58,966 nucleotides of DNA from an uncultured Flavobacteriales bacterium (GCA_938010565.1 CALLUQ010000093.1:1-58966), one strand, 5' to 3'; numbered from the stretch's first letter, positions 1-58,966 are shown. The notes: generated by a model not told the origin, from the sequence alone. Translations and numbers: made by a program.

Positions 1-1
1 G

Positions 2-151
2 GTGAAAAATGGTATGGCCCATAAAAACGACAAGGTGAAAATTCTTGGAAGGGGCGAATTGAGCACAAAAGTGAACATCACTGCCCATGCATTTTCAGCC
101 CGTGCCAAAGCGGCTGTTGAAGCTGCAGGCGGATCTGCGAATGCTGTGTAA
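2..151 (+). CDS. rplO: 50S ribosomal protein L15, C-terminal fragment (5' end lies outside the window)
   Basis: Frame 2 reads ...KVKILGRGELSTKVNITAHAFSARAKAAVEAAGGSANAV*, a typical L15 C-terminus. It sits in the conserved position directly upstream of secY. Confidence 0.8.
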   Translation: MKNGMAHKNDKVKILGRGELSTKVNITAHAFSARAKAAVEAAGGSANAV

Positions 152-172
152 CCTGTTTTAAGAAACTGCTGA

Positions 173-1519
173 ATGAAAAAGTTCATCGAAACATTACGTA
201 ATATTTGGAAGATTGATGACCTCCGTGGTCGGATCTTGCTTACTTTGGGATTGATCCTGATTTACAGGATCGGTTCCTATGTAGTATTACCGGGAGTGAA
301 CCTGGAACAACTCCAAACACAGAATGGGGATGCCGAAGGATTGGCAGCCCTGCTTTCATTGTTCACCGGTGGAGCTTTTTCGAGGGCTTCGATCTTTTCG
401 TTAGGCATTATGCCGTATATCTCGGCATCCATCATCATGCAACTGCTTGGAGTAGCTGTTCCAACGATCCAGAAAATGCAGCGCGACGGAGAAAGCGGTC
501 GCAAAAAAGTAAATCAGATTACCCGCTGGCTAACCATTGCCATCTGTTTGTTGCAAGCACCCGGCTATGTAGCGTCTTATGTACCCTTGGCCGCACGCAC
601 CGGAGATTTTCATGTTTGGTTGGCCGTATTGATCCTTATATCGGGTACGGTTTTCGTAATGTGGTTAGGAGAACGCATTACCGATAAAGGAATAGGAAAC
701 GGCATTTCGCTGCTCATCATGATCGGTATCATTGCCGGGTTACCAGGTGCCTTTATCGGAGAAATTGTTGTTCGCCTCGGCGGAAATGGCGGAGGAATGT
801 TCTTCCTTCTTGTAGAACTGGTTCTTTTCCTGCTGGTCATCCTTGCATCCGTAGCACTGGTACAAGCCACACGAAGAATTCCGGTGCAATTTGCCAAGCG
901 TGCCGTTGGCCGCGGCAACGATCAAATGCTGGGAACAGGAGCACGTAGCTACATTCCGTTGAAACTCAACTCCGCGAATGTAATGCCGATCATCTTTGCT
1001 CAGGCCATCATGTTCATACCGCTTTATATTGTACAATCTACCGAGGCAACCGATTCGTTTTGGCTTGATCTGGCAGATTATAAAAGCTTCTTGTACAATG
1101 CCGTGTTTTTTGCGATGATCATCATTTTCACCTACTTCTATACAGCCATTACCATTAACCCTATGCAAATGGCCGATGACTTGAAACGAAACGGCGGATT
1201 TATTCCGGGCATTAAACCGGGAAGAGCCACCGCAGATCATATTGACACCCTTTTATCGCGCATTACCCTACCGGGTTCCATCTTTTTGGGTATTCTTGCT
1301 ATCCTTCCGGCATTTGCCGGACTGGCAGGCGTAAAGGATGGATTTGCGCAATTCTTCGGTGGCACTTCTCTGATCATTATGGTCGGAGTAGTACTGGATA
1401 CGCTACAACAGGTGGAAAGCCACCTTCTGAGCCGCCATTACGATGGTTTGATGAAAGGTGGCCGGTTAAAAGGTAGAGGTGGTGCCGCATTGAGTGGCAT
1501 GGGGCAGACAGCAATGTAA
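173..1519 (+). CDS. secY: preprotein translocase subunit SecY
   Basis: 448-aa multi-TM protein with SecY hallmarks (GIMPYISASII, GERITDKGIGNGISLLI). Position matches the spc operon. Confidence 0.97.
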   Translation: MKKFIETLRNIWKIDDLRGRILLTLGLILIYRIGSYVVLPGVNLEQLQTQNGDAEGLAALLSLFTGGAFSRASIFSLGIMPYISASIIMQLLGVAVPTIQKMQRDGESGRKKVNQITRWLTIAICLLQAPGYVASYVPLAARTGDFHVWLAVLILISGTVFVMWLGERITDKGIGNGISLLIMIGIIAGLPGAFIGEIVVRLGGNGGGMFFLLVELVLFLLVILASVALVQATRRIPVQFAKRAVGRGNDQMLGTGARSYIPLKLNSANVMPIIFAQAIMFIPLYIVQSTEATDSFWLDLADYKSFLYNAVFFAMIIIFTYFYTAITINPMQMADDLKRNGGFIPGIKPGRATADHIDTLLSRITLPGSIFLGILAILPAFAGLAGVKDGFAQFFGGTSLIIMVGVVLDTLQQVESHLLSRHYDGLMKGGRLKGRGGAALSGMGQTAM

Positions 1520-2301
1520 TGGCTGACCGGATTTACCTCAAAACGGATGAGGAGATTGAACTCATCCGTATTAGTTCTTTACTTGTTGGAAAAACTTTGG
1601 CAGAAGTAGCCAAATGCATAAAGCCGGGAATAACCCCGTTGAAATTGGATAAAATAGCAGAAGAATTTATTCGCGACAACGGTGCGATCCCAGGTTTTAA
1701 AGGCTATAACGGATTTCCCAATACCCTTTGTACATCGAGAAATGAACAAGTGGTACACGGAATTCCAACAGATGCACCCCTAAAAGAAGGAGATATTATT
1801 TCCGTCGATTGTGGGGTCATTAAGGATGAGTTCTGGGGCGACTCCGCTTACACTTTTCAGGTGGGCGAAGTAGCGGAAGAAATTAAACAACTGCTCAAAG
1901 TGACACAGGAATCGTTGAATGCCGCAATTGAAATGGCAGTGGCAGGAAAACGATTGGGTGACATTGGGTTTGCCGTTCAAAATCATGCGGAAGCACATGG
2001 TTATGGCGTAGTAAGAGAATTGGTAGGCCACGGACTTGGACGGAACCTCCATGAGAAACCGGAAGTGCCCAACTACGGACGCCGTGGAAACGGTCCGAAA
2101 CTCAAAGAAGGAATGGTTTTGGCCATTGAGCCCATGATCAACCTCGGAGTGAAAGAAGTAAAAACCGATAAAGATGGCTGGACCATCATAACAGCAGACC
2201 GTTTGCCTTCTGCACACTTTGAACACGATGTAGTCATCCGTGAAGGAAAAGCGGAAGTCTTATCAACATTTGCTTACATTGAGGAAGCATTGAATACATA
2301 G
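1519..2301 (+). CDS. map: type I methionine aminopeptidase
   Basis: 260 aa with the VVHGIP, DCG and GHGLG motifs. The ATG overlaps the secY TAA (TAATG). Confidence 0.95.
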   Translation: MADRIYLKTDEEIELIRISSLLVGKTLAEVAKCIKPGITPLKLDKIAEEFIRDNGAIPGFKGYNGFPNTLCTSRNEQVVHGIPTDAPLKEGDIISVDCGVIKDEFWGDSAYTFQVGEVAEEIKQLLKVTQESLNAAIEMAVAGKRLGDIGFAVQNHAEAHGYGVVRELVGHGLGRNLHEKPEVPNYGRRGNGPKLKEGMVLAIEPMINLGVKEVKTDKDGWTIITADRLPSAHFEHDVVIREGKAEVLSTFAYIEEALNT

Positions 2302-2311
2302 ATAAAAAAGT

Positions 2312-2530
2312 ATGGCTAAACAGGCATCAATCGAACAAGATGGAATGATTACCGAATCACTCTCAAATGCAAGATTCCGGGTGGAACTTGAAAACGGACA
2401 TATCATTATGGCCCATATTTCGGGTAAGATGCGTATGCACTACATCAAGATCTTACCCGGAGACAAAGTAAAAGTAGCCATGTCGCCATACGATTTGTCA
2501 AAAGGAAGAATTACGTTCAGATATAAGTAA
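2312..2530 (+). CDS. infA: translation initiation factor IF-1
   Basis: 72-aa S1-like protein ([25 protein letters not shown]). Confidence 0.97.
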
Positions 2531-2567
2531 TGAAAGCAGGATACTGCTTAATGTAAAGCTAAAGACG

Positions 2568-2684
2568 ATGAAAGTCAGAGCATCAATTAAAAAACGTTCG
2601 GAAGATTGTAAGATCGTAAGGCGTAAAGGGCGCTTGTACGTGATCAACAAAAAGAACCCAAAATTTAAGCAACGTCAAGGTTAA
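2568..2684 (+). CDS. rpmJ: 50S ribosomal protein L36
   Basis: Absent from the ORF track because it is under 60 aa. Translated by hand: [38 protein letters not shown]. It occupies the conserved infA-rpmJ-rpsM slot. Confidence 0.93.
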
Positions 2685-2705
2685 ATCCTTATTAAAGAAT
2701 AGAAT

Positions 2706-3080
2706 ATGGCAAGGATTGCTAGTATTGATTTGCCCAAGAATAAACGTGGCGTAATTGGTTTAACCTACGTTTACGGTATTGGACGGAGCAGAGCTCGGGA
2801 AATTCTCGAAGCTGCGGGTGTGGATAAAAGCATCAAGGTAAAAGACTGGACCGATGATCAGGTGAACAACATTCGCCAGGTTATTGGTGAGATCAAAGTA
2901 GAAGGCGAACTTCGCTCCGAAGTTCAGTTGAACATTAAACGTTTGATGGACATTGGATGTTACAGAGGTGTACGTCATCGTGTTGGTCTTCCGCTACGCG
3001 GCCAGAGAACCAAAAACAATTCGAGAACTCGGAAGGGTAAACGTAAGACAGTTGCTAATAAAAAGAAAGCTGCTAAGTAG
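2706..3080 (+). CDS. rpsM: 30S ribosomal protein S13
   Basis: 124 aa, MARI.. start, [22 protein letters not shown] motif. Confidence 0.97.
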
Positions 3081-3109
3081 TAGCCGGATTACCTCAAACA
3101 CTTTGTGTT

Positions 3110-3493
3110 ATGGCTAAAAATGCTAAAAAGAAAAAGAAGGTAAAAGTGGATCCCTTGGGACAAGCCCATATTTCCTCTTCCTTCAATAACATCATTGTTT
3201 CCCTTACCAATAACGCAGGACAGGTAATTTCCTGGTCATCTGCCGGAAAAATGGGATTCCGTGGGTCTAAAAAAAACACACCTTATGCTGCTCAGGTAAC
3301 GACTGAAGATGCTGCCAGTGTAGCCCGTGAGTGCGGCTTGAAAAAAGTGCGTGTTTATGTAAAAGGACCAGGGTCAGGCCGCGAGTCGGCTATTCGTACT
3401 TTGCACAACAATGGCATTGATGTGATTGAGATCAATGATGTTACTCCTATGCCGCACAATGGATGCCGGCCCCCGAAACGCAGACGAGTTTAA
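3110..3493 (+). CDS. rpsK: 30S ribosomal protein S11
   Basis: 127 aa ([11 protein letters not shown]...[14 protein letters not shown]...[12 protein letters not shown]). Confidence 0.97.
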
Positions 3494-3583
3494 TTCTTAA
3501 TAATAATCGCTATAAGCGCTTGATTTAGATTGCATGTCCACTTACCTCAAAGGTTACGACATGCAGGATTAATAATTTAAAAA

Positions 3584-4189
3584 ATGGCAAGATACAGAGG
3601 CCCTAAATCAAAGATTGCCCGCCGTTTCCGTGAGCCGATTTTCGGACCGGACCGGGCTCTTGATAAAAAAAACTACCCTCCCGGACAACATGGCCCGAAC
3701 AGACGGAGAGGTAAACAAAGCGAATATTCCATTCAGCTTGCTGAAAAACAGAAAGCCAAGTACACGTACGGCATTCTTGAGCGTCAGTTCGCAAATTTGT
3801 TCGACAAAGCCTCCCGCAAGAAGGGGATTACAGGCGAGAACTTGTTGCAATTGTGCGAATCTCGACTGGATAACACGGTTTATCGCTTAGGAATAGCAAA
3901 CAGCCGGCGCGGTGCCCGGCAATTGGTAACTCACCGTCACATCACTGTGAATGGCAAAATTGTAAACATTCCATCTTACCAATTGCGTCCGGGTGACAAA
4001 GTAAGCATTCGTGAAAAATCAAAAGCACTGGAAGTAGTAGTAAATGCTTTGTCGAATCACTCCAACAAATACGATTGGCTCGAATGGGATCGCAGCAACA
4101 TGGAAGGAACCTACATCGCTGTTCCTTCACGTGAGATGATCCCTGAAAATATCCGCGAGCAATTAATCGTTGAATTGTATTCTAAGTAA
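3584..4189 (+). CDS. rpsD: 30S ribosomal protein S4
   Basis: 201 aa, MARYRGPK start and S4 RNA-binding domain ([26 protein letters not shown]). Confidence 0.97.
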
Positions 4190-4208
4190 TAATCTTAACC
4201 ATTTCAAT

Positions 4209-5201
4209 ATGGCCATTTTAGATTTTCAAAAACCCGATAAGGTGATCATGATCAGTTCAAGCGATTTTACTGGTCAGTTTGAGTTTCGCCCTCTGGAGCC
4301 GGGATACGGCATTACCATTGGTAACGCTTTGCGTCGTATTCTGCTCTCATCTCTCGAAGGATTTGCTATTACTTCGGTGAAGTTGGAAGGGGTTGAACAT
4401 GAGTTCACCAGCATGACCGGAGTGGTAGAAGATGTTACCGAGATCGTTTTAAACCTTAAACAAGTTCGTTTTAAACAACAAATCGAAGGAACGGACTCTG
4501 AGAAGGTTGTAATAAAGATAAACGGTCAGGATACACTCACCGCCGGTGATATTGGCAAATTTACATCGGCATTTCAGGTACTCAACCCTGAAATGGTGAT
4601 TGCTCATATGGAACCCAATGTGAAGATCAACATGGAGCTGACCATCGAAAAAGGACGTGGTTATGTACCTGCCGATGAGAATAAAATAAAAAATGCACCC
4701 ATCGGAACCATCTTCATCGATTCCATTTTCACACCGATTCGTAATGTAAAGTACGGTATTGAAAACTACCGTGTAGAACAGAAAACCGATTATGAAAAAC
4801 TCGTTCTCGATCTGAATACGGATGGATCCGTACACCCAAAAGATGCTCTGAAAGAAGCAGCGAAGATCCTCATTCACCATTTCATGCTGTTCTCCGATGA
4901 GCGGATAACCCTCGATAATACCGAGAAATCCGAAACAGAAGACTTCGATGAAACTTCGCTTCACATGCGCCAGCTGCTCAAAACCAAACTGGTAGACATG
5001 GACCTCTCGGTTCGCGCCCTCAACTGTTTGAAAGCAGCAGATGTTGAAGCATTGGGCGACCTTGTTTCTTACCACAAAAGCGACCTTCTCAAATTCCGTA
5101 ACTTCGGTAAGAAATCGCTTACAGAGCTGGAAGACCTTGTAGAGGCCAAAGGTCTGTCGTTCGGAATGAATGTTTCGAAGTACAAATTAGACAAAGACTA
5201 A
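4209..5201 (+). CDS. rpoA: DNA-directed RNA polymerase subunit alpha
   Basis: The ORF-track start at 4170 is TTG. The first ATG (4209) gives [11 protein letters not shown].., the usual RpoA N-terminus. The C-terminal domain motif [10 protein letters not shown] is present. Confidence 0.95.
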
Positions 5202-5264
5202 ACGAAATCAGAAAACAGAAAACAGTTGTGGATTTCAGTTTCTGATCCCTGTATCTAAGTTAAG

Positions 5265-5789
5265 ATGAGACACGGAAAAAAAATAAATCATTTGGGGCGT
5301 ACCAGTTCGCATCGCAAAGCAATGCTTTCGAACATGGCATGTTCTCTTATTGAGCACAAGCGGATCAATACTACTCTTGCCAAAGCAAAAGCTTTGCGTA
5401 AGTATGTTGAGCCCCTCATTACCAAGTCAAAAACCGATTCTACACATTCGCGCCGGGTGGTATTTAGTTACCTCCAGAGTAAGGATGCAACCGCTGAACT
5501 TTTTCGCGAAGTAGCACCGAAGGTATCGGATCGCCCCGGCGGATACACACGTATCATTAAGATGGGGCCACGTTTGGGAGACAATGCGGAAATGGTCATG
5601 ATTGAACTGGTTGATTTCAATGAGCTCTACCAAAAACAAACCAGAACAAAAAAATCACGTCGCCGTAGAGGAGGTGGTGGCAAAAAAGCCGGAGATACTC
5701 CCGCTGTTGCAGAGGGAACTATCGAAACTACTACCGACGAAACTCCGGCGGTTGATGCTCCTGCATCCGAAGAAAATAAAGAAGCGTAA
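5265..5789 (+). CDS. rplQ: 50S ribosomal protein L17 with a low-complexity C-terminal tail
   Basis: [21 protein letters not shown].. is the L17 N-terminus. The last ~50 aa are R/G/K-rich and then acidic T/E/A-rich. Confidence 0.93.
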
Positions 5790-5805
5790 ACATACATCCT
5801 CCAAT

Positions 5806-5846
5806 AAAAAGCGTTCCGATCAGATATCGTGAACGCTTTTTTTATT
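5806..5846 (+). terminator. rho-independent terminator after rplQ
   Basis: Hairpin aaaaagcgttc/gaacgcttttt followed by a T-run, 17 nt after the rplQ stop. Confidence 0.6.
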
Positions 5847-5987
5847 TCTCCGTATTTTTGACTCCTTCTTATAATTGCGATACAATTTTAAAATCCACAC
5901 TCAGATACAAATCCTATTTACAAACAAAACGCAACATTTTGTTCGCATTTCCGGCCGTAAGGGTTGTACTCTCCGAAAACTTTGAAT

Positions 5988-5995
5988 TATCTTTG
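5988..5995 (+). promoter_or_regulatory. candidate Bacteroidota -7 box (TAnnTTTG) upstream of carA
   Basis: TATCTTTG lies 5 nt before the carA ATG, which would imply a leaderless or very short-leader mRNA. No well-spaced -33 TTTG was seen. Confidence 0.25.
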
Positions 5996-6000
5996 CGGCT

Positions 6001-7118
6001 ATGAAATACGCAGCCAAGGCTCCTGCAGTCCTTTTACTTGAAGATGGAACTGTGTTTCATGGAAAAGCAGCCGGAGCACCGGGCACTGCCACTGGTGAGA
6101 TCTGTTTCAATACCGGAATGACCGGTTACCAGGAAATTTTTACCGACCCTTCTTACTATGGTCAGGTTATCGTAGCCACTACTCCCCATATAGGGAATTA
6201 TGGAGTACACGAAGATGAGGTCGAATCCGAGTCGATTAAGATCTCCGGCCTGATTTGCAGAAAGTTTTCCGAATCCTTTTCCCGTCCTTGTGGCGAAAGC
6301 AGTATCCGGGATTATTTCGAACGCCACAAAAAAGTAGTCATTTGTGATGTGGATACCCGTGCTGTAGTAAGGCATATCAGAAATAAAGGAGCGATGAATT
6401 GCATCATCTCTTCCGTTGAAACAGATATAGAAAAACTCAAACGGCAATTGGCGGAGATACCTTCGATGGAGGGCCTTGAACTTTCGGGTAAAGTGTGTAC
6501 CAAAGAAGCATATCTGGTCGGAGAGGAAAACGCCGGACCCAGAGTTGCATTGCTTGATATCGGAGTAAAGAAAAACATCATTCGCTGTTTAACGGAACGC
6601 GGATGCTCTGTGAAGGTATTCCCCATGTCAACTTCCTTTGAAGAGATCCAATGTTGGCAACCCAATGGGGTGATGCTGTCCAATGGCCCCGGCGATCCCT
6701 CAGCCATGCCTGAAGTAGTAGAAACCGTAAAAACCATTGTAAATTCCGGACTGCCTGTATTTGGCATTTGTTTGGGGCACCAGATCTTGGCCTTGAGCCA
6801 GGGGTTGAAAACGGAAAAAATGTTCAACGGTCACCGTGGCATCAACCATCCGGTTATCAATCTGTTAAGCGGAAAATGTGAAGTAACTTCTCAAAACCAC
6901 GGATTTGTAGTGAACATGGAAACGGCCATGGACAATCCCAACATTGAGATCACGCACAAGCACCTGAACGATCACACTTTGGCCGGTTTCCGGATTAAAG
7001 ATAAGTATGTTTTTTCGGTACAATACCATCCGGAAGCATCACCCGGACCCCATGACTCGGGCTATCTGTTCGATCAATTCATAGAGAACATCGTAGAGGC
7101 CGAAAATCGGGTGATCGC

Positions 7119-7122
<4 letters not shown>
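6001..7122 (+). CDS. carA: carbamoyl-phosphate synthase small (glutaminase) subunit
   Basis: 373 aa with the GICLGHQ catalytic Cys motif and HPE near the C-terminus. Confidence 0.95.
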
Positions 7123-8608
<1,486 letters not shown>

Positions 8609-8626
8609 GAACAAATAATGCATACC

Positions 8627-8652
8627 AAAAGCCCGGCATTTCCGGGCTGTTG
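8627..8652 (+). terminator. possible terminator hairpin after eno
   Basis: gcccgg-cattt-ccgggc stem-loop 20 nt after the eno stop. The T-tract is weak. Confidence 0.4.
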
Positions 8653-8811
8653 GGGCTAAACCATAATCTAATTCTTTTCTCACCGTATCTGTTTCAAGCG
8701 CCCGCTTGGAACACTATTTATGACGGCTCATAAGCCAAATGGTATTTTTTCAATCATTTGTTTGGAACGGCATAGCTACCATCTCACAAGCGAGACGCTT
8801 GCGAGAGAGTT

Positions 8812-8911
8812 GGGAATAATCTCTTAGCTACACCAGACTCCTATTTTTCGCATGGTCCGGAACAAAAATATCGGCAACTTATACGACACAGTACACCTGA
8901 CTTAACACTAG
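8812..8911 (+). repeat. MITE-like intergenic repeat, half copy (right arm only)
   Basis: Matches the right ~100 bp of the copies at 28332-28495 (reverse-complemented there) and 56372-56560: cttagctacac..ctcctatttttcgcatggtccggaacaaaaatatcgg.acttatacgacacagtacacctgacttaac.cta. Confidence 0.8.
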
Positions 8912-9856
8912 TTAGTCTTTTTCAGGAGCAACTAAATAGTGGTTCCGGATAAGTGGCCATTTCGAAGAGCGGGCCATGGCATAAAGAATGCCGGTTAAAC
9001 ATAAAACCGTTACGCTTAAAAGCACTACCTCGCCATGAGACCCAACGGAAGAAAACCATTCAGGCATTTGCTCTCGTTGTGCCATGTAATTAAGCGTAAG
9101 AGCAAAGGCATTGTTAAAAAAATGCACAATGATGGGGATCAGAATGGTGCCGCTCCAGATGAGCAGATACCCAAACAGTACACCGTACAACACCCGAGGC
9201 ACAAAACCGTAAAACTGGAAATGCATCAAGCTAAAGAAAAACGCACTGATCCAGATGCCGGCATGGATGTTTTTAAAGACCCGCGCCACCAGTTTTTGCA
9301 CAATTCCACGAAAAATCAGTTCTTCTCCTATAGCTGGCAGCAAAGCAATGACCAGCACATTGAACAGCAGCGTATCCATGCCACCTTTCTGCATCATCTC
9401 CATTTTCCATGCGGCACTGTCCTCCATAGCTTTTATGGAAGCTGTTATGTTCTCCCACGAAGCAGGTAACTGGAGGCCGGCATTCCATTCAACGATAAAA
9501 TTCGACAGCGGGAAATAAGCCACCATGGCCAAAATAGCCCATACCACCGACATCGGACGGAGTTTTCCATCCAAAACCAAAAAAGAGCGCATATGCTGGC
9601 CGGTAATGATCGGAAAAAGCAGAGCAGGTAAAATGAAAAAACCCAAATGCTGAAAACCCATAGTCCATCGCAAAATTCCGGAAAGATCCGCTGTTTCGGG
9701 ATTGTTGAGCAAACCTGGGTCATCCATAATATTGACCCCGTAGATCAGGTCAACCACCAGAAAGTTTAAAAAGGCCAGAAGAAACATGCCCACGATACAC
9801 ATCGCAAACAAAACCAGTAGTTGAACAAATGGGGAGAGGTGTTCTGATCGCGCCAT
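8912..9856 (-). CDS. CPBP family intramembrane glutamic endopeptidase (CAAX protease-like)
   Basis: Multi-TM protein with the EELIFRG, FSLMHF and HFFNN motifs. The start was moved to the ATG at 9856 (MARSEHL...), leaving a 62-bp divergent spacer to dusB. Confidence 0.8.
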   Translation of the reverse strand: MARSEHLSPFVQLLVLFAMCIVGMFLLAFLNFLVVDLIYGVNIMDDPGLLNNPETADLSGILRWTMGFQHLGFFILPALLFPIITGQHMRSFLVLDGKLRPMSVVWAILAMVAYFPLSNFIVEWNAGLQLPASWENITASIKAMEDSAAWKMEMMQKGGMDTLLFNVLVIALLPAIGEELIFRGIVQKLVARVFKNIHAGIWISAFFFSLMHFQFYGFVPRVLYGVLFGYLLIWSGTILIPIIVHFFNNAFALTLNYMAQREQMPEWFSSVGSHGEVVLLSVTVLCLTGILYAMARSSKWPLIRNHYLVAPEKD

Positions 9857-9918
9857 TTTCAGCTGGTAAAGGTTTTTTGGTAATTTTGTGCCACGCCTTG
9901 TGTTAAACGAAGCAAAAC

Positions 9919-10947
9919 GTGGCAAAGATAGCAAATATTGAACTGGGAGATTTTCCTTTGTTGTTGGCTCCTATGGAGGATGTGAGCGACCCGCCTTTCC
10001 GTGCACTCTGCAAAGAAAACGGTGCCGATCTGATGTATACGGAGTTCATTTCCTCCGAAGGCCTCATCCGGGATGCAGTCAAAAGCACCCAAAAGCTGGA
10101 TATTTTTGAATACGAAAGGCCCATCGGTATCCAGATCTTTGGCTCTGAAATCGGATCCATGCGCCAGGCCACTGAAATTACTGCTGCAGCCCATCCGGAT
10201 CTCATTGATATCAATTACGGTTGTCCGGTTAAAAAAGTGGCTTGCAAAGGTGCCGGAGCAGGCATATTACAAGACATTCCGAAAATGGTTCGCCTTACGG
10301 CTGAAATCGTGAAGGCAACAACCCTTCCGGTAACCGTAAAAACCCGGCTGGGCTGGGACGATAACAGCAAATACATTACCGAGGTTGCAGAACGGTTGCA
10401 AGATGTAGGAATTCAAGCCATCTCCATCCATGGCCGTACCCGAAAACAGATGTACAAAGGAAATGCCGATTGGGCGTTGATCCGCGAAGTGAAAAAAAAC
10501 CCGCGCATTCGGATCCCGGTATTCGGAAATGGCGATATTGACTCTCCTTTTAAAGCCCTAAGCTATAAGAATGAATATGGGGTAGACGGCATTATGATAG
10601 GACGTGCCAGCATCGGCTACCCATGGATCTTCAGAGAAATTAAACATTACATGGCCACCGGCGAATTGTTGAATCCACCCACTCTGGAGGAGCGGATTCG
10701 TGCGGCTACACGCCACCTGGAGATGGCACTGGAATGGAAAGGCGAACGTTTGGGAGTAGTGGAAACCCGCCGTCATTATGGCACTTATTTCAAAGGCATT
10801 CCCGAATTTAAACCGTATCGGATGCAATTGGTAACCAGCGATTCACCGGATGATGTTTTCAGTACACTGGCAGAAATTCGCGACGTATTTTCCAACCATA
10901 CCATTGGCCACCCCTATGCCGTTCCTGATGCCATTCCTGCCATTTAA
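9919..10947 (+). CDS. dusB: tRNA-dihydrouridine synthase
   Basis: 342 aa with LAPMEDVSDPPFR, INYGCP and HGRT motifs. GTG start. Confidence 0.9.
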   Translation: MAKIANIELGDFPLLLAPMEDVSDPPFRALCKENGADLMYTEFISSEGLIRDAVKSTQKLDIFEYERPIGIQIFGSEIGSMRQATEITAAAHPDLIDINYGCPVKKVACKGAGAGILQDIPKMVRLTAEIVKATTLPVTVKTRLGWDDNSKYITEVAERLQDVGIQAISIHGRTRKQMYKGNADWALIREVKKNPRIRIPVFGNGDIDSPFKALSYKNEYGVDGIMIGRASIGYPWIFREIKHYMATGELLNPPTLEERIRAATRHLEMALEWKGERLGVVETRRHYGTYFKGIPEFKPYRMQLVTSDSPDDVFSTLAEIRDVFSNHTIGHPYAVPDAIPAI

Positions 10948-12185
10948 GCGACCGTGGGCGAAAGTTGTTTCCGGGTAAGCAAACGAACCGGCACCCAGGA
11001 GATCAGTACACCAATGGTTACCACAATCGAAAAAACAGCCAAAAAATCAATGGCCGACATTTTGATGGGGTAAGCCTCTGCCAAAGATCCTCCGAGGGTT
11101 ACAAAACCCCAGATCATTTGGGTTCCACAAATCAGAAAACCCATCAACAACCCCGACAAACCTCCGATCAAACTGATCAGAATGCCTTCGAAAAAGAAAA
11201 TGTTGCGCACCATCGACCGGTTCAGGCCCAGGCTCATTAAAATGTTTACGTCTTTCTTTTTGTCCAACAACAGCATGCTTAAAGTGGCAATGGTATTAAA
11301 CGCAGCGATCAACAAGATGAGCGACAGGATCATAAAAGTGATCCATTTTTCCGTTTTGGTGGTCTCGAAGATGATCGCATTTTGTTCATAACGTGTTTTT
11401 ACATCGTAATGTTCTCCTACGATTTCCCTGACTTTGGATTGTATCTTTTCTACATTTGCATCGGGATGCAACCCTATTTCAATGGCTGAGACGGAGTTTC
11501 CGTAGTTCAGGATCTTCCGTGCAAAACCAATGGGTACAAGTGCATACCTGGTATCCAGTTCCGCATTGATGGAAAAAACGCCGGAAACCTGAATTTGCTC
11601 CGAATGCATGGCTTGCTCCAACTGCTTTTTTAACCCCTTGCCTTGTTGCATCAATGGTTTGCCCCGTTGGATCGCATATACCGAAACGGGAGGCTGTCCG
11701 TATTCGATCTGTATCCCCAATTCATTTTGAATACCCCGCCCGAGTACGATGTACGGGTAGCCCTGATGCTCCAGCAGAAATTCCCCTTCCCAAATCACGG
11801 AATCCATTCCGCTCATCTGTGCAAAATCACTTTCCACACCTTTGATCAATGCAATGGTCTGGCGGTTTCCGTATTTCAATCCCACACTTTCTTCAATTAC
11901 TTCCGTACAATGCATCACACCTTTTAACCCGGTTAGGCTGGCCTTTGGAACGGATGTGCGGTCAAAGGTTTTTCCTTCTTTTAATGTGATGCGCAGATCC
12001 GAATCAAAAGAACTGTATAAAGAACCCACCAGAGCCTCAATGCCATTGAATGCGGAAAGCACGATCACCATGGCCATGGTACATGCCATCACCCCCACTA
12101 TACTGATGATGGAGATCAGGTTAATGATGTTATGGGATTTCTCAGCAAAAAGATAGCGCCGTGCTATGTAAAAAGGCAGATTCAA
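10944..12185 (-). CDS. FtsX-like ABC transporter permease (LolC/E family)
   Basis: 413 aa, N-terminal ARRYL motif, MacB-like periplasmic domain and C-terminal FtsX TM bundle. TTG start 4 nt after rbfA. Confidence 0.85.
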   Translation of the reverse strand: MNLPFYIARRYLFAEKSHNIINLISIISIVGVMACTMAMVIVLSAFNGIEALVGSLYSSFDSDLRITLKEGKTFDRTSVPKASLTGLKGVMHCTEVIEESVGLKYGNRQTIALIKGVESDFAQMSGMDSVIWEGEFLLEHQGYPYIVLGRGIQNELGIQIEYGQPPVSVYAIQRGKPLMQQGKGLKKQLEQAMHSEQIQVSGVFSINAELDTRYALVPIGFARKILNYGNSVSAIEIGLHPDANVEKIQSKVREIVGEHYDVKTRYEQNAIIFETTKTEKWITFMILSLILLIAAFNTIATLSMLLLDKKKDVNILMSLGLNRSMVRNIFFFEGILISLIGGLSGLLMGFLICGTQMIWGFVTLGGSLAEAYPIKMSAIDFLAVFSIVVTIGVLISWVPVRLLTRKQLSPTVA

Positions 12186-12189
12186 AAAA

Positions 12190-12528
12190 TCAGCTCTTCA
12201 ACAGATCATCGATACGGTCGGCATAATCCAGGCTGTCGTCGATAAAAAACTTAAACTGCGGAACAACGCGCAACTGATGGCGTATTTTATTCCCTACTTC
12301 GCGACGAATCAAAGAGGTACGTTGCTGTACCAATTGCATCACTTCAGCCTTATTGCCTGCTCCGAAGATGCTCAGGTAAACGTTGGCCACTCCCAGATCG
12401 GGAGACATGCGTACGATGGTTACACTGATCATTGCCCCGAGGTAGTGTGCCCGGGCGCCTTGCTGAAAAATAGTGCTCAATTCCTGACGCACCAGATTTC
12501 CTACTTTTTCCTGACGGATAGTTGCCAT
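12190..12528 (-). CDS. rbfA: 30S ribosome-binding factor RbfA
   Basis: 112 aa (R.EKVGNLVRQELS..., VTIVRMSPDLGVANVYLS). Confidence 0.9.
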   Translation of the reverse strand: MATIRQEKVGNLVRQELSTIFQQGARAHYLGAMISVTIVRMSPDLGVANVYLSIFGAGNKAEVMQLVQQRTSLIRREVGNKIRHQLRVVPQFKFFIDDSLDYADRIDDLLKS

Positions 12529-12615
12529 GGGAACAAAAATAGAAAATTCCTCTCCACTACCTTGCTTTATGGAAAAAGTCGTATGTTCAAGTCCAAAAGC
12601 CTAGTTTTATAAGTT

Positions 12616-13017
12616 ATGTTAAAAAAGGGGAGCAAAGCTTACAGCATTCTGAAGCACAAATGTCCTTATTGCCACGAAGGCGATTTTTTTATCGGAAAAT
12701 CGCCATACCGCTTTAAAACAGCCGGTCAGGTTCATGATAAATGCAGCAATTGCCGGGGTAAATTTCAACTGGAACCCGGTTTTTATTACGGCGCCATGTA
12801 CGTTGCATACGGCCTTGGAGTGGGCGTTTTTGTGGCTTCCTTTATCGCCATTTATACCCTTTTCCCGGAAACGGAAACCCTGACCTACATTTATTGGCTC
12901 ATCGGCATCATGGTGGTATTCGGCCCTGTTTTTTACAGGCTGTCGCGCATCATTTGGGCCAACATCTTTATGACCTATGGCAAACCGGTATTGGAAAAAA
13001 AAGACCAGCACCCTTGA
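12616..13017 (+). CDS. DUF983-like zinc-ribbon membrane protein
   Basis: CPYCHEG...CSNCRGKF zinc ribbon followed by two TM helices. Confidence 0.7.
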   Translation: MLKKGSKAYSILKHKCPYCHEGDFFIGKSPYRFKTAGQVHDKCSNCRGKFQLEPGFYYGAMYVAYGLGVGVFVASFIAIYTLFPETETLTYIYWLIGIMVVFGPVFYRLSRIIWANIFMTYGKPVLEKKDQHP

Positions 13018-13059
13018 TCTTCCTTTTCGGTAGCTTATTGTTCCTACTCCGGAAAGGAA

Positions 13060-14952
13060 ATGTATTCCTCCCGTAACGTACCGGGCAATTCATCTATCTT
13101 TGCACCTGTGAAACAGTATTTCCAGATCATGAGAATGGCCTTTCGCTACAAAGGCCTTGCAGGGATGAACATCCTTTGCAATATGCTCTATGTCATTTTC
13201 AACATGGCATCTTTGCTAGTTTTCATTCCTTTTTTATCATTGCTTTTCAAGCCTGAAACCCGTGTTGCTCCGCCCGATTGGGACCGCATGAACCTGTTCG
13301 AATACGTCAATGCATGGTACAACCATTCCATGCAAATGTATATCGAAGCCAACCACCCCGAGAGTGCCTTGCTTTTTATTTGCATTTCGGCGGCTGTTCT
13401 TTTTGTATTGAAAAACTTTTTTCGCTACCTGGCAATGGCTTTTCTGGCCTCTATCCGCACCAATGTGGTTCGCGATATCCGGAACGGCTTGTATAAGAAA
13501 GTGACAGGATTGCCCCTTTCTTATTATTCGGACGAAAGAAAGGGCGATCTGATGGCCCGTCTTTCCAACGATGTTCAGGAAATTGAATTTTCTATTATGA
13601 GTACCCTGGAATTACTTTTCAGGGAACCGTTGGCGGTTTTTATTTCGATTTCCATCCTTTTGTACTGGAGTTGGGAACTCACCCTTTTTTCTTTGCTGCT
13701 ATTGCCCATCGGTGCTTTGGTCATCAGTCGCATCGGAAAAAGTTTGAAACGCAGTTCAAATCAAGGACAAACACGCCTCGGAGAGTTGCTTTCCAATATC
13801 GAAGAAACCTTATCGGGATTAAAGATCATCAAAGCCTTTACGGCTGAAAAAATGGTCCGAGAACGATTCTATAACATCAATGAAGCCTATCGGCGGATAA
13901 TGAAAAAACTCTATCGCAAACGCGACCTTGCATCGCCCATGAGCGAAACCCTCGGGGCCATGGTTATGATTGTTCTGGTTTGGTATGGCGGACGAATTGT
14001 ATTGGGCAACATGCACGACCCTATACCGGGCGAAAACCGGTTGAACGGCGAAATATTTTTGGGATTCATCATTGTGTTTTCTCAGCTTTTGCGACCGATT
14101 CAAGGCATTGCAAATGCATATGCCAACATCAGCAAGGGCATTGCTTCGGTAGACAGGATCAATGTCATCATGTTGGCGCAAAATAAAATTACAGAGGTGG
14201 CCAATCCGAAAAAACCAGATGCGTTTAAAGATCGGATCGAATACCGGAACGTGTCGTTCAAATACGACCGGGAGTATGTACTGAAAAAAATACGGTTTGT
14301 TCTTGAAAAAGGAAAAACCATCGCGTTGGTAGGGGAGTCGGGCGGCGGTAAAAGTACAATCGCCGATCTTCTGCCTCGTTTTCACGATTGCTCGGAGGGT
14401 GAAATTTTGATGGACGGGCTGAACATTAGGGAATTGGCGATAAAAGAAATGCGTTCATTGATGGGAATTGTTTCTCAAAATTCCATCCTTTTTAATGAAA
14501 CCGTACACCACAACATTGCTTTTGGCATGCCCGGTGCTTCACGCGAAGCCGTAGTGGAAGCGGCCAAAATTGCCAATGCACACGAATTTATCCGTCAACT
14601 GGAGGAAGGTTATGATACCAATATTGGCGATGGAGGAGGCAAACTTTCCGGTGGTCAGCAACAACGTTTATGCATTGCACGGGCAGTGCTCCAAAACCCC
14701 CCCATTCTGATCCTCGATGAAGCCACTTCGGCCCTGGATACCGAGTCTGAGAAATGGGTGCAGGAGGCATTGGACAAACTCATGGAAAATCGCACTACTT
14801 TGGTGATTGCGCATCGTTTGTCGACCATCCGGAATGCAGACGAAATTCTGGTGATACGCAAAGGAGAAATTGTAGAACGGGGCAAGCACCGGGAACTGAT
14901 CGATAAAGCCGGGATCTACAAGAAATTATACCACCTGCAATCGTTTGGCTGA
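13060..14952 (+). CDS. ABC transporter permease/ATP-binding protein (MsbA/lipid-export-like)
   Basis: Six-TM domain plus Walker A (GESGGGKST), signature (LSGGQQQR) and Walker B (ILILDEATSALD). The start is uncertain: ATG 13060, GTG 13108 or ATG 13129. Confidence 0.9.
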   Translation: MYSSRNVPGNSSIFAPVKQYFQIMRMAFRYKGLAGMNILCNMLYVIFNMASLLVFIPFLSLLFKPETRVAPPDWDRMNLFEYVNAWYNHSMQMYIEANHPESALLFICISAAVLFVLKNFFRYLAMAFLASIRTNVVRDIRNGLYKKVTGLPLSYYSDERKGDLMARLSNDVQEIEFSIMSTLELLFREPLAVFISISILLYWSWELTLFSLLLLPIGALVISRIGKSLKRSSNQGQTRLGELLSNIEETLSGLKIIKAFTAEKMVRERFYNINEAYRRIMKKLYRKRDLASPMSETLGAMVMIVLVWYGGRIVLGNMHDPIPGENRLNGEIFLGFIIVFSQLLRPIQGIANAYANISKGIASVDRINVIMLAQNKITEVANPKKPDAFKDRIEYRNVSFKYDREYVLKKIRFVLEKGKTIALVGESGGGKSTIADLLPRFHDCSEGEILMDGLNIRELAIKEMRSLMGIVSQNSILFNETVHHNIAFGMPGASREAVVEAAKIANAHEFIRQLEEGYDTNIGDGGGKLSGGQQQRLCIARAVLQNPPILILDEATSALDTESEKWVQEALDKLMENRTTLVIAHRLSTIRNADEILVIRKGEIVERGKHRELIDKAGIYKKLYHLQSFG

Positions 14953-14984
14953 TTCGAACGCGGTTCCTCTCCGGGGGGCCATAT

Positions 14985-15180
14985 AATCCATCCATATCTC
15001 CGGCATAAAATACAATTTTAGCGGTTGTTAATGTGCAAAGCTCGCCTTCCGGACTATGGGTTAATCCATGCAACAACCGGCCGTCGCCATCACCTGCGGC
15101 AAAAGTAAGGGTAACGAGGTCTTAGCTCTTCTAATAAACGTAACAGCTTCCAGATCAAAAGAAAACGGTTATTGAACTGC
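14985..15180 (-). pseudogene. decayed 5' fragment of an Hcp (TssD) gene, paralogous to 15756..16550
   Basis: 15001-15088 matches 16313-16400 with about 4 mismatches counted by eye, and reads ..RLLHGLTHSPEGELCTLTTAKIVFYAG... The flanks still align but carry indels, frameshifts and stop codons. It ends about 30 bp from the ABC transporter stop. Confidence 0.65.
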
Positions 15181-15259
15181 TCTGTCTGCTTTTTTGCTCA
15201 AAGCGAACCTGATACAGCAATTGACTTAATGTAAAAACGGTCTCTCGGGCTTTTGCTGC

Positions 15260-15742
15260 TCAATTAAAGGACATTATATAACAATTTTTAGCCGTAGGTA
15301 ATTCTGCACATTTCCTAAGTAGCTCGTTTCGCTTTTCCCTATACTTATCTTCATCAAAGAGATACAAAAAGAAGTACGGAACTAAACTTTCTTTATCTCC
15401 ATATTCCTTTATTATCTGCTCGCATTCTTCCTGTGTAAACTCATCAAAGTAGTGTCTATGAGGAAAGTATCTTTTCCAAAAATGCAACTCTACGCTTCTT
15501 GGGTGTTTTTGCAATCCCAATTCAATAATTTTTGGATATTTTTCTCCTCCTATTTTACTCCATTCGTCAGGAATATTGTAGGCATCATTAAACGTAAATT
15601 CGGATGCAAATTCCCAATATAAAAACGCAAGATTTACATAGGCTTCAATGGATGGAGTACTATTGTTGCTCAACTCCGATTCGTAGTATTTAACCGCTTC
15701 CAGATATCTTTTGTTGAGTTCTTCGCTAAGTGCAAGTTTCAT
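15260..15742 (-). CDS. hypothetical protein; candidate immunity protein for the upstream Hcp-toxin
   Basis: 160-aa cytoplasmic, acidic, helix-rich ORF starting 13 nt downstream of the toxin-fusion stop on the same strand. The functional call rests on position only. Confidence 0.55.
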   Translation of the reverse strand: MKLALSEELNKRYLEAVKYYESELSNNSTPSIEAYVNLAFLYWEFASEFTFNDAYNIPDEWSKIGGEKYPKIIELGLQKHPRSVELHFWKRYFPHRHYFDEFTQEECEQIIKEYGDKESLVPYFFLYLFDEDKYREKRNELLRKCAELPTAKNCYIMSFN

Positions 15743-15755
15743 TTCTGATATATTT

Positions 15756-16550
15756 TTATTTGGGAATTAAGTTTATGCCAGCGTCAAATATTCTTCCGTT
15801 TCTTGTATGCACCCAAACTTGCTGCCCATTTCTAAATATCTGTGTAAATGCCTGAACGCCGTTCTTCGCAGCTTGTGGGTTTAAAATGCTTGGGTTTAAG
15901 TTTTTAGAATTACCGGCGACCTTTTCAAATATGCCTAAATACCTGTCTTGTGAGGCAACAGTCTCAGGATTTACGTGACCTGACGCATTTCTAAATATAT
16001 GCCCTAACACATCATTAGCCCTCGGCGCGGTATTAACTACCTCCACTTTATCCCCATCATCTTTCTTCTTCCCACGATCACCCGAAGCCGTCTCCTGCCT
16101 CTCTTTTTCATGCACAACATTTTTATCGGGAGGTACTCTGCTCTCTCGCCAGGGTTTTACCCAAGTTATTCCTTTAATCTCCTGTATGGCAGCAGAAATG
16201 GTCAGGGTTACCGTCATGGGGGCCTCTCCTGCGGCATTAAATTCTTCTTTCCAATGAACGAAAGCCGCATCCTTCAACCGGTATTCAAAAAGTACTATTC
16301 CATCCAACCCTCCGGCGTAAAATACAATTTTAGCGGTTGTTAATGTGCAAAGCTCGCCTTCCGGACTATGGGTTAATCCATACAACAACCGGTCATCGCC
16401 GGCACTGGAGATAAAAGTAAGGGTAATAAGCCCACCCATCGGGATAGGGCCGGGCCGACCGGTTTTAGCGTTTCGTGTTTTGTAACATTCCAGATCAGTT
16501 GACAACAACTCCCGTTCGGTTCCCAAAACGAATAATCGGGCTTTGATCAT
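15756..16550 (-). CDS. Hcp (TssD, Bacteroidota T6SS-iii type) fused to a C-terminal toxin-like domain
   Basis: The N-terminal ~140 aa follow the TssD layout (ECYKTRNAKTGRPGPIPMGGLITLTF, KIVFYAG, APMTVTLTISAAIQEIKG). A charged linker follows, then a ~95-aa C-terminal domain with HIFRNASGH. The start is taken at the ATG at 16550 (MIKARLFVLG); an alternative ATG is at 16577. Confidence 0.7.
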   Translation of the reverse strand: MIKARLFVLGTERELLSTDLECYKTRNAKTGRPGPIPMGGLITLTFISSAGDDRLLYGLTHSPEGELCTLTTAKIVFYAGGLDGIVLFEYRLKDAAFVHWKEEFNAAGEAPMTVTLTISAAIQEIKGITWVKPWRESRVPPDKNVVHEKERQETASGDRGKKKDDGDKVEVVNTAPRANDVLGHIFRNASGHVNPETVASQDRYLGIFEKVAGNSKNLNPSILNPQAAKNGVQAFTQIFRNGQQVWVHTRNGRIFDAGINLIPK

Positions 16551-16729
16551 GGGGGGATATAATGGAGAATGAACCATTAAAAAAATATCGCTTTAGCTTT
16601 CAAATCCAACTAAGAAACCAGCCAGTTCAAAGCAGTGCTCACCCCTATTGGTAGCATTCTATTTCCAATCTACATTTAATATTTCACTTATCCTTGTTTT
16701 GAGTTCTTTCGCATTGTCAAAATGTTCAT

Positions 16730-17106
16730 CAGGAATGGCTTTCGAAAGGAAAAAAGTTTAATCCGGTAGAAATAGATCACAATGTATGGATCGCTACCGA
16801 TCCATTTCATTATCCATCATCAGGTACTTGAAAATGAAGCGAATGTTGAGGTTACACAAGATGTTGCCACTACATTAGTGGAAAAATACCCGGGTTTGAT
16901 CGCATTTTTAAGTTTTGACAAAGGGTTTTACAGCAAAGAAAACAAGACGTTTAAGGGATTTCTATACGGCCAAATTTCCAATTACATTAGGAGCCCGATT
17001 GCGCAAGAGGATTGAAAGCATGAGCCCATTTATCAAAGGTAACGGTTTGTACTTTGCACAGAGAGCGCACCACCAACGATATCAGTTTTACCCGTGTCAG
17101 GTTTAA
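16730..17106 (+). pseudogene. DDE transposase remnant (IS4/IS5 superfamily, IS1182-like), frameshifted
   Basis: Fragments in two frames read ..HHQVLENEANVEVTQDVATTLVEKYPGLIAFLSFDKGFYSKEN.. and ..RKRIESMSPFIKGNGL... They resemble the D(D/S)GY.S.EN and R..VE..FG.IK motifs of IS1182-type transposases. No intact ORF and no terminal repeats were identified. Confidence 0.5.
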
Positions 17107-17235
17107 TTTTCCTTTCCCTGAAAAAGGGGAGGGAGGCATGTGTACCCAATAAGAATGCCCCCCATCAATCCTTGGGAGGCATTCCGACAGTTATTGAAAA
17201 AAAGAAAACGTTAACCCGTTTTCAAATCGTGGATC

Positions 17236-18627
17236 TTAATTGTCCCACCAAACCGGAGTGGTAATCGTTTGTCCGGTGGGTGCGTTGGCATTGTTTACAC
17301 GCTCATCCAAAGGCAATGCAAAACGTACCGGAATGGTATTGATGCTTGCGTTCGGATTGGGGGTCAATTCCGGGAAACCGGTACGACGCCAATCGGTGTA
17401 CGACTCCACCTGCGTGAACAGGGCCACATACTTCTCCGTCATGATCTTCTCCAGGGTGATGGTTGACCCGCTCTCGGAAGCATGTGTAGCTTCGTAAGTA
17501 GAGTCAGAACTCCCGGTTACCTGAAGAACAGAGGCGATAACCGCCTCGTTGTGCGCCGTAGCTGCACCGGTAGGGTCGCCACTGCGCAGTTTGGCCTCGG
17601 CCTCGATGAACTTCGCTTCCACATACGTCATCAAAGGAGCTACGGAAGTAGCAGATGCGACATAAGAGCCCACGGTAGAGGTCCAGGTATCTCTGGAACC
17701 CAAAGCCGTACCGGTGTAGGTAGTGCCTGATGAATCCGGATTGGCGAAGAACGGAAGGCGGGGATCGCCGGACGCATTCATCATGTCGATAAAAGTAGCC
17801 CCCATTTGTATGTAATTTGCACGATCGTTCTGAAACGCATACCATTGGTTCAGTTCGTTACCCAACGGACCAAAAACCGCATTTGCATCGTCGCTGCTGC
17901 CGGTCATACCGGCGTTGGTGAGTGCAGCAAGCGCATTGGTTGCGGAACCCGAAGCATCGCGTTGGCTGAGGTGGTTGTAGTAACGGGCTTTCAGCATATA
18001 AGCAGTGGTTCTCCATTTGGCTACATCCCCACCGTGGATCAGGTCATCGGCACCTGGGATCTTGCTGTTGTTGGCCGCTGCCACATTCAGGTTGTTGATC
18101 GCTTCATCCAGCAGGGTCTGAATGGCAGCATAAACATCCGATTGTGTATCGAAGCGGGGGGAGAAATTCGGATTATCGGACAAACCGGTAAAGGCTTCGG
18201 AGTTGGGAATATCGCCCCAAAGGTCGGTGGCCAACCCGAGGTTGAGTGCCTTTAATATACGGGCAATGCCGGCATAATGCGGGTTTTCCGCACCAAACTG
18301 TTCGATGATCTGATGTACATTCATAAGGGCATCCGAGTAAATGGAGTTCCACTCGTTGTTGTTGGTGCCTTCAAGAATGACGTAGTTGGCCAGATCTGCG
18401 TACTGGAAATCGGTACCGTTGGTATGCTGTGTAAGAATGGCACTCTGGCGGGCCAACTGGCCGGAATACGCGGTAAATGTAGCTACCTCAGTGGTGGTCA
18501 GTAACAGATCCGGGGTCACTGCTGTAGGGTCGTTTGGCGATTCCTGAACTTCCTCCAGAAACTTTTTACACGAAGTAACGGCAAGACCCGCCACAAGCAA
18601 AACAGCTAAAAATTTTATCTTTTTCAT
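17236..18627 (-). CDS. SusD/RagB family nutrient-binding outer-membrane lipoprotein
   Basis: 463 aa with a lipobox (LAVTSC), a TPR-like helical SusD fold signature, and a position directly downstream of a SusC-like gene. Confidence 0.9.
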   Translation of the reverse strand: MKKIKFLAVLLVAGLAVTSCKKFLEEVQESPNDPTAVTPDLLLTTTEVATFTAYSGQLARQSAILTQHTNGTDFQYADLANYVILEGTNNNEWNSIYSDALMNVHQIIEQFGAENPHYAGIARILKALNLGLATDLWGDIPNSEAFTGLSDNPNFSPRFDTQSDVYAAIQTLLDEAINNLNVAAANNSKIPGADDLIHGGDVAKWRTTAYMLKARYYNHLSQRDASGSATNALAALTNAGMTGSSDDANAVFGPLGNELNQWYAFQNDRANYIQMGATFIDMMNASGDPRLPFFANPDSSGTTYTGTALGSRDTWTSTVGSYVASATSVAPLMTYVEAKFIEAEAKLRSGDPTGAATAHNEAVIASVLQVTGSSDSTYEATHASESGSTITLEKIMTEKYVALFTQVESYTDWRRTGFPELTPNPNASINTIPVRFALPLDERVNNANAPTGQTITTPVWWDN

Positions 18628-18646
18628 TTTGTTTCGTTTTAAGAAA

Positions 18647-21600
18647 TTAGAATCCGGCTTTCAGGCCAAAAATGAATGAACGCGTACCGGGCATGTTGAA
18701 ATAATCGAACCCGGTTACGTTAGAGCCTGCACCGGTTAAGCTGGTTTCAGGATCAACGCCCGTGTAATCGGTTGCTAACCAGAGATTTCTTCCGGTGAAA
18801 GTGAAGTCAAGGTATTTCACAAACTGATCTTTTATATCCCAACGGTAATTCAGGCTCAGTTCGCGAAGGCGTACCCACGAACCATCCTGAACGGATTGTT
18901 CCAATGCAGCACCGGCATCTCCCAGGTAAGCAGTGAAGTAATCGTAAGCGTCCACTTCGATGTCATTCGTACTGGTGGTCGCATTAACCGTGTTATCTGA
19001 TCCATATATAAGTGCTCCGCTGGCATCTACTTCCGCCAATACGCCTTCGATCACATACGTTTGTTCGCGTGCGGCAGAAGCTTCGGTACGGCCCAGGCGG
19101 TTCAAACGGGCGTGGGTACCGTTCCAAATGTCGCCACCCTTGCGGATATCGAAGAGGAAACTAAGGTTTACGCTTTTATAAGTAAAGGTGTTGCGGATGC
19201 CCGCCAGCCAGTCCGGAAACGGATTTCCGATGTTCCCTTCTTCCAAAGCAACAATGGGCAAACCGGTGGAAGGGCTGATGATCAGTTGGCCGGCATTGTT
19301 ACGCTCCCATTGAGTGCCGTAAAGTGCGCCGTAAGGCTGGCCAACAATGGCGTAAGAATGGATGGAACTGAATGCCGTTTCAATATCAATTTCAGATACT
19401 AATTCATCGTCGTCCAGCTTCAAAACTTCGTTTTTATTCATGGTATAGTTGGCAGAGATGTTCCATTTGAAATCTTTTTTCACGATCGGACTACCGGAAA
19501 GAAGGACTTCGATCCCCTTGTTTACCATCTCACCGGCATTGGTGTAAATTTCCTCAAATCCCGAAGAAGCGGGAAGCGGACGGAAAAGAAGGATATCGGT
19601 GGTTTTCTGATTGTAATAGGTAAAGTCAAGGCTTGCGCGCCCGTTCAAAAAACGAAGGTCTGTTCCTATTTCAATGCCTGTCATTAATTCGGGAGTAAGG
19701 TTTGGGTCTCCCAGGGTTGGAGAAGTGCCAAACCCGTTTTGCCCGAGGTATGGGAAGCTTATGCCGTTGGTAAACCCATCGGTAAGGGTTGGAGAGGTAT
19801 AGTACGTACTGAAAAGGTAAGGCTCCGGATTGATGCCTACCTGCGCATAGGATGCGCGGATCTTCCCGAACGAAAGAATGTTGTCGTTTTCGATCAGTTC
19901 TGTAAAAACGAAGGAAGTACTAACAGAAGGATAGAAAAAATTGTTTTTGCCCGGACCAAACGTAGAAGCCCATTCGTTGCGACCGGTAACATTCAAAAAA
20001 ACAGTGCTTTTCCAATCGATGCCTGCATCAAAGAACAAGGCAGTGGTACGGGTATTTTCGGTAGCTTCATCCGCATAACGTTCGGCAGCGGCAGAGATGT
20101 TGTAAAAATCAACAATGGATAAAGCGCGACCACGGCTGTATTGATCCTGGTAATTGCGCTGATAAATATTGTTGCCCAACATAAGACGACCGGTCAGGTT
20201 TTCGTTGAGAGGATGGTGCATGTTTACAATAAGGTCGGAGTAGATCTCGCTGTTGCGCTGAATGTTCTCTTCGATCTGGCCGGTGGTTTCCGGCGGATCC
20301 CAGGACCAGATGGAGAAGATCTGCTTGCGGCGATCGGTGTAGAAATCCGTACCAACACGGTAAGAAGCACTGATCCGATCGGTGATGTCGTATTTCAGGA
20401 GAGCGTTGCCTAAAAACCGGTTGATCTCGTCGTTAAACGGGTTCTTGTTTATGGTCCAGTAAGGATTGTCATAAAGGATGAAATACTGGTGTTGGTTGCC
20501 GCTTTCAAGCAACCATCCGTCTTCCGAGCCTCCGGTGAGGTCGAAGCTGGCCGGAGTACGGGTAAGCCCTAGCATTACCCCCGACAGGTTGGATCCGTTC
20601 TGTGCTTTGGTGCCGCCTGATTTCATATAACTCATACTGGTGCTGAGCATTAACTTTTCTGCCAGTTTGCTGTCGGTGTTCATGCGAATGGAAGTTCTTT
20701 TGAATTCCGTATTCGGTACAACACCGCCCTGACGGAGATCGCCAATGGAAAGGCGAAAATTGCTGCTCTCGTTTCCACCCGTTACGGAAAGGTTGTTGCT
20801 CCAGGAAACGGCATTTTGGAAGAAGTTCTCCATGTTGTCATAAGCCGTAAGGCCTTCGCTTGCAAGGGTGGGCCCCCAACTGGACGAGGTGCCGTAAGAA
20901 ACATCGTCTCCTCCGCCAAAGGGATCGGTAGGGCCATTACCCCAAATGTTATCAGGCCCTTGATCGGCCACATCGTAAACCGCTGTACCGCCGGCTATTC
21001 CGCCACCGTCGCCTTGGGCGTAAGTGGATTGCAATTCCGGAAGTTTGTTGACCTGAGAAATATCCAAGGAAGTACTGTAGGTAACCTGAACCCCTTTTCC
21101 CGGAGTACTTTTTCCGCGTTTGGTAGTATAAATGATTACCCCATTACCGGCACGTACGCCATAAAGAGCAGCAGCAGCGGGTCCTTTCAGAACGGTAACC
21201 GATGCAATATCGTCCGGGTTGATATCTACCGCACGGTTCGAGTTGTTTACCCCGGAGAGCCCGGCGTTAAAAGCATAATCGCCGGCTACGGTGCTGTTGG
21301 TGGAGTTATCGATGGGTACACCATCAACCACAATAAGCGGTTGGTTGTTTCCTGTAAAGGTAGCATTGCCACGAATGAGGATTTTTGAAGAGGAACCGGG
21401 CGTTCCACCGGATCCGATCACCTGTACACCGGCTGCTTTGGATGAAAGGGACTGGATGACGTTGGCTTCGCCCGAACCGGCGGCTTCGTCGCCTTTGATC
21501 TCGGAAACCGCATACCCGAGGGCTTTCTTTTCCTTGGAAATACCGAGTGCCGTTACCACGAACTCATCCAACTGAATGCCGACTTTCATAGCTACATCAA

Positions 21601-21868
21601 GGGAAGTTTGATTGCCCACCGTAATTTCCTGAGTAGCCATGCCCACACTTGAGAAAACCAAAATGGCTTCTTGGCCCGCAACGGAGATCTCATATTTGCC
21701 ATTGAGGTCGGTGGTGGTTCCTTTTTGGGGTTTGTCTTTTTGATAAACGTTCACTCCGGGAATGGTTTCTCCATCCGGGCTTTTTACAGTTCCGGACACC
21801 TTAATGCCCTGTGCGAACATTGTTCCGGAAATGCATAGGAACAATGCCAATAAATAAAGGTTCTTCAT
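18647..21868 (-). CDS. SusC/RagA family TonB-linked outer-membrane protein
   Basis: 1073 aa: signal peptide, CarboxypepD_reg-like domain (GIKVSGTVKSPDGETIPGVNVY), plug (ITVLKGPAAAALYG) and a beta-barrel ending in F. Confidence 0.93.
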   Translation of the reverse strand: MKNLYLLALFLCISGTMFAQGIKVSGTVKSPDGETIPGVNVYQKDKPQKGTTTDLNGKYEISVAGQEAILVFSSVGMATQEITVGNQTSLDVAMKVGIQLDEFVVTALGISKEKKALGYAVSEIKGDEAAGSGEANVIQSLSSKAAGVQVIGSGGTPGSSSKILIRGNATFTGNNQPLIVVDGVPIDNSTNSTVAGDYAFNAGLSGVNNSNRAVDINPDDIASVTVLKGPAAAALYGVRAGNGVIIYTTKRGKSTPGKGVQVTYSTSLDISQVNKLPELQSTYAQGDGGGIAGGTAVYDVADQGPDNIWGNGPTDPFGGGDDVSYGTSSSWGPTLASEGLTAYDNMENFFQNAVSWSNNLSVTGGNESSNFRLSIGDLRQGGVVPNTEFKRTSIRMNTDSKLAEKLMLSTSMSYMKSGGTKAQNGSNLSGVMLGLTRTPASFDLTGGSEDGWLLESGNQHQYFILYDNPYWTINKNPFNDEINRFLGNALLKYDITDRISASYRVGTDFYTDRRKQIFSIWSWDPPETTGQIEENIQRNSEIYSDLIVNMHHPLNENLTGRLMLGNNIYQRNYQDQYSRGRALSIVDFYNISAAAERYADEATENTRTTALFFDAGIDWKSTVFLNVTGRNEWASTFGPGKNNFFYPSVSTSFVFTELIENDNILSFGKIRASYAQVGINPEPYLFSTYYTSPTLTDGFTNGISFPYLGQNGFGTSPTLGDPNLTPELMTGIEIGTDLRFLNGRASLDFTYYNQKTTDILLFRPLPASSGFEEIYTNAGEMVNKGIEVLLSGSPIVKKDFKWNISANYTMNKNEVLKLDDDELVSEIDIETAFSSIHSYAIVGQPYGALYGTQWERNNAGQLIISPSTGLPIVALEEGNIGNPFPDWLAGIRNTFTYKSVNLSFLFDIRKGGDIWNGTHARLNRLGRTEASAAREQTYVIEGVLAEVDASGALIYGSDNTVNATTSTNDIEVDAYDYFTAYLGDAGAALEQSVQDGSWVRLRELSLNYRWDIKDQFVKYLDFTFTGRNLWLATDYTGVDPETSLTGAGSNVTGFDYFNMPGTRSFIFGLKAGF

Positions 21869-22069
21869 AGGATAAATACTTAACGATTTGTAATTTTAAC
21901 CTTCTCAATATGAGTAGGTATTGTGAGACTTAATGTTAAATTATAATTAATGCATATTAAGTAATAATAAAATAATATAATGCCGGGCGCACCCTGTAAA
22001 TCGATTGCATTGCAACGGATAACTCAAAAGCAAAAGGACGGATGTTATGGCGGAAATGCCGTGCGCAGC

Positions 22070-22374
22070 GGGTAAAGTTTGAGCCAATGCAATGTTCCGC
22101 AGGGTTACATCAGGAGGTGTATGGGTGGTCAACCGTAATTTTCCGGGTAACCATATCCACGGATTGAGAAAGCCAAAAGCTTCTTTACCAAGGGTGAAGA
22201 CCTCATATTTACCACCCCACCCGACGATGGTTCCTTGTTGCCTTTTGATGGATGTTACCTCATGGGATCTTTTTCTCGTCTGTGTTTTTTACGGTTTCGG
22301 GCTCCGGAATGTGCTGCGCCGGCCATGTTCCTGAAATGCATGGAAATGTGGTCAATAAAATAAAAGTTTTTCAT
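22070..22374 (-). pseudogene. decayed susC 5' fragment (repeat unit 2)
   Basis: Reads MKNFYFIDHISMHFRNMAGAAHSGARNRKKHRREKDPMR* and is frameshifted relative to the functional MKNLYLLALFLCISGTMFAQGIKVSGTV... Confidence 0.65.
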
Positions 22375-22574
22375 GATAATAAATACTTAACGATTTTCAC
22401 TTATTAAATCGCTTAATTAAAAGCATTTAGTGTGAGACTTGATTTTAATTTGTAATGAATGCATATAGCTAATAATCAAAATAATACCGGATGGGTGCTG
22501 TAAATCGACGACTGCATGACAACGAACCATTCAAAAGGAAAGACACGGGTGCTTTAGCAGAAATGCCGTGAGCA

Positions 22575-22888
22575 GTTAGCAGGGCTTGAGCCAACGCCAT
22601 GTTTCGCTTCAGGATTACCATCGGAAAGTGTGTGGGTGGTCAGCCGTAATTTTCCGCGCAGCCATGCCCCACAGATGGAGAAAGCTAAAATGGCTTTTTT
22701 GTCAGGAGCGGAGATCTCAAATCTACCATCACTGCCCGACGATGGTTCCTTGTTGCCTTTTGACGGATGCTACCTCATGGGATTTCTTTCCCATCTGCAT
22801 TTTTTACTATTCCGGGCTCCGGAATGCGCTACACCGGCCATGTTTCTGAAGTATATGGAAGTATTGCCAATAAACGAGGGTTCTTCAT
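22575..22888 (-). pseudogene. decayed susC 5' fragment (repeat unit 3)
   Basis: Reads MKNPRLLAILPYTSETWPV* and then continues to align at the DNA level with the CarboxypepD_reg-coding part of susC. Confidence 0.65.
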
Positions 22889-23140
22889 AGGATAAATATT
22901 TAACGGATTGGAATTTTTTTTAGCTTACTTGTCAGCAACAGGTAAGGTGAGACTTAAAAATGGATATTAGAATTAGTGTATATGGTAATCACAATACATG
23001 TCAGGTAAGTTCCACAAGTTAACGATTGAATTGCATTAAAACTAACAATTCGAAGGGAAAAGAAAAGCACTGATGCCATAAAGGGAATAAAAAATAAGTG
23101 AAAAACACTAGGTGAAAACACGTAGAAAAGAGCAATTGCC

Positions 23141-24247
23141 TCAATAAGTGGGGAGTTTTTTATCGACATAAACAGACCATGCGTGTATGCCTCCCGAAAC
23201 ATTGAGCACTTGATAAAACCCATAATTTTTGGTCAGCAATTCAGCAGCCCTTAAACTTCGTGTGCCGTGATGGCAATACACACAAATGGGTAGATCTCTT
23301 GGGATCTTCCCGATGTGATCGGCCAATTCTCCCAGTGGAAAATGCAACCCGCCAATATGGCAAATGTCGCGCTCAAAGTGTTCCCGAACATCCAGTAAGG
23401 TCAAACTTTCCCCCTTTTCCAACCTGGATTTGAGTTCTTGCACATCAATGGATGTAATGGCAGCAGATGGGTTTGGTTCACAAAAATCTTCATAATCGGT
23501 GAGTTTACGGATGTGGTCGGCTGCATCGGTACGGTGTAGGGTAAGGATGGTCTGATGCATGGATAGTGCATCCAGCAACAACAATTTGCCACTGAGCAAG
23601 GTTCCGGCTTCAACAATGAGCTTGATGGCTTCGTTGGCCTGAATGGTGCCGATCAGACCGGGCAATACACCGATTACTCCGATCTGAGCGCAATTGGGTA
23701 TTTCTCCGGCTCCCGGAGGCGTAGGAAAAACACAGCGGTAGGTAGGGCCGTTCTTGTAGTTGAAAACAGCCACCTGGCCTTCAAATTTGAAGATGGACCC
23801 AAAGATAAAAGGCCGGTTCAGGAGTACACAAGCATCGTTGATCAGGTAGCGGGTGGGAAAATTATCCGTTCCATCAATTACAAGGTCGTATTTTTCAAGA
23901 ATGGAAAGCGCGTTAGATGATGTAAGACGCTCCGGGTAAACCGAAAAGGTAGTATGTGGGTTTTGTGCCCGGAGTTTTTCAGCAGCTACTTCTGCTTTCA
24001 GGCGGCCTACATCCTGGCTATGGAAGAGTATCTGGCGTTGCAGATTGCTCAGATCCACGTGATCATCGTCAATGATCCCGATTTTGCCAACCCCAGCGGC
24101 AGTAAGGTATTGCAGTACGGGGCATCCCAAACCTCCGGCTCCTACGACAAGAATTTTGGCCGCTTTTAGTTTTTCCTGTCCTTCCATCCCGATCTGATCA
24201 AGAATGATGTGGCGGTTAAATCGTATTTTTTCTTCTTCGGAAAGCAT
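23141..24247 (-). CDS. ThiF/MoeB-family adenylyltransferase with C-terminal rhodanese domain (MoeZ-like)
   Basis: GAGGLGCP nucleotide-binding loop and a rhodanese active-site loop (VYCHHGTRS). The ORF-track start at 24298 is TTG; the ATG at 24247 gives MLSEEEKIRFNRHI... Confidence 0.85.
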   Translation of the reverse strand: MLSEEEKIRFNRHIILDQIGMEGQEKLKAAKILVVGAGGLGCPVLQYLTAAGVGKIGIIDDDHVDLSNLQRQILFHSQDVGRLKAEVAAEKLRAQNPHTTFSVYPERLTSSNALSILEKYDLVIDGTDNFPTRYLINDACVLLNRPFIFGSIFKFEGQVAVFNYKNGPTYRCVFPTPPGAGEIPNCAQIGVIGVLPGLIGTIQANEAIKLIVEAGTLLSGKLLLLDALSMHQTILTLHRTDAADHIRKLTDYEDFCEPNPSAAITSIDVQELKSRLEKGESLTLLDVREHFERDICHIGGLHFPLGELADHIGKIPRDLPICVYCHHGTRSLRAAELLTKNYGFYQVLNVSGGIHAWSVYVDKKLPTY

Positions 24248-24409
24248 AAACCCATTTTGATGAAGGTCAAATTTCTTGTTTCCGAAACAGGTATCCAAAA
24301 GTCTTTTGACTTATGTCATATGAAGATGTCTTTTCGCCTCATCAGAACCCGCAAGCAGTTGCCAAGTTATATTTTAAGCGAGAGGCTTTCTGTTGCAGGC
24401 TTGTTGGAG

Positions 24410-24433
24410 CCATACCGGTATATACCGGTATGG
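24410..24433 (-). terminator. perfect 24-nt palindrome 19 nt downstream of the ThiE-like gene
   Basis: ccataccggtatataccggtatgg. A T-run follows only on the + strand. Confidence 0.3.
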
Positions 24434-24451
24434 TTTTGCGGCGTTGGTGTT

Positions 24452-25105
24452 TCAAACAACTGTTTCCCGGTATAGAGGAGTGGTATGGAAGCGGTTGGCG
24501 GTAGACAAGGCTTTTTTATAAGCTTCGGCTTTATCTTCTTTTTGTTTCCAGATGGCACCAAGCAGGCAGGCGCCATCAAACCCCAGATCTCTGAGTTTGT
24601 GGATCCGGGTGTGGTCAACACCGCCCATTGCAAATACCTGGTACTCTGTTTCACGCAGTATTTTTTTGAGGACATGCTCGTTGAATCCTCCGGAGTGGCT
24701 TTTACGGCTGATGCCTTCAAAAACAGGTGTCAGTAACACGTAATTATAGCGGCCTTTGTTCTCCAACAGGTCTGATAACCGGTGAAAGGTGCGGGTAACA
24801 ACGAGTTGTTTGTTCTGAAATTTATACCACATCAGGCGCAACCGGGTTTTCACCTTTTTTTTACGATGTTTATGGGTCAGGTGAATGCCTTTGAGACCAA
24901 ATTTAATGGCCAGATGATGGTGGGAGTGAAGGATGATGTGTTGGTGAAACCGAACAGGGATCTGACGGATATATTTTTCGATGCTGGCGGCGCTCCATTT
25001 GGGCTTTTGCAGGTGAAAATGTGTGAGTCCACTTTCAAACAAACGGATTAATACGTTTATTTCCGTATGCGTTTTGTCAGGGCTTGAAATAACAATAACT
25101 TTCAT
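24452..25105 (-). CDS. thiamine-phosphate synthase-like (ThiE/TenI family) protein
   Basis: 217-aa TIM-barrel-like pattern (HLQKPK.., GIHL.., AMGGV) with an unusual basic insertion (HKHRKKKVKTRLRLMW). The ATG overlaps the upstream gene stop (ATGA). Confidence 0.65.
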   Translation of the reverse strand: MKVIVISSPDKTHTEINVLIRLFESGLTHFHLQKPKWSAASIEKYIRQIPVRFHQHIILHSHHHLAIKFGLKGIHLTHKHRKKKVKTRLRLMWYKFQNKQLVVTRTFHRLSDLLENKGRYNYVLLTPVFEGISRKSHSGGFNEHVLKKILRETEYQVFAMGGVDHTRIHKLRDLGFDGACLLGAIWKQKEDKAEAYKKALSTANRFHTTPLYRETVV

Positions 25106-25839
25106 GAGTCATTCAAACTTATAATTTCTTTAATGAGGGAATGATCTTTTTCACAAGCATTGCCAACCACCAGAAGGTCGGCTCCGGCCTGATAAAGCTG
25201 CCGGGCATCTTTTGGGCTTCTGATGCCGCCGCCAACGATGAGGGGAAGGCTGGTTTTTGCTTTGATCTGTTGCACCATTTCCGTGCTGACTGTGCGTTTG
25301 GCACCGCTCCCGCCATCCAGGTAAAGCACTTGCAGGCCTAACATTTCGCCTGCCATTGCCGTACAAGCCGCAATTTCCGGTTTATCGTAAGGCAGGGGAG
25401 TGGTATTGCTGATGTAAGAGGCCGTGGTGGCATTGCCACAATCCACCAACATGTAGCCGGTAGGAATGGCTTCCAGCTGAACCGCTTTGATGTAAGGAGC
25501 CGCAACAACATGATGACCGATCAGGGTTTCCGGATTCCGCCCTGAAATGAGCGACAAAAATAAAATGGCATCGGCCGAAGAGCTAATTTGTAACGGGCTA
25601 CCGGGAAAAATAACAATGGGGATGGAACAGATCTTTTTTAACATTTGGATGCACGTCTCAAATGCCGGTTTGTGCAAAAGGCTTCCCCCCACAAAAAAGT
25701 AATCTGTATACGGCGAAACCGAGGTCACAATTTGTTCGATCAATTCGGGAGCTTGGGCATGGTCGGGATCAATGAGTACTGCGAGTTGTTGGCGCCCTTC
25801 CGATCGTCCCTTTTTAATTTGTTGAAGTATATCCCCCAT
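25102..25839 (-). CDS. geranylgeranylglyceryl/heptaprenylglyceryl phosphate synthase family protein (PcrB/GGGPS)
   Basis: 245 aa with the FFVGGS, LYLDGGSGA and LIVGGGIRS motifs of the GGGPS TIM-barrel family. Confidence 0.85.
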   Translation of the reverse strand: MGDILQQIKKGRSEGRQQLAVLIDPDHAQAPELIEQIVTSVSPYTDYFFVGGSLLHKPAFETCIQMLKKICSIPIVIFPGSPLQISSSADAILFLSLISGRNPETLIGHHVVAAPYIKAVQLEAIPTGYMLVDCGNATTASYISNTTPLPYDKPEIAACTAMAGEMLGLQVLYLDGGSGAKRTVSTEMVQQIKAKTSLPLIVGGGIRSPKDARQLYQAGADLLVVGNACEKDHSLIKEIISLNDS

Positions 25840-25847
25840 CTTAAACT

Positions 25848-26495
25848 TTACAAAGGTATGGATTCTGCCACATAAACCAACATTCGTTTATCGAGAATTT
25901 CATAGTTGAGTGTATAGTGTTCTTGGAAGGAATGGTTAGATATAGAGGCTTTTATGCTGCCCTTTGGGTTCCATTTAACAGGCGTAATGGCAAGGTGCTC
26001 TTTAAAAAAAAACGCATGATCGCCATGGATCTTGAACAATACTTCCTTGGCCCCCCAGATCAGGTGCAACAAGTAAAGATCGGATCCGTTGGATAAATAC
26101 CACTCTTCCTCAATCGGGTTGAGAAATCGCTGTCGGATTCGTTCCAGCTTTGGAGTAATGACCTGCAAGTCAAGACCACTTTGGAATTTTCGGTTTAAAA
26201 TGATACCGGCATAATCGTTGGTATGGCTGATGCTCAGATGGCTGTGATGGCCGCTTATTTCGGGCTTTCCGGAGCGTTGATAGGTGATTTGGAATTTTTC
26301 ATACAACAACTGGTTCAACAATACCCTTACAGCCAGCCACTCTTTTTGCCGGGAAACCGATTTAAAACGACGGTAAATGGCCGTTTCGGAAGGAGTTAAA
26401 ATGGCCTGATCCGTAAGGTCTTTTATCGATTCGGTTATTTTCCAGACCCCTAACGTAGAATGATCGGAGATGGCAATGTTTCGAATGATGGGCAT
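25848..26495 (-). CDS. 4'-phosphopantetheinyl transferase (Sfp/EntD-type)
   Basis: ISISHTNDYAG and WGAKEVLFK motifs. The ORF-track start is TTG; the ATG at 26495 gives MPIIRNIAISDH... Confidence 0.8.
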   Translation of the reverse strand: MPIIRNIAISDHSTLGVWKITESIKDLTDQAILTPSETAIYRRFKSVSRQKEWLAVRVLLNQLLYEKFQITYQRSGKPEISGHHSHLSISHTNDYAGIILNRKFQSGLDLQVITPKLERIRQRFLNPIEEEWYLSNGSDLYLLHLIWGAKEVLFKIHGDHAFFFKEHLAITPVKWNPKGSIKASISNHSFQEHYTLNYEILDKRMLVYVAESIPL

Positions 26496-26859
26496 CTGAT
26501 AAGAAGCATGGTAAGGAGCCAAGTATACCGAATAATTTTAAATTGAAAGGCCGAGTAAGCCACAATTCAGGTGCTTTATGAAGCATTTTAACATGGTTTT
26601 CGGTATGGCTTCTCTTGTTGTTTTCAGATTGTGCTTATGTGCTGTCCGGTCCATCGGAGCAGCAACTTTTCGGCAAATCCGAAAAATAGGGTTATATCAT
26701 ATATATAAAAGCATAATGGAATAATGTGGTGCACTTAATTTTTTGCAACACAGGGTCAATGCGTACCGGATGATGGATAAACCTATACCGGATGTTGTAT
26801 AGGCTTAGGGAGTTTTCTAACTTTGTGCCTTGAAAAATGGAGAAATATAAGCACAGAAT

Positions 26860-28182
26860 ATGAGCACAACCGCACAAAATGAAACGCTAAAGTATAAAGT
26901 AAAAGACATTTCTCTCGCCGATTGGGGGCGTAAAGAAATTGTCCTTGCCGAAGCTGAAATGCCCGGTTTAATGTCGCTGCGTAAAGAGTATGGCACCAGC
27001 AAACCCTTGGCCGGGGCTCGCATAGCCGGCTGTTTACACATGACCGTCCAAACGGCTGTTCTTATCGAAACGTTGACAGCACTGGGTGCAGAAGTTACCT
27101 GGAGTTCATGTAATATTTTCTCTACCCAGGATCATGCTGCTGCGGCCATTGCTGCTACCGGTATTCCTGTGTATGCCTGGAAAGGGATGACAGACGATGA
27201 GTTCTGGTGGTGCATTGAACAGACACTCTTTGCCTTTAAAGACGGGCAACCTTTGAATATGATTTTGGATGACGGGGGTGATCTGACCAACGCTGTGCTG
27301 GATAACCATCCTGAATTGATCAAGGCCATCAAAGGCCTTTCCGAAGAAACCACTACCGGTGTTCACCGTTTGTACGAACGGGAGCGAAATGGCACATTGC
27401 CCATGCCCGCGATCAACGTAAACGATTCGGTCACCAAATCTAAATTCGATAACAAATACGGATGCCGCGAATCACTGGTAGACGCCATTCGCCGTGCTAC
27501 GGATTTGATGTTGGCAGGGAAAGTAGCGGTAGTGGCAGGCTTTGGCGATGTCGGGAAAGGTTCTGCGGAATCGCTTCGTTCTGCCGGAGTACGCGTTATC
27601 GTTACTGAGATCGATCCTATTTGTGCACTTCAGGCGGCTATGGAAGGCTTTGAGGTCAAGAAAATGGATGATGCGGTAAAAGAAGCCGACATCGTTGTAA
27701 CCGCAACCGGGAACAAAGACATCATCTCCGGTCGTCATTTCGAAAACATGAAGGACAAAGCCGTGGTATGCAACATCGGTCATTTCGATAACGAAATTGA
27801 CATGGCCTGGCTGGATACGAATTACGGAACCAGCAAAGTAGAAGTGAAGCCACAGGTAGATATGTATACCTTAAAAAAAGGAAACGATATCATTGTATTG
27901 GCAGAAGGCCGTTTGGTAAACCTGGGGTGTGCCACAGGCCATCCGTCATTTGTAATGTCCAACTCTTTCACCAATCAGACCCTTGCTCAAATTGAACTTT
28001 GGAACAATAGCGAAACCTACGAGAACAAAGTATACACGTTGCCAAAGCGTCTGGATGAGAAAGTAGCCCGCCTCCACCTGAAAAAAGTGGGTGTCGAACT
28101 GGAAATCCTTTCCGAAGATCAGGCCAATTATATTGGAGTAGCTGTAGAAGGGCCTTACAAACCGGAATATTACCGTTACTAG
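26860..28182 (+). CDS. ahcY: adenosylhomocysteinase
   Basis: 440 aa with the NAD-binding GFGDVGKG motif and C-terminal ..[10 protein letters not shown]. Confidence 0.97.
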
Positions 28183-28221
28183 ATGCGCATGCGCATAACC
28201 TATTTGTTTGTCTGTTAAACT

Positions 28222-28253
28222 AAAAAAGCCCCGAATTTATTCGGGGCTTTTTG
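28222..28253 (+). terminator. rho-independent terminator after ahcY
   Basis: aaaaagccccgaa-ttta-ttcggggcttttt. Confidence 0.75.
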
Positions 28254-28331
28254 TCAAAATCCCCACCCCATAGGAGTTCATTCATTCTGAGCGCACATCG
28301 ATCCCGGAAAGCGGAACTTTTCTGATCGTCC

Positions 28332-28495
28332 CTAGTGTTAAGTCAGGTGTACTGTGTCGTATAAGTTGCCGGTATTTTTTTCCGTACCATGCGAAAAATA
28401 GGAGCTTAGTGTAGCTAAGGGATTATCTTTTAAAGAAGTCCGGGATAAAAAGATCAAAACTTGGTGCGGCTAAAGTATGCTTGACTTGACACTAG
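28332..28495 (-). repeat. MITE-like intergenic repeat, full copy (inverted relative to the 56372 copy)
   Basis: Terminal inverted repeats ctagtgttaagtcagg.. / ..cttgacttgacactag. The reverse complement aligns along its length with 56372-56560, minus an internal ~25 bp. Confidence 0.85.
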
Positions 28496-28500
28496 CCCGA

Positions 28501-28956
28501 TCAGTTGAAAACCTGAAGGGTGGTTCCGTCAAAGGTGGTTTGATACGGGTGCAATGGCAGGGCAGCAGGACCTTCGATTACAGAACCATCTGTAATGGAC
28601 CACTCTGACCCGGAGCAGGGATCATGAACGATCAATTGGGATGGCCCTACTTCCACCGTACAGTATTCTTCAATCTCATAAGTGGCATGCCGGTCATAGG
28701 CTTTGAAATCATCTTGAGAAGATCGGTAGATCAAAATGCCGCGGCTGCCCCCCGTAACATACACCCATCCGCCCGTTACATTTAGATCAATGTAAGCAGG
28801 CAAGGTGGTATTGATCACGGCATGAACAGGAACATACGGAATCTGTTGCGCCGGCTTTTTACAGCCGGAAAAACCAAAGGCAGCCAACAGGGTTACCGTT
28901 AACAGAAAAAGGTGCCCTTTCCTATATTTCGTTATGTTGTTCACAAGAGGTTGCAC
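28501..28956 (-). CDS. hypothetical lipoprotein
   Basis: 151 aa with a lipobox (FGFSGC) and no recognised family. GTG start is uncertain. Confidence 0.6.
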   Translation of the reverse strand: MQPLVNNITKYRKGHLFLLTVTLLAAFGFSGCKKPAQQIPYVPVHAVINTTLPAYIDLNVTGGWVYVTGGSRGILIYRSSQDDFKAYDRHATYEIEEYCTVEVGPSQLIVHDPCSGSEWSITDGSVIEGPAALPLHPYQTTFDGTTLQVFN

Positions 28957-29005
28957 TTAAGATTACGCTAAATTCTGTAATATTATTACACGATAAGAAA
29001 ATACG

Positions 29006-29335
29006 ATGGCAAATTTTTTTTTAAAGATAAGCTTGTTTCTCGTTCTACTCACTGTTCCTTTTGCTGCCGATGCACAAAAAGGGAAGCGAACAAAAAAATC
29101 GAAGAAAGAATTTGCTGAGAAAAAAGAAGACCGCCATGAAGCAGAACTGAAAGCACAGGAAGAAAGAAAGAAACGCCACAAGCAACTTCAAAACAAGGAA
29201 GTTCGCAAGCGAATGAAACGATCGGCTAAAAAAGCCAGTCGCAATCGCCAGGGAAAAAGAGTTTCGGGGAGCAGTTCGCGAAAGCGCAAAGGAAAGAAAG
29301 CGTTTTTTCCGGTGCGATGGATGAAAAAAAGATAA
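29006..29335 (+). CDS. hypothetical secreted, extremely K/R/E-rich small protein
   Basis: Signal peptide (FLVLLTVPFAADAQ) followed by about 85 aa of KKSKKEF/RKRMKR-type low complexity. Shadow ORFs on the opposite strand are expected from the composition. Confidence 0.5.
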   Translation: MANFFLKISLFLVLLTVPFAADAQKGKRTKKSKKEFAEKKEDRHEAELKAQEERKKRHKQLQNKEVRKRMKRSAKKASRNRQGKRVSGSSSRKRKGKKAFFPVRWMKKR

Positions 29336-29532
29336 GATCAGCCCCTTATGCATGCATGGTTATTCCGAATTTTATCAAAGGCTTTTTTGCTGTGTGATCA
29401 GGCCTTTTTAAATGGTCTTCCGGATGCACGGAACCGATAGGATTCGAAGGAGAAAGAGTTGGGATTGTAAAAAGAAAATATTTCTATATTTACGCACTTT
29501 GTTGCGAAGTTATTAAATGTAAAACAGTAGAT

Positions 29533-32500
29533 ATGTTGCGAAAACTACAGTTACTCACTGTATTTACTTTGTTGTCGGTGCTTTCTGTGCATGCACAAGG
29601 AGGTATGGGCACACTTAGGGGTAAAGTTTTGGATGCCGGTAGTGGCGAAGCACTGCCATTTGTAAACCTCATTTTGGAATTGAATGGTATCCAGAAATAC
29701 GGTGGGTCTACCGACTTTGACGGCGGCTTTGATATCAAACCCATTACCCCCGGAAAGTACGATCTTAAAGTTTCCTTCTTAGGTTATGGCCCTGTTCTTA
29801 TAAAAGGAGTGGTGATCCGTGCCGGAAAAATTACGTTCCAGGACGTTGAAATGAAAGAAACGGCCGAAAAGCTGGAAGAAGTTGAAGTGGTGGATTATGT
29901 CGTTCCGCTCATCGACAAAGACGGAGGCGCTTCGGGCGGAACCGTAACCCGCGACGATATTGCCAAAATGCCGGGCCGTTCTGCGGCCTCCATTGCCACT
30001 ACAGTGGGGGGGGTTGCTTCGGATGCAAACGGAAATATTACCAGTATTCGCGGAGCACGTAGCGATGCCAACTACTACTACATCGATGGCATCAAAGTAC
30101 GTGGATCGTCTTCCCTTCCAAAATCTGCCATTGAGGAAGTAACGGTGGTTACCGGTGGTTTACCTGCCAACTTTGGCGATGCTACCGGAGGGATTATTTC
30201 GATTACCACACGTGGCCCGTCAAGCGAATACGCTGGTGGCATCGAAGTCCTTTCTTCGGGATTTAAATCCGGCGATAACATTTACGGCCTGGATAAATTT
30301 GGATACAACCTGGTGGAAGGTTCCATTTCCGGCCCGCTGATGTTCCGTAAAGACAGTGCCGGTAAAAAAACCAACTCGTTGCTGGGCTTCTTCCTTTCCG
30401 GAAACTTCACCTCGCGACAGGAGCCCCGCCCATTGGCCCAAGGCAACTACATTGTAAAAGACGAAGTACTGGCCGATTTATTGCTCAACCCCACCCGGCC
30501 GGCCCCAACAGGCAACGGAATTGAATACAACACCGACTTCATCACCATGGACAACCTCCAGAAGAAGGCGTACCGCCCGAATATGGCCGACAACAGTTTT
30601 ACCTTGGCGGGAAAAATTGATGTCAACACTGGCCCTTCCGTAAACCTGGCCTTTGGCGGTTCTATGGATTACCAACGCGGTCGGCTCTATGATTACAGCG
30701 GATCCGTATTCAACTACAACAACTACGGCCTGTATACGGATTACGACTGGCGGGTTTATGGTAAGCTGACCCAGCGTTTTTCCAACAACACCGAAGGCGA
30801 AGAAAACAACTCTTTGATCAGCAATGCCTATTACACCGTAATGATCGATTACTCCAAGGGTTACCGTAAAAGAGAAGATGCCGACCACCGCGATAACCTT
30901 TTCGGGTACGGCTACATTGGGAAATACATTACCCACCGCGAGAAATCGTACGATTTTGTAGAACAGGAAAACGGTGTTTTTAACATGATTCAAAGTGGTA
31001 CTTACGGAGAGCGCGATACCTTGGTCACATTTATACCTTCCGATGTGAATGCGGAAATGGCCGCGCTCACTTCTCAGTATTTCAATACCTTTACCGATCC
31101 GGAAGGAAATTACGAAAACTTTACTCAGATTGGTGCAGGCAGAGGCCTGCTGAACGGTGATCTTCCTATTCAGGTTTACGGCTTGTGGGACAACTTCGGA
31201 ACCAATTACAACAGATACCAGTTGACGGATTTTAACCAATTCCGCATTACGGCCTCCGGTGCTGCCGATATTGGCGACCATGCCATCTCTGTCGGTTTTG
31301 AGTATGAACAACGGACGGACCGTTCTTTCCGCATAGATCCGGTCGAACTCTGGACGTTGATGCGCCAAGAGTCCAACTTTCACCTCCAGGAGTTGGACCC
31401 GTCTTCGGCCACAACCTATAACATTGGTACTACTTTCGTAACCGAGTACGACCGGCTGGTAGGGAAGGATGATATTTTTCGCTTTTCTTACAACCTTCGT
31501 GAGAAATTAGGGCTTGATCCGCTGGGAACCGATCTGGTGGATGTAGATGCATTGGATCCGTCTATGTTTACGCTGGATCTTTTTTCTCCCGATGAATTGT
31601 TAGACCAGAATTCCCTTAATGTTAACTATTACGGCTACGACCACACGGGTAAAAAACAGACTTCATCGCCAGGGCTGGACGATTTTTTCACGGAAGTAGA
31701 TGAAAATGGCGACTTTACCCGCCCTATTGCGCCTTTCCGCCCGATTTACATTGCAGGGTTTATAATGGACAAATTTACTTTTGACGACATTATTTTTAAC
31801 GTAGGTGTGCGCATAGACCGTTACGATGCCAACCAACAAGTATTAAAAGACCAGTATTTGCTTTACGAAGCACGCCAGGTAAGCGAGGTTACTCAGATGG
31901 AGGGGATAGACGTAATCCATCCGGAGAACATGGGGGACGATTACGTTGTATATGTCAACGACATCAACGATCCAACGGCCATTAACGGGTATCGCAACGG
32001 CGATACCTGGTTCAATGCCGATGGCGCTGAAGTAACGGACCCTTCCGTGATCCGTGCGGCCACCGGAATTGCTCCTTACCTGCTGGATGCCGAACAGGAA
32101 GGGCCCTCTTCATCTGCCTTTAAAGATTATGAACCTCAGGTAATTGTAATGCCGCGTGTGGCTTTCTCTTTTCCCATTTCCGACGAAGCGTTGTTCTTTG
32201 CCCACTACGACATCCTTTCCAAACGCCCCACTTTTGGTGACCGCCTGAACCCGATCGATTACCTCTACCTCGAAGAGGGTACCAATGGTATCATTAGTAA
32301 CCCCAACCTTCGTCCGGAAAAAACCATCGATTACGAACTTGGGTTCCAGCAGGTGCTTTCAAAGTCTTCTTCCCTGAAAATTTCAGCATTTTACCGCGAG
32401 TTGCGCGATATGGTACAGATAATCAATGTGAACGAAGCTTATCCGCGTTCTTATTCTACCTACGGTAACGTTGATTTTGGTACCATTAAAGGCATGACGG

Positions 32501-33228
32501 TTGCTTACGACCTGCGCCGTACCGGTAACGTATGGTTCCGGGCCGCTTATACCCTTCAATTTGCAGAAGGGACCGGCTCAAGTGCTACCAGCCAGTTCAA
32601 CCTGGTCAATTCGGGGCAACCCAATTTGCGAACCATTTCCCCTTTCAGCTACGATCAGCGGCACCAGATCGTCGGTACTTTTGATTACCGCTACGGCGGC
32701 GGAGACGATTACAACGGCCCCGTCTGGTTCAACAAACGCATTTTCGAAAACACCGGAGCCAACTTTCAGGCCAATCTTGCCTCAGGTACGCCTTATAGTG
32801 CGCAGAAACGCATTACTGCCGATGGAACAACCATCCGTGATAATGGAACTGTAGATGGGTCATCAAACGGGCAGCTCGATGGTCAGATCAACGGTTCGCG
32901 TAACCCGTGGCAATTCCGTGTCAATACACAGATCGACCGCGACATTGTGTTGAAGTTTGGCAAAGACGAAGACAACAAAAAAACCGCTAACCTCAATGTA
33001 TATCTTCTGGTAAACAACCTTTTTAATACGTTAAACATCATCAACGTATACAGGGCCACCGGTAACCCCGATGATGATGGTTATCTTGCCGCTGCCGAAT
33101 TCCAAAATTTAATTCAACAACAGAACGACGAACAGGCCTACCGCGAATTATATGCGCTTAAAGTCAACAATCCGTTTAACTACTCCGTGCCACGGACCAT
33201 CCGTTTGGGGGTAAGGTTTGACTTCTAA
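29533..33228 (+). CDS. CarboxypepD_reg-like domain-containing TonB-dependent-receptor-like outer-membrane barrel (1231 aa)
   Basis: Signal peptide, GTLRGKVLDAGSGEALPFVNL (CarboxypepD_reg), plug (IRGARSDANYYYIDGIKV, GGIISITTRG) and a long barrel ending ..RLGVRFDF. Confidence 0.9.
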   Translation: MLRKLQLLTVFTLLSVLSVHAQGGMGTLRGKVLDAGSGEALPFVNLILELNGIQKYGGSTDFDGGFDIKPITPGKYDLKVSFLGYGPVLIKGVVIRAGKITFQDVEMKETAEKLEEVEVVDYVVPLIDKDGGASGGTVTRDDIAKMPGRSAASIATTVGGVASDANGNITSIRGARSDANYYYIDGIKVRGSSSLPKSAIEEVTVVTGGLPANFGDATGGIISITTRGPSSEYAGGIEVLSSGFKSGDNIYGLDKFGYNLVEGSISGPLMFRKDSAGKKTNSLLGFFLSGNFTSRQEPRPLAQGNYIVKDEVLADLLLNPTRPAPTGNGIEYNTDFITMDNLQKKAYRPNMADNSFTLAGKIDVNTGPSVNLAFGGSMDYQRGRLYDYSGSVFNYNNYGLYTDYDWRVYGKLTQRFSNNTEGEENNSLISNAYYTVMIDYSKGYRKREDADHRDNLFGYGYIGKYITHREKSYDFVEQENGVFNMIQSGTYGERDTLVTFIPSDVNAEMAALTSQYFNTFTDPEGNYENFTQIGAGRGLLNGDLPIQVYGLWDNFGTNYNRYQLTDFNQFRITASGAADIGDHAISVGFEYEQRTDRSFRIDPVELWTLMRQESNFHLQELDPSSATTYNIGTTFVTEYDRLVGKDDIFRFSYNLREKLGLDPLGTDLVDVDALDPSMFTLDLFSPDELLDQNSLNVNYYGYDHTGKKQTSSPGLDDFFTEVDENGDFTRPIAPFRPIYIAGFIMDKFTFDDIIFNVGVRIDRYDANQQVLKDQYLLYEARQVSEVTQMEGIDVIHPENMGDDYVVYVNDINDPTAINGYRNGDTWFNADGAEVTDPSVIRAATGIAPYLLDAEQEGPSSSAFKDYEPQVIVMPRVAFSFPISDEALFFAHYDILSKRPTFGDRLNPIDYLYLEEGTNGIISNPNLRPEKTIDYELGFQQVLSKSSSLKISAFYRELRDMVQIINVNEAYPRSYSTYGNVDFGTIKGMTVAYDLRRTGNVWFRAAYTLQFAEGTGSSATSQFNLVNSGQPNLRTISPFSYDQRHQIVGTFDYRYGGGDDYNGPVWFNKRIFENTGANFQANLASGTPYSAQKRITADGTTIRDNGTVDGSSNGQLDGQINGSRNPWQFRVNTQIDRDIVLKFGKDEDNKKTANLNVYLLVNNLFNTLNIINVYRATGNPDDDGYLAAAEFQNLIQQQNDEQAYRELYALKVNNPFNYSVPRTIRLGVRFDF

Positions 33229-33261
33229 GCCACATTTGCAGAATTACAACAGCATTTACTT

Positions 33262-36200
33262 ATGAAGAAAAGAGGAAATAACATTTGGGTGTTCACTGCA
33301 TCTTTCCTGATGTTGACCGGTAGCGCATCCGGATATCACAACCAGTACCTCAGGTCTGGAAAAACAAACACGGATCCACCCGCTGTCACCAACGCTAAAG
33401 CAGCAAATTGTGCACCTGCTACCAGCCAGATAAATTTGGAATTGAACAACGTTCGGGCCTTGGTCGAAACCGGTGGTTCGATGTTCCAGAACCGTGCTGC
33501 GGGATCCGCAGCTTACTTTGTGCCGAAACCCCGAACCGAGGACGACCCTAAAACCACGGCCATTTTTGCGGGCGCACTTTGGATGGGCGGGCTTGATATC
33601 AATGGCCAGCTAAAATTGGCTGCTGTTCGTTTCCGGCAAAATGGAAACGACTTCTGGGCCGGCCCGTTATCCGTAATTGCGGGTACAGCCGATCCGAACA
33701 ACAGCAACAGCCGGGATTTTGGCCCTGCGGAAATTGAGCCGGATGTTTGTATGCAATACGATAAGTTTTTCGAGATCAATCGCCCGGAAGTGGACCTTTT
33801 CAATAGCTGGTGGGCAGCAGGCATTGCCGATGCTACCAATGGAACAACAACACAGGCTGAGGATTTTCCGAACTATACCGTGCCTTCCTCCATACTGGAA
33901 TGGCCGGCCCATGGCGACGTTTCCAAGGGGCAGGATTTTTACCTGGCTCCATTTTACGATCGGAACCAGGATGGTTTGTACGATCCTTTAGGGGCCGGAG
34001 ATTATCCGTGGTATGATCTGGAAAGCGAAGTGGATTGTCGTTCTGCAACCGACCGTCGGGTAACCCTGTTTGGCGACCAGACTTTCTGGTGGATATTCAA
34101 CGACAAAGGAAACATCCACACCGAAACAGGATCCGACCCCATTGGGATGGAGATACGGGCACAGGCTTTTGCTTTTGCCACCAACGATGAGATCAACAGC
34201 ATGACCTTCTACAACTATGAAATGATCAACCGGGGTACACAAACCCTTTTTGATACGTATTTTGGCCAGTGGATCGATGCGGATGTAGGGGGAGCTTTTG
34301 ATGATTACGTGGGATGTGATGTGGCCCGTGGGCTCGGATATGCATACAATGGAGATGCCAACGATGAGGGTCCGACCGGTTACGGGATCAACCCTCCTTG
34401 TATTGCGGTTGATTTCTTTGAAGGACCTTACCAGGATGACGATGGGATCGACAATGCATTTGGAATTGCTGAAGGCGAAGCGTTGAATGGGGTGGGATAT
34501 GGCGATGGAGTAGCCGATAACGAACGTTTCGGAATGCGCCGCTTTTTGTATCATAACAACACAGGGGGGAACCCTAACCAAACCGACCCGGAAAGCGGTA
34601 TTGATTATTACAACTACCTCCGTGGGATATGGAAAGACGGACAAAAATTCGTTTACGGGGGTTCCGCTCACCCTTCCGATCCCGCGGCCGATAACAACCA
34701 GAATTGTGATTTTATGTTCCCGGGAGATTCCGATCAGGAATACTACTGGGGAACCCAGGGAAATGCCGTACCCGTTTGGACGGAGCAGAGCGCGGGTAAT
34801 ACCCCTTTTGATCGTCGGTTTATGCAATCTGCCGGACCGTTTACCCTGCGACCCGGTGCGGTAAACAACATAACGGTTGGCATTGTTTATGCTCGTGCTA
34901 ATTCGAGCGATCCTTTTGCCTCTGTCGAAAAAGCACGTGTGGCAGATGATAAAGCCCAGGCTTTGTTTGACAACTGCTTTAAAGTATTGAATGGACCCGA
35001 TGCGCCGGATATTACGATCCAGGAGTTGGAAAATGAGTTGGTGCTTACGTTGAGCAACTCTTCCACTTCTAACAACGTTAACGAATCGTATGTAGAGCTG
35101 GATCCGTTCATTCCGGAAAATATCGTAACCAGCACGGTGAGCTTTTTATTGGATACGGCTACCGGTCAGTACGTTCCCGATACTACCATAACCGTAGTGG
35201 AATTGGATCGTTATTACCGCTTCGAAGGGTACCAGATCTTCCAGTTGAAAAGTGCTACGGTAGGGCCGGATGAATTGGGAGAAACGGATAAGGCCCGGCT
35301 GATTGCACAGTGTGACCTTAAGAACGGCGTTGAGGAGTTGATCAATTACGAATTTGACGAAGACCTTCAGGCTTCTGTTCCCAAAAAGAAAGCAGAAGGC
35401 CTGGACGAGGGTATGGACAACGGCATTGTACGCTCCTTCCGGATCACGCAGGATGAGTTTGCACAAGGAGAACGTACGCTGGTGAACCACAAGTCTTACT
35501 ACTACATGGCCATTGCTTATGGTTATAACAACTACAAAACATTCAACCCCAATGAAGCCGATGCATTGGACGGACAAAAGTTTCCATACATTGCTTCCCG
35601 TAAATCACCTTCTGGAGCCATTCGATCTTACGTGGGCATTCCGCACAACCCCACCCCGGAAGCGGGTGGTACGGTAGCCCGTTCGACTTATGGCGATGGG
35701 CCTGAAATTACCCGTGTGGAAGGACAAGGAAACGGAAGTCTGGAACTCGATTTTACCACTTCCACCGAAGCAACGATCGTTACCAACTACCGCATGGCCA
35801 CCCCCACTTACCAGGCCGGTAAAGGCCCGATCAACGTAAAAGTGATCGATCCGCTGAACGTGCCCGATGCCCGCTTCCGGCTGCATTTTTTGGAAGATGA
35901 TCAAGGCAAACTGGATTCTTCGCTTTGGGTGTTAACGGTGCTGGATGCCATACCCGCTGCCAATATACCTGCCGGTGAAACCTATACGGCCGATAAAACC
36001 ATTGCGATCTGCAATGAACAATTGTTCCCTGAATTTGGTTTTTCGATCGGAATTGAACAGTATGCCTACACCCAGGAAGGTTCGGAGTTTTTTACCGAAC
36101 TGATCGAAGGTGCATCCAACATCGTGTTTACCGATAGCACCCGACGGTGGTTAACCGGTGTTCCGGATCTGGATGGTTTCTCCGAGCAAAACTGGATCCG

Positions 36201-37380
36201 TAGCGGAACAGCTGAGGAAGATGCTCCGCCGAACGACATCTACAATGACTATCTCGGGCTTGATGACGAAGAACTTTATGAAAACATACTCGGAGGCTGG
36301 TGGGCTCCCTGGCGCTTGATAGCCGATGAGCCTGGCGGACCCTTAGGCCCGGACTTTGCGAATACCATTGCAATGGCCGATATTGCCAACCTGCAATCGA
36401 TAGACATTGTGATTACCAACGACCAGAGCCTCTGGACCCGTTGTGCCGTGATCGAGTTGCAAGAAGATCCCATTCTGGCAGAAGGCGGAGCGGTTAAAAG
36501 CGACCTTCGTGCCGCACCTAGTGTAGGCAAAGACGGGCAACCGGATGGCACCGGCAACGGCATGGGGTGGTTCCCCGGATATGCCATTAACCTGGAAACC
36601 GGCGAACGCCTGAACATGGCCTTTGGCGAAGACAGCTGGCTGGCTGGCGATAACGGCCGCGATATGAAATGGAATCCAAGCGATCGCATGTACACCAATT
36701 TATTCAGCCCTCGGTTTGGCGGCAAACATTACATCTATGTGTTCAATAACGAAGTGGCCGCTACCGGAGACAACACCCGTATGCCCGCCTACGACGAAGG
36801 CCTTTACCTGGAAACCCAGATGAACGGCAGCACCGGCGATAAGATCAGGGTTTACCGTTCCGTTTGTTGGGTGGGTTTACCTTTGTTGGAAGATGGAGCA
36901 ACGTTCATGAGTACGGATGTAAGAATCCGTTTGCGGGTAAAAAAGCCCTACGAAACGTTTGATACGGGCGCAGGAACAGTACTCAACAACTGGCGTCCGA
37001 TGTACGAATGGGACATGGGCAACCTGGCTACTTCTAAGGCCAATGCAACTGCCGCCGACAATGCGCTTGAACTCATCAACATTGTACCGAACCCTTATTA
37101 TGGTTCGTCAACCTACGAAACCAGTCGGTTGGATAACCGGGTAAAATTGGTGAACCTTCCCGAAACATGTAAGATCCGTATCTACAATGTGAAAGGAACA
37201 CTGGTGCGTACTTTCGACAAAGACAACGTGCAAACCTACCTCGATTGGGACCTGAAAAACCATGTTGGAATACCCATTTCCGGTGGGATTTACATCATTC
37301 ATGTTGACGTGCCGGATGTAGGAGAAAAAATAATCAGATGGTTCGGAGCTACACGACCAACCGACTTGGAGAACTTCTGA
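33262..37380 (+). CDS. 1372-aa secreted protein with a T9SS-like C-terminal beta-sandwich domain; function unknown
   Basis: Signal peptide without a lipobox and Asp-rich Ca-binding-like loops (DDDGIDNAFG, GDGVADNERFG). The C-terminus reads IVPNPYYGSS...KIRIYNVKGTLVRTF...GGIYIIHVDV. It starts 33 nt after the upstream gene. Confidence 0.85.
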   Translation: MKKRGNNIWVFTASFLMLTGSASGYHNQYLRSGKTNTDPPAVTNAKAANCAPATSQINLELNNVRALVETGGSMFQNRAAGSAAYFVPKPRTEDDPKTTAIFAGALWMGGLDINGQLKLAAVRFRQNGNDFWAGPLSVIAGTADPNNSNSRDFGPAEIEPDVCMQYDKFFEINRPEVDLFNSWWAAGIADATNGTTTQAEDFPNYTVPSSILEWPAHGDVSKGQDFYLAPFYDRNQDGLYDPLGAGDYPWYDLESEVDCRSATDRRVTLFGDQTFWWIFNDKGNIHTETGSDPIGMEIRAQAFAFATNDEINSMTFYNYEMINRGTQTLFDTYFGQWIDADVGGAFDDYVGCDVARGLGYAYNGDANDEGPTGYGINPPCIAVDFFEGPYQDDDGIDNAFGIAEGEALNGVGYGDGVADNERFGMRRFLYHNNTGGNPNQTDPESGIDYYNYLRGIWKDGQKFVYGGSAHPSDPAADNNQNCDFMFPGDSDQEYYWGTQGNAVPVWTEQSAGNTPFDRRFMQSAGPFTLRPGAVNNITVGIVYARANSSDPFASVEKARVADDKAQALFDNCFKVLNGPDAPDITIQELENELVLTLSNSSTSNNVNESYVELDPFIPENIVTSTVSFLLDTATGQYVPDTTITVVELDRYYRFEGYQIFQLKSATVGPDELGETDKARLIAQCDLKNGVEELINYEFDEDLQASVPKKKAEGLDEGMDNGIVRSFRITQDEFAQGERTLVNHKSYYYMAIAYGYNNYKTFNPNEADALDGQKFPYIASRKSPSGAIRSYVGIPHNPTPEAGGTVARSTYGDGPEITRVEGQGNGSLELDFTTSTEATIVTNYRMATPTYQAGKGPINVKVIDPLNVPDARFRLHFLEDDQGKLDSSLWVLTVLDAIPAANIPAGETYTADKTIAICNEQLFPEFGFSIGIEQYAYTQEGSEFFTELIEGASNIVFTDSTRRWLTGVPDLDGFSEQNWIRSGTAEEDAPPNDIYNDYLGLDDEELYENILGGWWAPWRLIADEPGGPLGPDFANTIAMADIANLQSIDIVITNDQSLWTRCAVIELQEDPILAEGGAVKSDLRAAPSVGKDGQPDGTGNGMGWFPGYAINLETGERLNMAFGEDSWLAGDNGRDMKWNPSDRMYTNLFSPRFGGKHYIYVFNNEVAATGDNTRMPAYDEGLYLETQMNGSTGDKIRVYRSVCWVGLPLLEDGATFMSTDVRIRLRVKKPYETFDTGAGTVLNNWRPMYEWDMGNLATSKANATAADNALELINIVPNPYYGSSTYETSRLDNRVKLVNLPETCKIRIYNVKGTLVRTFDKDNVQTYLDWDLKNHVGIPISGGIYIIHVDVPDVGEKIIRWFGATRPTDLENF

Positions 37381-37413
37381 TTTGAAGGCTTAAAAAAGAC
37401 CAAATTGCAGAAA

Positions 37414-38502
37414 ATGAAGAAACGTACAATAAATCATCTGGCGGGATGGATGGCAACGGGAATGTTGCTTTCGGTACCTGCAACATCTTTTGCCGGAAAC
37501 GAGGATCGTGCCGGATCTGCCGGAGCAACAGAGTTGTTAATTAACCCATACGCTGCCAGTGCAGGTTGGGGAGATGCCGCTACTGCTGCTGCTAATGGAG
37601 TAGATGCCATGTACCTGAACATTGCCGGAACGGCTTTTACCAAAGGCACGGAGGTCATGTTTACCCGTACAGACTGGCTGGTGGGTTCGGGTACTACCAT
37701 CAATGCCGTCGGATTGACCCAACGGGTAGGAGAATCCGGTGTACTTGGCCTGAGCCTGATGAGCATGGCCTTTGGCGATATTGAGATCACCACTACGGAG
37801 CTTCCGGAAGGAGGGATCGGTACATTTCGCCCTTCCTATTCCAATTTATCGCTTTCTTATGCGAAAGAGTTTTCGAACAGCATTTACGGTGGTTTGGCGG
37901 TGAAAGTCATTTCACAGCGCATTGCCGATGTAGGAGCAACAGGCGTTGCATTTGATGCAGGCATCCGTTACGTAACAGGAGAGTTTGATCAGGTTAAGTT
38001 TGGCATTGCTCTGCGTAATGTAGGGCCTCCGATGTCTTTCTCCGGAGATGGCTTTTCCATTTCAGCTGTTCCGCAAGGCGAGGAAGATGAAGTAACCCTC
38101 GAACAACGTTCGGCAAGTTACGAACTGCCTTCACAGGTGAACATCGGAGTAAGCTATCGCTTTGATTTTAACGAAATGAACCAATTAACCCTGGCCGGAA
38201 ATTTTATTTCCAACTCTTTCACCAAAGACCAGTTTAATGGAGGTGCCGAGTATCGATTTGATGCTTCCAAAGCGTCTGTCATGCTTCGTGCAGGTTACAC
38301 CTGGGAAGAATCGGTGGGCGATGCCCTGACCCGCAGTACGGCACTCACCGGACCTGCTGCCGGTTTTTCTGTTGAATTGCCCGCCGGTGAAACCGGAACC
38401 CTGATCATCCTCGACTATGGTTACCGGGCTACCAACCCCTTTGGAGGTGTACATCACATCGGTGCACGCATTGCCCTTGGGGGAGGTGCCAAAGAGAAGT
38501 AA
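37414..38502 (+). CDS. PorV/PorQ-family (FadL-like) outer-membrane beta-barrel
   Basis: Signal peptide followed by ELLINPYAASAGWGDAATAAANGVDAMYLNIAG, which resembles the PorV N-terminal motif. It has an alternating beta-strand pattern and an aromatic C-terminal region. The ATG at 37414 is preferred over the TTG at 37405. Confidence 0.7.
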   Translation: MKKRTINHLAGWMATGMLLSVPATSFAGNEDRAGSAGATELLINPYAASAGWGDAATAAANGVDAMYLNIAGTAFTKGTEVMFTRTDWLVGSGTTINAVGLTQRVGESGVLGLSLMSMAFGDIEITTTELPEGGIGTFRPSYSNLSLSYAKEFSNSIYGGLAVKVISQRIADVGATGVAFDAGIRYVTGEFDQVKFGIALRNVGPPMSFSGDGFSISAVPQGEEDEVTLEQRSASYELPSQVNIGVSYRFDFNEMNQLTLAGNFISNSFTKDQFNGGAEYRFDASKASVMLRAGYTWEESVGDALTRSTALTGPAAGFSVELPAGETGTLIILDYGYRATNPFGGVHHIGARIALGGGAKEK

Positions 38503-38536
38503 TTGGTACTTGAAAAGAATATTTATTACCTTAGTG

Positions 38537-38570
38537 AGAATCCCACGATTGTGGGATTCTTTCTTTTTTT
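38537..38570 (+). terminator. rho-independent terminator closing the three-gene outer-membrane operon
   Basis: agaatcccac-gatt-gtgggattct followed by ttcttttttt. Confidence 0.75.
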
Positions 38571-38594
38571 GAATCCCTTCAACATCTATTGAGT

Positions 38595-39071
38595 ATGTCG
38601 CAACAAGTCGTATATCTAACGGAGGAAGGATTGGCTAATTTGAAGGCTGAGATCAAGCAAATGGAGTATGTAGACCGTCCTCGGATCTCTCAGCAAATTG
38701 CCGAGGCGCGTGATAAAGGTGACCTTTCCGAAAATGCCGAATATGATGCTGCCAAAGAAGCTCAGGGCCTTTTGGAAGGCAAGATCGCCAAAATGAAAAG
38801 CATTCTCGCCAACGCTCGTTTAGTGGATGAAACCAACATGGACACTTCACGGGTTTTAATCCTCGCTACTGTTAAAATTAAACACCTGAAAATGGGCAAG
38901 GAATTTTCCTATACCCTTGTCGCTGAAAATGAAGCGAACCTGAAATTGGGTAAGATCTCCGTAGAATCGCCCATTGGTAAAGGCCTTTTGGGCAAGAAGG
39001 TGGGAGATATTACACAAGTGGAAACACCAAATGGAATTACGGAATTTGAAATTCTCGAAATTACCCGATAA
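38595..39071 (+). CDS. greA: transcription elongation factor GreA
   Basis: ARDKGDLSENAEYDAAKE motif. The ATG at 38595 is preferred over the TTG at 38589. Confidence 0.93.
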   Translation: MSQQVVYLTEEGLANLKAEIKQMEYVDRPRISQQIAEARDKGDLSENAEYDAAKEAQGLLEGKIAKMKSILANARLVDETNMDTSRVLILATVKIKHLKMGKEFSYTLVAENEANLKLGKISVESPIGKGLLGKKVGDITQVETPNGITEFEILEITR

Positions 39072-39080
39072 AATTTGCCT

Positions 39081-39470
39081 ATGCCTTCTGTTTTTACCCG
39101 TATTATCCGTGGCGAGATTCCCTGTTATCAGGTAGCGGAGAACGAACATTACATGGCCTTTTTAGACATTAACCCTTTGCAAAAGGGACATACGCTGGTG
39201 GTTCCCAAACAAGAGACGGATTACATTTTCGATCTGGAAGATAAGGTACTGAGCGGATTGTTTGTATTTGCCAAAGAAGTAGCCGGAAAAATCGAAAAGG
39301 TGTTTCCGTGCGATCGGATCGGGATCACCGTGATCGGTTTGGAAGTGCCACATGCCCATGTACATCTGATTCCCATTCATGAAGAAAAGGATATGAATTT
39401 TTCCGGCCCGAAAATGGTGCTTTCTGCCGAAGAAATGCTCGAAATTGCACAACGGCTTAGCGAAGCCTAA
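39081..39470 (+). CDS. HIT family (histidine triad) protein
   Basis: IIRGEIP N-terminus and the HAHVHLIP triad. The ATG at 39081 is preferred over the TTG at 39075. Confidence 0.9.
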   Translation: MPSVFTRIIRGEIPCYQVAENEHYMAFLDINPLQKGHTLVVPKQETDYIFDLEDKVLSGLFVFAKEVAGKIEKVFPCDRIGITVIGLEVPHAHVHLIPIHEEKDMNFSGPKMVLSAEEMLEIAQRLSEA

Positions 39471-40021
39471 AGTTTTCTTTTCGGATGATCCGATAAAAAG
39501 GCTTTCCAACCCGTATAGCTTTTTGCGCTGCCAGATGCTTTCGAATGCTGAAAGTAGTGGCAAACTGCTGTTGCGAGGCCGTCTGTTGCATCCGGGTTTT
39601 TAGGCATGGCTTTAACAGAAAACAACGATTGAAGCATTCCGGCCACCTGCTCTTTGGAAGCATTGCCATTGCCGGTGATGCTCTTCTTGATTTTTTTCGG
39701 AGCGTATTCCACATAAGGGATCTGACGGGATAATACCGCTGCAATTGCCACACCCTGTGCACGGCCCAGCTTCAACATGGATTGCACGTTTTTACCATGA
39801 AACTGGGCTTCAATGGCCAATTCATCCGGATGATATTCCTCGATCAGACCAATGGTACGCTCGTAAATTTTTTGCAGTTTGAGTGCATGACCCGTGTACT
39901 TGCTCAAGGCAATGGAACCCATGCTGACCAGGCTCATTTCTTTTGCTGTAATTTGAATGACACCGTATCCCATAATGGTGGTTCCGGGATCTATACCAAG
40001 AATTATTCTGTCTTCTGTCAA
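39467..40021 (-). CDS. ruvC: crossover junction endodeoxyribonuclease RuvC
   Basis: ILGIDPGTTIMGYGVI N-terminus, 184 aa. TTG start. Confidence 0.92.
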   Translation of the reverse strand: MTEDRIILGIDPGTTIMGYGVIQITAKEMSLVSMGSIALSKYTGHALKLQKIYERTIGLIEEYHPDELAIEAQFHGKNVQSMLKLGRAQGVAIAAVLSRQIPYVEYAPKKIKKSITGNGNASKEQVAGMLQSLFSVKAMPKNPDATDGLATAVCHYFQHSKASGSAKSYTGWKAFLSDHPKRKL

Positions 40022-40047
40022 AAGCGTAGCTTTGTGTAATTGGGTTT

Positions 40048-41016
40048 ATGGTTAAGTTTTGTTCACACCGATTTCTGCTCCCGGGCCTGAAGGCATTCAT
40101 TTTTCTGATGGCCCTGGGTTACATCTGGTACCAGCTTTTCCACGATAAAGATACGAATTTCCAATGGGTTGTTTTTCGGATGGAATGGCAGGTAAGGCCT
40201 CTTATGCCCATGCTTCTGATCGTTTTGCTTATGCCTTTAAATTGGGGAGCAGAAGCTTTTAAATGGCGTTACATGGTGAAACCCATCGAAAAAGTGAATC
40301 AGGGTAAAGCGATACGGGCCATCCTGGCAGGCACCACCATTACTTTGATCACGCCCAACCGTACAGGAGGGTTTATGGGCCGGGTCCTGTTTCTTCGACC
40401 GGAAAACCGTGCGAAGGCCTCCTGGGTAAGCATTTTGGGCAATATCAGCCAGTTGTTGGTTACTTTGTTTGCCGGTAGCTTGGCACTTTTGTTACTGCCA
40501 GGATCCGTTTTTCCCGGGAAAACAATGTTGGTGCTGTTGGCTGTTCCTGCAAGTTTACTGGCCATGTTTTGCTACTGGAGAGCCGATTGGTGGGCTGCAA
40601 AAGTGGGGGGGTGGAAACGCTTTAAAAAATTATCCGGGGCTGCAAATGTGCTTACAACATTGTCTTTTAGATCATTGAACATTACCTTGCTCTGGAGTAC
40701 GGTTCGCTACTTTATTTTTGCCCTACAGTTCTGGCTCATGCTGAATTGGTGCGGAGTAAAAGCGCATCCCTTCACATTGTGGGGTCTTCTTGCGCTTGCT
40801 TATCTTTTGGTGGCATTAATTCCCTCCGTTTTGTTGGGAAGCCTTGGGATCCGGGAGTCTGTCGTTCTTTTTCTTTTTAAAGATATGGGCGCTTCCGCTG
40901 AAATTTTAATGGCAGGGAGCCTCCTGCTTTGGATGATCAATCTGGTTATTCCTGCTTTGGCCGGAGGAGCAATGCTTATGCTGCTCCGCATACCACTGAA
41001 AGAACCCCTCGTTTGA
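40048..41016 (+). CDS. flippase-like / lysylphosphatidylglycerol-synthase-TM-region family membrane protein
   Basis: 322-aa polytopic membrane protein. The family call rests on overall pattern and on pairing with a GT2 gene. Confidence 0.65.
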   Translation: MVKFCSHRFLLPGLKAFIFLMALGYIWYQLFHDKDTNFQWVVFRMEWQVRPLMPMLLIVLLMPLNWGAEAFKWRYMVKPIEKVNQGKAIRAILAGTTITLITPNRTGGFMGRVLFLRPENRAKASWVSILGNISQLLVTLFAGSLALLLLPGSVFPGKTMLVLLAVPASLLAMFCYWRADWWAAKVGGWKRFKKLSGAANVLTTLSFRSLNITLLWSTVRYFIFALQFWLMLNWCGVKAHPFTLWGLLALAYLLVALIPSVLLGSLGIRESVVLFLFKDMGASAEILMAGSLLLWMINLVIPALAGGAMLMLLRIPLKEPLV

Positions 41017-42134
41017 CCCTGTTGGTAAATATCGTTTTCTGTTTCACGCTGGGTTTAACCTTTGCATGGTTATTTTATGCCATCTGGTTAATTCAGGGCT
41101 GGCGTCGTGTACAAAAAGCAGCAACAACGGTAGGCAGCCCGGTTCCGGTAACCCTTGTTATTCCCGTGCGCAATGAGATCCACCGGTTGGAAAGCCTGAT
41201 TCGGATGTTAAAGGCACGGTTGAACAATACCGGTAGTTTTTCGGTCATTTTTGTGGATGATGCTTCTACCGATGGTTCCGATGTACACATAAAGCATGCG
41301 GCAGAAGCGTGGGAAATGGTCACATTTCTTCCGGCAAACGGCACGGGTAAAAAGGCAGCCCTGGATACGGGAATAAGAGCTGCCACCACCCATTGGATCG
41401 TTACGCTGGATGCCGATGTATACCTGCCGATTGGATGGGCCGATCGAATACAACACCTGCTGCGCGGAACCATGCAAATGTGGATTTTACCCATCAAACT
41501 CCGAAGCAATGGCTTTTTAGGAAAACTGTTTGCACTCGAGTTTTTGTCTTTGGCAGGAACCACCGGAGCAGCGGCAGCTCACGGCGAACCCTTTTTATGC
41601 AACGGCGCACATCTGGCATTTCGAAAGGAAGCTTTTTTGGAAGTAAACGGTTACGGCAACCATCAAAACCGGTCTTCGGGCGATGATGTTTTTTTATTGC
41701 ATGCTTTGCAAAAAAGATATCCGGGGCAGGTAGGATATGCTTTTGATGTAGCATTGTTAGCAGAAAGCGATGCCCCCCCAAACCTGGCTACATTTTTTAA
41801 TCAACGCACCCGCTGGGCTTCCAAAGCATCTGACTATCGCAATGGGCTGGCAACCCTTACTTCATGGTTGGTTTTTCTTCTTTCCCTCAGTTTTCTGATC
41901 AGCGCGGTTTTAGTTCCTTACGATCCGTTAACCGGTCAAGTGTTGCTGGCTTGTTTCAGCATAAAATTCATCGTTGATTTTTTGTTTCTGTTTGGGGTAG
42001 CCCGGGCTTTTCATCAGCGGAATTTATTAATCGGGTACTTGCCATTAAGTTTGTTGTACCCGTTTTATATTTTGATCACTGTAGCGATGGTTTTGTTCAG
42101 CCAACCCGAATGGAAAGGGCGGAAGATCCGGTAA
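41013..42134 (+). CDS. family 2 glycosyltransferase with C-terminal TM helices
   Basis: VTLVIPVRNE, FVDDASTDGS and LDADV motifs. There is no ATG; the proposed TTG at 41013 overlaps the upstream TGA. The ORF-track start at 40929 would overlap the upstream gene by 88 nt. Confidence 0.8.
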   Translation: MTLLVNIVFCFTLGLTFAWLFYAIWLIQGWRRVQKAATTVGSPVPVTLVIPVRNEIHRLESLIRMLKARLNNTGSFSVIFVDDASTDGSDVHIKHAAEAWEMVTFLPANGTGKKAALDTGIRAATTHWIVTLDADVYLPIGWADRIQHLLRGTMQMWILPIKLRSNGFLGKLFALEFLSLAGTTGAAAAHGEPFLCNGAHLAFRKEAFLEVNGYGNHQNRSSGDDVFLLHALQKRYPGQVGYAFDVALLAESDAPPNLATFFNQRTRWASKASDYRNGLATLTSWLVFLLSLSFLISAVLVPYDPLTGQVLLACFSIKFIVDFLFLFGVARAFHQRNLLIGYLPLSLLYPFYILITVAMVLFSQPEWKGRKIR

Positions 42135-42414
42135 GTGTTGTTAACAGTAAGGAAGAAGGCTATTTTTCTGGCCGTTGTTACCTTTTCCCGTGCGAGGGAG
42201 AAGAGACTTTTATTTGAGTGTCATTTTTTTAATCTGTGCGTTGGTTTTGCTCTTTGCCATCACAGGAGGAAAGGGCATCTCATATTGCTTACTTTTTAGT
42301 TTTCTCGGTTAGTAGTGTAAAAATTTATACAATAACCAAGCACAGCAATGGCGAAACAACACCATAGTTCGCTGCATTCTTTTTCCCAAAAAGAACACTG
42401 CCGGATCAATTTTG

Positions 42415-42422
42415 TAACTTTG
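42415..42422 (+). promoter_or_regulatory. candidate -7 box (TAACTTTG) upstream of relA/spoT
   Basis: Matches the Bacteroidota TAnnTTTG consensus, 23 nt before the ATG. Confidence 0.3.
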
Positions 42423-42445
42423 TTTGAAACCCTGGTATTAGGAAT

Positions 42446-44671
42446 ATGAAAGAGCGGCAACCGATACATCCGGAACGGGAAAAACAGGAAATACTCAATG
42501 CGTATCGGGGGCTTTTGCGTGCCCATTCGTCAAGAGACAAAGAAGCTACGCGACGCATTCGCAAAGCTTTTAATGTAGCGGTTGAAGCCCACAAAGACAT
42601 GCGCCGGAAATCGGGCGAACCTTATATCTATCATCCCATTGCCGTTGCACGCATTGCTGCTGAAGAAATAGGGTTGGGTACCACCTCTGTTATTTGTGCT
42701 TTGCTTCACGATACGGTGGAAGATACCGATATTACGCTGGAAAACATCCATTCGATGTTTGGTCCGAAAGTGGCTTCTATTATTGATGGGCTCACAAAAA
42801 TTTCCGGCATTTTTGATGCCACGGTTTCTCCGCAAGCCGAAAACTTTCGCAAAATGCTGCTTACCCTTTCGGACGATGTAAGGGTAATTCTCATCAAACT
42901 GGCCGATCGTTTGCACAACATGCGAACCCTGAGCAGCATGCAACAGAATAAACAACTCAAAATTGCATCCGAAACGTTGTACCTCTACGCTCCGCTTGCG
43001 CATCGCCTGGGGTTGTATACCATTAAAAGTGAACTCGAAGACCTTTCGCTGAAATACAAAGAGCCCTCCGCATGGGAAGAGATCTCACAAAAACTGAAAA
43101 AGGGAAAAGCAGTACGCCAGCGTTTCATTTCTCGCTTTATCCTCCCGATCAAGCGCCAACTCAACAATCTGAATTATATCTTTGAGGTAAAAGGTCGCCC
43201 CAAATCCGTTTATTCGATCTGGAATAAGATGCGCACCAAGAATGTACCCTTCGAAGAGGTGTATGATCTGTTTGCCATTCGGATTACCCTGAATGTTCCG
43301 GTCGGTGCTGAAAAATCGGAATGTTGGAAAGTATATTCCATTGTAACCGATTATTACAAGCCCAACCCCGATCGTTTGCGGGATTGGATCTCCACGCCAA
43401 AAGGCAATGGCTATGAGTCGTTGCACACCACCGTGATGAGTCCGTCCGGAAAATGGGTAGAAGTACAAATTCGTACCCGGCGTATGGATGAAATTGCAGA
43501 AAAAGGATACGCTGCACATTGGAAATACAAAACCAAAGGCGAAAAAAGCCAGGAAAGTGGCTTGGACGGATGGCTGGCCCGGATCCGTGAACTGCTCGAA
43601 ACATCCGCCGAAAATGCCATCGATTTTATCGATGATTTTAAAATGAACCTTTTTACGGATGAGGTGTATGTTTTTACACCCGAAGGCGATCTAAAAACCC
43701 TTCCCAAAGGAGCCACAGCCCTCGATTTTGCATTCGACATCCACACCCAGGTAGGGCAAAAATGCCTGGGAGCCAAAGTAAACCACCGCCTCATGCCTTT
43801 GAGCCACAAGTTAAGAAGCGGAGATCAGGTGGAAATCATTACTTCGGAAAAACAATCGCCCAAAAACGACTGGCTGAAATTTGCCATCACTACCAAAGCG
43901 CGGAACAAGATCAAATCCGCACTGAAAGAAGAAAAGAAAAATATTGCAGCGGAAGGCAAAGAAATGCTTGCCCGAAAGCTCAAAAGTTTAAAAGCAAACT
44001 TTAACGGAGAAAACATCGATGTACTCATCCGGAAATATAAAACCGGATCGGCACTTGAATTGTACTTCCGCATTGCCAAAGGCAACATCGATCTAAAAAA
44101 ATTGCACAAAACAAACATTGCCGTAAAAAACGGGATGATAAGTCCGGTATCCGAAAAAAAGCAGCAAAAAAACAATTCCCTCGAACAGATCATTACCCGC
44201 TACAATGGGACTAAAGATGTGCTGTTGATCGGCGATGAATACCAAAAACTGGATTATACCCTCGCTCTATGCTGTAACCCGATCAGCGGAGATGATGTTT
44301 TTGGGTTTATTACCGTTGCCGATGGCATTAAGATCCATCGGGCTACCTGTCCCAATGCCACAGCCCTTATGGGCAACTATGCTTACCGTGTTCTACAAGC
44401 CAAATGGGTCAGCCAGTCGTTGAAAGAATTTGAAGCTTCGATCTCTTTCGAAGGAATTGATGACCTTGGATTGGTCAACAACATCACTTCCGTGATCTCG
44501 GCACAACAAAACATCAACATGAAAGCCATTAGTTTTGAAAGCAACGATGGCATTTTCTCCGGAAAAGTACGCGTTTTGGTACACGATACCGACCACCTGG
44601 ACACCCTCATCGTAGAATTGAAAAATGTAGATGGAGTACATCAGGTAGAACGCCTGACCGAGCACCTCTGA
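42446..44671 (+). CDS. bifunctional (p)ppGpp synthetase/hydrolase (RelA/SpoT homolog)
   Basis: 741 aa with an HD domain (HDTVEDT), synthetase domain (YESLHTTV), and TGS and ACT domains. Confidence 0.95.
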   Translation: MKERQPIHPEREKQEILNAYRGLLRAHSSRDKEATRRIRKAFNVAVEAHKDMRRKSGEPYIYHPIAVARIAAEEIGLGTTSVICALLHDTVEDTDITLENIHSMFGPKVASIIDGLTKISGIFDATVSPQAENFRKMLLTLSDDVRVILIKLADRLHNMRTLSSMQQNKQLKIASETLYLYAPLAHRLGLYTIKSELEDLSLKYKEPSAWEEISQKLKKGKAVRQRFISRFILPIKRQLNNLNYIFEVKGRPKSVYSIWNKMRTKNVPFEEVYDLFAIRITLNVPVGAEKSECWKVYSIVTDYYKPNPDRLRDWISTPKGNGYESLHTTVMSPSGKWVEVQIRTRRMDEIAEKGYAAHWKYKTKGEKSQESGLDGWLARIRELLETSAENAIDFIDDFKMNLFTDEVYVFTPEGDLKTLPKGATALDFAFDIHTQVGQKCLGAKVNHRLMPLSHKLRSGDQVEIITSEKQSPKNDWLKFAITTKARNKIKSALKEEKKNIAAEGKEMLARKLKSLKANFNGENIDVLIRKYKTGSALELYFRIAKGNIDLKKLHKTNIAVKNGMISPVSEKKQQKNNSLEQIITRYNGTKDVLLIGDEYQKLDYTLALCCNPISGDDVFGFITVADGIKIHRATCPNATALMGNYAYRVLQAKWVSQSLKEFEASISFEGIDDLGLVNNITSVISAQQNINMKAISFESNDGIFSGKVRVLVHDTDHLDTLIVELKNVDGVHQVERLTEHL

Positions 44672-44729
44672 GCCCACCCCGTTCCTGCTCCCGCAGCCAG
44701 GCAAAACAAAACAGACGATCCCGCTTTCC

Positions 44730-44874
44730 GGTGTTAAGTTAAGCAGGCTTTGATCTTTTTGCGATGTATTTCTTTGAAAAAGAATCATTTAGCTACGATC
44801 GGGCTCCTGTTTTCCGCATTGTCCGGGGCAAAAATACCGACCACTTATACAACACAGTACACGTAACTTAGCAC
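44730..44874 (+). repeat. MITE-like intergenic repeat, diverged and shortened copy
   Basis: gtgttaagttaagc...ctcctgttttccgcattgtccggggcaaaaataccg.ccacttatacaacacagtacacgtaacttagcac aligns with the other copies, with internal deletions. Confidence 0.65.
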
Positions 44875-44939
44875 GGGTTTTCTTTTACAGATTGTTCATA
44901 AACCGGGAAGATCCATGTATTTATTTCCGCCATTTTGAT

Positions 44940-44947
44940 TAGCTTTG
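44940..44947 (+). promoter_or_regulatory. candidate -7 box (TAGCTTTG) upstream of fur
   Basis: TAnnTTTG match 18 nt before the ATG. Confidence 0.3.
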
Positions 44948-44965
44948 AGCCTTAAGACATAACTG

Positions 44966-45430
44966 ATGTCGAGTCCGGAAATAAAGGAAAGCGTTCGCCA
45001 GATCTTCTCTGCTTATCTTGAGCAACATGGGCATCGGAAAACCCCCGAACGGTTTGCTATACTCAATGAAGTTTACGAATACAAAGGGCATTTTGATATT
45101 GAATCCCTTTACACCAAAATGAAAAACAAGAAGTACCGTGTGAGCCGTGCCACCTTGTACAACACCACGGAGTTGCTTTTGTCTTGTAACCTTTTGCGTA
45201 AGCACCAGTTTGGCAATAACATTGCCCAATATGAAAAATCGCATGCAAACAAACAACACGATCACATCATTATGACAGAAGATGGGGAAGTGATCGAATT
45301 TTGCGATCCCCGGATCCAAACCATAAAAAAAACCCTTGAAGAAGTTTTTGATATTAAAATTCTTCACCATTCTTTGTACTTCTACGCCAAAAAAAACAAA
45401 GAACCCCACTCACCCGTAAAACCCTCCTGA
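44966..45430 (+). CDS. fur: Fur family transcriptional regulator
   Basis: 154 aa with a winged-helix N-terminus and [18 protein letters not shown] metal-site region. Confidence 0.85.
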
Positions 45431-45431
45431 A

Positions 45432-45815
45432 ATGCGTTTTCAATTCAGTTTAACACCCGTTGCAGAACGGCCAGGTATGTTGCTGGCACAACTGAATGGC
45501 CGTTTGATCGATAAAAGCGAAGCACTGGTTTTGCTCAATCAACTGGAAGAATATTCCCTTGACGGGTGGGTACATGTTGTGATTGAAATGTCGGAACTTG
45601 ATTACATAAACAGCAGTGGACTGAACATACTGATAACGTTGTTGACCAGGTGCCGCAACGAAGGCGGAGAAATATTCCTTTGTAATATTTCGAAAAAGGT
45701 GAAAGCCCTCTTTATAATGACCAAATTAAACACCGTATTTACCATTACAGAAGATGTTGAAACAGCCATGAACCAGATGGCTGAGTTGATGAATGCTTCT
45801 TCTGAGCAAGAATGA
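45432..45815 (+). CDS. STAS domain protein (anti-sigma-factor antagonist family)
   Basis: 127 aa (IEMSELDYINSSGLNILITL..., KLNTVFTITEDVETA). The start is 1 nt after the fur stop. Confidence 0.8.
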   Translation: MRFQFSLTPVAERPGMLLAQLNGRLIDKSEALVLLNQLEEYSLDGWVHVVIEMSELDYINSSGLNILITLLTRCRNEGGEIFLCNISKKVKALFIMTKLNTVFTITEDVETAMNQMAELMNASSEQE

Positions 45816-45819
45816 AAAA

Positions 45820-47109
45820 ATGAAAGCAGACGTTTTGCTAGGGCTCCAATGGGGCGATGAAGGAAAAGGAAAAATTGTTGATGTACTGACCCCAAAGTAC
45901 GATGTCGTTGCTCGTTTTCAGGGCGGTCCAAATGCCGGGCACACCTTGGAGTTTAACGGGATCAAACACGTTCTCCACACCATTCCGAGTGGTATTTTTC
46001 ACGAGAATACCATCAACCTTGTCGGGAACGGAGTGGTAATCGATCCGGTTATCTTTAAAAAAGAGATCGATGCTCTGACAGATATGGGGGTGGATGTGAA
46101 AAAGCGGTTGGTCCTTTCGCGAAAGGCGCACCTGATCCTTCCTTCACACCGTTTTCTGGATGCGGCTTCCGAAACCGCTAAAGGAAAACAAAAGATCGGG
46201 AGTACACTCAAAGGAATTGGCCCGACATATATGGACAAAACAGGGCGTAACGGCTTGCGTGTAGGCGATATTTTTCTGGCCGATTTTGAAGCACGCTACA
46301 CCGCTTTGGTTGAAAAGCATGCCCGTTTGCTTTCTTTCCACAACTTTGAATACAACCTTCCCGAAGCCGAAACGGCCTGGATGGAAGGCATCGAATTGCT
46401 GCGCACCATGAAAGTGACCGACAGCGAACAAGAAGTAAACCACCATCTGCAACAAAAAAAACGCATTCTGGCAGAAGGTGCTCAGGGAACCTTGCTCGAC
46501 ATCGATTTTGGTTCTTATCCGTTTGTCACTTCTTCCAGCACGGTTTCGGCCGGAGCCTGTACCGGCTTGGGCATTGCCCCGAACCGGATTGGCGAAGTCA
46601 TCGGAATTTTCAAAGCGTATTGTACCCGCGTGGGCAGTGGCCCTTTCCCAACCGAATTGTTTGATGAAGACGGTGAAAGGTTACGGTCGGTCGGATGTGA
46701 GTTTGGTGCTACTACCGGTCGCCCTCGCCGTTGTGGCTGGTTAGACCTGCCTGCCTTGCGTTATGCCATTATGATCAACGGTGCCACTACCCTGGCCATG
46801 ATGAAAGCGGATGTACTGAGCGGTTTTGAAACCATCAAAGTATGCACACACTACCGTTTACCGGACGGTTCGCTCACGGATCAATTCCCGTATGATGTTT
46901 CCGGGAAATCTGTGACTCCGGTGTATATCGAACTGCAAGGATGGCAGGAAGACCTTACCCAACTGGACTCTACACAAGCGTTGCCACAAGCACTGCACGA
47001 TTATATTGCCTTTGTGGAAGATGCTTTGGGCAATGAAATCCGCATTGGCATCGTTTCTGTTGGCCCGGACCGCAAGCAAACACTGGTTCGCGATGTTATT
47101 TTTGCTTAA
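45820..47109 (+). CDS. purA: adenylosuccinate synthase
   Basis: MKADVLLGLQWGDEGKGK P-loop, GPNAGHT and TTGRPRRCGWLD. The ATG at 45820 is preferred over 45793, which overlaps the STAS gene. Confidence 0.96.
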   Translation: MKADVLLGLQWGDEGKGKIVDVLTPKYDVVARFQGGPNAGHTLEFNGIKHVLHTIPSGIFHENTINLVGNGVVIDPVIFKKEIDALTDMGVDVKKRLVLSRKAHLILPSHRFLDAASETAKGKQKIGSTLKGIGPTYMDKTGRNGLRVGDIFLADFEARYTALVEKHARLLSFHNFEYNLPEAETAWMEGIELLRTMKVTDSEQEVNHHLQQKKRILAEGAQGTLLDIDFGSYPFVTSSSTVSAGACTGLGIAPNRIGEVIGIFKAYCTRVGSGPFPTELFDEDGERLRSVGCEFGATTGRPRRCGWLDLPALRYAIMINGATTLAMMKADVLSGFETIKVCTHYRLPDGSLTDQFPYDVSGKSVTPVYIELQGWQEDLTQLDSTQALPQALHDYIAFVEDALGNEIRIGIVSVGPDRKQTLVRDVIFA

Positions 47110-47150
47110 CAAAAGCCGCCGGGAACTGATAACCTGCGGCCTTATACCAG

Positions 47151-48788
47151 ATGATCCGCAAGCAATATATATTCGTTTTTATGGCCGTTGTTCCCGGCTG
47201 GTTAACGCTTGCTGTTTCCGCTCAAAGCCCGGAAGATACGGTTGAGATCATTCGTATCCTCCATGCCGACGATTGGCTCTTTGATGACAAAATAGAGTCG
47301 GAGGCACAACGGTTGGTCGGAAATGTTCGGTTCAAACACAAAGGAGCACTCCTTTTTTGTGACAGTGCTTATTTTTTTTCGGAAACCAATCAACTCAGTG
47401 CTTATGGCCGGGTTCAGATCCGGGAAGGCGACTCACTCCGCTTATTCGGAGATACGCTTTATTACGACGGAGGTACCCATTATGCCAACCTGACGGGCAA
47501 CATCCGTATGCTCGATCAAAAGAACGAGCTTACGACCCACTATCTTGATTTCAACCGTCGGAACGGAGTGGCTTCATACCAAGGTGGCGGGCGGATCATC
47601 AGCCCCCAAAACCGGAACGTACTTTCCAGTAAAACGGGTGCCTACCATACCTTCACCCACGAGGTTTTTTTCAAAGATAGCGTGGTGTTAAGGCATCCGG
47701 ATTATATTGTAAAATCGGATACTCTACATTATCATACCCATACCGAAGTTGCTTCTTTTTCCGGACCTACGCAAATTGTTTCGGACCGCCATACCATTTA
47801 TACAACCAAGGGTTGGTACGATACAAAACACGACCGATCCCAATTCATGAACCACAGCCGTATTCGGGCCGGAGAACAAACCCTGGAAGGAGATACGTTG
47901 TACTACAACCGAAAAACAGGAATTGGCGAAGCCTTTGGTAACATCGCGTATACCGATACGACCGATCATATCCTTTTAACCGGCAATTATGCCATCCGGA
48001 AAGATGCCGGCCAGCGCACCATGATCACCGGAAAACCGGTGTTCACACAAATCAGCGGTTCGGACTCCCTTTACCTGCATGCCGATACCATTTTGGCCAC
48101 CAAAGACCGTTCGGGCATGCATCACCTGATCCGAGCCTGGTATCATGTTAAATTCTATCGGAAAGATTTACAAGGGAAGTGCGACTCTCTTGCCTGGAGC
48201 GAAGCGGATTCGTCTTTGCAAATGTTTCGGGACCCGATCATCTGGTCGGAGGGCAATCAACTTACCGGAGATCACATTGCCATTCAAACATGGAGCGGTA
48301 AGATCCGGAAGTTAAAAATCACCAACCGCGCTTTTATCGCATCGGAATACGACAGCATTTATTATAACCAGATCAAAGGTTTACACATCAATGGTTGGTT
48401 TGCCAACAATGTTTTGTACAAGATCTTAGTGGAAGGAAACGGACAAACGATCTATTTTGCGGAAGGCGAAAAAAACGATGAAGAAAAAAAAGATACTACC
48501 GGTAGCGCTGCCATGCACACTCTGGGCATGAACGATGCGGTTTGCAGCGATATCCTCATTTATATTGCAGATCAAAAGATCCGCACCTTAACCCTCATCG
48601 ACCAGCCGACAGCTACGCTTTATCCCATGCATAAACTGCCTCCAAAAAGTTTACTCCTCAACGGTTTCGGATGGCATGGCCATCACCGCCCCGGTCAAAA
48701 AGAAGACATTTTTAAATGGTACAACGGACCTGCACCCACATCTGTCTCTCGGGCAGATGCGGATAATACCCCTCCGCAAACTCCTTGA
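47151..48788 (+). CDS. OstA-like (LptA/LptD N-terminal fold) repeat protein
   Basis: Signal peptide and repeated OstA-like beta-jellyroll pattern (LVGNVRFKHKGALLFCDSAYFF...GRVQI..GD.L..D.L.YD). Confidence 0.7.
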   Translation: MIRKQYIFVFMAVVPGWLTLAVSAQSPEDTVEIIRILHADDWLFDDKIESEAQRLVGNVRFKHKGALLFCDSAYFFSETNQLSAYGRVQIREGDSLRLFGDTLYYDGGTHYANLTGNIRMLDQKNELTTHYLDFNRRNGVASYQGGGRIISPQNRNVLSSKTGAYHTFTHEVFFKDSVVLRHPDYIVKSDTLHYHTHTEVASFSGPTQIVSDRHTIYTTKGWYDTKHDRSQFMNHSRIRAGEQTLEGDTLYYNRKTGIGEAFGNIAYTDTTDHILLTGNYAIRKDAGQRTMITGKPVFTQISGSDSLYLHADTILATKDRSGMHHLIRAWYHVKFYRKDLQGKCDSLAWSEADSSLQMFRDPIIWSEGNQLTGDHIAIQTWSGKIRKLKITNRAFIASEYDSIYYNQIKGLHINGWFANNVLYKILVEGNGQTIYFAEGEKNDEEKKDTTGSAAMHTLGMNDAVCSDILIYIADQKIRTLTLIDQPTATLYPMHKLPPKSLLLNGFGWHGHHRPGQKEDIFKWYNGPAPTSVSRADADNTPPQTP

Positions 48789-48790
48789 AT

Positions 48791-49282
48791 TTAGCCAGCT
48801 ACCGGCAACATGCGGCTGTGCCAGCTATCTTTTAGCGGAACTTCCCAACGGGTCATAAACCCGGCTTTGGTTTGAATCAGGTTGTTAAAAACAATGGTAT
48901 TTTCGTGGATTTTTCCGGCTACTATTCGTTCTTCAAAAGCCGACATGGAAGCCGTCACAATTCCATCCTCCGAACGATACGCCAAACTCATACGATCCAT
49001 TAAATGGATGCCATATTCCCTTTCGATCCGTTGTATGAAATGCACCGAACTATCGATGCTGCAACCCGATGCGGCAGCATGGGTTTCGTCTGCAAAAAGC
49101 AGTATAAAACGATGGTATTTGATAAAAAATGCAGCCTGAAGATCGTTGCCATGTGCAGCCCATTGCCGAACAAAAGTTTCTCCTTTTTGTTGGATGGCTT
49201 CCACCTCGATATCACTCAATTCCCTGTTACACTGGTAGATCCAGGTCCGGGCATCGTCGTGAAGATGTTGATAAGCTGACAT
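48791..49282 (-). CDS. conserved hypothetical protein
   Basis: 163-aa ORF with a clean start and no overlap. No catalytic motif was recognised. Confidence 0.65.
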   Translation of the reverse strand: MSAYQHLHDDARTWIYQCNRELSDIEVEAIQQKGETFVRQWAAHGNDLQAAFFIKYHRFILLFADETHAAASGCSIDSSVHFIQRIEREYGIHLMDRMSLAYRSEDGIVTASMSAFEERIVAGKIHENTIVFNNLIQTKAGFMTRWEVPLKDSWHSRMLPVAG

Positions 49283-49349
49283 GATAGAGCATTTTGAACT
49301 TAAAAATACGAAATTCTGCGACAGCTAAAAAATGGAACTTTTCCGGAAG

Positions 49350-50168
49350 TTATAGCTCACCTGCCTGAGCAATCAGTTCGGCTACGTCGAATACTTCGGT
49401 TTCCTTTTCTTTTCCGAAGTTTTTTATGCCATCGGTCATCATGGTATTGCAAAAAGGACAACCGGTGGCAATGATGTCCGGTTTTACTTCCAATGCATCT
49501 TCGGTGCGTTCTATGTTCACCTCCTTGTTGCCTTTTTCGGCTTCTTTAAACATTTGGGCTCCTCCTGCGCCACAGCATAATCCTTTTGCTCTGCAACGTT
49601 TCATTTCCACCAAACCGGCATCGAGTTTTTGCAGTACTTCGCGCGGCGCCTCGTATTCATCGTTTCCGCGGCCGAGGTAACAAGGGTCGTGGAACGTGAT
49701 TTTTTTTCCTTTGAAACTCCCGCCGGCTACGCGGATCTTTCCCGACCGGAGCAGATCGTTGATGAGTTGGGTATGGTGCACTACCTCGTACGAGCCGCCC
49801 AACTCCGGGTATTCGTTTTTGATGGTGTTGAAACAATGGGGACATCCGGTCACGATTTTTTTTACGTTGTAACCGTTCATCACCTGGATGTTTTGCATGG
49901 CCTGCATCTGGAAAAGAAATTCATTTCCTGCTCGTTTGGCCGGGTCTCCGGAGCACATTTCTTCGGTACCCAAAACTGCGTAGCTCAACCCGGCTTTGTG
50001 CAGAATACGCACAATCGCTTTGGTAATTTTTCGGGCACGGTCGTCGAAACTTCCGGCACAACCTACCCAGAAAAGGATCTCGGGAGACTCGCCTTTGGCC
50101 ATAAGGCCGGCCATGGTGGGTACTTCAATTGGTTCGCTCATGATAGCAATGTAATGTTCTTGGGGCAT
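49350..50168 (-). CDS. (Fe-S)-binding protein with cysteine-rich CCG domains (heterodisulfide-reductase/GlcF-like)
   Basis: Two CCG-type motifs (VGCAGSFD..CPHC; CCGAGGAQ..GCPFC). The ATG at 50168 overlaps the upstream TGA. Confidence 0.85.
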   Translation of the reverse strand: MPQEHYIAIMSEPIEVPTMAGLMAKGESPEILFWVGCAGSFDDRARKITKAIVRILHKAGLSYAVLGTEEMCSGDPAKRAGNEFLFQMQAMQNIQVMNGYNVKKIVTGCPHCFNTIKNEYPELGGSYEVVHHTQLINDLLRSGKIRVAGGSFKGKKITFHDPCYLGRGNDEYEAPREVLQKLDAGLVEMKRCRAKGLCCGAGGAQMFKEAEKGNKEVNIERTEDALEVKPDIIATGCPFCNTMMTDGIKNFGKEKETEVFDVAELIAQAGEL

Positions 50169-51511
50169 CAATCATCTTCTGCCCATTTAAATCGATCGGC
50201 TTGCGGGAAGGCCCATGGGGCACCATTGTTCTCAATGTTGTTGAACATGACGGTGAGTTCGGGCGGGGCCTGGCTTTCTTCCATGACCAGGTAGCGGCGC
50301 AGGTCGACAATGATCGATAAAGGATCAATATTTACGGGGCATGCTTGTGTACAGGCATTGCAGGAAGTACAGGCCCATAATTCTTCTTTTGTGATGTGGT
50401 GGTGCAAAAGCGATTTGCCATCATCGTGGTTGGCTCCGTTTTTTCTTTTGTTCCTGCCCACTTCTTCGAGGCGATCCCGGGTATCCATCATGATCTTCCG
50501 TGGCGAAAGCAATTTTCCGGTAAGATTGGCAGGGCATTCGGAAGAACAACGGCCACACTCGGTACAGGTGTAAGCATCCAACAATTGTTTCCAGGTAAGA
50601 TCGGTTACATCTTTTGCGCCAAAACTGCCGGGTTCCGTTCCTTCTTCGGCAGGTGCCGGAGTGGCATACGGGTCGGCATTGGGATCAAACATCAACTCCA
50701 CTTCTTTCTTTACATTTTCCATGTTGGTGAAACGGCCTTTGGGCCACAGGTTGGAGAAAAAAGTATTGGGAAAAGCAAGAATGATGTGGAAATGTTTGGA
50801 GAAAGGGATGTAATTCAGGAATACGAAAATACCAACAATGTGTATCCACCAGCAAACGTGCGAAATGGTTTGAAGGGTGAACACATCCGACCCGGCAAAA
50901 AGGGGATGAAGCAAAGCACTTACCGGATACATGCCCGGTGCATCGGCTCCGTTGCTGTTGGCATATAAAGAATAGTCAGCCGCATCCATCAGAAGAAAAG
51001 CAGCCATCAGAACAATTTCAAAGATCAAAATAAGGTTGGCATCGGATTTTGGCCAGCGGGTCATTTCACTGAGGTGGAAACGACGAATTTTGGCCACATT
51101 CCGGCGCAGGAGAAAAAGCACACAAGCCACCAGCACCAATAGCGCAAATATTTCAAAAGTAGCGATGAGAAAATCGTACACGGGGCCGAGGTTCCAACGC
51201 ATAAGCCAATGGCCCAAAGAACGTTCGCTTCCGCTTAGGCCATCCACCACAATTTCCAGCAATTCAATGTTCACCACCAAAAAGCCGACGTAAACGATCA
51301 GGTGAAGAAAACCGGCAAGAGGCCGTGCTTTCATTTTACTTTGCCCAAGAGCCACCCGAAACATCACCCGCCAGCGTTCCTTTTTATGGTCGGAACGGTT
51401 GATGTTTTTTCCCAACCGAATATTGTTGCGGATTCTCCTTACATTGTAGATAAAAAACGACAGGGCAGCTAAAAAAACAACACCGAATATAATCTGAGAC
51501 AGGTAATCCAT
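50168..51511 (-). CDS. membrane-bound (Fe-S)-binding protein with two 4Fe-4S ferredoxin motifs
   Basis: N-terminal multi-TM region, then CTECGRCSSECP and CTSCNACTQACP. Confidence 0.85.
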   Translation of the reverse strand: MDYLSQIIFGVVFLAALSFFIYNVRRIRNNIRLGKNINRSDHKKERWRVMFRVALGQSKMKARPLAGFLHLIVYVGFLVVNIELLEIVVDGLSGSERSLGHWLMRWNLGPVYDFLIATFEIFALLVLVACVLFLLRRNVAKIRRFHLSEMTRWPKSDANLILIFEIVLMAAFLLMDAADYSLYANSNGADAPGMYPVSALLHPLFAGSDVFTLQTISHVCWWIHIVGIFVFLNYIPFSKHFHIILAFPNTFFSNLWPKGRFTNMENVKKEVELMFDPNADPYATPAPAEEGTEPGSFGAKDVTDLTWKQLLDAYTCTECGRCSSECPANLTGKLLSPRKIMMDTRDRLEEVGRNKRKNGANHDDGKSLLHHHITKEELWACTSCNACTQACPVNIDPLSIIVDLRRYLVMEESQAPPELTVMFNNIENNGAPWAFPQADRFKWAEDD

Positions 51512-51517
51512 TCCGAA

Positions 51518-52555
51518 TTATTCCTTAATAAGTTTTCTGATCTTTTCCACTTCTTTATCATCAAACACATCCGTGGCTTTCAATACTTTTTTCTTCACCT
51601 TTCGGCCAAATACACTGAAGTGCAAATAACGGTGCGGATTGCGTTTGTAATCGTCTAGCAATACTTCCAGATTGTAGCTTGCATCGTTGATGTTGTAGTA
51701 GAGGCTGTCGTTGTTGATCAACAGGCCTAAGCTGCCCTCGCCACGGTTAATTTTGTCCACAATTTCCGTAACACTTGCCATGGCATTTTCGGCTTTTTGG
51801 ATGGTTTGTGTGATGTTGGCAGCAGCCAGTGAATCCGAAACGTTGGAAAAATTCCCGAGCATGTTTGTCAGGTCGTCGTTACTGGCTTCCAGGTTATCGA
51901 CAATGGAACTTATTTTCGAAAAGATATTGGAGATCTTATGGCTCTGATTCCCTATGAGGGTATCGATCTTTAAGGATGTTTTTTCGAAATTGCCGAAAGA
52001 TCGTTTGATGCTGGTAAAGCTGGAGCGGAGGTTTTCGCGGGCATCTTCATTGAAGATCACCTGTACGATCTTCACCACAGAGTCGATCTCGCTGATGAGT
52101 TGTTCTGTTTTGATCTTCAGCGGAGCAATTTGTTCATCCACTTTACTTTGGAGGTCTTTGTCGATTTCCGAGATCAGGGTATCTCCGTTTTGTGCAGGAT
52201 GGTCCCGGTGGTCTCCCAGCTCAAATATGACCGATGCCGAACCCAGCAGGTCGGTGGTAATTTTGGCAACGGTATTTTCAGGGATCAGCACATCGTTGTT
52301 CTGGATATGGAATTTTACAAGGATGCGATTGCCTTTATCGTTCAAAAAGCTTACCTCTCTTACTATTCCGATCTTCAACCCATTGATCTTTACCGAATTG
52401 GAAGGAGCCAAGGTGCCGATCTTTTCATAAACCGCATAAAATTCCCGTTTCTCTCCAAAAAGATCCATCCCTTTTAAAAAGAACAAGCCGTAGATCAAAA
52501 GACCTATGGCTATAACAACTACGATGCCCGTTTTTAGTTCTCTGCTTATTTTCAA
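51518..52555 (-). CDS. MlaD/MCE family protein
   Basis: N-terminal TM helix, an MCE domain (VKINGLKIGIVREV) and a long helical C-terminus. TTG start. Confidence 0.8.
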   Translation of the reverse strand: MKISRELKTGIVVVIAIGLLIYGLFFLKGMDLFGEKREFYAVYEKIGTLAPSNSVKINGLKIGIVREVSFLNDKGNRILVKFHIQNNDVLIPENTVAKITTDLLGSASVIFELGDHRDHPAQNGDTLISEIDKDLQSKVDEQIAPLKIKTEQLISEIDSVVKIVQVIFNEDARENLRSSFTSIKRSFGNFEKTSLKIDTLIGNQSHKISNIFSKISSIVDNLEASNDDLTNMLGNFSNVSDSLAAANITQTIQKAENAMASVTEIVDKINRGEGSLGLLINNDSLYYNINDASYNLEVLLDDYKRNPHRYLHFSVFGRKVKKKVLKATDVFDDKEVEKIRKLIKE

Positions 52556-52564
52556 ACTTGGTTT

Positions 52565-53761
52565 CTATTCCTGTGTAAGCCGGATCGCCTCCTGAAGATT
52601 TATCCGTTTTCCTTCTTTGAAAGCAACGATAAAAGCTCCGTTATAGCCTTTATCTCCCATTTCTTTCCGAAGCACTTTTGCCTCCTTAAAAGTAGCCTTC
52701 CGGCCAACGGTATATTTGTACATACCACTGCTAATATACTCATCTACCTCCGTTAATCCCTTAAAATTTTTTGGTTTCCGTGCGATGGGCGAAGCCGAAG
52801 TAATGATCTGTACCTTAAAGACGATCCCGGACCTGGAGTCCGAATGGGAAGAATGGTTCTTAGTATCAGTTCTTTCTGTGTGACGGGTTGCGGCACCATC
52901 GTGCATTACCGGAGCAGTATAAACTCCATCGTTCATGGTTTGGTTGATGCTGTCGATTTCTGTTTTGTAAGCCACAAAGGCTTTGAATATGCCCACCGCC
53001 ATTTGCTCCTGGTTTTGCTTATCGGCCAGCCATTTTTCCTCTTCTTTGTTGGTAAGAAAACCCGCTTCTACCAGAACGCTTGGCATAGTAGTTCGGTACA
53101 AAACAAGAAATCCGGCTTGTTTTACCCCTCTGTCTTTCCGTCCCAATTTTTTAAATTGTTTTTGAATTTCAGAGGCAAAATTCATGCTTTGGTCGAGGTA
53201 TTCTGCCTGGGCAATGCTCATGGCAATGATGGCTTCCGGCGAACCATCAAAGTCTTGATAGTTCTTATCGTAATCCGACTCCATGAATATGGCCGAGTTT
53301 TCACGTTTGGCTACCAAAAGGTTGGCTTCCGATTTGTGCAATCCCATTACATACGTTTCAACACCTTTGGCTTTGGGTTGTCCCGAATTGGCATGAATAC
53401 AAATGAAAAGATCGGCTTTGTTGCGGTTGGCAATGGCCGCCCTTTCGTGTAGTTCTACAAAAACATCGGTTTTGCGGGTGTAAATTATTTTTACATCCTT
53501 AAAATTTTCCCGAATGGACTTCCCCAACTTTAGTGCAATACTCAGGCATACGTCTTTTTCACGGAGGGATGCACCATGACAGCCCGGATCTTTTCCACCG
53601 TGACCGGCATCGATTACAATGGTTTTTATCCCAACGGAAGACAGGGCATTGTGGTATTTGCCAACAAAGGAAGTATGCAAAAATAAGGTCAGCACAAGAA
53701 AAGGCCACAATGCTCGTTTATTGCCCGTAACTCCCTGCCTGCTGCTATGCAAACGCCTCAT
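52565..53761 (-). CDS. N-acetylmuramoyl-L-alanine amidase (Amidase_3) with C-terminal SPOR-like domain
   Basis: IVIDAGHGGKDPG, IHANS and ETYV motifs. The C-terminal FKVQI...GRKATFKEAKVLRKEM..GAFIVAF is SPOR-like. Confidence 0.9.
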   Translation of the reverse strand: MRRLHSSRQGVTGNKRALWPFLVLTLFLHTSFVGKYHNALSSVGIKTIVIDAGHGGKDPGCHGASLREKDVCLSIALKLGKSIRENFKDVKIIYTRKTDVFVELHERAAIANRNKADLFICIHANSGQPKAKGVETYVMGLHKSEANLLVAKRENSAIFMESDYDKNYQDFDGSPEAIIAMSIAQAEYLDQSMNFASEIQKQFKKLGRKDRGVKQAGFLVLYRTTMPSVLVEAGFLTNKEEEKWLADKQNQEQMAVGIFKAFVAYKTEIDSINQTMNDGVYTAPVMHDGAATRHTERTDTKNHSSHSDSRSGIVFKVQIITSASPIARKPKNFKGLTEVDEYISSGMYKYTVGRKATFKEAKVLRKEMGDKGYNGAFIVAFKEGKRINLQEAIRLTQE

Positions 53762-53781
53762 ATCGTTTGGTATTTAATCAT

Positions 53782-53789
53782 TAGCTTTG
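53782..53789 (+). promoter_or_regulatory. candidate -7 box (TAGCTTTG) upstream of the LptD-like gene
   Basis: Perfect TAnnTTTG match. It overlaps the TTG that opens the ORF-track ORF, which argues for a downstream start. Confidence 0.35.
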
Positions 53790-53840
53790 GCCGATCATAT
53801 CACCGGCTATATAACCGTAACAACGCAAATTTATTATAAA

Positions 53841-56375
53841 TTGACGCCACAGGTATCTGCGAGATTGTTTTTTTTTATCGCCTTTTTGTTGATAATCGGT
53901 GGAACCGATGCTCCTGCTCAACAACTGGTGCCTGCTCCTCCCGATACACAAGCGATCAAAAGTCCTCTGGACCATGAAGTGATATACCATGCTTCGGATT
54001 CCATGCGTTTTGATATCCGGGAACAAAAAGTATACCTTTTTGGGAATGCCCGTGTTGATTATGGCTCCATTCGCCTCACTGCGGCTTACATGGTGTTCAA
54101 TTCGGGGGAAAAGATCGTGGAAGCTTACGGCACCACCGACAGCCTCGGAAAAGCCATCGGATTGCCTGTTTTTAAAGAAAGAGATTCGGAGATCCGTGCC
54201 GATACCATCCGTTATAATTTTGAAACCAAAACCGGGATTATCAAAGAGGTGAGAACCCAGGAAGGCGATGGCTTTCTCTTATCCGAACGCACCAAACGGC
54301 ACCCCGATGAACACATCCACGTGGAAGAGGGCCGGTATACCACCTGTGAGCACGAAGAGCCCCACTATTATTTCCGGATGAAAAAGGCCATTGTGATTCC
54401 AAACAACAAAATACTGGCACAAAACATTAACCTTAAAATTGCCGATATACCTACTCCTGTTTGGGTTCCTTTTGCGTATTTCCCGAATAAAAAGGGCGAA
54501 GCGGCAGGCATACTGATCCCTACCTATGGCGAATCGCCTGCTCTTGGTTTTTTTCTTTTGAATGGCGGATGGTACTGGCCGGTGAACCACAAACTGGATA
54601 CCCGGATTACCGGCGATATTTACAGCCGGGGCAGTTGGGGGTTAAAAAGCCAGACGAATTACAAGTTTCGCTACCGCTATTCCGGTGCCTTCAACCTGAG
54701 TTATAACGTGCTTAAAACCAGCGATCCCGAATTTCCGGATTACAGAAAAACCACAGCGTTTTTCATCCGGTGGTCGCATAACCAGGATCCCAAAGCACGG
54801 CCCAATAGCCGTTTTTCGGCCAATGTAAACGCCGGATCGAGCGAAAACTTCCGGAACAATTTTAACAGCAGCATCAACGATTTTCTCACCAATACGTTCC
54901 AATCCAACATCAGTTGGTCCAAAACTTTTCCCAACCAACCCTATGCGCTGAGTGTGAACCTTCGCCATAACCAGAATACCCTGAGTCGCAAGGTAAGCCT
55001 TACGTTGCCCGAAGCGGCATTCAACGTCAACCGTTTTTATCCGGGTAAAGCCATTCGCAACCGCTTTGCAAAAGCAGGCAGCACTACCCATAAATGGTAC
55101 GAGCAGATTGGCGTAACCTACCAAACCAATTTCAGAAATGAACTGCATGTGGGCGATTCGGTGATCCGCCTCAACAATACGGATGCTTTATCCGACTCAT
55201 TGCGTATGGGGTTGCGCCACAACGTTTCGGTTACCACAGCTTTGTCCGATCCCAAACTTCCCTTTACCATTACTCCCCATTTCAACCTGACCGAACGCTG
55301 GTATTTTAAAACCGTAAACAAACGATGGAACAACGAATTGCAGGCGTTGGTTATCGATACCATACCCGGTTTTGATCGCAACATGGAATGGAATCTGAGT
55401 GCTTTCGTGTCGTCTAAAATTTACGGTTTTTTTACCCTGAAGAACGGCCCTGTTATCCGGCATGTTATGACCCCAAATGTAGGCTTTACGTACCGCCCGG
55501 ATTTTGGGACCAACCGCACCATCTTTACCCAACAGGAAAATCCGATTACTTATTCTCCTTATGAGATCGGCATTTACGGAGTGCCGGTTTCAGGCGAATC
55601 CGGTAGGGTCAACATGAGTCTCCTGCACAACCTGGAAACCAAATTCCGTTCCGACAAAGACACCACCACCGGGTTTGTCAAGATCAAGGTCATCGATAAC
55701 TTTTCGATGAACACCCATTACGATCTGTTCAAGGAAACGAATAAATGGTCGGACCTGACCATGAGTGGACGTACACGCCTGTTTAAAAAACTCAACCTGA
55801 ATTTTAGCGGGCTTTACGATCCTTACGATTACGATACTACCGGCATGCGCATCGACAACAGCCACTGGAGCAAAACCAATGGTTGGGGCAGCTTGCGCAA
55901 CATATCGCTGGCCATGTCGGCCGGACTTAAGAGCAAACAAGGCTCCCGGGGCGATCTTCAAAGCGATAAGGGAACAGCACGCGAGTTGGAACACATCAAC
56001 AGCAACCCGGAAGCTTACATCGATTTTAATGTGCCCTGGTCGCTCAACATGAACTACAACCTGCGTTTCAACAAACGTTTTATCAACGGAACAGATAGCT
56101 TTACGGTTACCCAAACCTTTAATTTTAGCGGGGAACTCAGCCTCACGCCCAAATGGAAGATCGGATTCAGCTCGGGCTATGATTTTGTGAACAAAGGGTT
56201 TACCAACAATACCTCCATCAACGTGTACCGCGATCTGCATTGTTGGGATTTGAGTTTCAATTACATTCCTTTCGGATTTCAGAAAAGCTACAACATTCAG
56301 CTAAATGTAAAATCGGCCATGTTGCAGGATCTGAAACTGGCCAGAAGAAGAAGTTGGTACGACAACCAACTCTAG
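53841..56375 (+). CDS. LptD-like large outer-membrane protein (putative LPS-assembly protein)
   Basis: Signal peptide after the TTG at 53841 (TPQVSARLFFFIAFLLIIGGTDAPAQQ), an OstA-like N-terminal region (VYLFGNARVDYGSIRLTA) and a large beta-barrel. The stop TAG lies inside the repeat terminus. Confidence 0.72.
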   Translation: MTPQVSARLFFFIAFLLIIGGTDAPAQQLVPAPPDTQAIKSPLDHEVIYHASDSMRFDIREQKVYLFGNARVDYGSIRLTAAYMVFNSGEKIVEAYGTTDSLGKAIGLPVFKERDSEIRADTIRYNFETKTGIIKEVRTQEGDGFLLSERTKRHPDEHIHVEEGRYTTCEHEEPHYYFRMKKAIVIPNNKILAQNINLKIADIPTPVWVPFAYFPNKKGEAAGILIPTYGESPALGFFLLNGGWYWPVNHKLDTRITGDIYSRGSWGLKSQTNYKFRYRYSGAFNLSYNVLKTSDPEFPDYRKTTAFFIRWSHNQDPKARPNSRFSANVNAGSSENFRNNFNSSINDFLTNTFQSNISWSKTFPNQPYALSVNLRHNQNTLSRKVSLTLPEAAFNVNRFYPGKAIRNRFAKAGSTTHKWYEQIGVTYQTNFRNELHVGDSVIRLNNTDALSDSLRMGLRHNVSVTTALSDPKLPFTITPHFNLTERWYFKTVNKRWNNELQALVIDTIPGFDRNMEWNLSAFVSSKIYGFFTLKNGPVIRHVMTPNVGFTYRPDFGTNRTIFTQQENPITYSPYEIGIYGVPVSGESGRVNMSLLHNLETKFRSDKDTTTGFVKIKVIDNFSMNTHYDLFKETNKWSDLTMSGRTRLFKKLNLNFSGLYDPYDYDTTGMRIDNSHWSKTNGWGSLRNISLAMSAGLKSKQGSRGDLQSDKGTARELEHINSNPEAYIDFNVPWSLNMNYNLRFNKRFINGTDSFTVTQTFNFSGELSLTPKWKIGFSSGYDFVNKGFTNNTSINVYRDLHCWDLSFNYIPFGFQKSYNIQLNVKSAMLQDLKLARRRSWYDNQL

Positions 56376-56560
56376 TGTTAAGTCAAGCCTACTTTAGCCA
56401 CACCAAGTTTTGATCTTTTTATCCCGGACTTTTTTGATTTTATACCGATGCTAGTTTAAGGGAAAAACAATCCCTTAGCTACACTAGGCTCCTATTTTTC
56501 GCATGGTCCGGAACAAAAATATCGGAACTTATACGACACAGTACACCTGACTTAACGCTA
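56372..56560 (+). repeat. MITE-like intergenic repeat, longest copy
   Basis: Terminal inverted repeats ctagtgttaagtcaag.. / ..cctgacttaacgcta. The arms are complementary over much of their length (aagttttgatctttttatcccggac versus gtccggaacaaaaatatcggaactt). Confidence 0.85.
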
Positions 56561-57127
56561 ACGCCGGATCTCCAGCCAATTTTTAATGATCTGTTTGCCC
56601 CCTTCGGTGAGGATGGATTCGGGGTGGAACTGTACGCCAAAAACCGGCCATTTCTTGTGGCGGAAAGCCATCACCCAACCTTGTTCATTGGTGGCCATAG
56701 TGCTCAAAACGGAAGGCATTTGTTCCGGTTTTATTCCCCAGGAGTGGTAGTGCCCTGCTTTGAACGATGCAGGCAGGCCCTCCAGCAGGCCTTCGCTTTT
56801 ATGGATATGGCAAACCGTGGTTACCCCGTGTAAAACCGTGTTCAGATTGGTGAGCCGGGCTCCGAAATGTTGTGCAATGCCTTGCATGCCCAAACAAACC
56901 CCCAGTATGTTTTTGGATGGTGCGTAACGGGCAATTAGTTCCGGCATAATACCGGCTTCTTGCGGCAAGCCTGGGCCCGGCGAAAGCAGTATCCGATCGT
57001 ATGCTTCAATTTCGTTTAAGGTAACCGCATCGTTGCGGCGTACTACAATGTTTTCCGTGAATTGCTCTGCCAGATGAACCAGGTTCCAGGTAAAAGAATC
57101 GTAATTGTCGAGGATGATAACGCTCAA
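56558..57127 (-). CDS. anthranilate/aminodeoxychorismate synthase component II (glutamine amidotransferase)
   Basis: ILDNYDSFTWNL, GVCLGMQ and FHPES motifs. The start is uncertain: TTG 57127 gives a typical ~189 aa, while ATG 57172/57184 and GTG 57190 would overlap the divergent ridA start. Confidence 0.85.
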   Translation of the reverse strand: MSVIILDNYDSFTWNLVHLAEQFTENIVVRRNDAVTLNEIEAYDRILLSPGPGLPQEAGIMPELIARYAPSKNILGVCLGMQGIAQHFGARLTNLNTVLHGVTTVCHIHKSEGLLEGLPASFKAGHYHSWGIKPEQMPSVLSTMATNEQGWVMAFRHKKWPVFGVQFHPESILTEGGKQIIKNWLEIRR

Positions 57128-57170
57128 GCGGTTACTTTTGGGCAAAAGTAATCTTAATTTTTGCAAAAAC

Positions 57171-57548
57171 ATGAAAGAGATCATCAACACGCCGGACGCT
57201 CCGGACCCGGTTGGACCTTATAATCAGGCGATTTTAGTAAACGATACCCTTTATCTGAGCGGCCAGGTCGCCATCGATCCGGCTACCGGTTTGTTGGTTA
57301 TGGCCCACCGAAAAGCCGAAACGGAACAGGTCATGAAAAATCTGGCAGCGGTTCTGAAAGCGGCCGGAATGGATTTTAGCAACGTAGTAAAAACATCGAT
57401 CTTTCTGAAAGACATGGGCGATTTTAATGTCGTAAATGAGGTTTACGGGTCTTGTTTTACTTCGGAATATCCTGCTCGCGAAACGGTTCAGGTATCGGTG
57501 CTTCCCAAAGAAGTAAATGTTGAGATCTCTATGATCGCGGTCCGCTGA
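57171..57548 (+). CDS. ridA: RidA family reactive-intermediate deaminase
   Basis: MKEIINTPDAPDPVGPYNQAI.. and C-terminal PARETVQVSVLPKEVNVEI. The ATG at 57171 is preferred over the TTG at 57105. Confidence 0.9.
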   Translation: MKEIINTPDAPDPVGPYNQAILVNDTLYLSGQVAIDPATGLLVMAHRKAETEQVMKNLAAVLKAAGMDFSNVVKTSIFLKDMGDFNVVNEVYGSCFTSEYPARETVQVSVLPKEVNVEISMIAVR

Positions 57549-57957
57549 TTCGGCTTTTCCAAACCATCATTCCCCACAAAAAGCTCCCGGCAAAAGCAGG
57601 CCATCCCTGAAAATAAAGCCATTCCGTTCCGATGCCTGTAAAAACAACCGGATAAAGCCATTGTACCGTTTGTGCTATGCCATAATTTCGCACGGCACCC
57701 GGGCGGCCTTTCCATAACTTCCATATAGCATACATGGCCCATAACCCACAGAGAATACGTAAGGAACCAAGCCAGCCGGCATAAACATACAGGGGTTCGG
57801 TACCATAGCGTTCCACTGCTTTTTGAAAGGCCTGCGACGTTTTTTCAGAGGCGCGGGTAACATCGGAAACGCCCAACAGCATTTGGGCTCCGGCAGTAAT
57901 AGCAGCCGGAAAAAGCAATAAAAAGGAGAACGGCCGGGGCCTTTTTTCCGGGTCCAT
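57529..57957 (-). CDS. hypothetical membrane protein
   Basis: 142 aa with 3-4 predicted TM helices. The 3' end overlaps ridA by 20 nt (convergent). Confidence 0.5.
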   Translation of the reverse strand: MDPEKRPRPFSFLLLFPAAITAGAQMLLGVSDVTRASEKTSQAFQKAVERYGTEPLYVYAGWLGSLRILCGLWAMYAIWKLWKGRPGAVRNYGIAQTVQWLYPVVFTGIGTEWLYFQGWPAFAGSFLWGMMVWKSRISGPRS

Positions 57958-57961
57958 GTTG

Positions 57962-58549
57962 CTACAATAAATGCTTTCTCAACAAAAAATAGCCCAGCGT
58001 ATATAATGCATAAAAAGCTGCCGGTACCAACGGAAAAACACCAGCCCACCGGGTAAAGATCAAGCAAAACCCGACCATCTGAATGCTGGCGGTAACAAAC
58101 AGGAAAAGCCCGGCTTTTTTTCCTTTCATCATTTGATAAACGGCACCTATGATCCACAGGTTAAAAACCAGTACAACGGGATAAAAAACGCTTGCGCCGA
58201 TGGGCAAAAAAGCCAAACTTATGTTGCATTGCCCTATCCACTCAAAGGCATTTCCTGCTGCCACCGGCATCAGCCAGGCGAATAAAGCAAAAACAATGCT
58301 GAACCCGGAGGTGATGTAACTGCCGTATCCCAGAAGGGTTAAGCTTTTCGGACGGTTAAAAACGGGCGTTTCAGACAAAGTAAAAACAGGAGTTTTCCGG
58401 TAAATATAATTAAAGTTTGGAGGGACGCCTTCGAGTGCCGGTAAAAAGCGTAAAAAGAACAGAAAACCAAATGGCCCTTTCCATTCTTGTACGCCCACTT
58501 TTTTTGTCCGAAAAACCACAGGCACACATTTAGCCCCTCCAAACCTCAC
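57962..58549 (-). CDS. hypothetical membrane protein
   Basis: The C-terminal ~125 aa are clearly polytopic. GTG start, and the N-terminal extent is uncertain. Confidence 0.5.
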   Translation of the reverse strand: MRFGGAKCVPVVFRTKKVGVQEWKGPFGFLFFLRFLPALEGVPPNFNYIYRKTPVFTLSETPVFNRPKSLTLLGYGSYITSGFSIVFALFAWLMPVAAGNAFEWIGQCNISLAFLPIGASVFYPVVLVFNLWIIGAVYQMMKGKKAGLFLFVTASIQMVGFCLIFTRWAGVFPLVPAAFYALYTLGYFLLRKHLL

Positions 58550-58966
58550 ACCTCACACGCCAAACTCTCTTCTACTCCAATATCTCCTCAATGATAATTT
58601 TGGTGTAGTGCTGTTCCCCGTTAATTCCCGGCATCAAAGGAGCCGTTCCGCTTCTATTGTTTATTTCATGTGACCCGTTAACAATAAGTGTGCTGTTAGT
58701 AGTATAACTACGATAGTAAAATCGTACCGCAACCGAAAAATCGGACGACAAAGGGGGGCACCAAAAGGGCATTAAAATGGCAGGATTTTATAAAGCAATA
58801 AATCGCATAAAAAATGGAATTACGAGGATCGGAAAAGTCCGACCCGTTTTCAGGCCGATGTTTTGAGTTGAATATGGCATTGGTTGCCATCATCCTTCGT
58901 GTTGAGGCGAGCGGTCCGTTGAACCGAAAAAAGGCGGCCACTCCATGAATGGGAGCATTAAAGATC

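Follow-up and report, generated by a model that had tools for sequence, protein, structure and literature searches.

The analysis of a 58,966-nt stretch of DNA from an uncultured Flavobacteriales bacterium (hereafter, the window) reveals a three-gene outer-membrane operon encoding a TonB-dependent transporter (gene A), a large surface-type protein with a T9SS type-A-like C-terminal domain (CTD; gene B), and a PorV/PorQ-family barrel (gene C). We propose, holding the case for and against to be about evenly balanced, that the T9SS exports B, that a retained CTD keeps B docked on C in the way that PorZ is held by PorQ, and that B is the surface subunit of A. The triad appears to merge two Bacteroidota themes, namely TonB-dependent transporters with surface partners and PorV/PorQ barrels that hold retained-CTD proteins. 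The unit is intact across orders, its central B family exceeds 7000 clusters at 50% identity while being nameless and without a domain model or structure, and we found no published description of the proposed system.

Organization and conservation of the A-B-C operon

All three genes lie on the plus strand: A at 29533-33228 (1231 aa, from the ORF and Pfam), B at 33262-37380 (1372 aa, from the ORF and translation), and C at 37414-38502 (362 aa, from the ORF and NCBIfam). The reading frame of C opens with a TTG at 37405, and the ATG at 37414 (MKKRT...) is the start that agrees with homologues. The original prediction described three large genes with 33-nt spacers and a strong terminator solely after the last one, and the measured layout agrees with it in both respects. 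The A-B (33229-33261, plus strand) and B-C (37381-37413, plus strand) spacers are each 33 nt, and an intrinsic-terminator-like hairpin with a T run (38536-38569, plus strand; 11-bp stem with G+C, site scored at 38536-38561) begins 34 nt past the C stop codon. No other terminator-like site in 28000-40500 has so long a stem, and strong hairpins of this kind are absent after A and B. Related loci show median spacers of 27 nt for A-B (25 loci) and 22 nt for B-C, and the C-to-greA gap, beyond the terminator, is wider than the gaps within the triad (median, 84 nt). With 33-nt spacers and a single terminator, A, B, and C form one operon.

Synteny of the triad in relatives, whose absence would have counted against the original prediction, was borne out in 39 genome loci and in a metagenome set of 80 loci seeded with C. 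Among 119 related loci, the A-B-C order is kept in essentially every one that has flanks, across several Bacteroidota orders, with lineage labels of Flavobacteriales, Bacteroidales, Lentimicrobium, Draconibacterium, and Sphingobacteriales. Among the genome loci (n = 39) with enough flank, only one (L039) departs from this order; among the metagenome loci, A lies upstream wherever this could be scored (43 of 43) and B was scored as adjacent in 56 of 65, the misses reflecting, where checked, either a match to B that was split or an additional copy of B. Recurring with the same order and strand in many lineages, this arrangement is far beyond chance, and all three proteins are 36-56% identical across orders.

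The surroundings are conserved as well. The triad usually lies just 5' of greA, with ahcY upstream and greA-HIT-ruvC downstream, a position that is fixed in distant lineages; in the window, its flanks hold housekeeping genes only, and no CAZyme or peptidase genes. Because greA-HIT is included in the conserved block, synteny alone overstates the functional linkage of A, B, and C. The genes 5' of the triad, however, are conserved less well, being present in just 10-14 of 31 loci, while A-B-C is kept essentially always. Some B paralogues are orphans: they share 52-65% identity with the B of the window, have no A or C beside them, and adjoin a two-component system. B paralogues in tandem arrays adjoin a Y_Y_Y/Reg_prop sensor kinase with LytTR regulators. 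The existence of these orphans implies that an adjacent A or C is not strictly needed for B function.

Gene A encodes a TonB-dependent transporter

The architecture of A comprises a signal peptide, an N-terminal CarboxypepD_reg extension, a TonB-box-like segment, a plug, a very large barrel, and a beta-signal. The expected combination of CarboxypepD_reg, plug, and barrel in a 1231-aa protein was recovered by Pfam with every match above cut-off (CarbopepD_reg_2/CarboxypepD_reg, aa 27-119; Plug, aa 137-221; TonB_dep_Rec_b-barrel, aa 534-1064). The extension (29611-29889, plus strand; aa 27-119) scores 46 bits with PF13715 and 43.2 bits with PF13620, and in a PDB profile search it matches the NTE domains of the TonB-dependent receptor 6ytc and the SusC homologue 9hfj. 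The plug domain (29941-30318, plus strand; aa 137-262, from Pfam and the PDB profile match) scores 32.1 bits with PF07715 against a cut-off of 23.9 (aa 137-221), and positions 129-262 of the A family profile align with the plug of the colicin I receptor (Cir) at E 2.3e-12, the matches to PfeA/PirA and Cir plugs in the PDB ranging from E 2.3e-12 to 4e-6. The barrel scores 37.8 bits with PF00593 against a cut-off of 27, and the protein ends in ...RLGVRFDF, an aromatic beta-signal that recurs as ...R(L/I/M)G(V/L)xxxF in 22 of 22 homologues.

Between the extension and the plug lies the segment LEEVEVVDYVVPLI (29872-29913, plus strand; aa 114-127), which is conserved among A homologues as LxxVEV(V/I)xYxVPLI (alignment A5, n = 22), with I127 invariant and P125 and L126 conserved in at least 90%. 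EVVV-type TonB boxes occur in Bacteroidota transporters, and from its position and its likeness to these, the segment is a candidate TonB box. Judged by its plug, barrel, beta-signal, and conserved TonB-box-like motif, A is a true TonB-dependent transporter. Membership of A in the SusC/RagA family was rejected: the NCBIfam models TIGR04056 and TIGR04057 gave no matches to A at E <= 0.1, while the SusC-like gene of the same window (18647-21868) reached 628.7 bits (cut-off, 368) and matched the TIGR04057 signature as well. In a BLASTP comparison with this SusC-like protein, A reached no better than E 0.012.

Gene C encodes a PorV/PorQ-family barrel distinct from PorV and PorQ

C is a FadL-type outer-membrane barrel of 362 aa with a signal peptide cut after A27. 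Its predicted assignment to the PorV/PorQ family held up at 139.9 bits against a cut-off of 90 for the PorV_fam model NF033709, with aa 37-351 aligned to positions 3-322 of the 326-position model. A profile of the C family finds F. johnsoniae PorV in the PDB (6h3i_F, E 2.5e-18) and, weakly, the FadL-type proteins TodX/TbuX. The equivalog models for PorV (NF033710, 57.9 vs 250 bits), PorQ (NF033711, 53 vs 220 bits), and PorV2 (NF052325, 36.4 vs 325 bits) all missed their cut-offs, and orthology of C to any of the three was rejected; PorP/SprF gave a weak match (19 bits vs a cut-off of 90.55). With the family cut-off passed and the orthologue cut-offs missed, C is, by these profile scores, a dedicated PorV/PorQ-family paralogue.

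BamG/BamH was a further candidate for the B/C pair. BamG is a FadL-type barrel on BamA, and BamH is a surface lipoprotein with a lipidated N-terminal Cys (PMC12611786). This candidate was rejected, since B has no lipobox and the C profile finds PorV, and TodX/TbuX only weakly.

Gene B belongs to a large family without a characterised relative

B opens with an SPI-type signal peptide and a variable linker, continues with a beta-rich body that is compact and conserved, and carries the T9SS type-A-like CTD behind it. The original prediction had portrayed the middle protein as carrying a signal peptide without a lipobox, Asp-rich Ca-type loops, a T9SS-like CTD, and no recognisable catalytic motif, and every part of this description was reproduced. 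As read from the sequence, MKKRGNNIWVFTASFLMLTGSASG at the N-terminus combines a basic n-region with a hydrophobic core, and an SPI-type signal peptide without a lipobox was seen in 60 of 60 B-family N-termini inspected from a 96-sequence alignment. B itself has no lipobox, its first Cys being residue 50, past the signal peptide and linker. A DxNxDG Ca-type loop lies at aa 233, accompanied by further Asp-rich stretches, and no HEXXH motif was found.

Neither B nor 35 of its relatives match any Pfam family, CTD-type matches excepted, and searches of Pfam and NCBIfam, PDB sequence and profile searches, and Foldseek returned no characterised homologue of the body and no recognisable catalytic domain or motif. 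The family is nonetheless very large: there are more than 5578 homologues, the best 120 of which are full length at 49-76% identity, and clustering at 50% identity gives 7330 clusters. Even so, the family is without a name, domain model, or structure.

The N-terminal conserved region (33394-34986, plus strand; aa 45-575, from alignment A1 and Foldseek) has a beta-supersandwich-like fold with Asp-rich loops and a mean pairwise identity of 62%. Its many invariant residues include H286, E288, D348, C352, D353, and D419-R422 (alignment A1). Foldseek matches here are weak (TM 0.2-0.3) and fall on the N-terminal beta-domains of GH15-like, GH94, GH116, and GH63 enzymes, an E of 1.5e-7 against glycoside hydrolase/phosphorylase beta-supersandwich domains coming with a TM of only 0.3. 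The central and C-terminal body (34987-37101, plus strand; aa 576-1280) is beta-rich in the AlphaFold2 model m3f7ed39d2a9c, which covers the C-terminal part of B (pLDDT 91.5, pTM 0.86); another AlphaFold2 model of B reached pLDDT 86.9 and pTM 0.85. By Foldseek, aa 576-1280, with the CTD excluded, have no credible structural match in the PDB or BFVD. Structure prediction thus yielded confident models in which the body has no convincing neighbour and the CTD matches PorZ.

The compactness of these models (pTM 0.85 and 0.86) suggests that B is globular and not a fibrous adhesin, and its very high conservation, with numerous residues (Asp, His, Glu, Arg, and Cys) left invariant, would fit an enzyme too. 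A SusD/RagB-like lipoprotein was also considered for B and rejected, as there is no SusD-like domain and no lipobox and the models are beta-rich.

The C-terminal domain of B resembles that of PorZ

The CTD of B (aa 1288-1359) and its 13-residue tail (aa 1360-1372, ...WFGATRPTDLENF) occupy 37123-37377 on the plus strand. B scores 15.6 bits (E 0.012) with TIGR04183/Por_Secre_tail, below the cut-off of 23, and 22.2 bits (E 4e-5) with the PorZ model NF052228, whose cut-off is 260, with aa 1259-1352 aligned to the model C-terminus only. Across 36 members of the B family, the PorZ C-terminus was matched by 34, TIGR04183 by 25 (best E 5.4e-6), and the PorU model by the CTDs of 13, while PorU NF033707 found no match in the B of the window. 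Foldseek on the model located the 7-strand beta-sandwich CTD fold at the extreme C-terminus, with PorZ 5m11 as the top match of aa 570-1372 (E 1.6e-5, 22% identity), followed by the CTDs of cargo in SprA-PorV complexes (8gl8_D and 8glk_D, each at prob 1.00) and by 7pq4, the CTD of RgpB. With NF052228 far below cut-off and confined to the CTD, and NF033707 unmatched, B was rejected as PorZ or PorU itself. The signal peptide and the CTD point to B as a putative T9SS-exported protein, although the TIGR04183 score below cut-off for the B of the window weighs against this.

PorZ and PorU are the two T9SS proteins with retained CTDs, bound to PorQ and PorV, respectively (reviewed in PMC10202324). 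Retention of the B CTD is suggested by the PorZ CTD being its nearest match, joined by the PorU CTD for 13 of the 36 family members. Conservation within B is 62% in the CTD and 58% in the 13-residue tail, compared with 48-50% in the middle of the protein; a CTD as conserved as the best part of B, with an extra tail, is what would be expected of a fixed protein-protein interface. The same CTD and tail are present in the orphan B paralogues.

Directly ahead of the CTD, aa 1281-1287 form a linker of low confidence in AlphaFold2. A disordered linker at this place is also seen in cargo cleaved by PorU and counts against retention.

A proposed surface complex and its alternatives

According to our model, A, B, and C would together form an outer-membrane complex with A as its TonB-energised transporter. 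The CTD of B would escape the cutting and glycolipid anchoring usual for cargo and, by analogy with PorZ on PorQ and PorU on PorV, would dock on the extracellular face of C. Tethered beside A, B could then act as a surface capture or processing subunit, a role comparable to that of the lipoproteins SusD or BtuG at other Bacteroidota transporters, and a conserved glycan or other macromolecule is the best guess for the ligand. Orphan B paralogues elsewhere in the genome would probably rely in trans on this C and perhaps on A as well. The layout of the genes, the families to which A and C belong, the CTD of B, and synteny across the phylum are observed; T9SS export, CTD retention, the contacts of B with C and with A, and the direction and nature of transport are inferred, as is the anchoring of a surface partner by T9SS/PorV and not by lipidation that the original prediction put forward. 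A bolder version, which we hold only tentatively, is that the triad represents a new and widespread kind of outer-membrane machine in Bacteroidota, in which the TonB-dependent transporter is paired with a surface subunit of 150 kDa and hitherto unseen fold; with the same reserve, B may be the first of a novel family, either of binding proteins or of enzymes, whose interchangeable paralogues would plug into one A/C chassis.

Another reading, which we regard as unlikely, takes B to be an ordinary T9SS cargo, a novel hydrolase or lyase whose substrate is an extracellular polymer. C would be no more than its private shuttle from the translocon, PorU would remove the CTD and leave B glycolipid-linked or released, and A would import the products with no stable A-B complex, the whole amounting to a minimal utilisation locus. 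The strong conservation of B, in which numerous acidic, His, Arg, and Cys residues are invariant, the weak likeness of its N-terminal half to the glycoside hydrolase/phosphorylase beta-supersandwich (E 1.5e-7, TM 0.3), the flexible linker ahead of the CTD, the tandem arrays beside Y_Y_Y/Reg_prop kinases and LytTR regulators, which look like inducible loci, and a similar trio within an alginate utilisation locus (PMC9530828) all speak for an enzyme. Against it, none of Pfam, NCBIfam, PDB profile search, and Foldseek revealed a catalytic domain or motif in B, the triad in the window is flanked by housekeeping genes and not by CAZyme or peptidase genes, and the CTD is conserved like the best part of B and is nearest to the retained CTD of PorZ. 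Moreover, the general PorV is reported to handle all type A CTDs (PMC12618676), so that a transient shuttle would need no private paralogue.

The single conserved copy at a fixed place among housekeeping genes (ahcY; greA-HIT-ruvC) in distant lineages, the unusually high conservation of all three proteins across orders (36-56% identity), and a B CTD nearest to that of PorZ, itself a subunit of the T9SS attachment complex, would also suit a housekeeping role in outer-membrane or surface biogenesis in place of nutrient import, such as surface glycan/LPS handling or a T9SS or gliding accessory, with A as an anchor or outward channel comparable to PorF of P. gingivalis or Oar of Myxococcus and B as the surface working subunit. 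PorF, which is TonB-dependent-receptor-like, is required for gingipain secretion according to work cited in PMC8564354. We consider this role improbable, since A has the full plug and conserved TonB-box-like motif typical of importers, whereas PorF is reported to have no plug (PMC8564354); B is neither PorZ (22 bits vs 260, CTD only) nor PorU; C, whose profile finds PorV and weakly TodX/TbuX, is not BamG, and BamH is a lipoprotein (PMC12611786); and the additional and orphan B copies resemble substrate diversification and not a single core machine. That A, B, and C are independent neighbours held together by a conserved syntenic block seems highly improbable. The conservation of greA-HIT downstream and partly of ahcY upstream, with no obvious functional tie, speaks for it, but the spacers of about 20-35 nt on one strand, the single terminator after C with the wider gap to greA (median, 84 nt), the loss of upstream neighbours (kept in 10-14 of 31 loci) where A-B-C is essentially always kept, the outer-membrane or surface nature of all three proteins, and the pairing of a CTD protein with a PorV-family barrel, a known type of functional partnership, argue otherwise.

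If the docking of B on C beside A is true, the T9SS builds stable transporter complexes, beyond secreted enzymes and adhesins, a function is found for "extra" PorV/PorQ paralogues, and a PorZ-like CTD with a conserved tail and an adjacent PorV-like barrel becomes a rule that predicts CTD-keeping type A cargos. The new-machine version would add a third route to cell-surface complexes, besides lipidation and A-LPS attachment. The triad also offers a concrete, testable system for how some cargos avoid CTD cleavage.

Comparison with known systems

In porU-porV, the cargo-type gene precedes the gene for the barrel, an order that B and C mirror. The T9SS attachment complex of P. gingivalis and F. 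johnsoniae (PorZ-PorQ and PorU-PorV) likewise has a large surface protein with a type A CTD, encoded with or bound to its barrel, held through that retained CTD by a 14-stranded PorV/PorQ-family barrel (PMC10202324), and here the CTD of B is nearest to that of PorZ while C passes the PorV/PorQ family model. However, the body of B is related neither to PorZ (two beta-propellers) nor to PorU (a C25-like peptidase), C is orthologous to none of PorV, PorQ, and PorV2, and a TonB-dependent transporter, which the attachment complex lacks, always precedes B-C.

As in SusCD, RagAB, and BtuB-BtuG, a gene encoding a large surface-exposed partner immediately follows that of a TonB-dependent transporter with a CarboxypepD_reg extension. 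The originally proposed resemblance to a SusC/SusD pair, a classical example of which lies in the same window (17236-21868), is a functional one only, as A is not SusC/RagA, matching neither TIGR04056 nor TIGR04057, and B is not SusD-like in fold, being beta-rich and not TPR-helical, without a lipobox, and endowed with a T9SS CTD. B is also about 2.5 times the size of the 463-aa SusD-like protein of the window, and a PorV-like barrel is encoded by a third gene of the unit. All known transporter lids are much smaller than B and of another fold, an observation that weighs against the proposed complex.

Cargos with type B CTDs have cognate shuttle barrels encoded adjacently, and one shuttle can be common to orphan cargos (PMC12618676). 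The triad resembles the SprB-SprF type of F. johnsoniae in linking a T9SS cargo gene to a dedicated outer-membrane barrel that determines cargo fate, and orphan cargos sharing one shuttle parallel the orphan B paralogues with the same CTD and tail. Unlike these systems, the CTD of B is type-A-like (TIGR04183, PorZ-like), C belongs to the PorV/PorQ family (PorP/SprF, 19 bits vs 90.55), and the unit contains a TonB-dependent transporter.

A comparable arrangement by annotation is drawn for the alginate utilisation locus of Rhodothermus marinus, where a TonB-dependent receptor, a T9SS type A protein, and a PorV/PorQ family protein (PMC9530828, Fig. 2) occupy the place where a SusC/SusD pair would otherwise be. 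The three annotation classes, their order, and the setting in a nutrient-utilisation locus are shared in this annotation-level comparison, but the R. marinus genes are much smaller (2805, 2181, and 1056 nt), with a middle protein of about 726 aa, and the trio was neither discussed nor tested by its authors (PMC9530828). The key to a figure of Porphyromonas heme-uptake (hmu) gene clusters also lists T9SS and porV/Q genes (PMC12106395).

Layout and family identity of the A-B-C operon

The three-gene outer-membrane operon described in the original prediction was fully confirmed. It consists of A, a TonB-dependent transporter (29533-33228, + strand, 1231 aa), B, a secreted protein ending in a T9SS type A-like C-terminal domain (CTD) (33262-37380, + strand, 1372 aa), and C, a PorV/PorQ-family barrel (+ strand, 362 aa from an ATG at 37414 to 38502; the mechanically called ORF starts at a TTG at 37405). 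The coordinates claimed for the three ORFs match, and with C taken from its ATG, the A-B and B-C spacers both measure 33 nt as had been stated. The terminator placed only behind the last gene was likewise recovered 3' of C, where an 11-bp hairpin leads into a T run (38536-38561), and neither intergenic gap contains a comparable hairpin. No further copies of A, B or C occur within the window. Across the entire window no Rfam element, including any riboswitch that might name the substrate of A, reached the gathering threshold, and the matches upstream of A (28150-29600) were at chance level.

In A, three regions scored above their Pfam cut-offs, namely an N-terminal extension of the CarboxypepD_reg type, a plug, and a barrel of the TonB-dependent-receptor type, and a profile built from 22 orthologues of A aligned its plug with those of Cir, PirA and PfeA (E 2e-12 to 4e-6). 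A conserved segment between extension and plug, LxxVEV(V/I)xYxVPLI, is read as a putative TonB box, and the C-terminus carries a conserved beta-signal (...RLGVxFxF). A SusC/RagA identity was rejected, as A matched neither TIGR04056 nor TIGR04057, in contrast to the 628.7 bits obtained with TIGR04056 for a SusC/RagA transporter in the same window (18647-21868, - strand, 1073 aa). This transporter and its partner, a SusD-like_2 lipoprotein (17236-18627, - strand, 463 aa), served as an internal control (17236-21868), and the SusC-like protein is barely alignable with A. C scored 139.9 bits against the NCBIfam PorV_fam model (cut-off 90), and its family profile found F. johnsoniae PorV in the PDB (E 2.5e-18), with only weak FadL-type matches otherwise. 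C fell below the cut-offs of the PorV, PorQ and PorV2 orthologue models, and BamG was rejected as well. Taken over the triad, every test of membership in SusC, SusD, PorV, PorQ, PorV2, PorZ, PorU or BamG/H failed, and the assignments obtained were limited to the broad TonB-dependent transporter class, the PorV/PorQ family and the CTD fold.

Phylum-wide synteny of the triad

Synteny of the three genes in relatives had been set as a test of the prediction, and the same order and strand were found in both genome and metagenome loci. A B-seeded genome scan returned 39 loci, with B at 37-52% identity, from MAGs labelled Flavobacteriales, Crocinitomicaceae, Weeksellaceae, Bacteroidales, Lentimicrobium, Draconibacterium and Sphingobacteriales; order and strand were kept at all loci with flanks except one (L039), where B stands alone. 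MAGs labelled Verrucomicrobia and Clostridia contributed two A-B-C loci (L021, which ends within B, and L037, which also has greA) whose proteins are about 45% identical to those of the window; these are probably mis-binned Bacteroidota contigs rather than true occurrences outside the phylum. A reciprocal metagenome scan seeded with the C profile added 80 further loci, in which A lay upstream in 43/43 testable cases and B was scored adjacent in 56/65; among the misses checked, either a second B copy sat between C and greA or the B match was split. In related loci, the A-B spacer has a median of 27 nt and the B-C spacer one of 22 nt.

Downstream of C, the window agrees with its relatives, with greA (38589-39071) followed by a HIT-family gene (39075-39470); most loci have both genes after C, greA in 33 and the HIT-family gene in 29 of the genome-scan loci, and greA in 63/71 metagenome loci. 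The triad is thus an ancient unit, passed on vertically among housekeeping genes.

Conservation is looser on the upstream side, where a small, very basic secreted ORF (10/31 loci), a small opposite-strand lipoprotein (14/31) and ahcY (7/26) are kept. The basic ORF of the window (29006-29335, + strand, 109 aa) lies 197 nt upstream of A and encodes a signal peptide with an extremely Lys/Arg-rich stretch behind it; its homologues have the motif QTKEVQKRMKKS+KK in common, and at least 10 of the 31 relatives carry one on the same strand just upstream of A, so that the locus may include it as a fourth gene. The lipoprotein (28501-28956, - strand, 151 aa), whose homologues stand divergently to the triad, has the lipobox FSGC and conserved motifs GGWxYxxGGSRGIIVYR and AYDRHCT, and it matched no Pfam or NCBIfam family.

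A large and conserved protein family with a body lacking clear structural matches

Word-sharing homologues of B number more than 5578; the top 120 of them are full length at 49-76% identity, come from Flavobacteriales, Crocinitomicaceae and Lishizhenia, and are labelled either 'hypothetical' or 'T9SS type A sorting / C-terminal target domain-containing protein'. When 1.84 billion representatives were scanned exhaustively with HMMER, 7330 clusters fell within E <= 1e-3 and 2040 within E <= 1e-30; members of the B cluster are nearly all MAG or metagenome proteins, with one RefSeq entry from Lishizhenia sp. For a specialist, it is surprising that a family so large and conserved is without a model or a name. 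In a 96-sequence alignment, all 60 N-termini inspected begin with an SPI-type signal peptide and continue with about 20-25 residues of variable linker, after which conservation sets in at (R/K)AAGC-APAT. About 190 columns are invariant in the 96 sequences, including H286, E288, D339, D348, C352, D353, D419-N420-E421-R422 and H1156.

The motif observations on B made in the original prediction also held: HEXXH and a lipobox are absent and Asp-rich stretches are present, one of them a DxNxDG loop at residue 233, alongside 12 cysteines. Of the metalloprotease motifs, HXXEH is missing as well as HEXXH. A lipoprotein was rejected on the missing lipobox, and PorU or PorZ on equivalog scores. Pfam and NCBIfam searches with B and 35 relatives gave CTD-type matches only, and PDB searches with the B sequence and a 36-sequence profile found only the PorZ C-terminus (E 0.45).

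AlphaFold2, run on two overlapping pieces, gave confident and compact models for residues 36-640 (pLDDT 86.9, pTM 0.85) and 570-1372 (pLDDT 91.5, pTM 0.86). With Foldseek, the N-terminal half matched only beta-supersandwich N-domains at TM 0.2-0.3 (GH15-like dextran dextrinase and GH94 phosphorylase, GH116 and GH63 enzymes), which hints weakly at a fold of the carbohydrate-binding type. The remainder outside the CTD had no structural match when both halves were searched against the PDB and the C-terminal half also against BFVD; matches to SpyCEP, complement and alpha-2-macroglobulin were dismissed as chance (probability <= 0.13, rmsd about 30 Å). Since the models are compact and only the CTD is matched convincingly, B is predicted to be globular, rich in beta structure and made up of several domains, with no relative recognised for its body.

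The C-terminal domain and B paralogues outside the triad

The window B reaches only E 0.012 with the type A model TIGR04183, below its cut-off, and E 4e-5 with the C-terminus of the PorZ model. Across 36 family members, the PorZ C-terminus matched 34 (best 2.3e-9), TIGR04183 25 (best 5.4e-6) and the PorU model 13. The last ~85 residues are most similar in structure to the PorZ CTD (5m11, E 1.6e-5, 22% identity), followed by the SprA-PorV-bound cargo CTDs 8gl8_D and 8glk_D and the RgpB CTD. A low-confidence linker (residues 1281-1287) precedes the domain in the AlphaFold2 model, and a conserved 13-residue tail (...KWFGxxRPxDLxNF) follows it. At 62% mean pairwise identity, the CTD is on a level with the most conserved part of B, and the middle of the protein stands at 48-50%. 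The two T9SS proteins with retained CTDs are PorZ, bound to PorQ, and PorU, bound to PorV, and a review has speculated that cognate PorV-like barrels shield a CTD from cleavage (PMC10202324). The triad offers a direct way into the question of why certain type A CTDs evade cleavage.

Solitary B proteins without A and C were also found (P0013, P0060). The assembly ERZ26858987 has one triad (L045) in the same neighbourhood as in the window, and on contig_78 a tandem array of three B paralogues with a 571-aa Por_Secre_tail protein (L042-L044), adjoining two LytTR regulators and a histidine kinase of the Reg_prop/Y_Y_Y type. In these orphan proteins, the CTD and tail of the triad B proteins are retained. 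At the orphan loci L040-L044, B occurs singly or as a three-gene array beside such a kinase and a pair of LytTR response regulators, the Por_Secre_tail protein measures 559-571 aa, and opposite-strand alpha/beta-hydrolase and M24 Xaa-Pro aminopeptidase genes always follow. Elsewhere a second B comes directly after C (L018, at 13106-17383, L029, L051, L052, L100 and L103); where neighbours are resolved, it lies between C and greA, and in L018 between greA and HIT, for an overall order of A-B-C-B2. A single PorP/SprF-like shuttle serves three orphan type B cargos in F. johnsoniae (PMC12618676), the closest described parallel to the orphan proteins.

Proposed mechanism and alternatives

The best-supported model, to which we give about an even chance, is that B would be exported by Sec and the T9SS, that its PorZ-like CTD would be retained and dock on C as a private PorV/PorQ-family barrel, that B would be held beside A as a surface capture or processing subunit, and that paralogous B proteins could use the same A/C chassis. 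The analysis shows the layout of the operon, the families of A and C, the fold of the CTD and phylum-wide synteny; we infer that B depends on the T9SS, keeps its CTD and touches both C and A, and likewise infer inward transport and the substrate. So arranged, the triad would be like a SusC/SusD-type pair in function and PorZ-PorQ and PorU-PorV in anchoring logic, and it resembles SprB-SprF in the linkage of cargo and barrel genes. No study describing or testing the triad was found in full-text literature searches. In a figure legend, the alginate utilisation locus of Rhodothermus marinus runs from a TonB-dependent receptor to a T9SS type A sorting protein and a PorV/PorQ family protein (PMC9530828), and the key to a figure on Porphyromonas hmu heme-uptake clusters lists 'T9SS' and 'porV/Q' genes (PMC12106395); neither paper discusses these genes. 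This suggests that an architecture like that of the triad by annotation class recurs in nutrient-uptake loci.

The weak supersandwich similarity to carbohydrate-active enzymes could also be accommodated if B were a conventional cargo that loses its CTD by cleavage and may be a new enzyme, while C served it briefly as a private shuttle and A took up what it produced; given a CTD closest to that of PorZ, we consider this unlikely, if worth keeping in view. The greA/HIT surroundings might instead speak for a housekeeping envelope or secretion accessory that is not an importer, which seems improbable beside the transporter domains of A. That A, B and C are mere neighbours within a longer syntenic block is very hard to credit, because tight spacing, the single terminator and near-absolute co-occurrence set them apart from the rest of that block.

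Other genes of the window

A TssD/Hcp-domain protein (15756-16577, - strand, 273 aa; N-terminal PF17642, E 1.2e-13) stands alone, no further component of a type VI secretion system being seen close by, and adjoins a 160-aa ORF without a family (15260-15742). Outer-membrane biogenesis is represented by an OstA_2/LptD_N protein (47151-48788, + strand, 545 aa) and an LptD_2 family protein (53787-56375, + strand, 862 aa), upstream of which lie the genes for RelA/SpoT (42446-44671) and adenylosuccinate synthetase (45793-47109).
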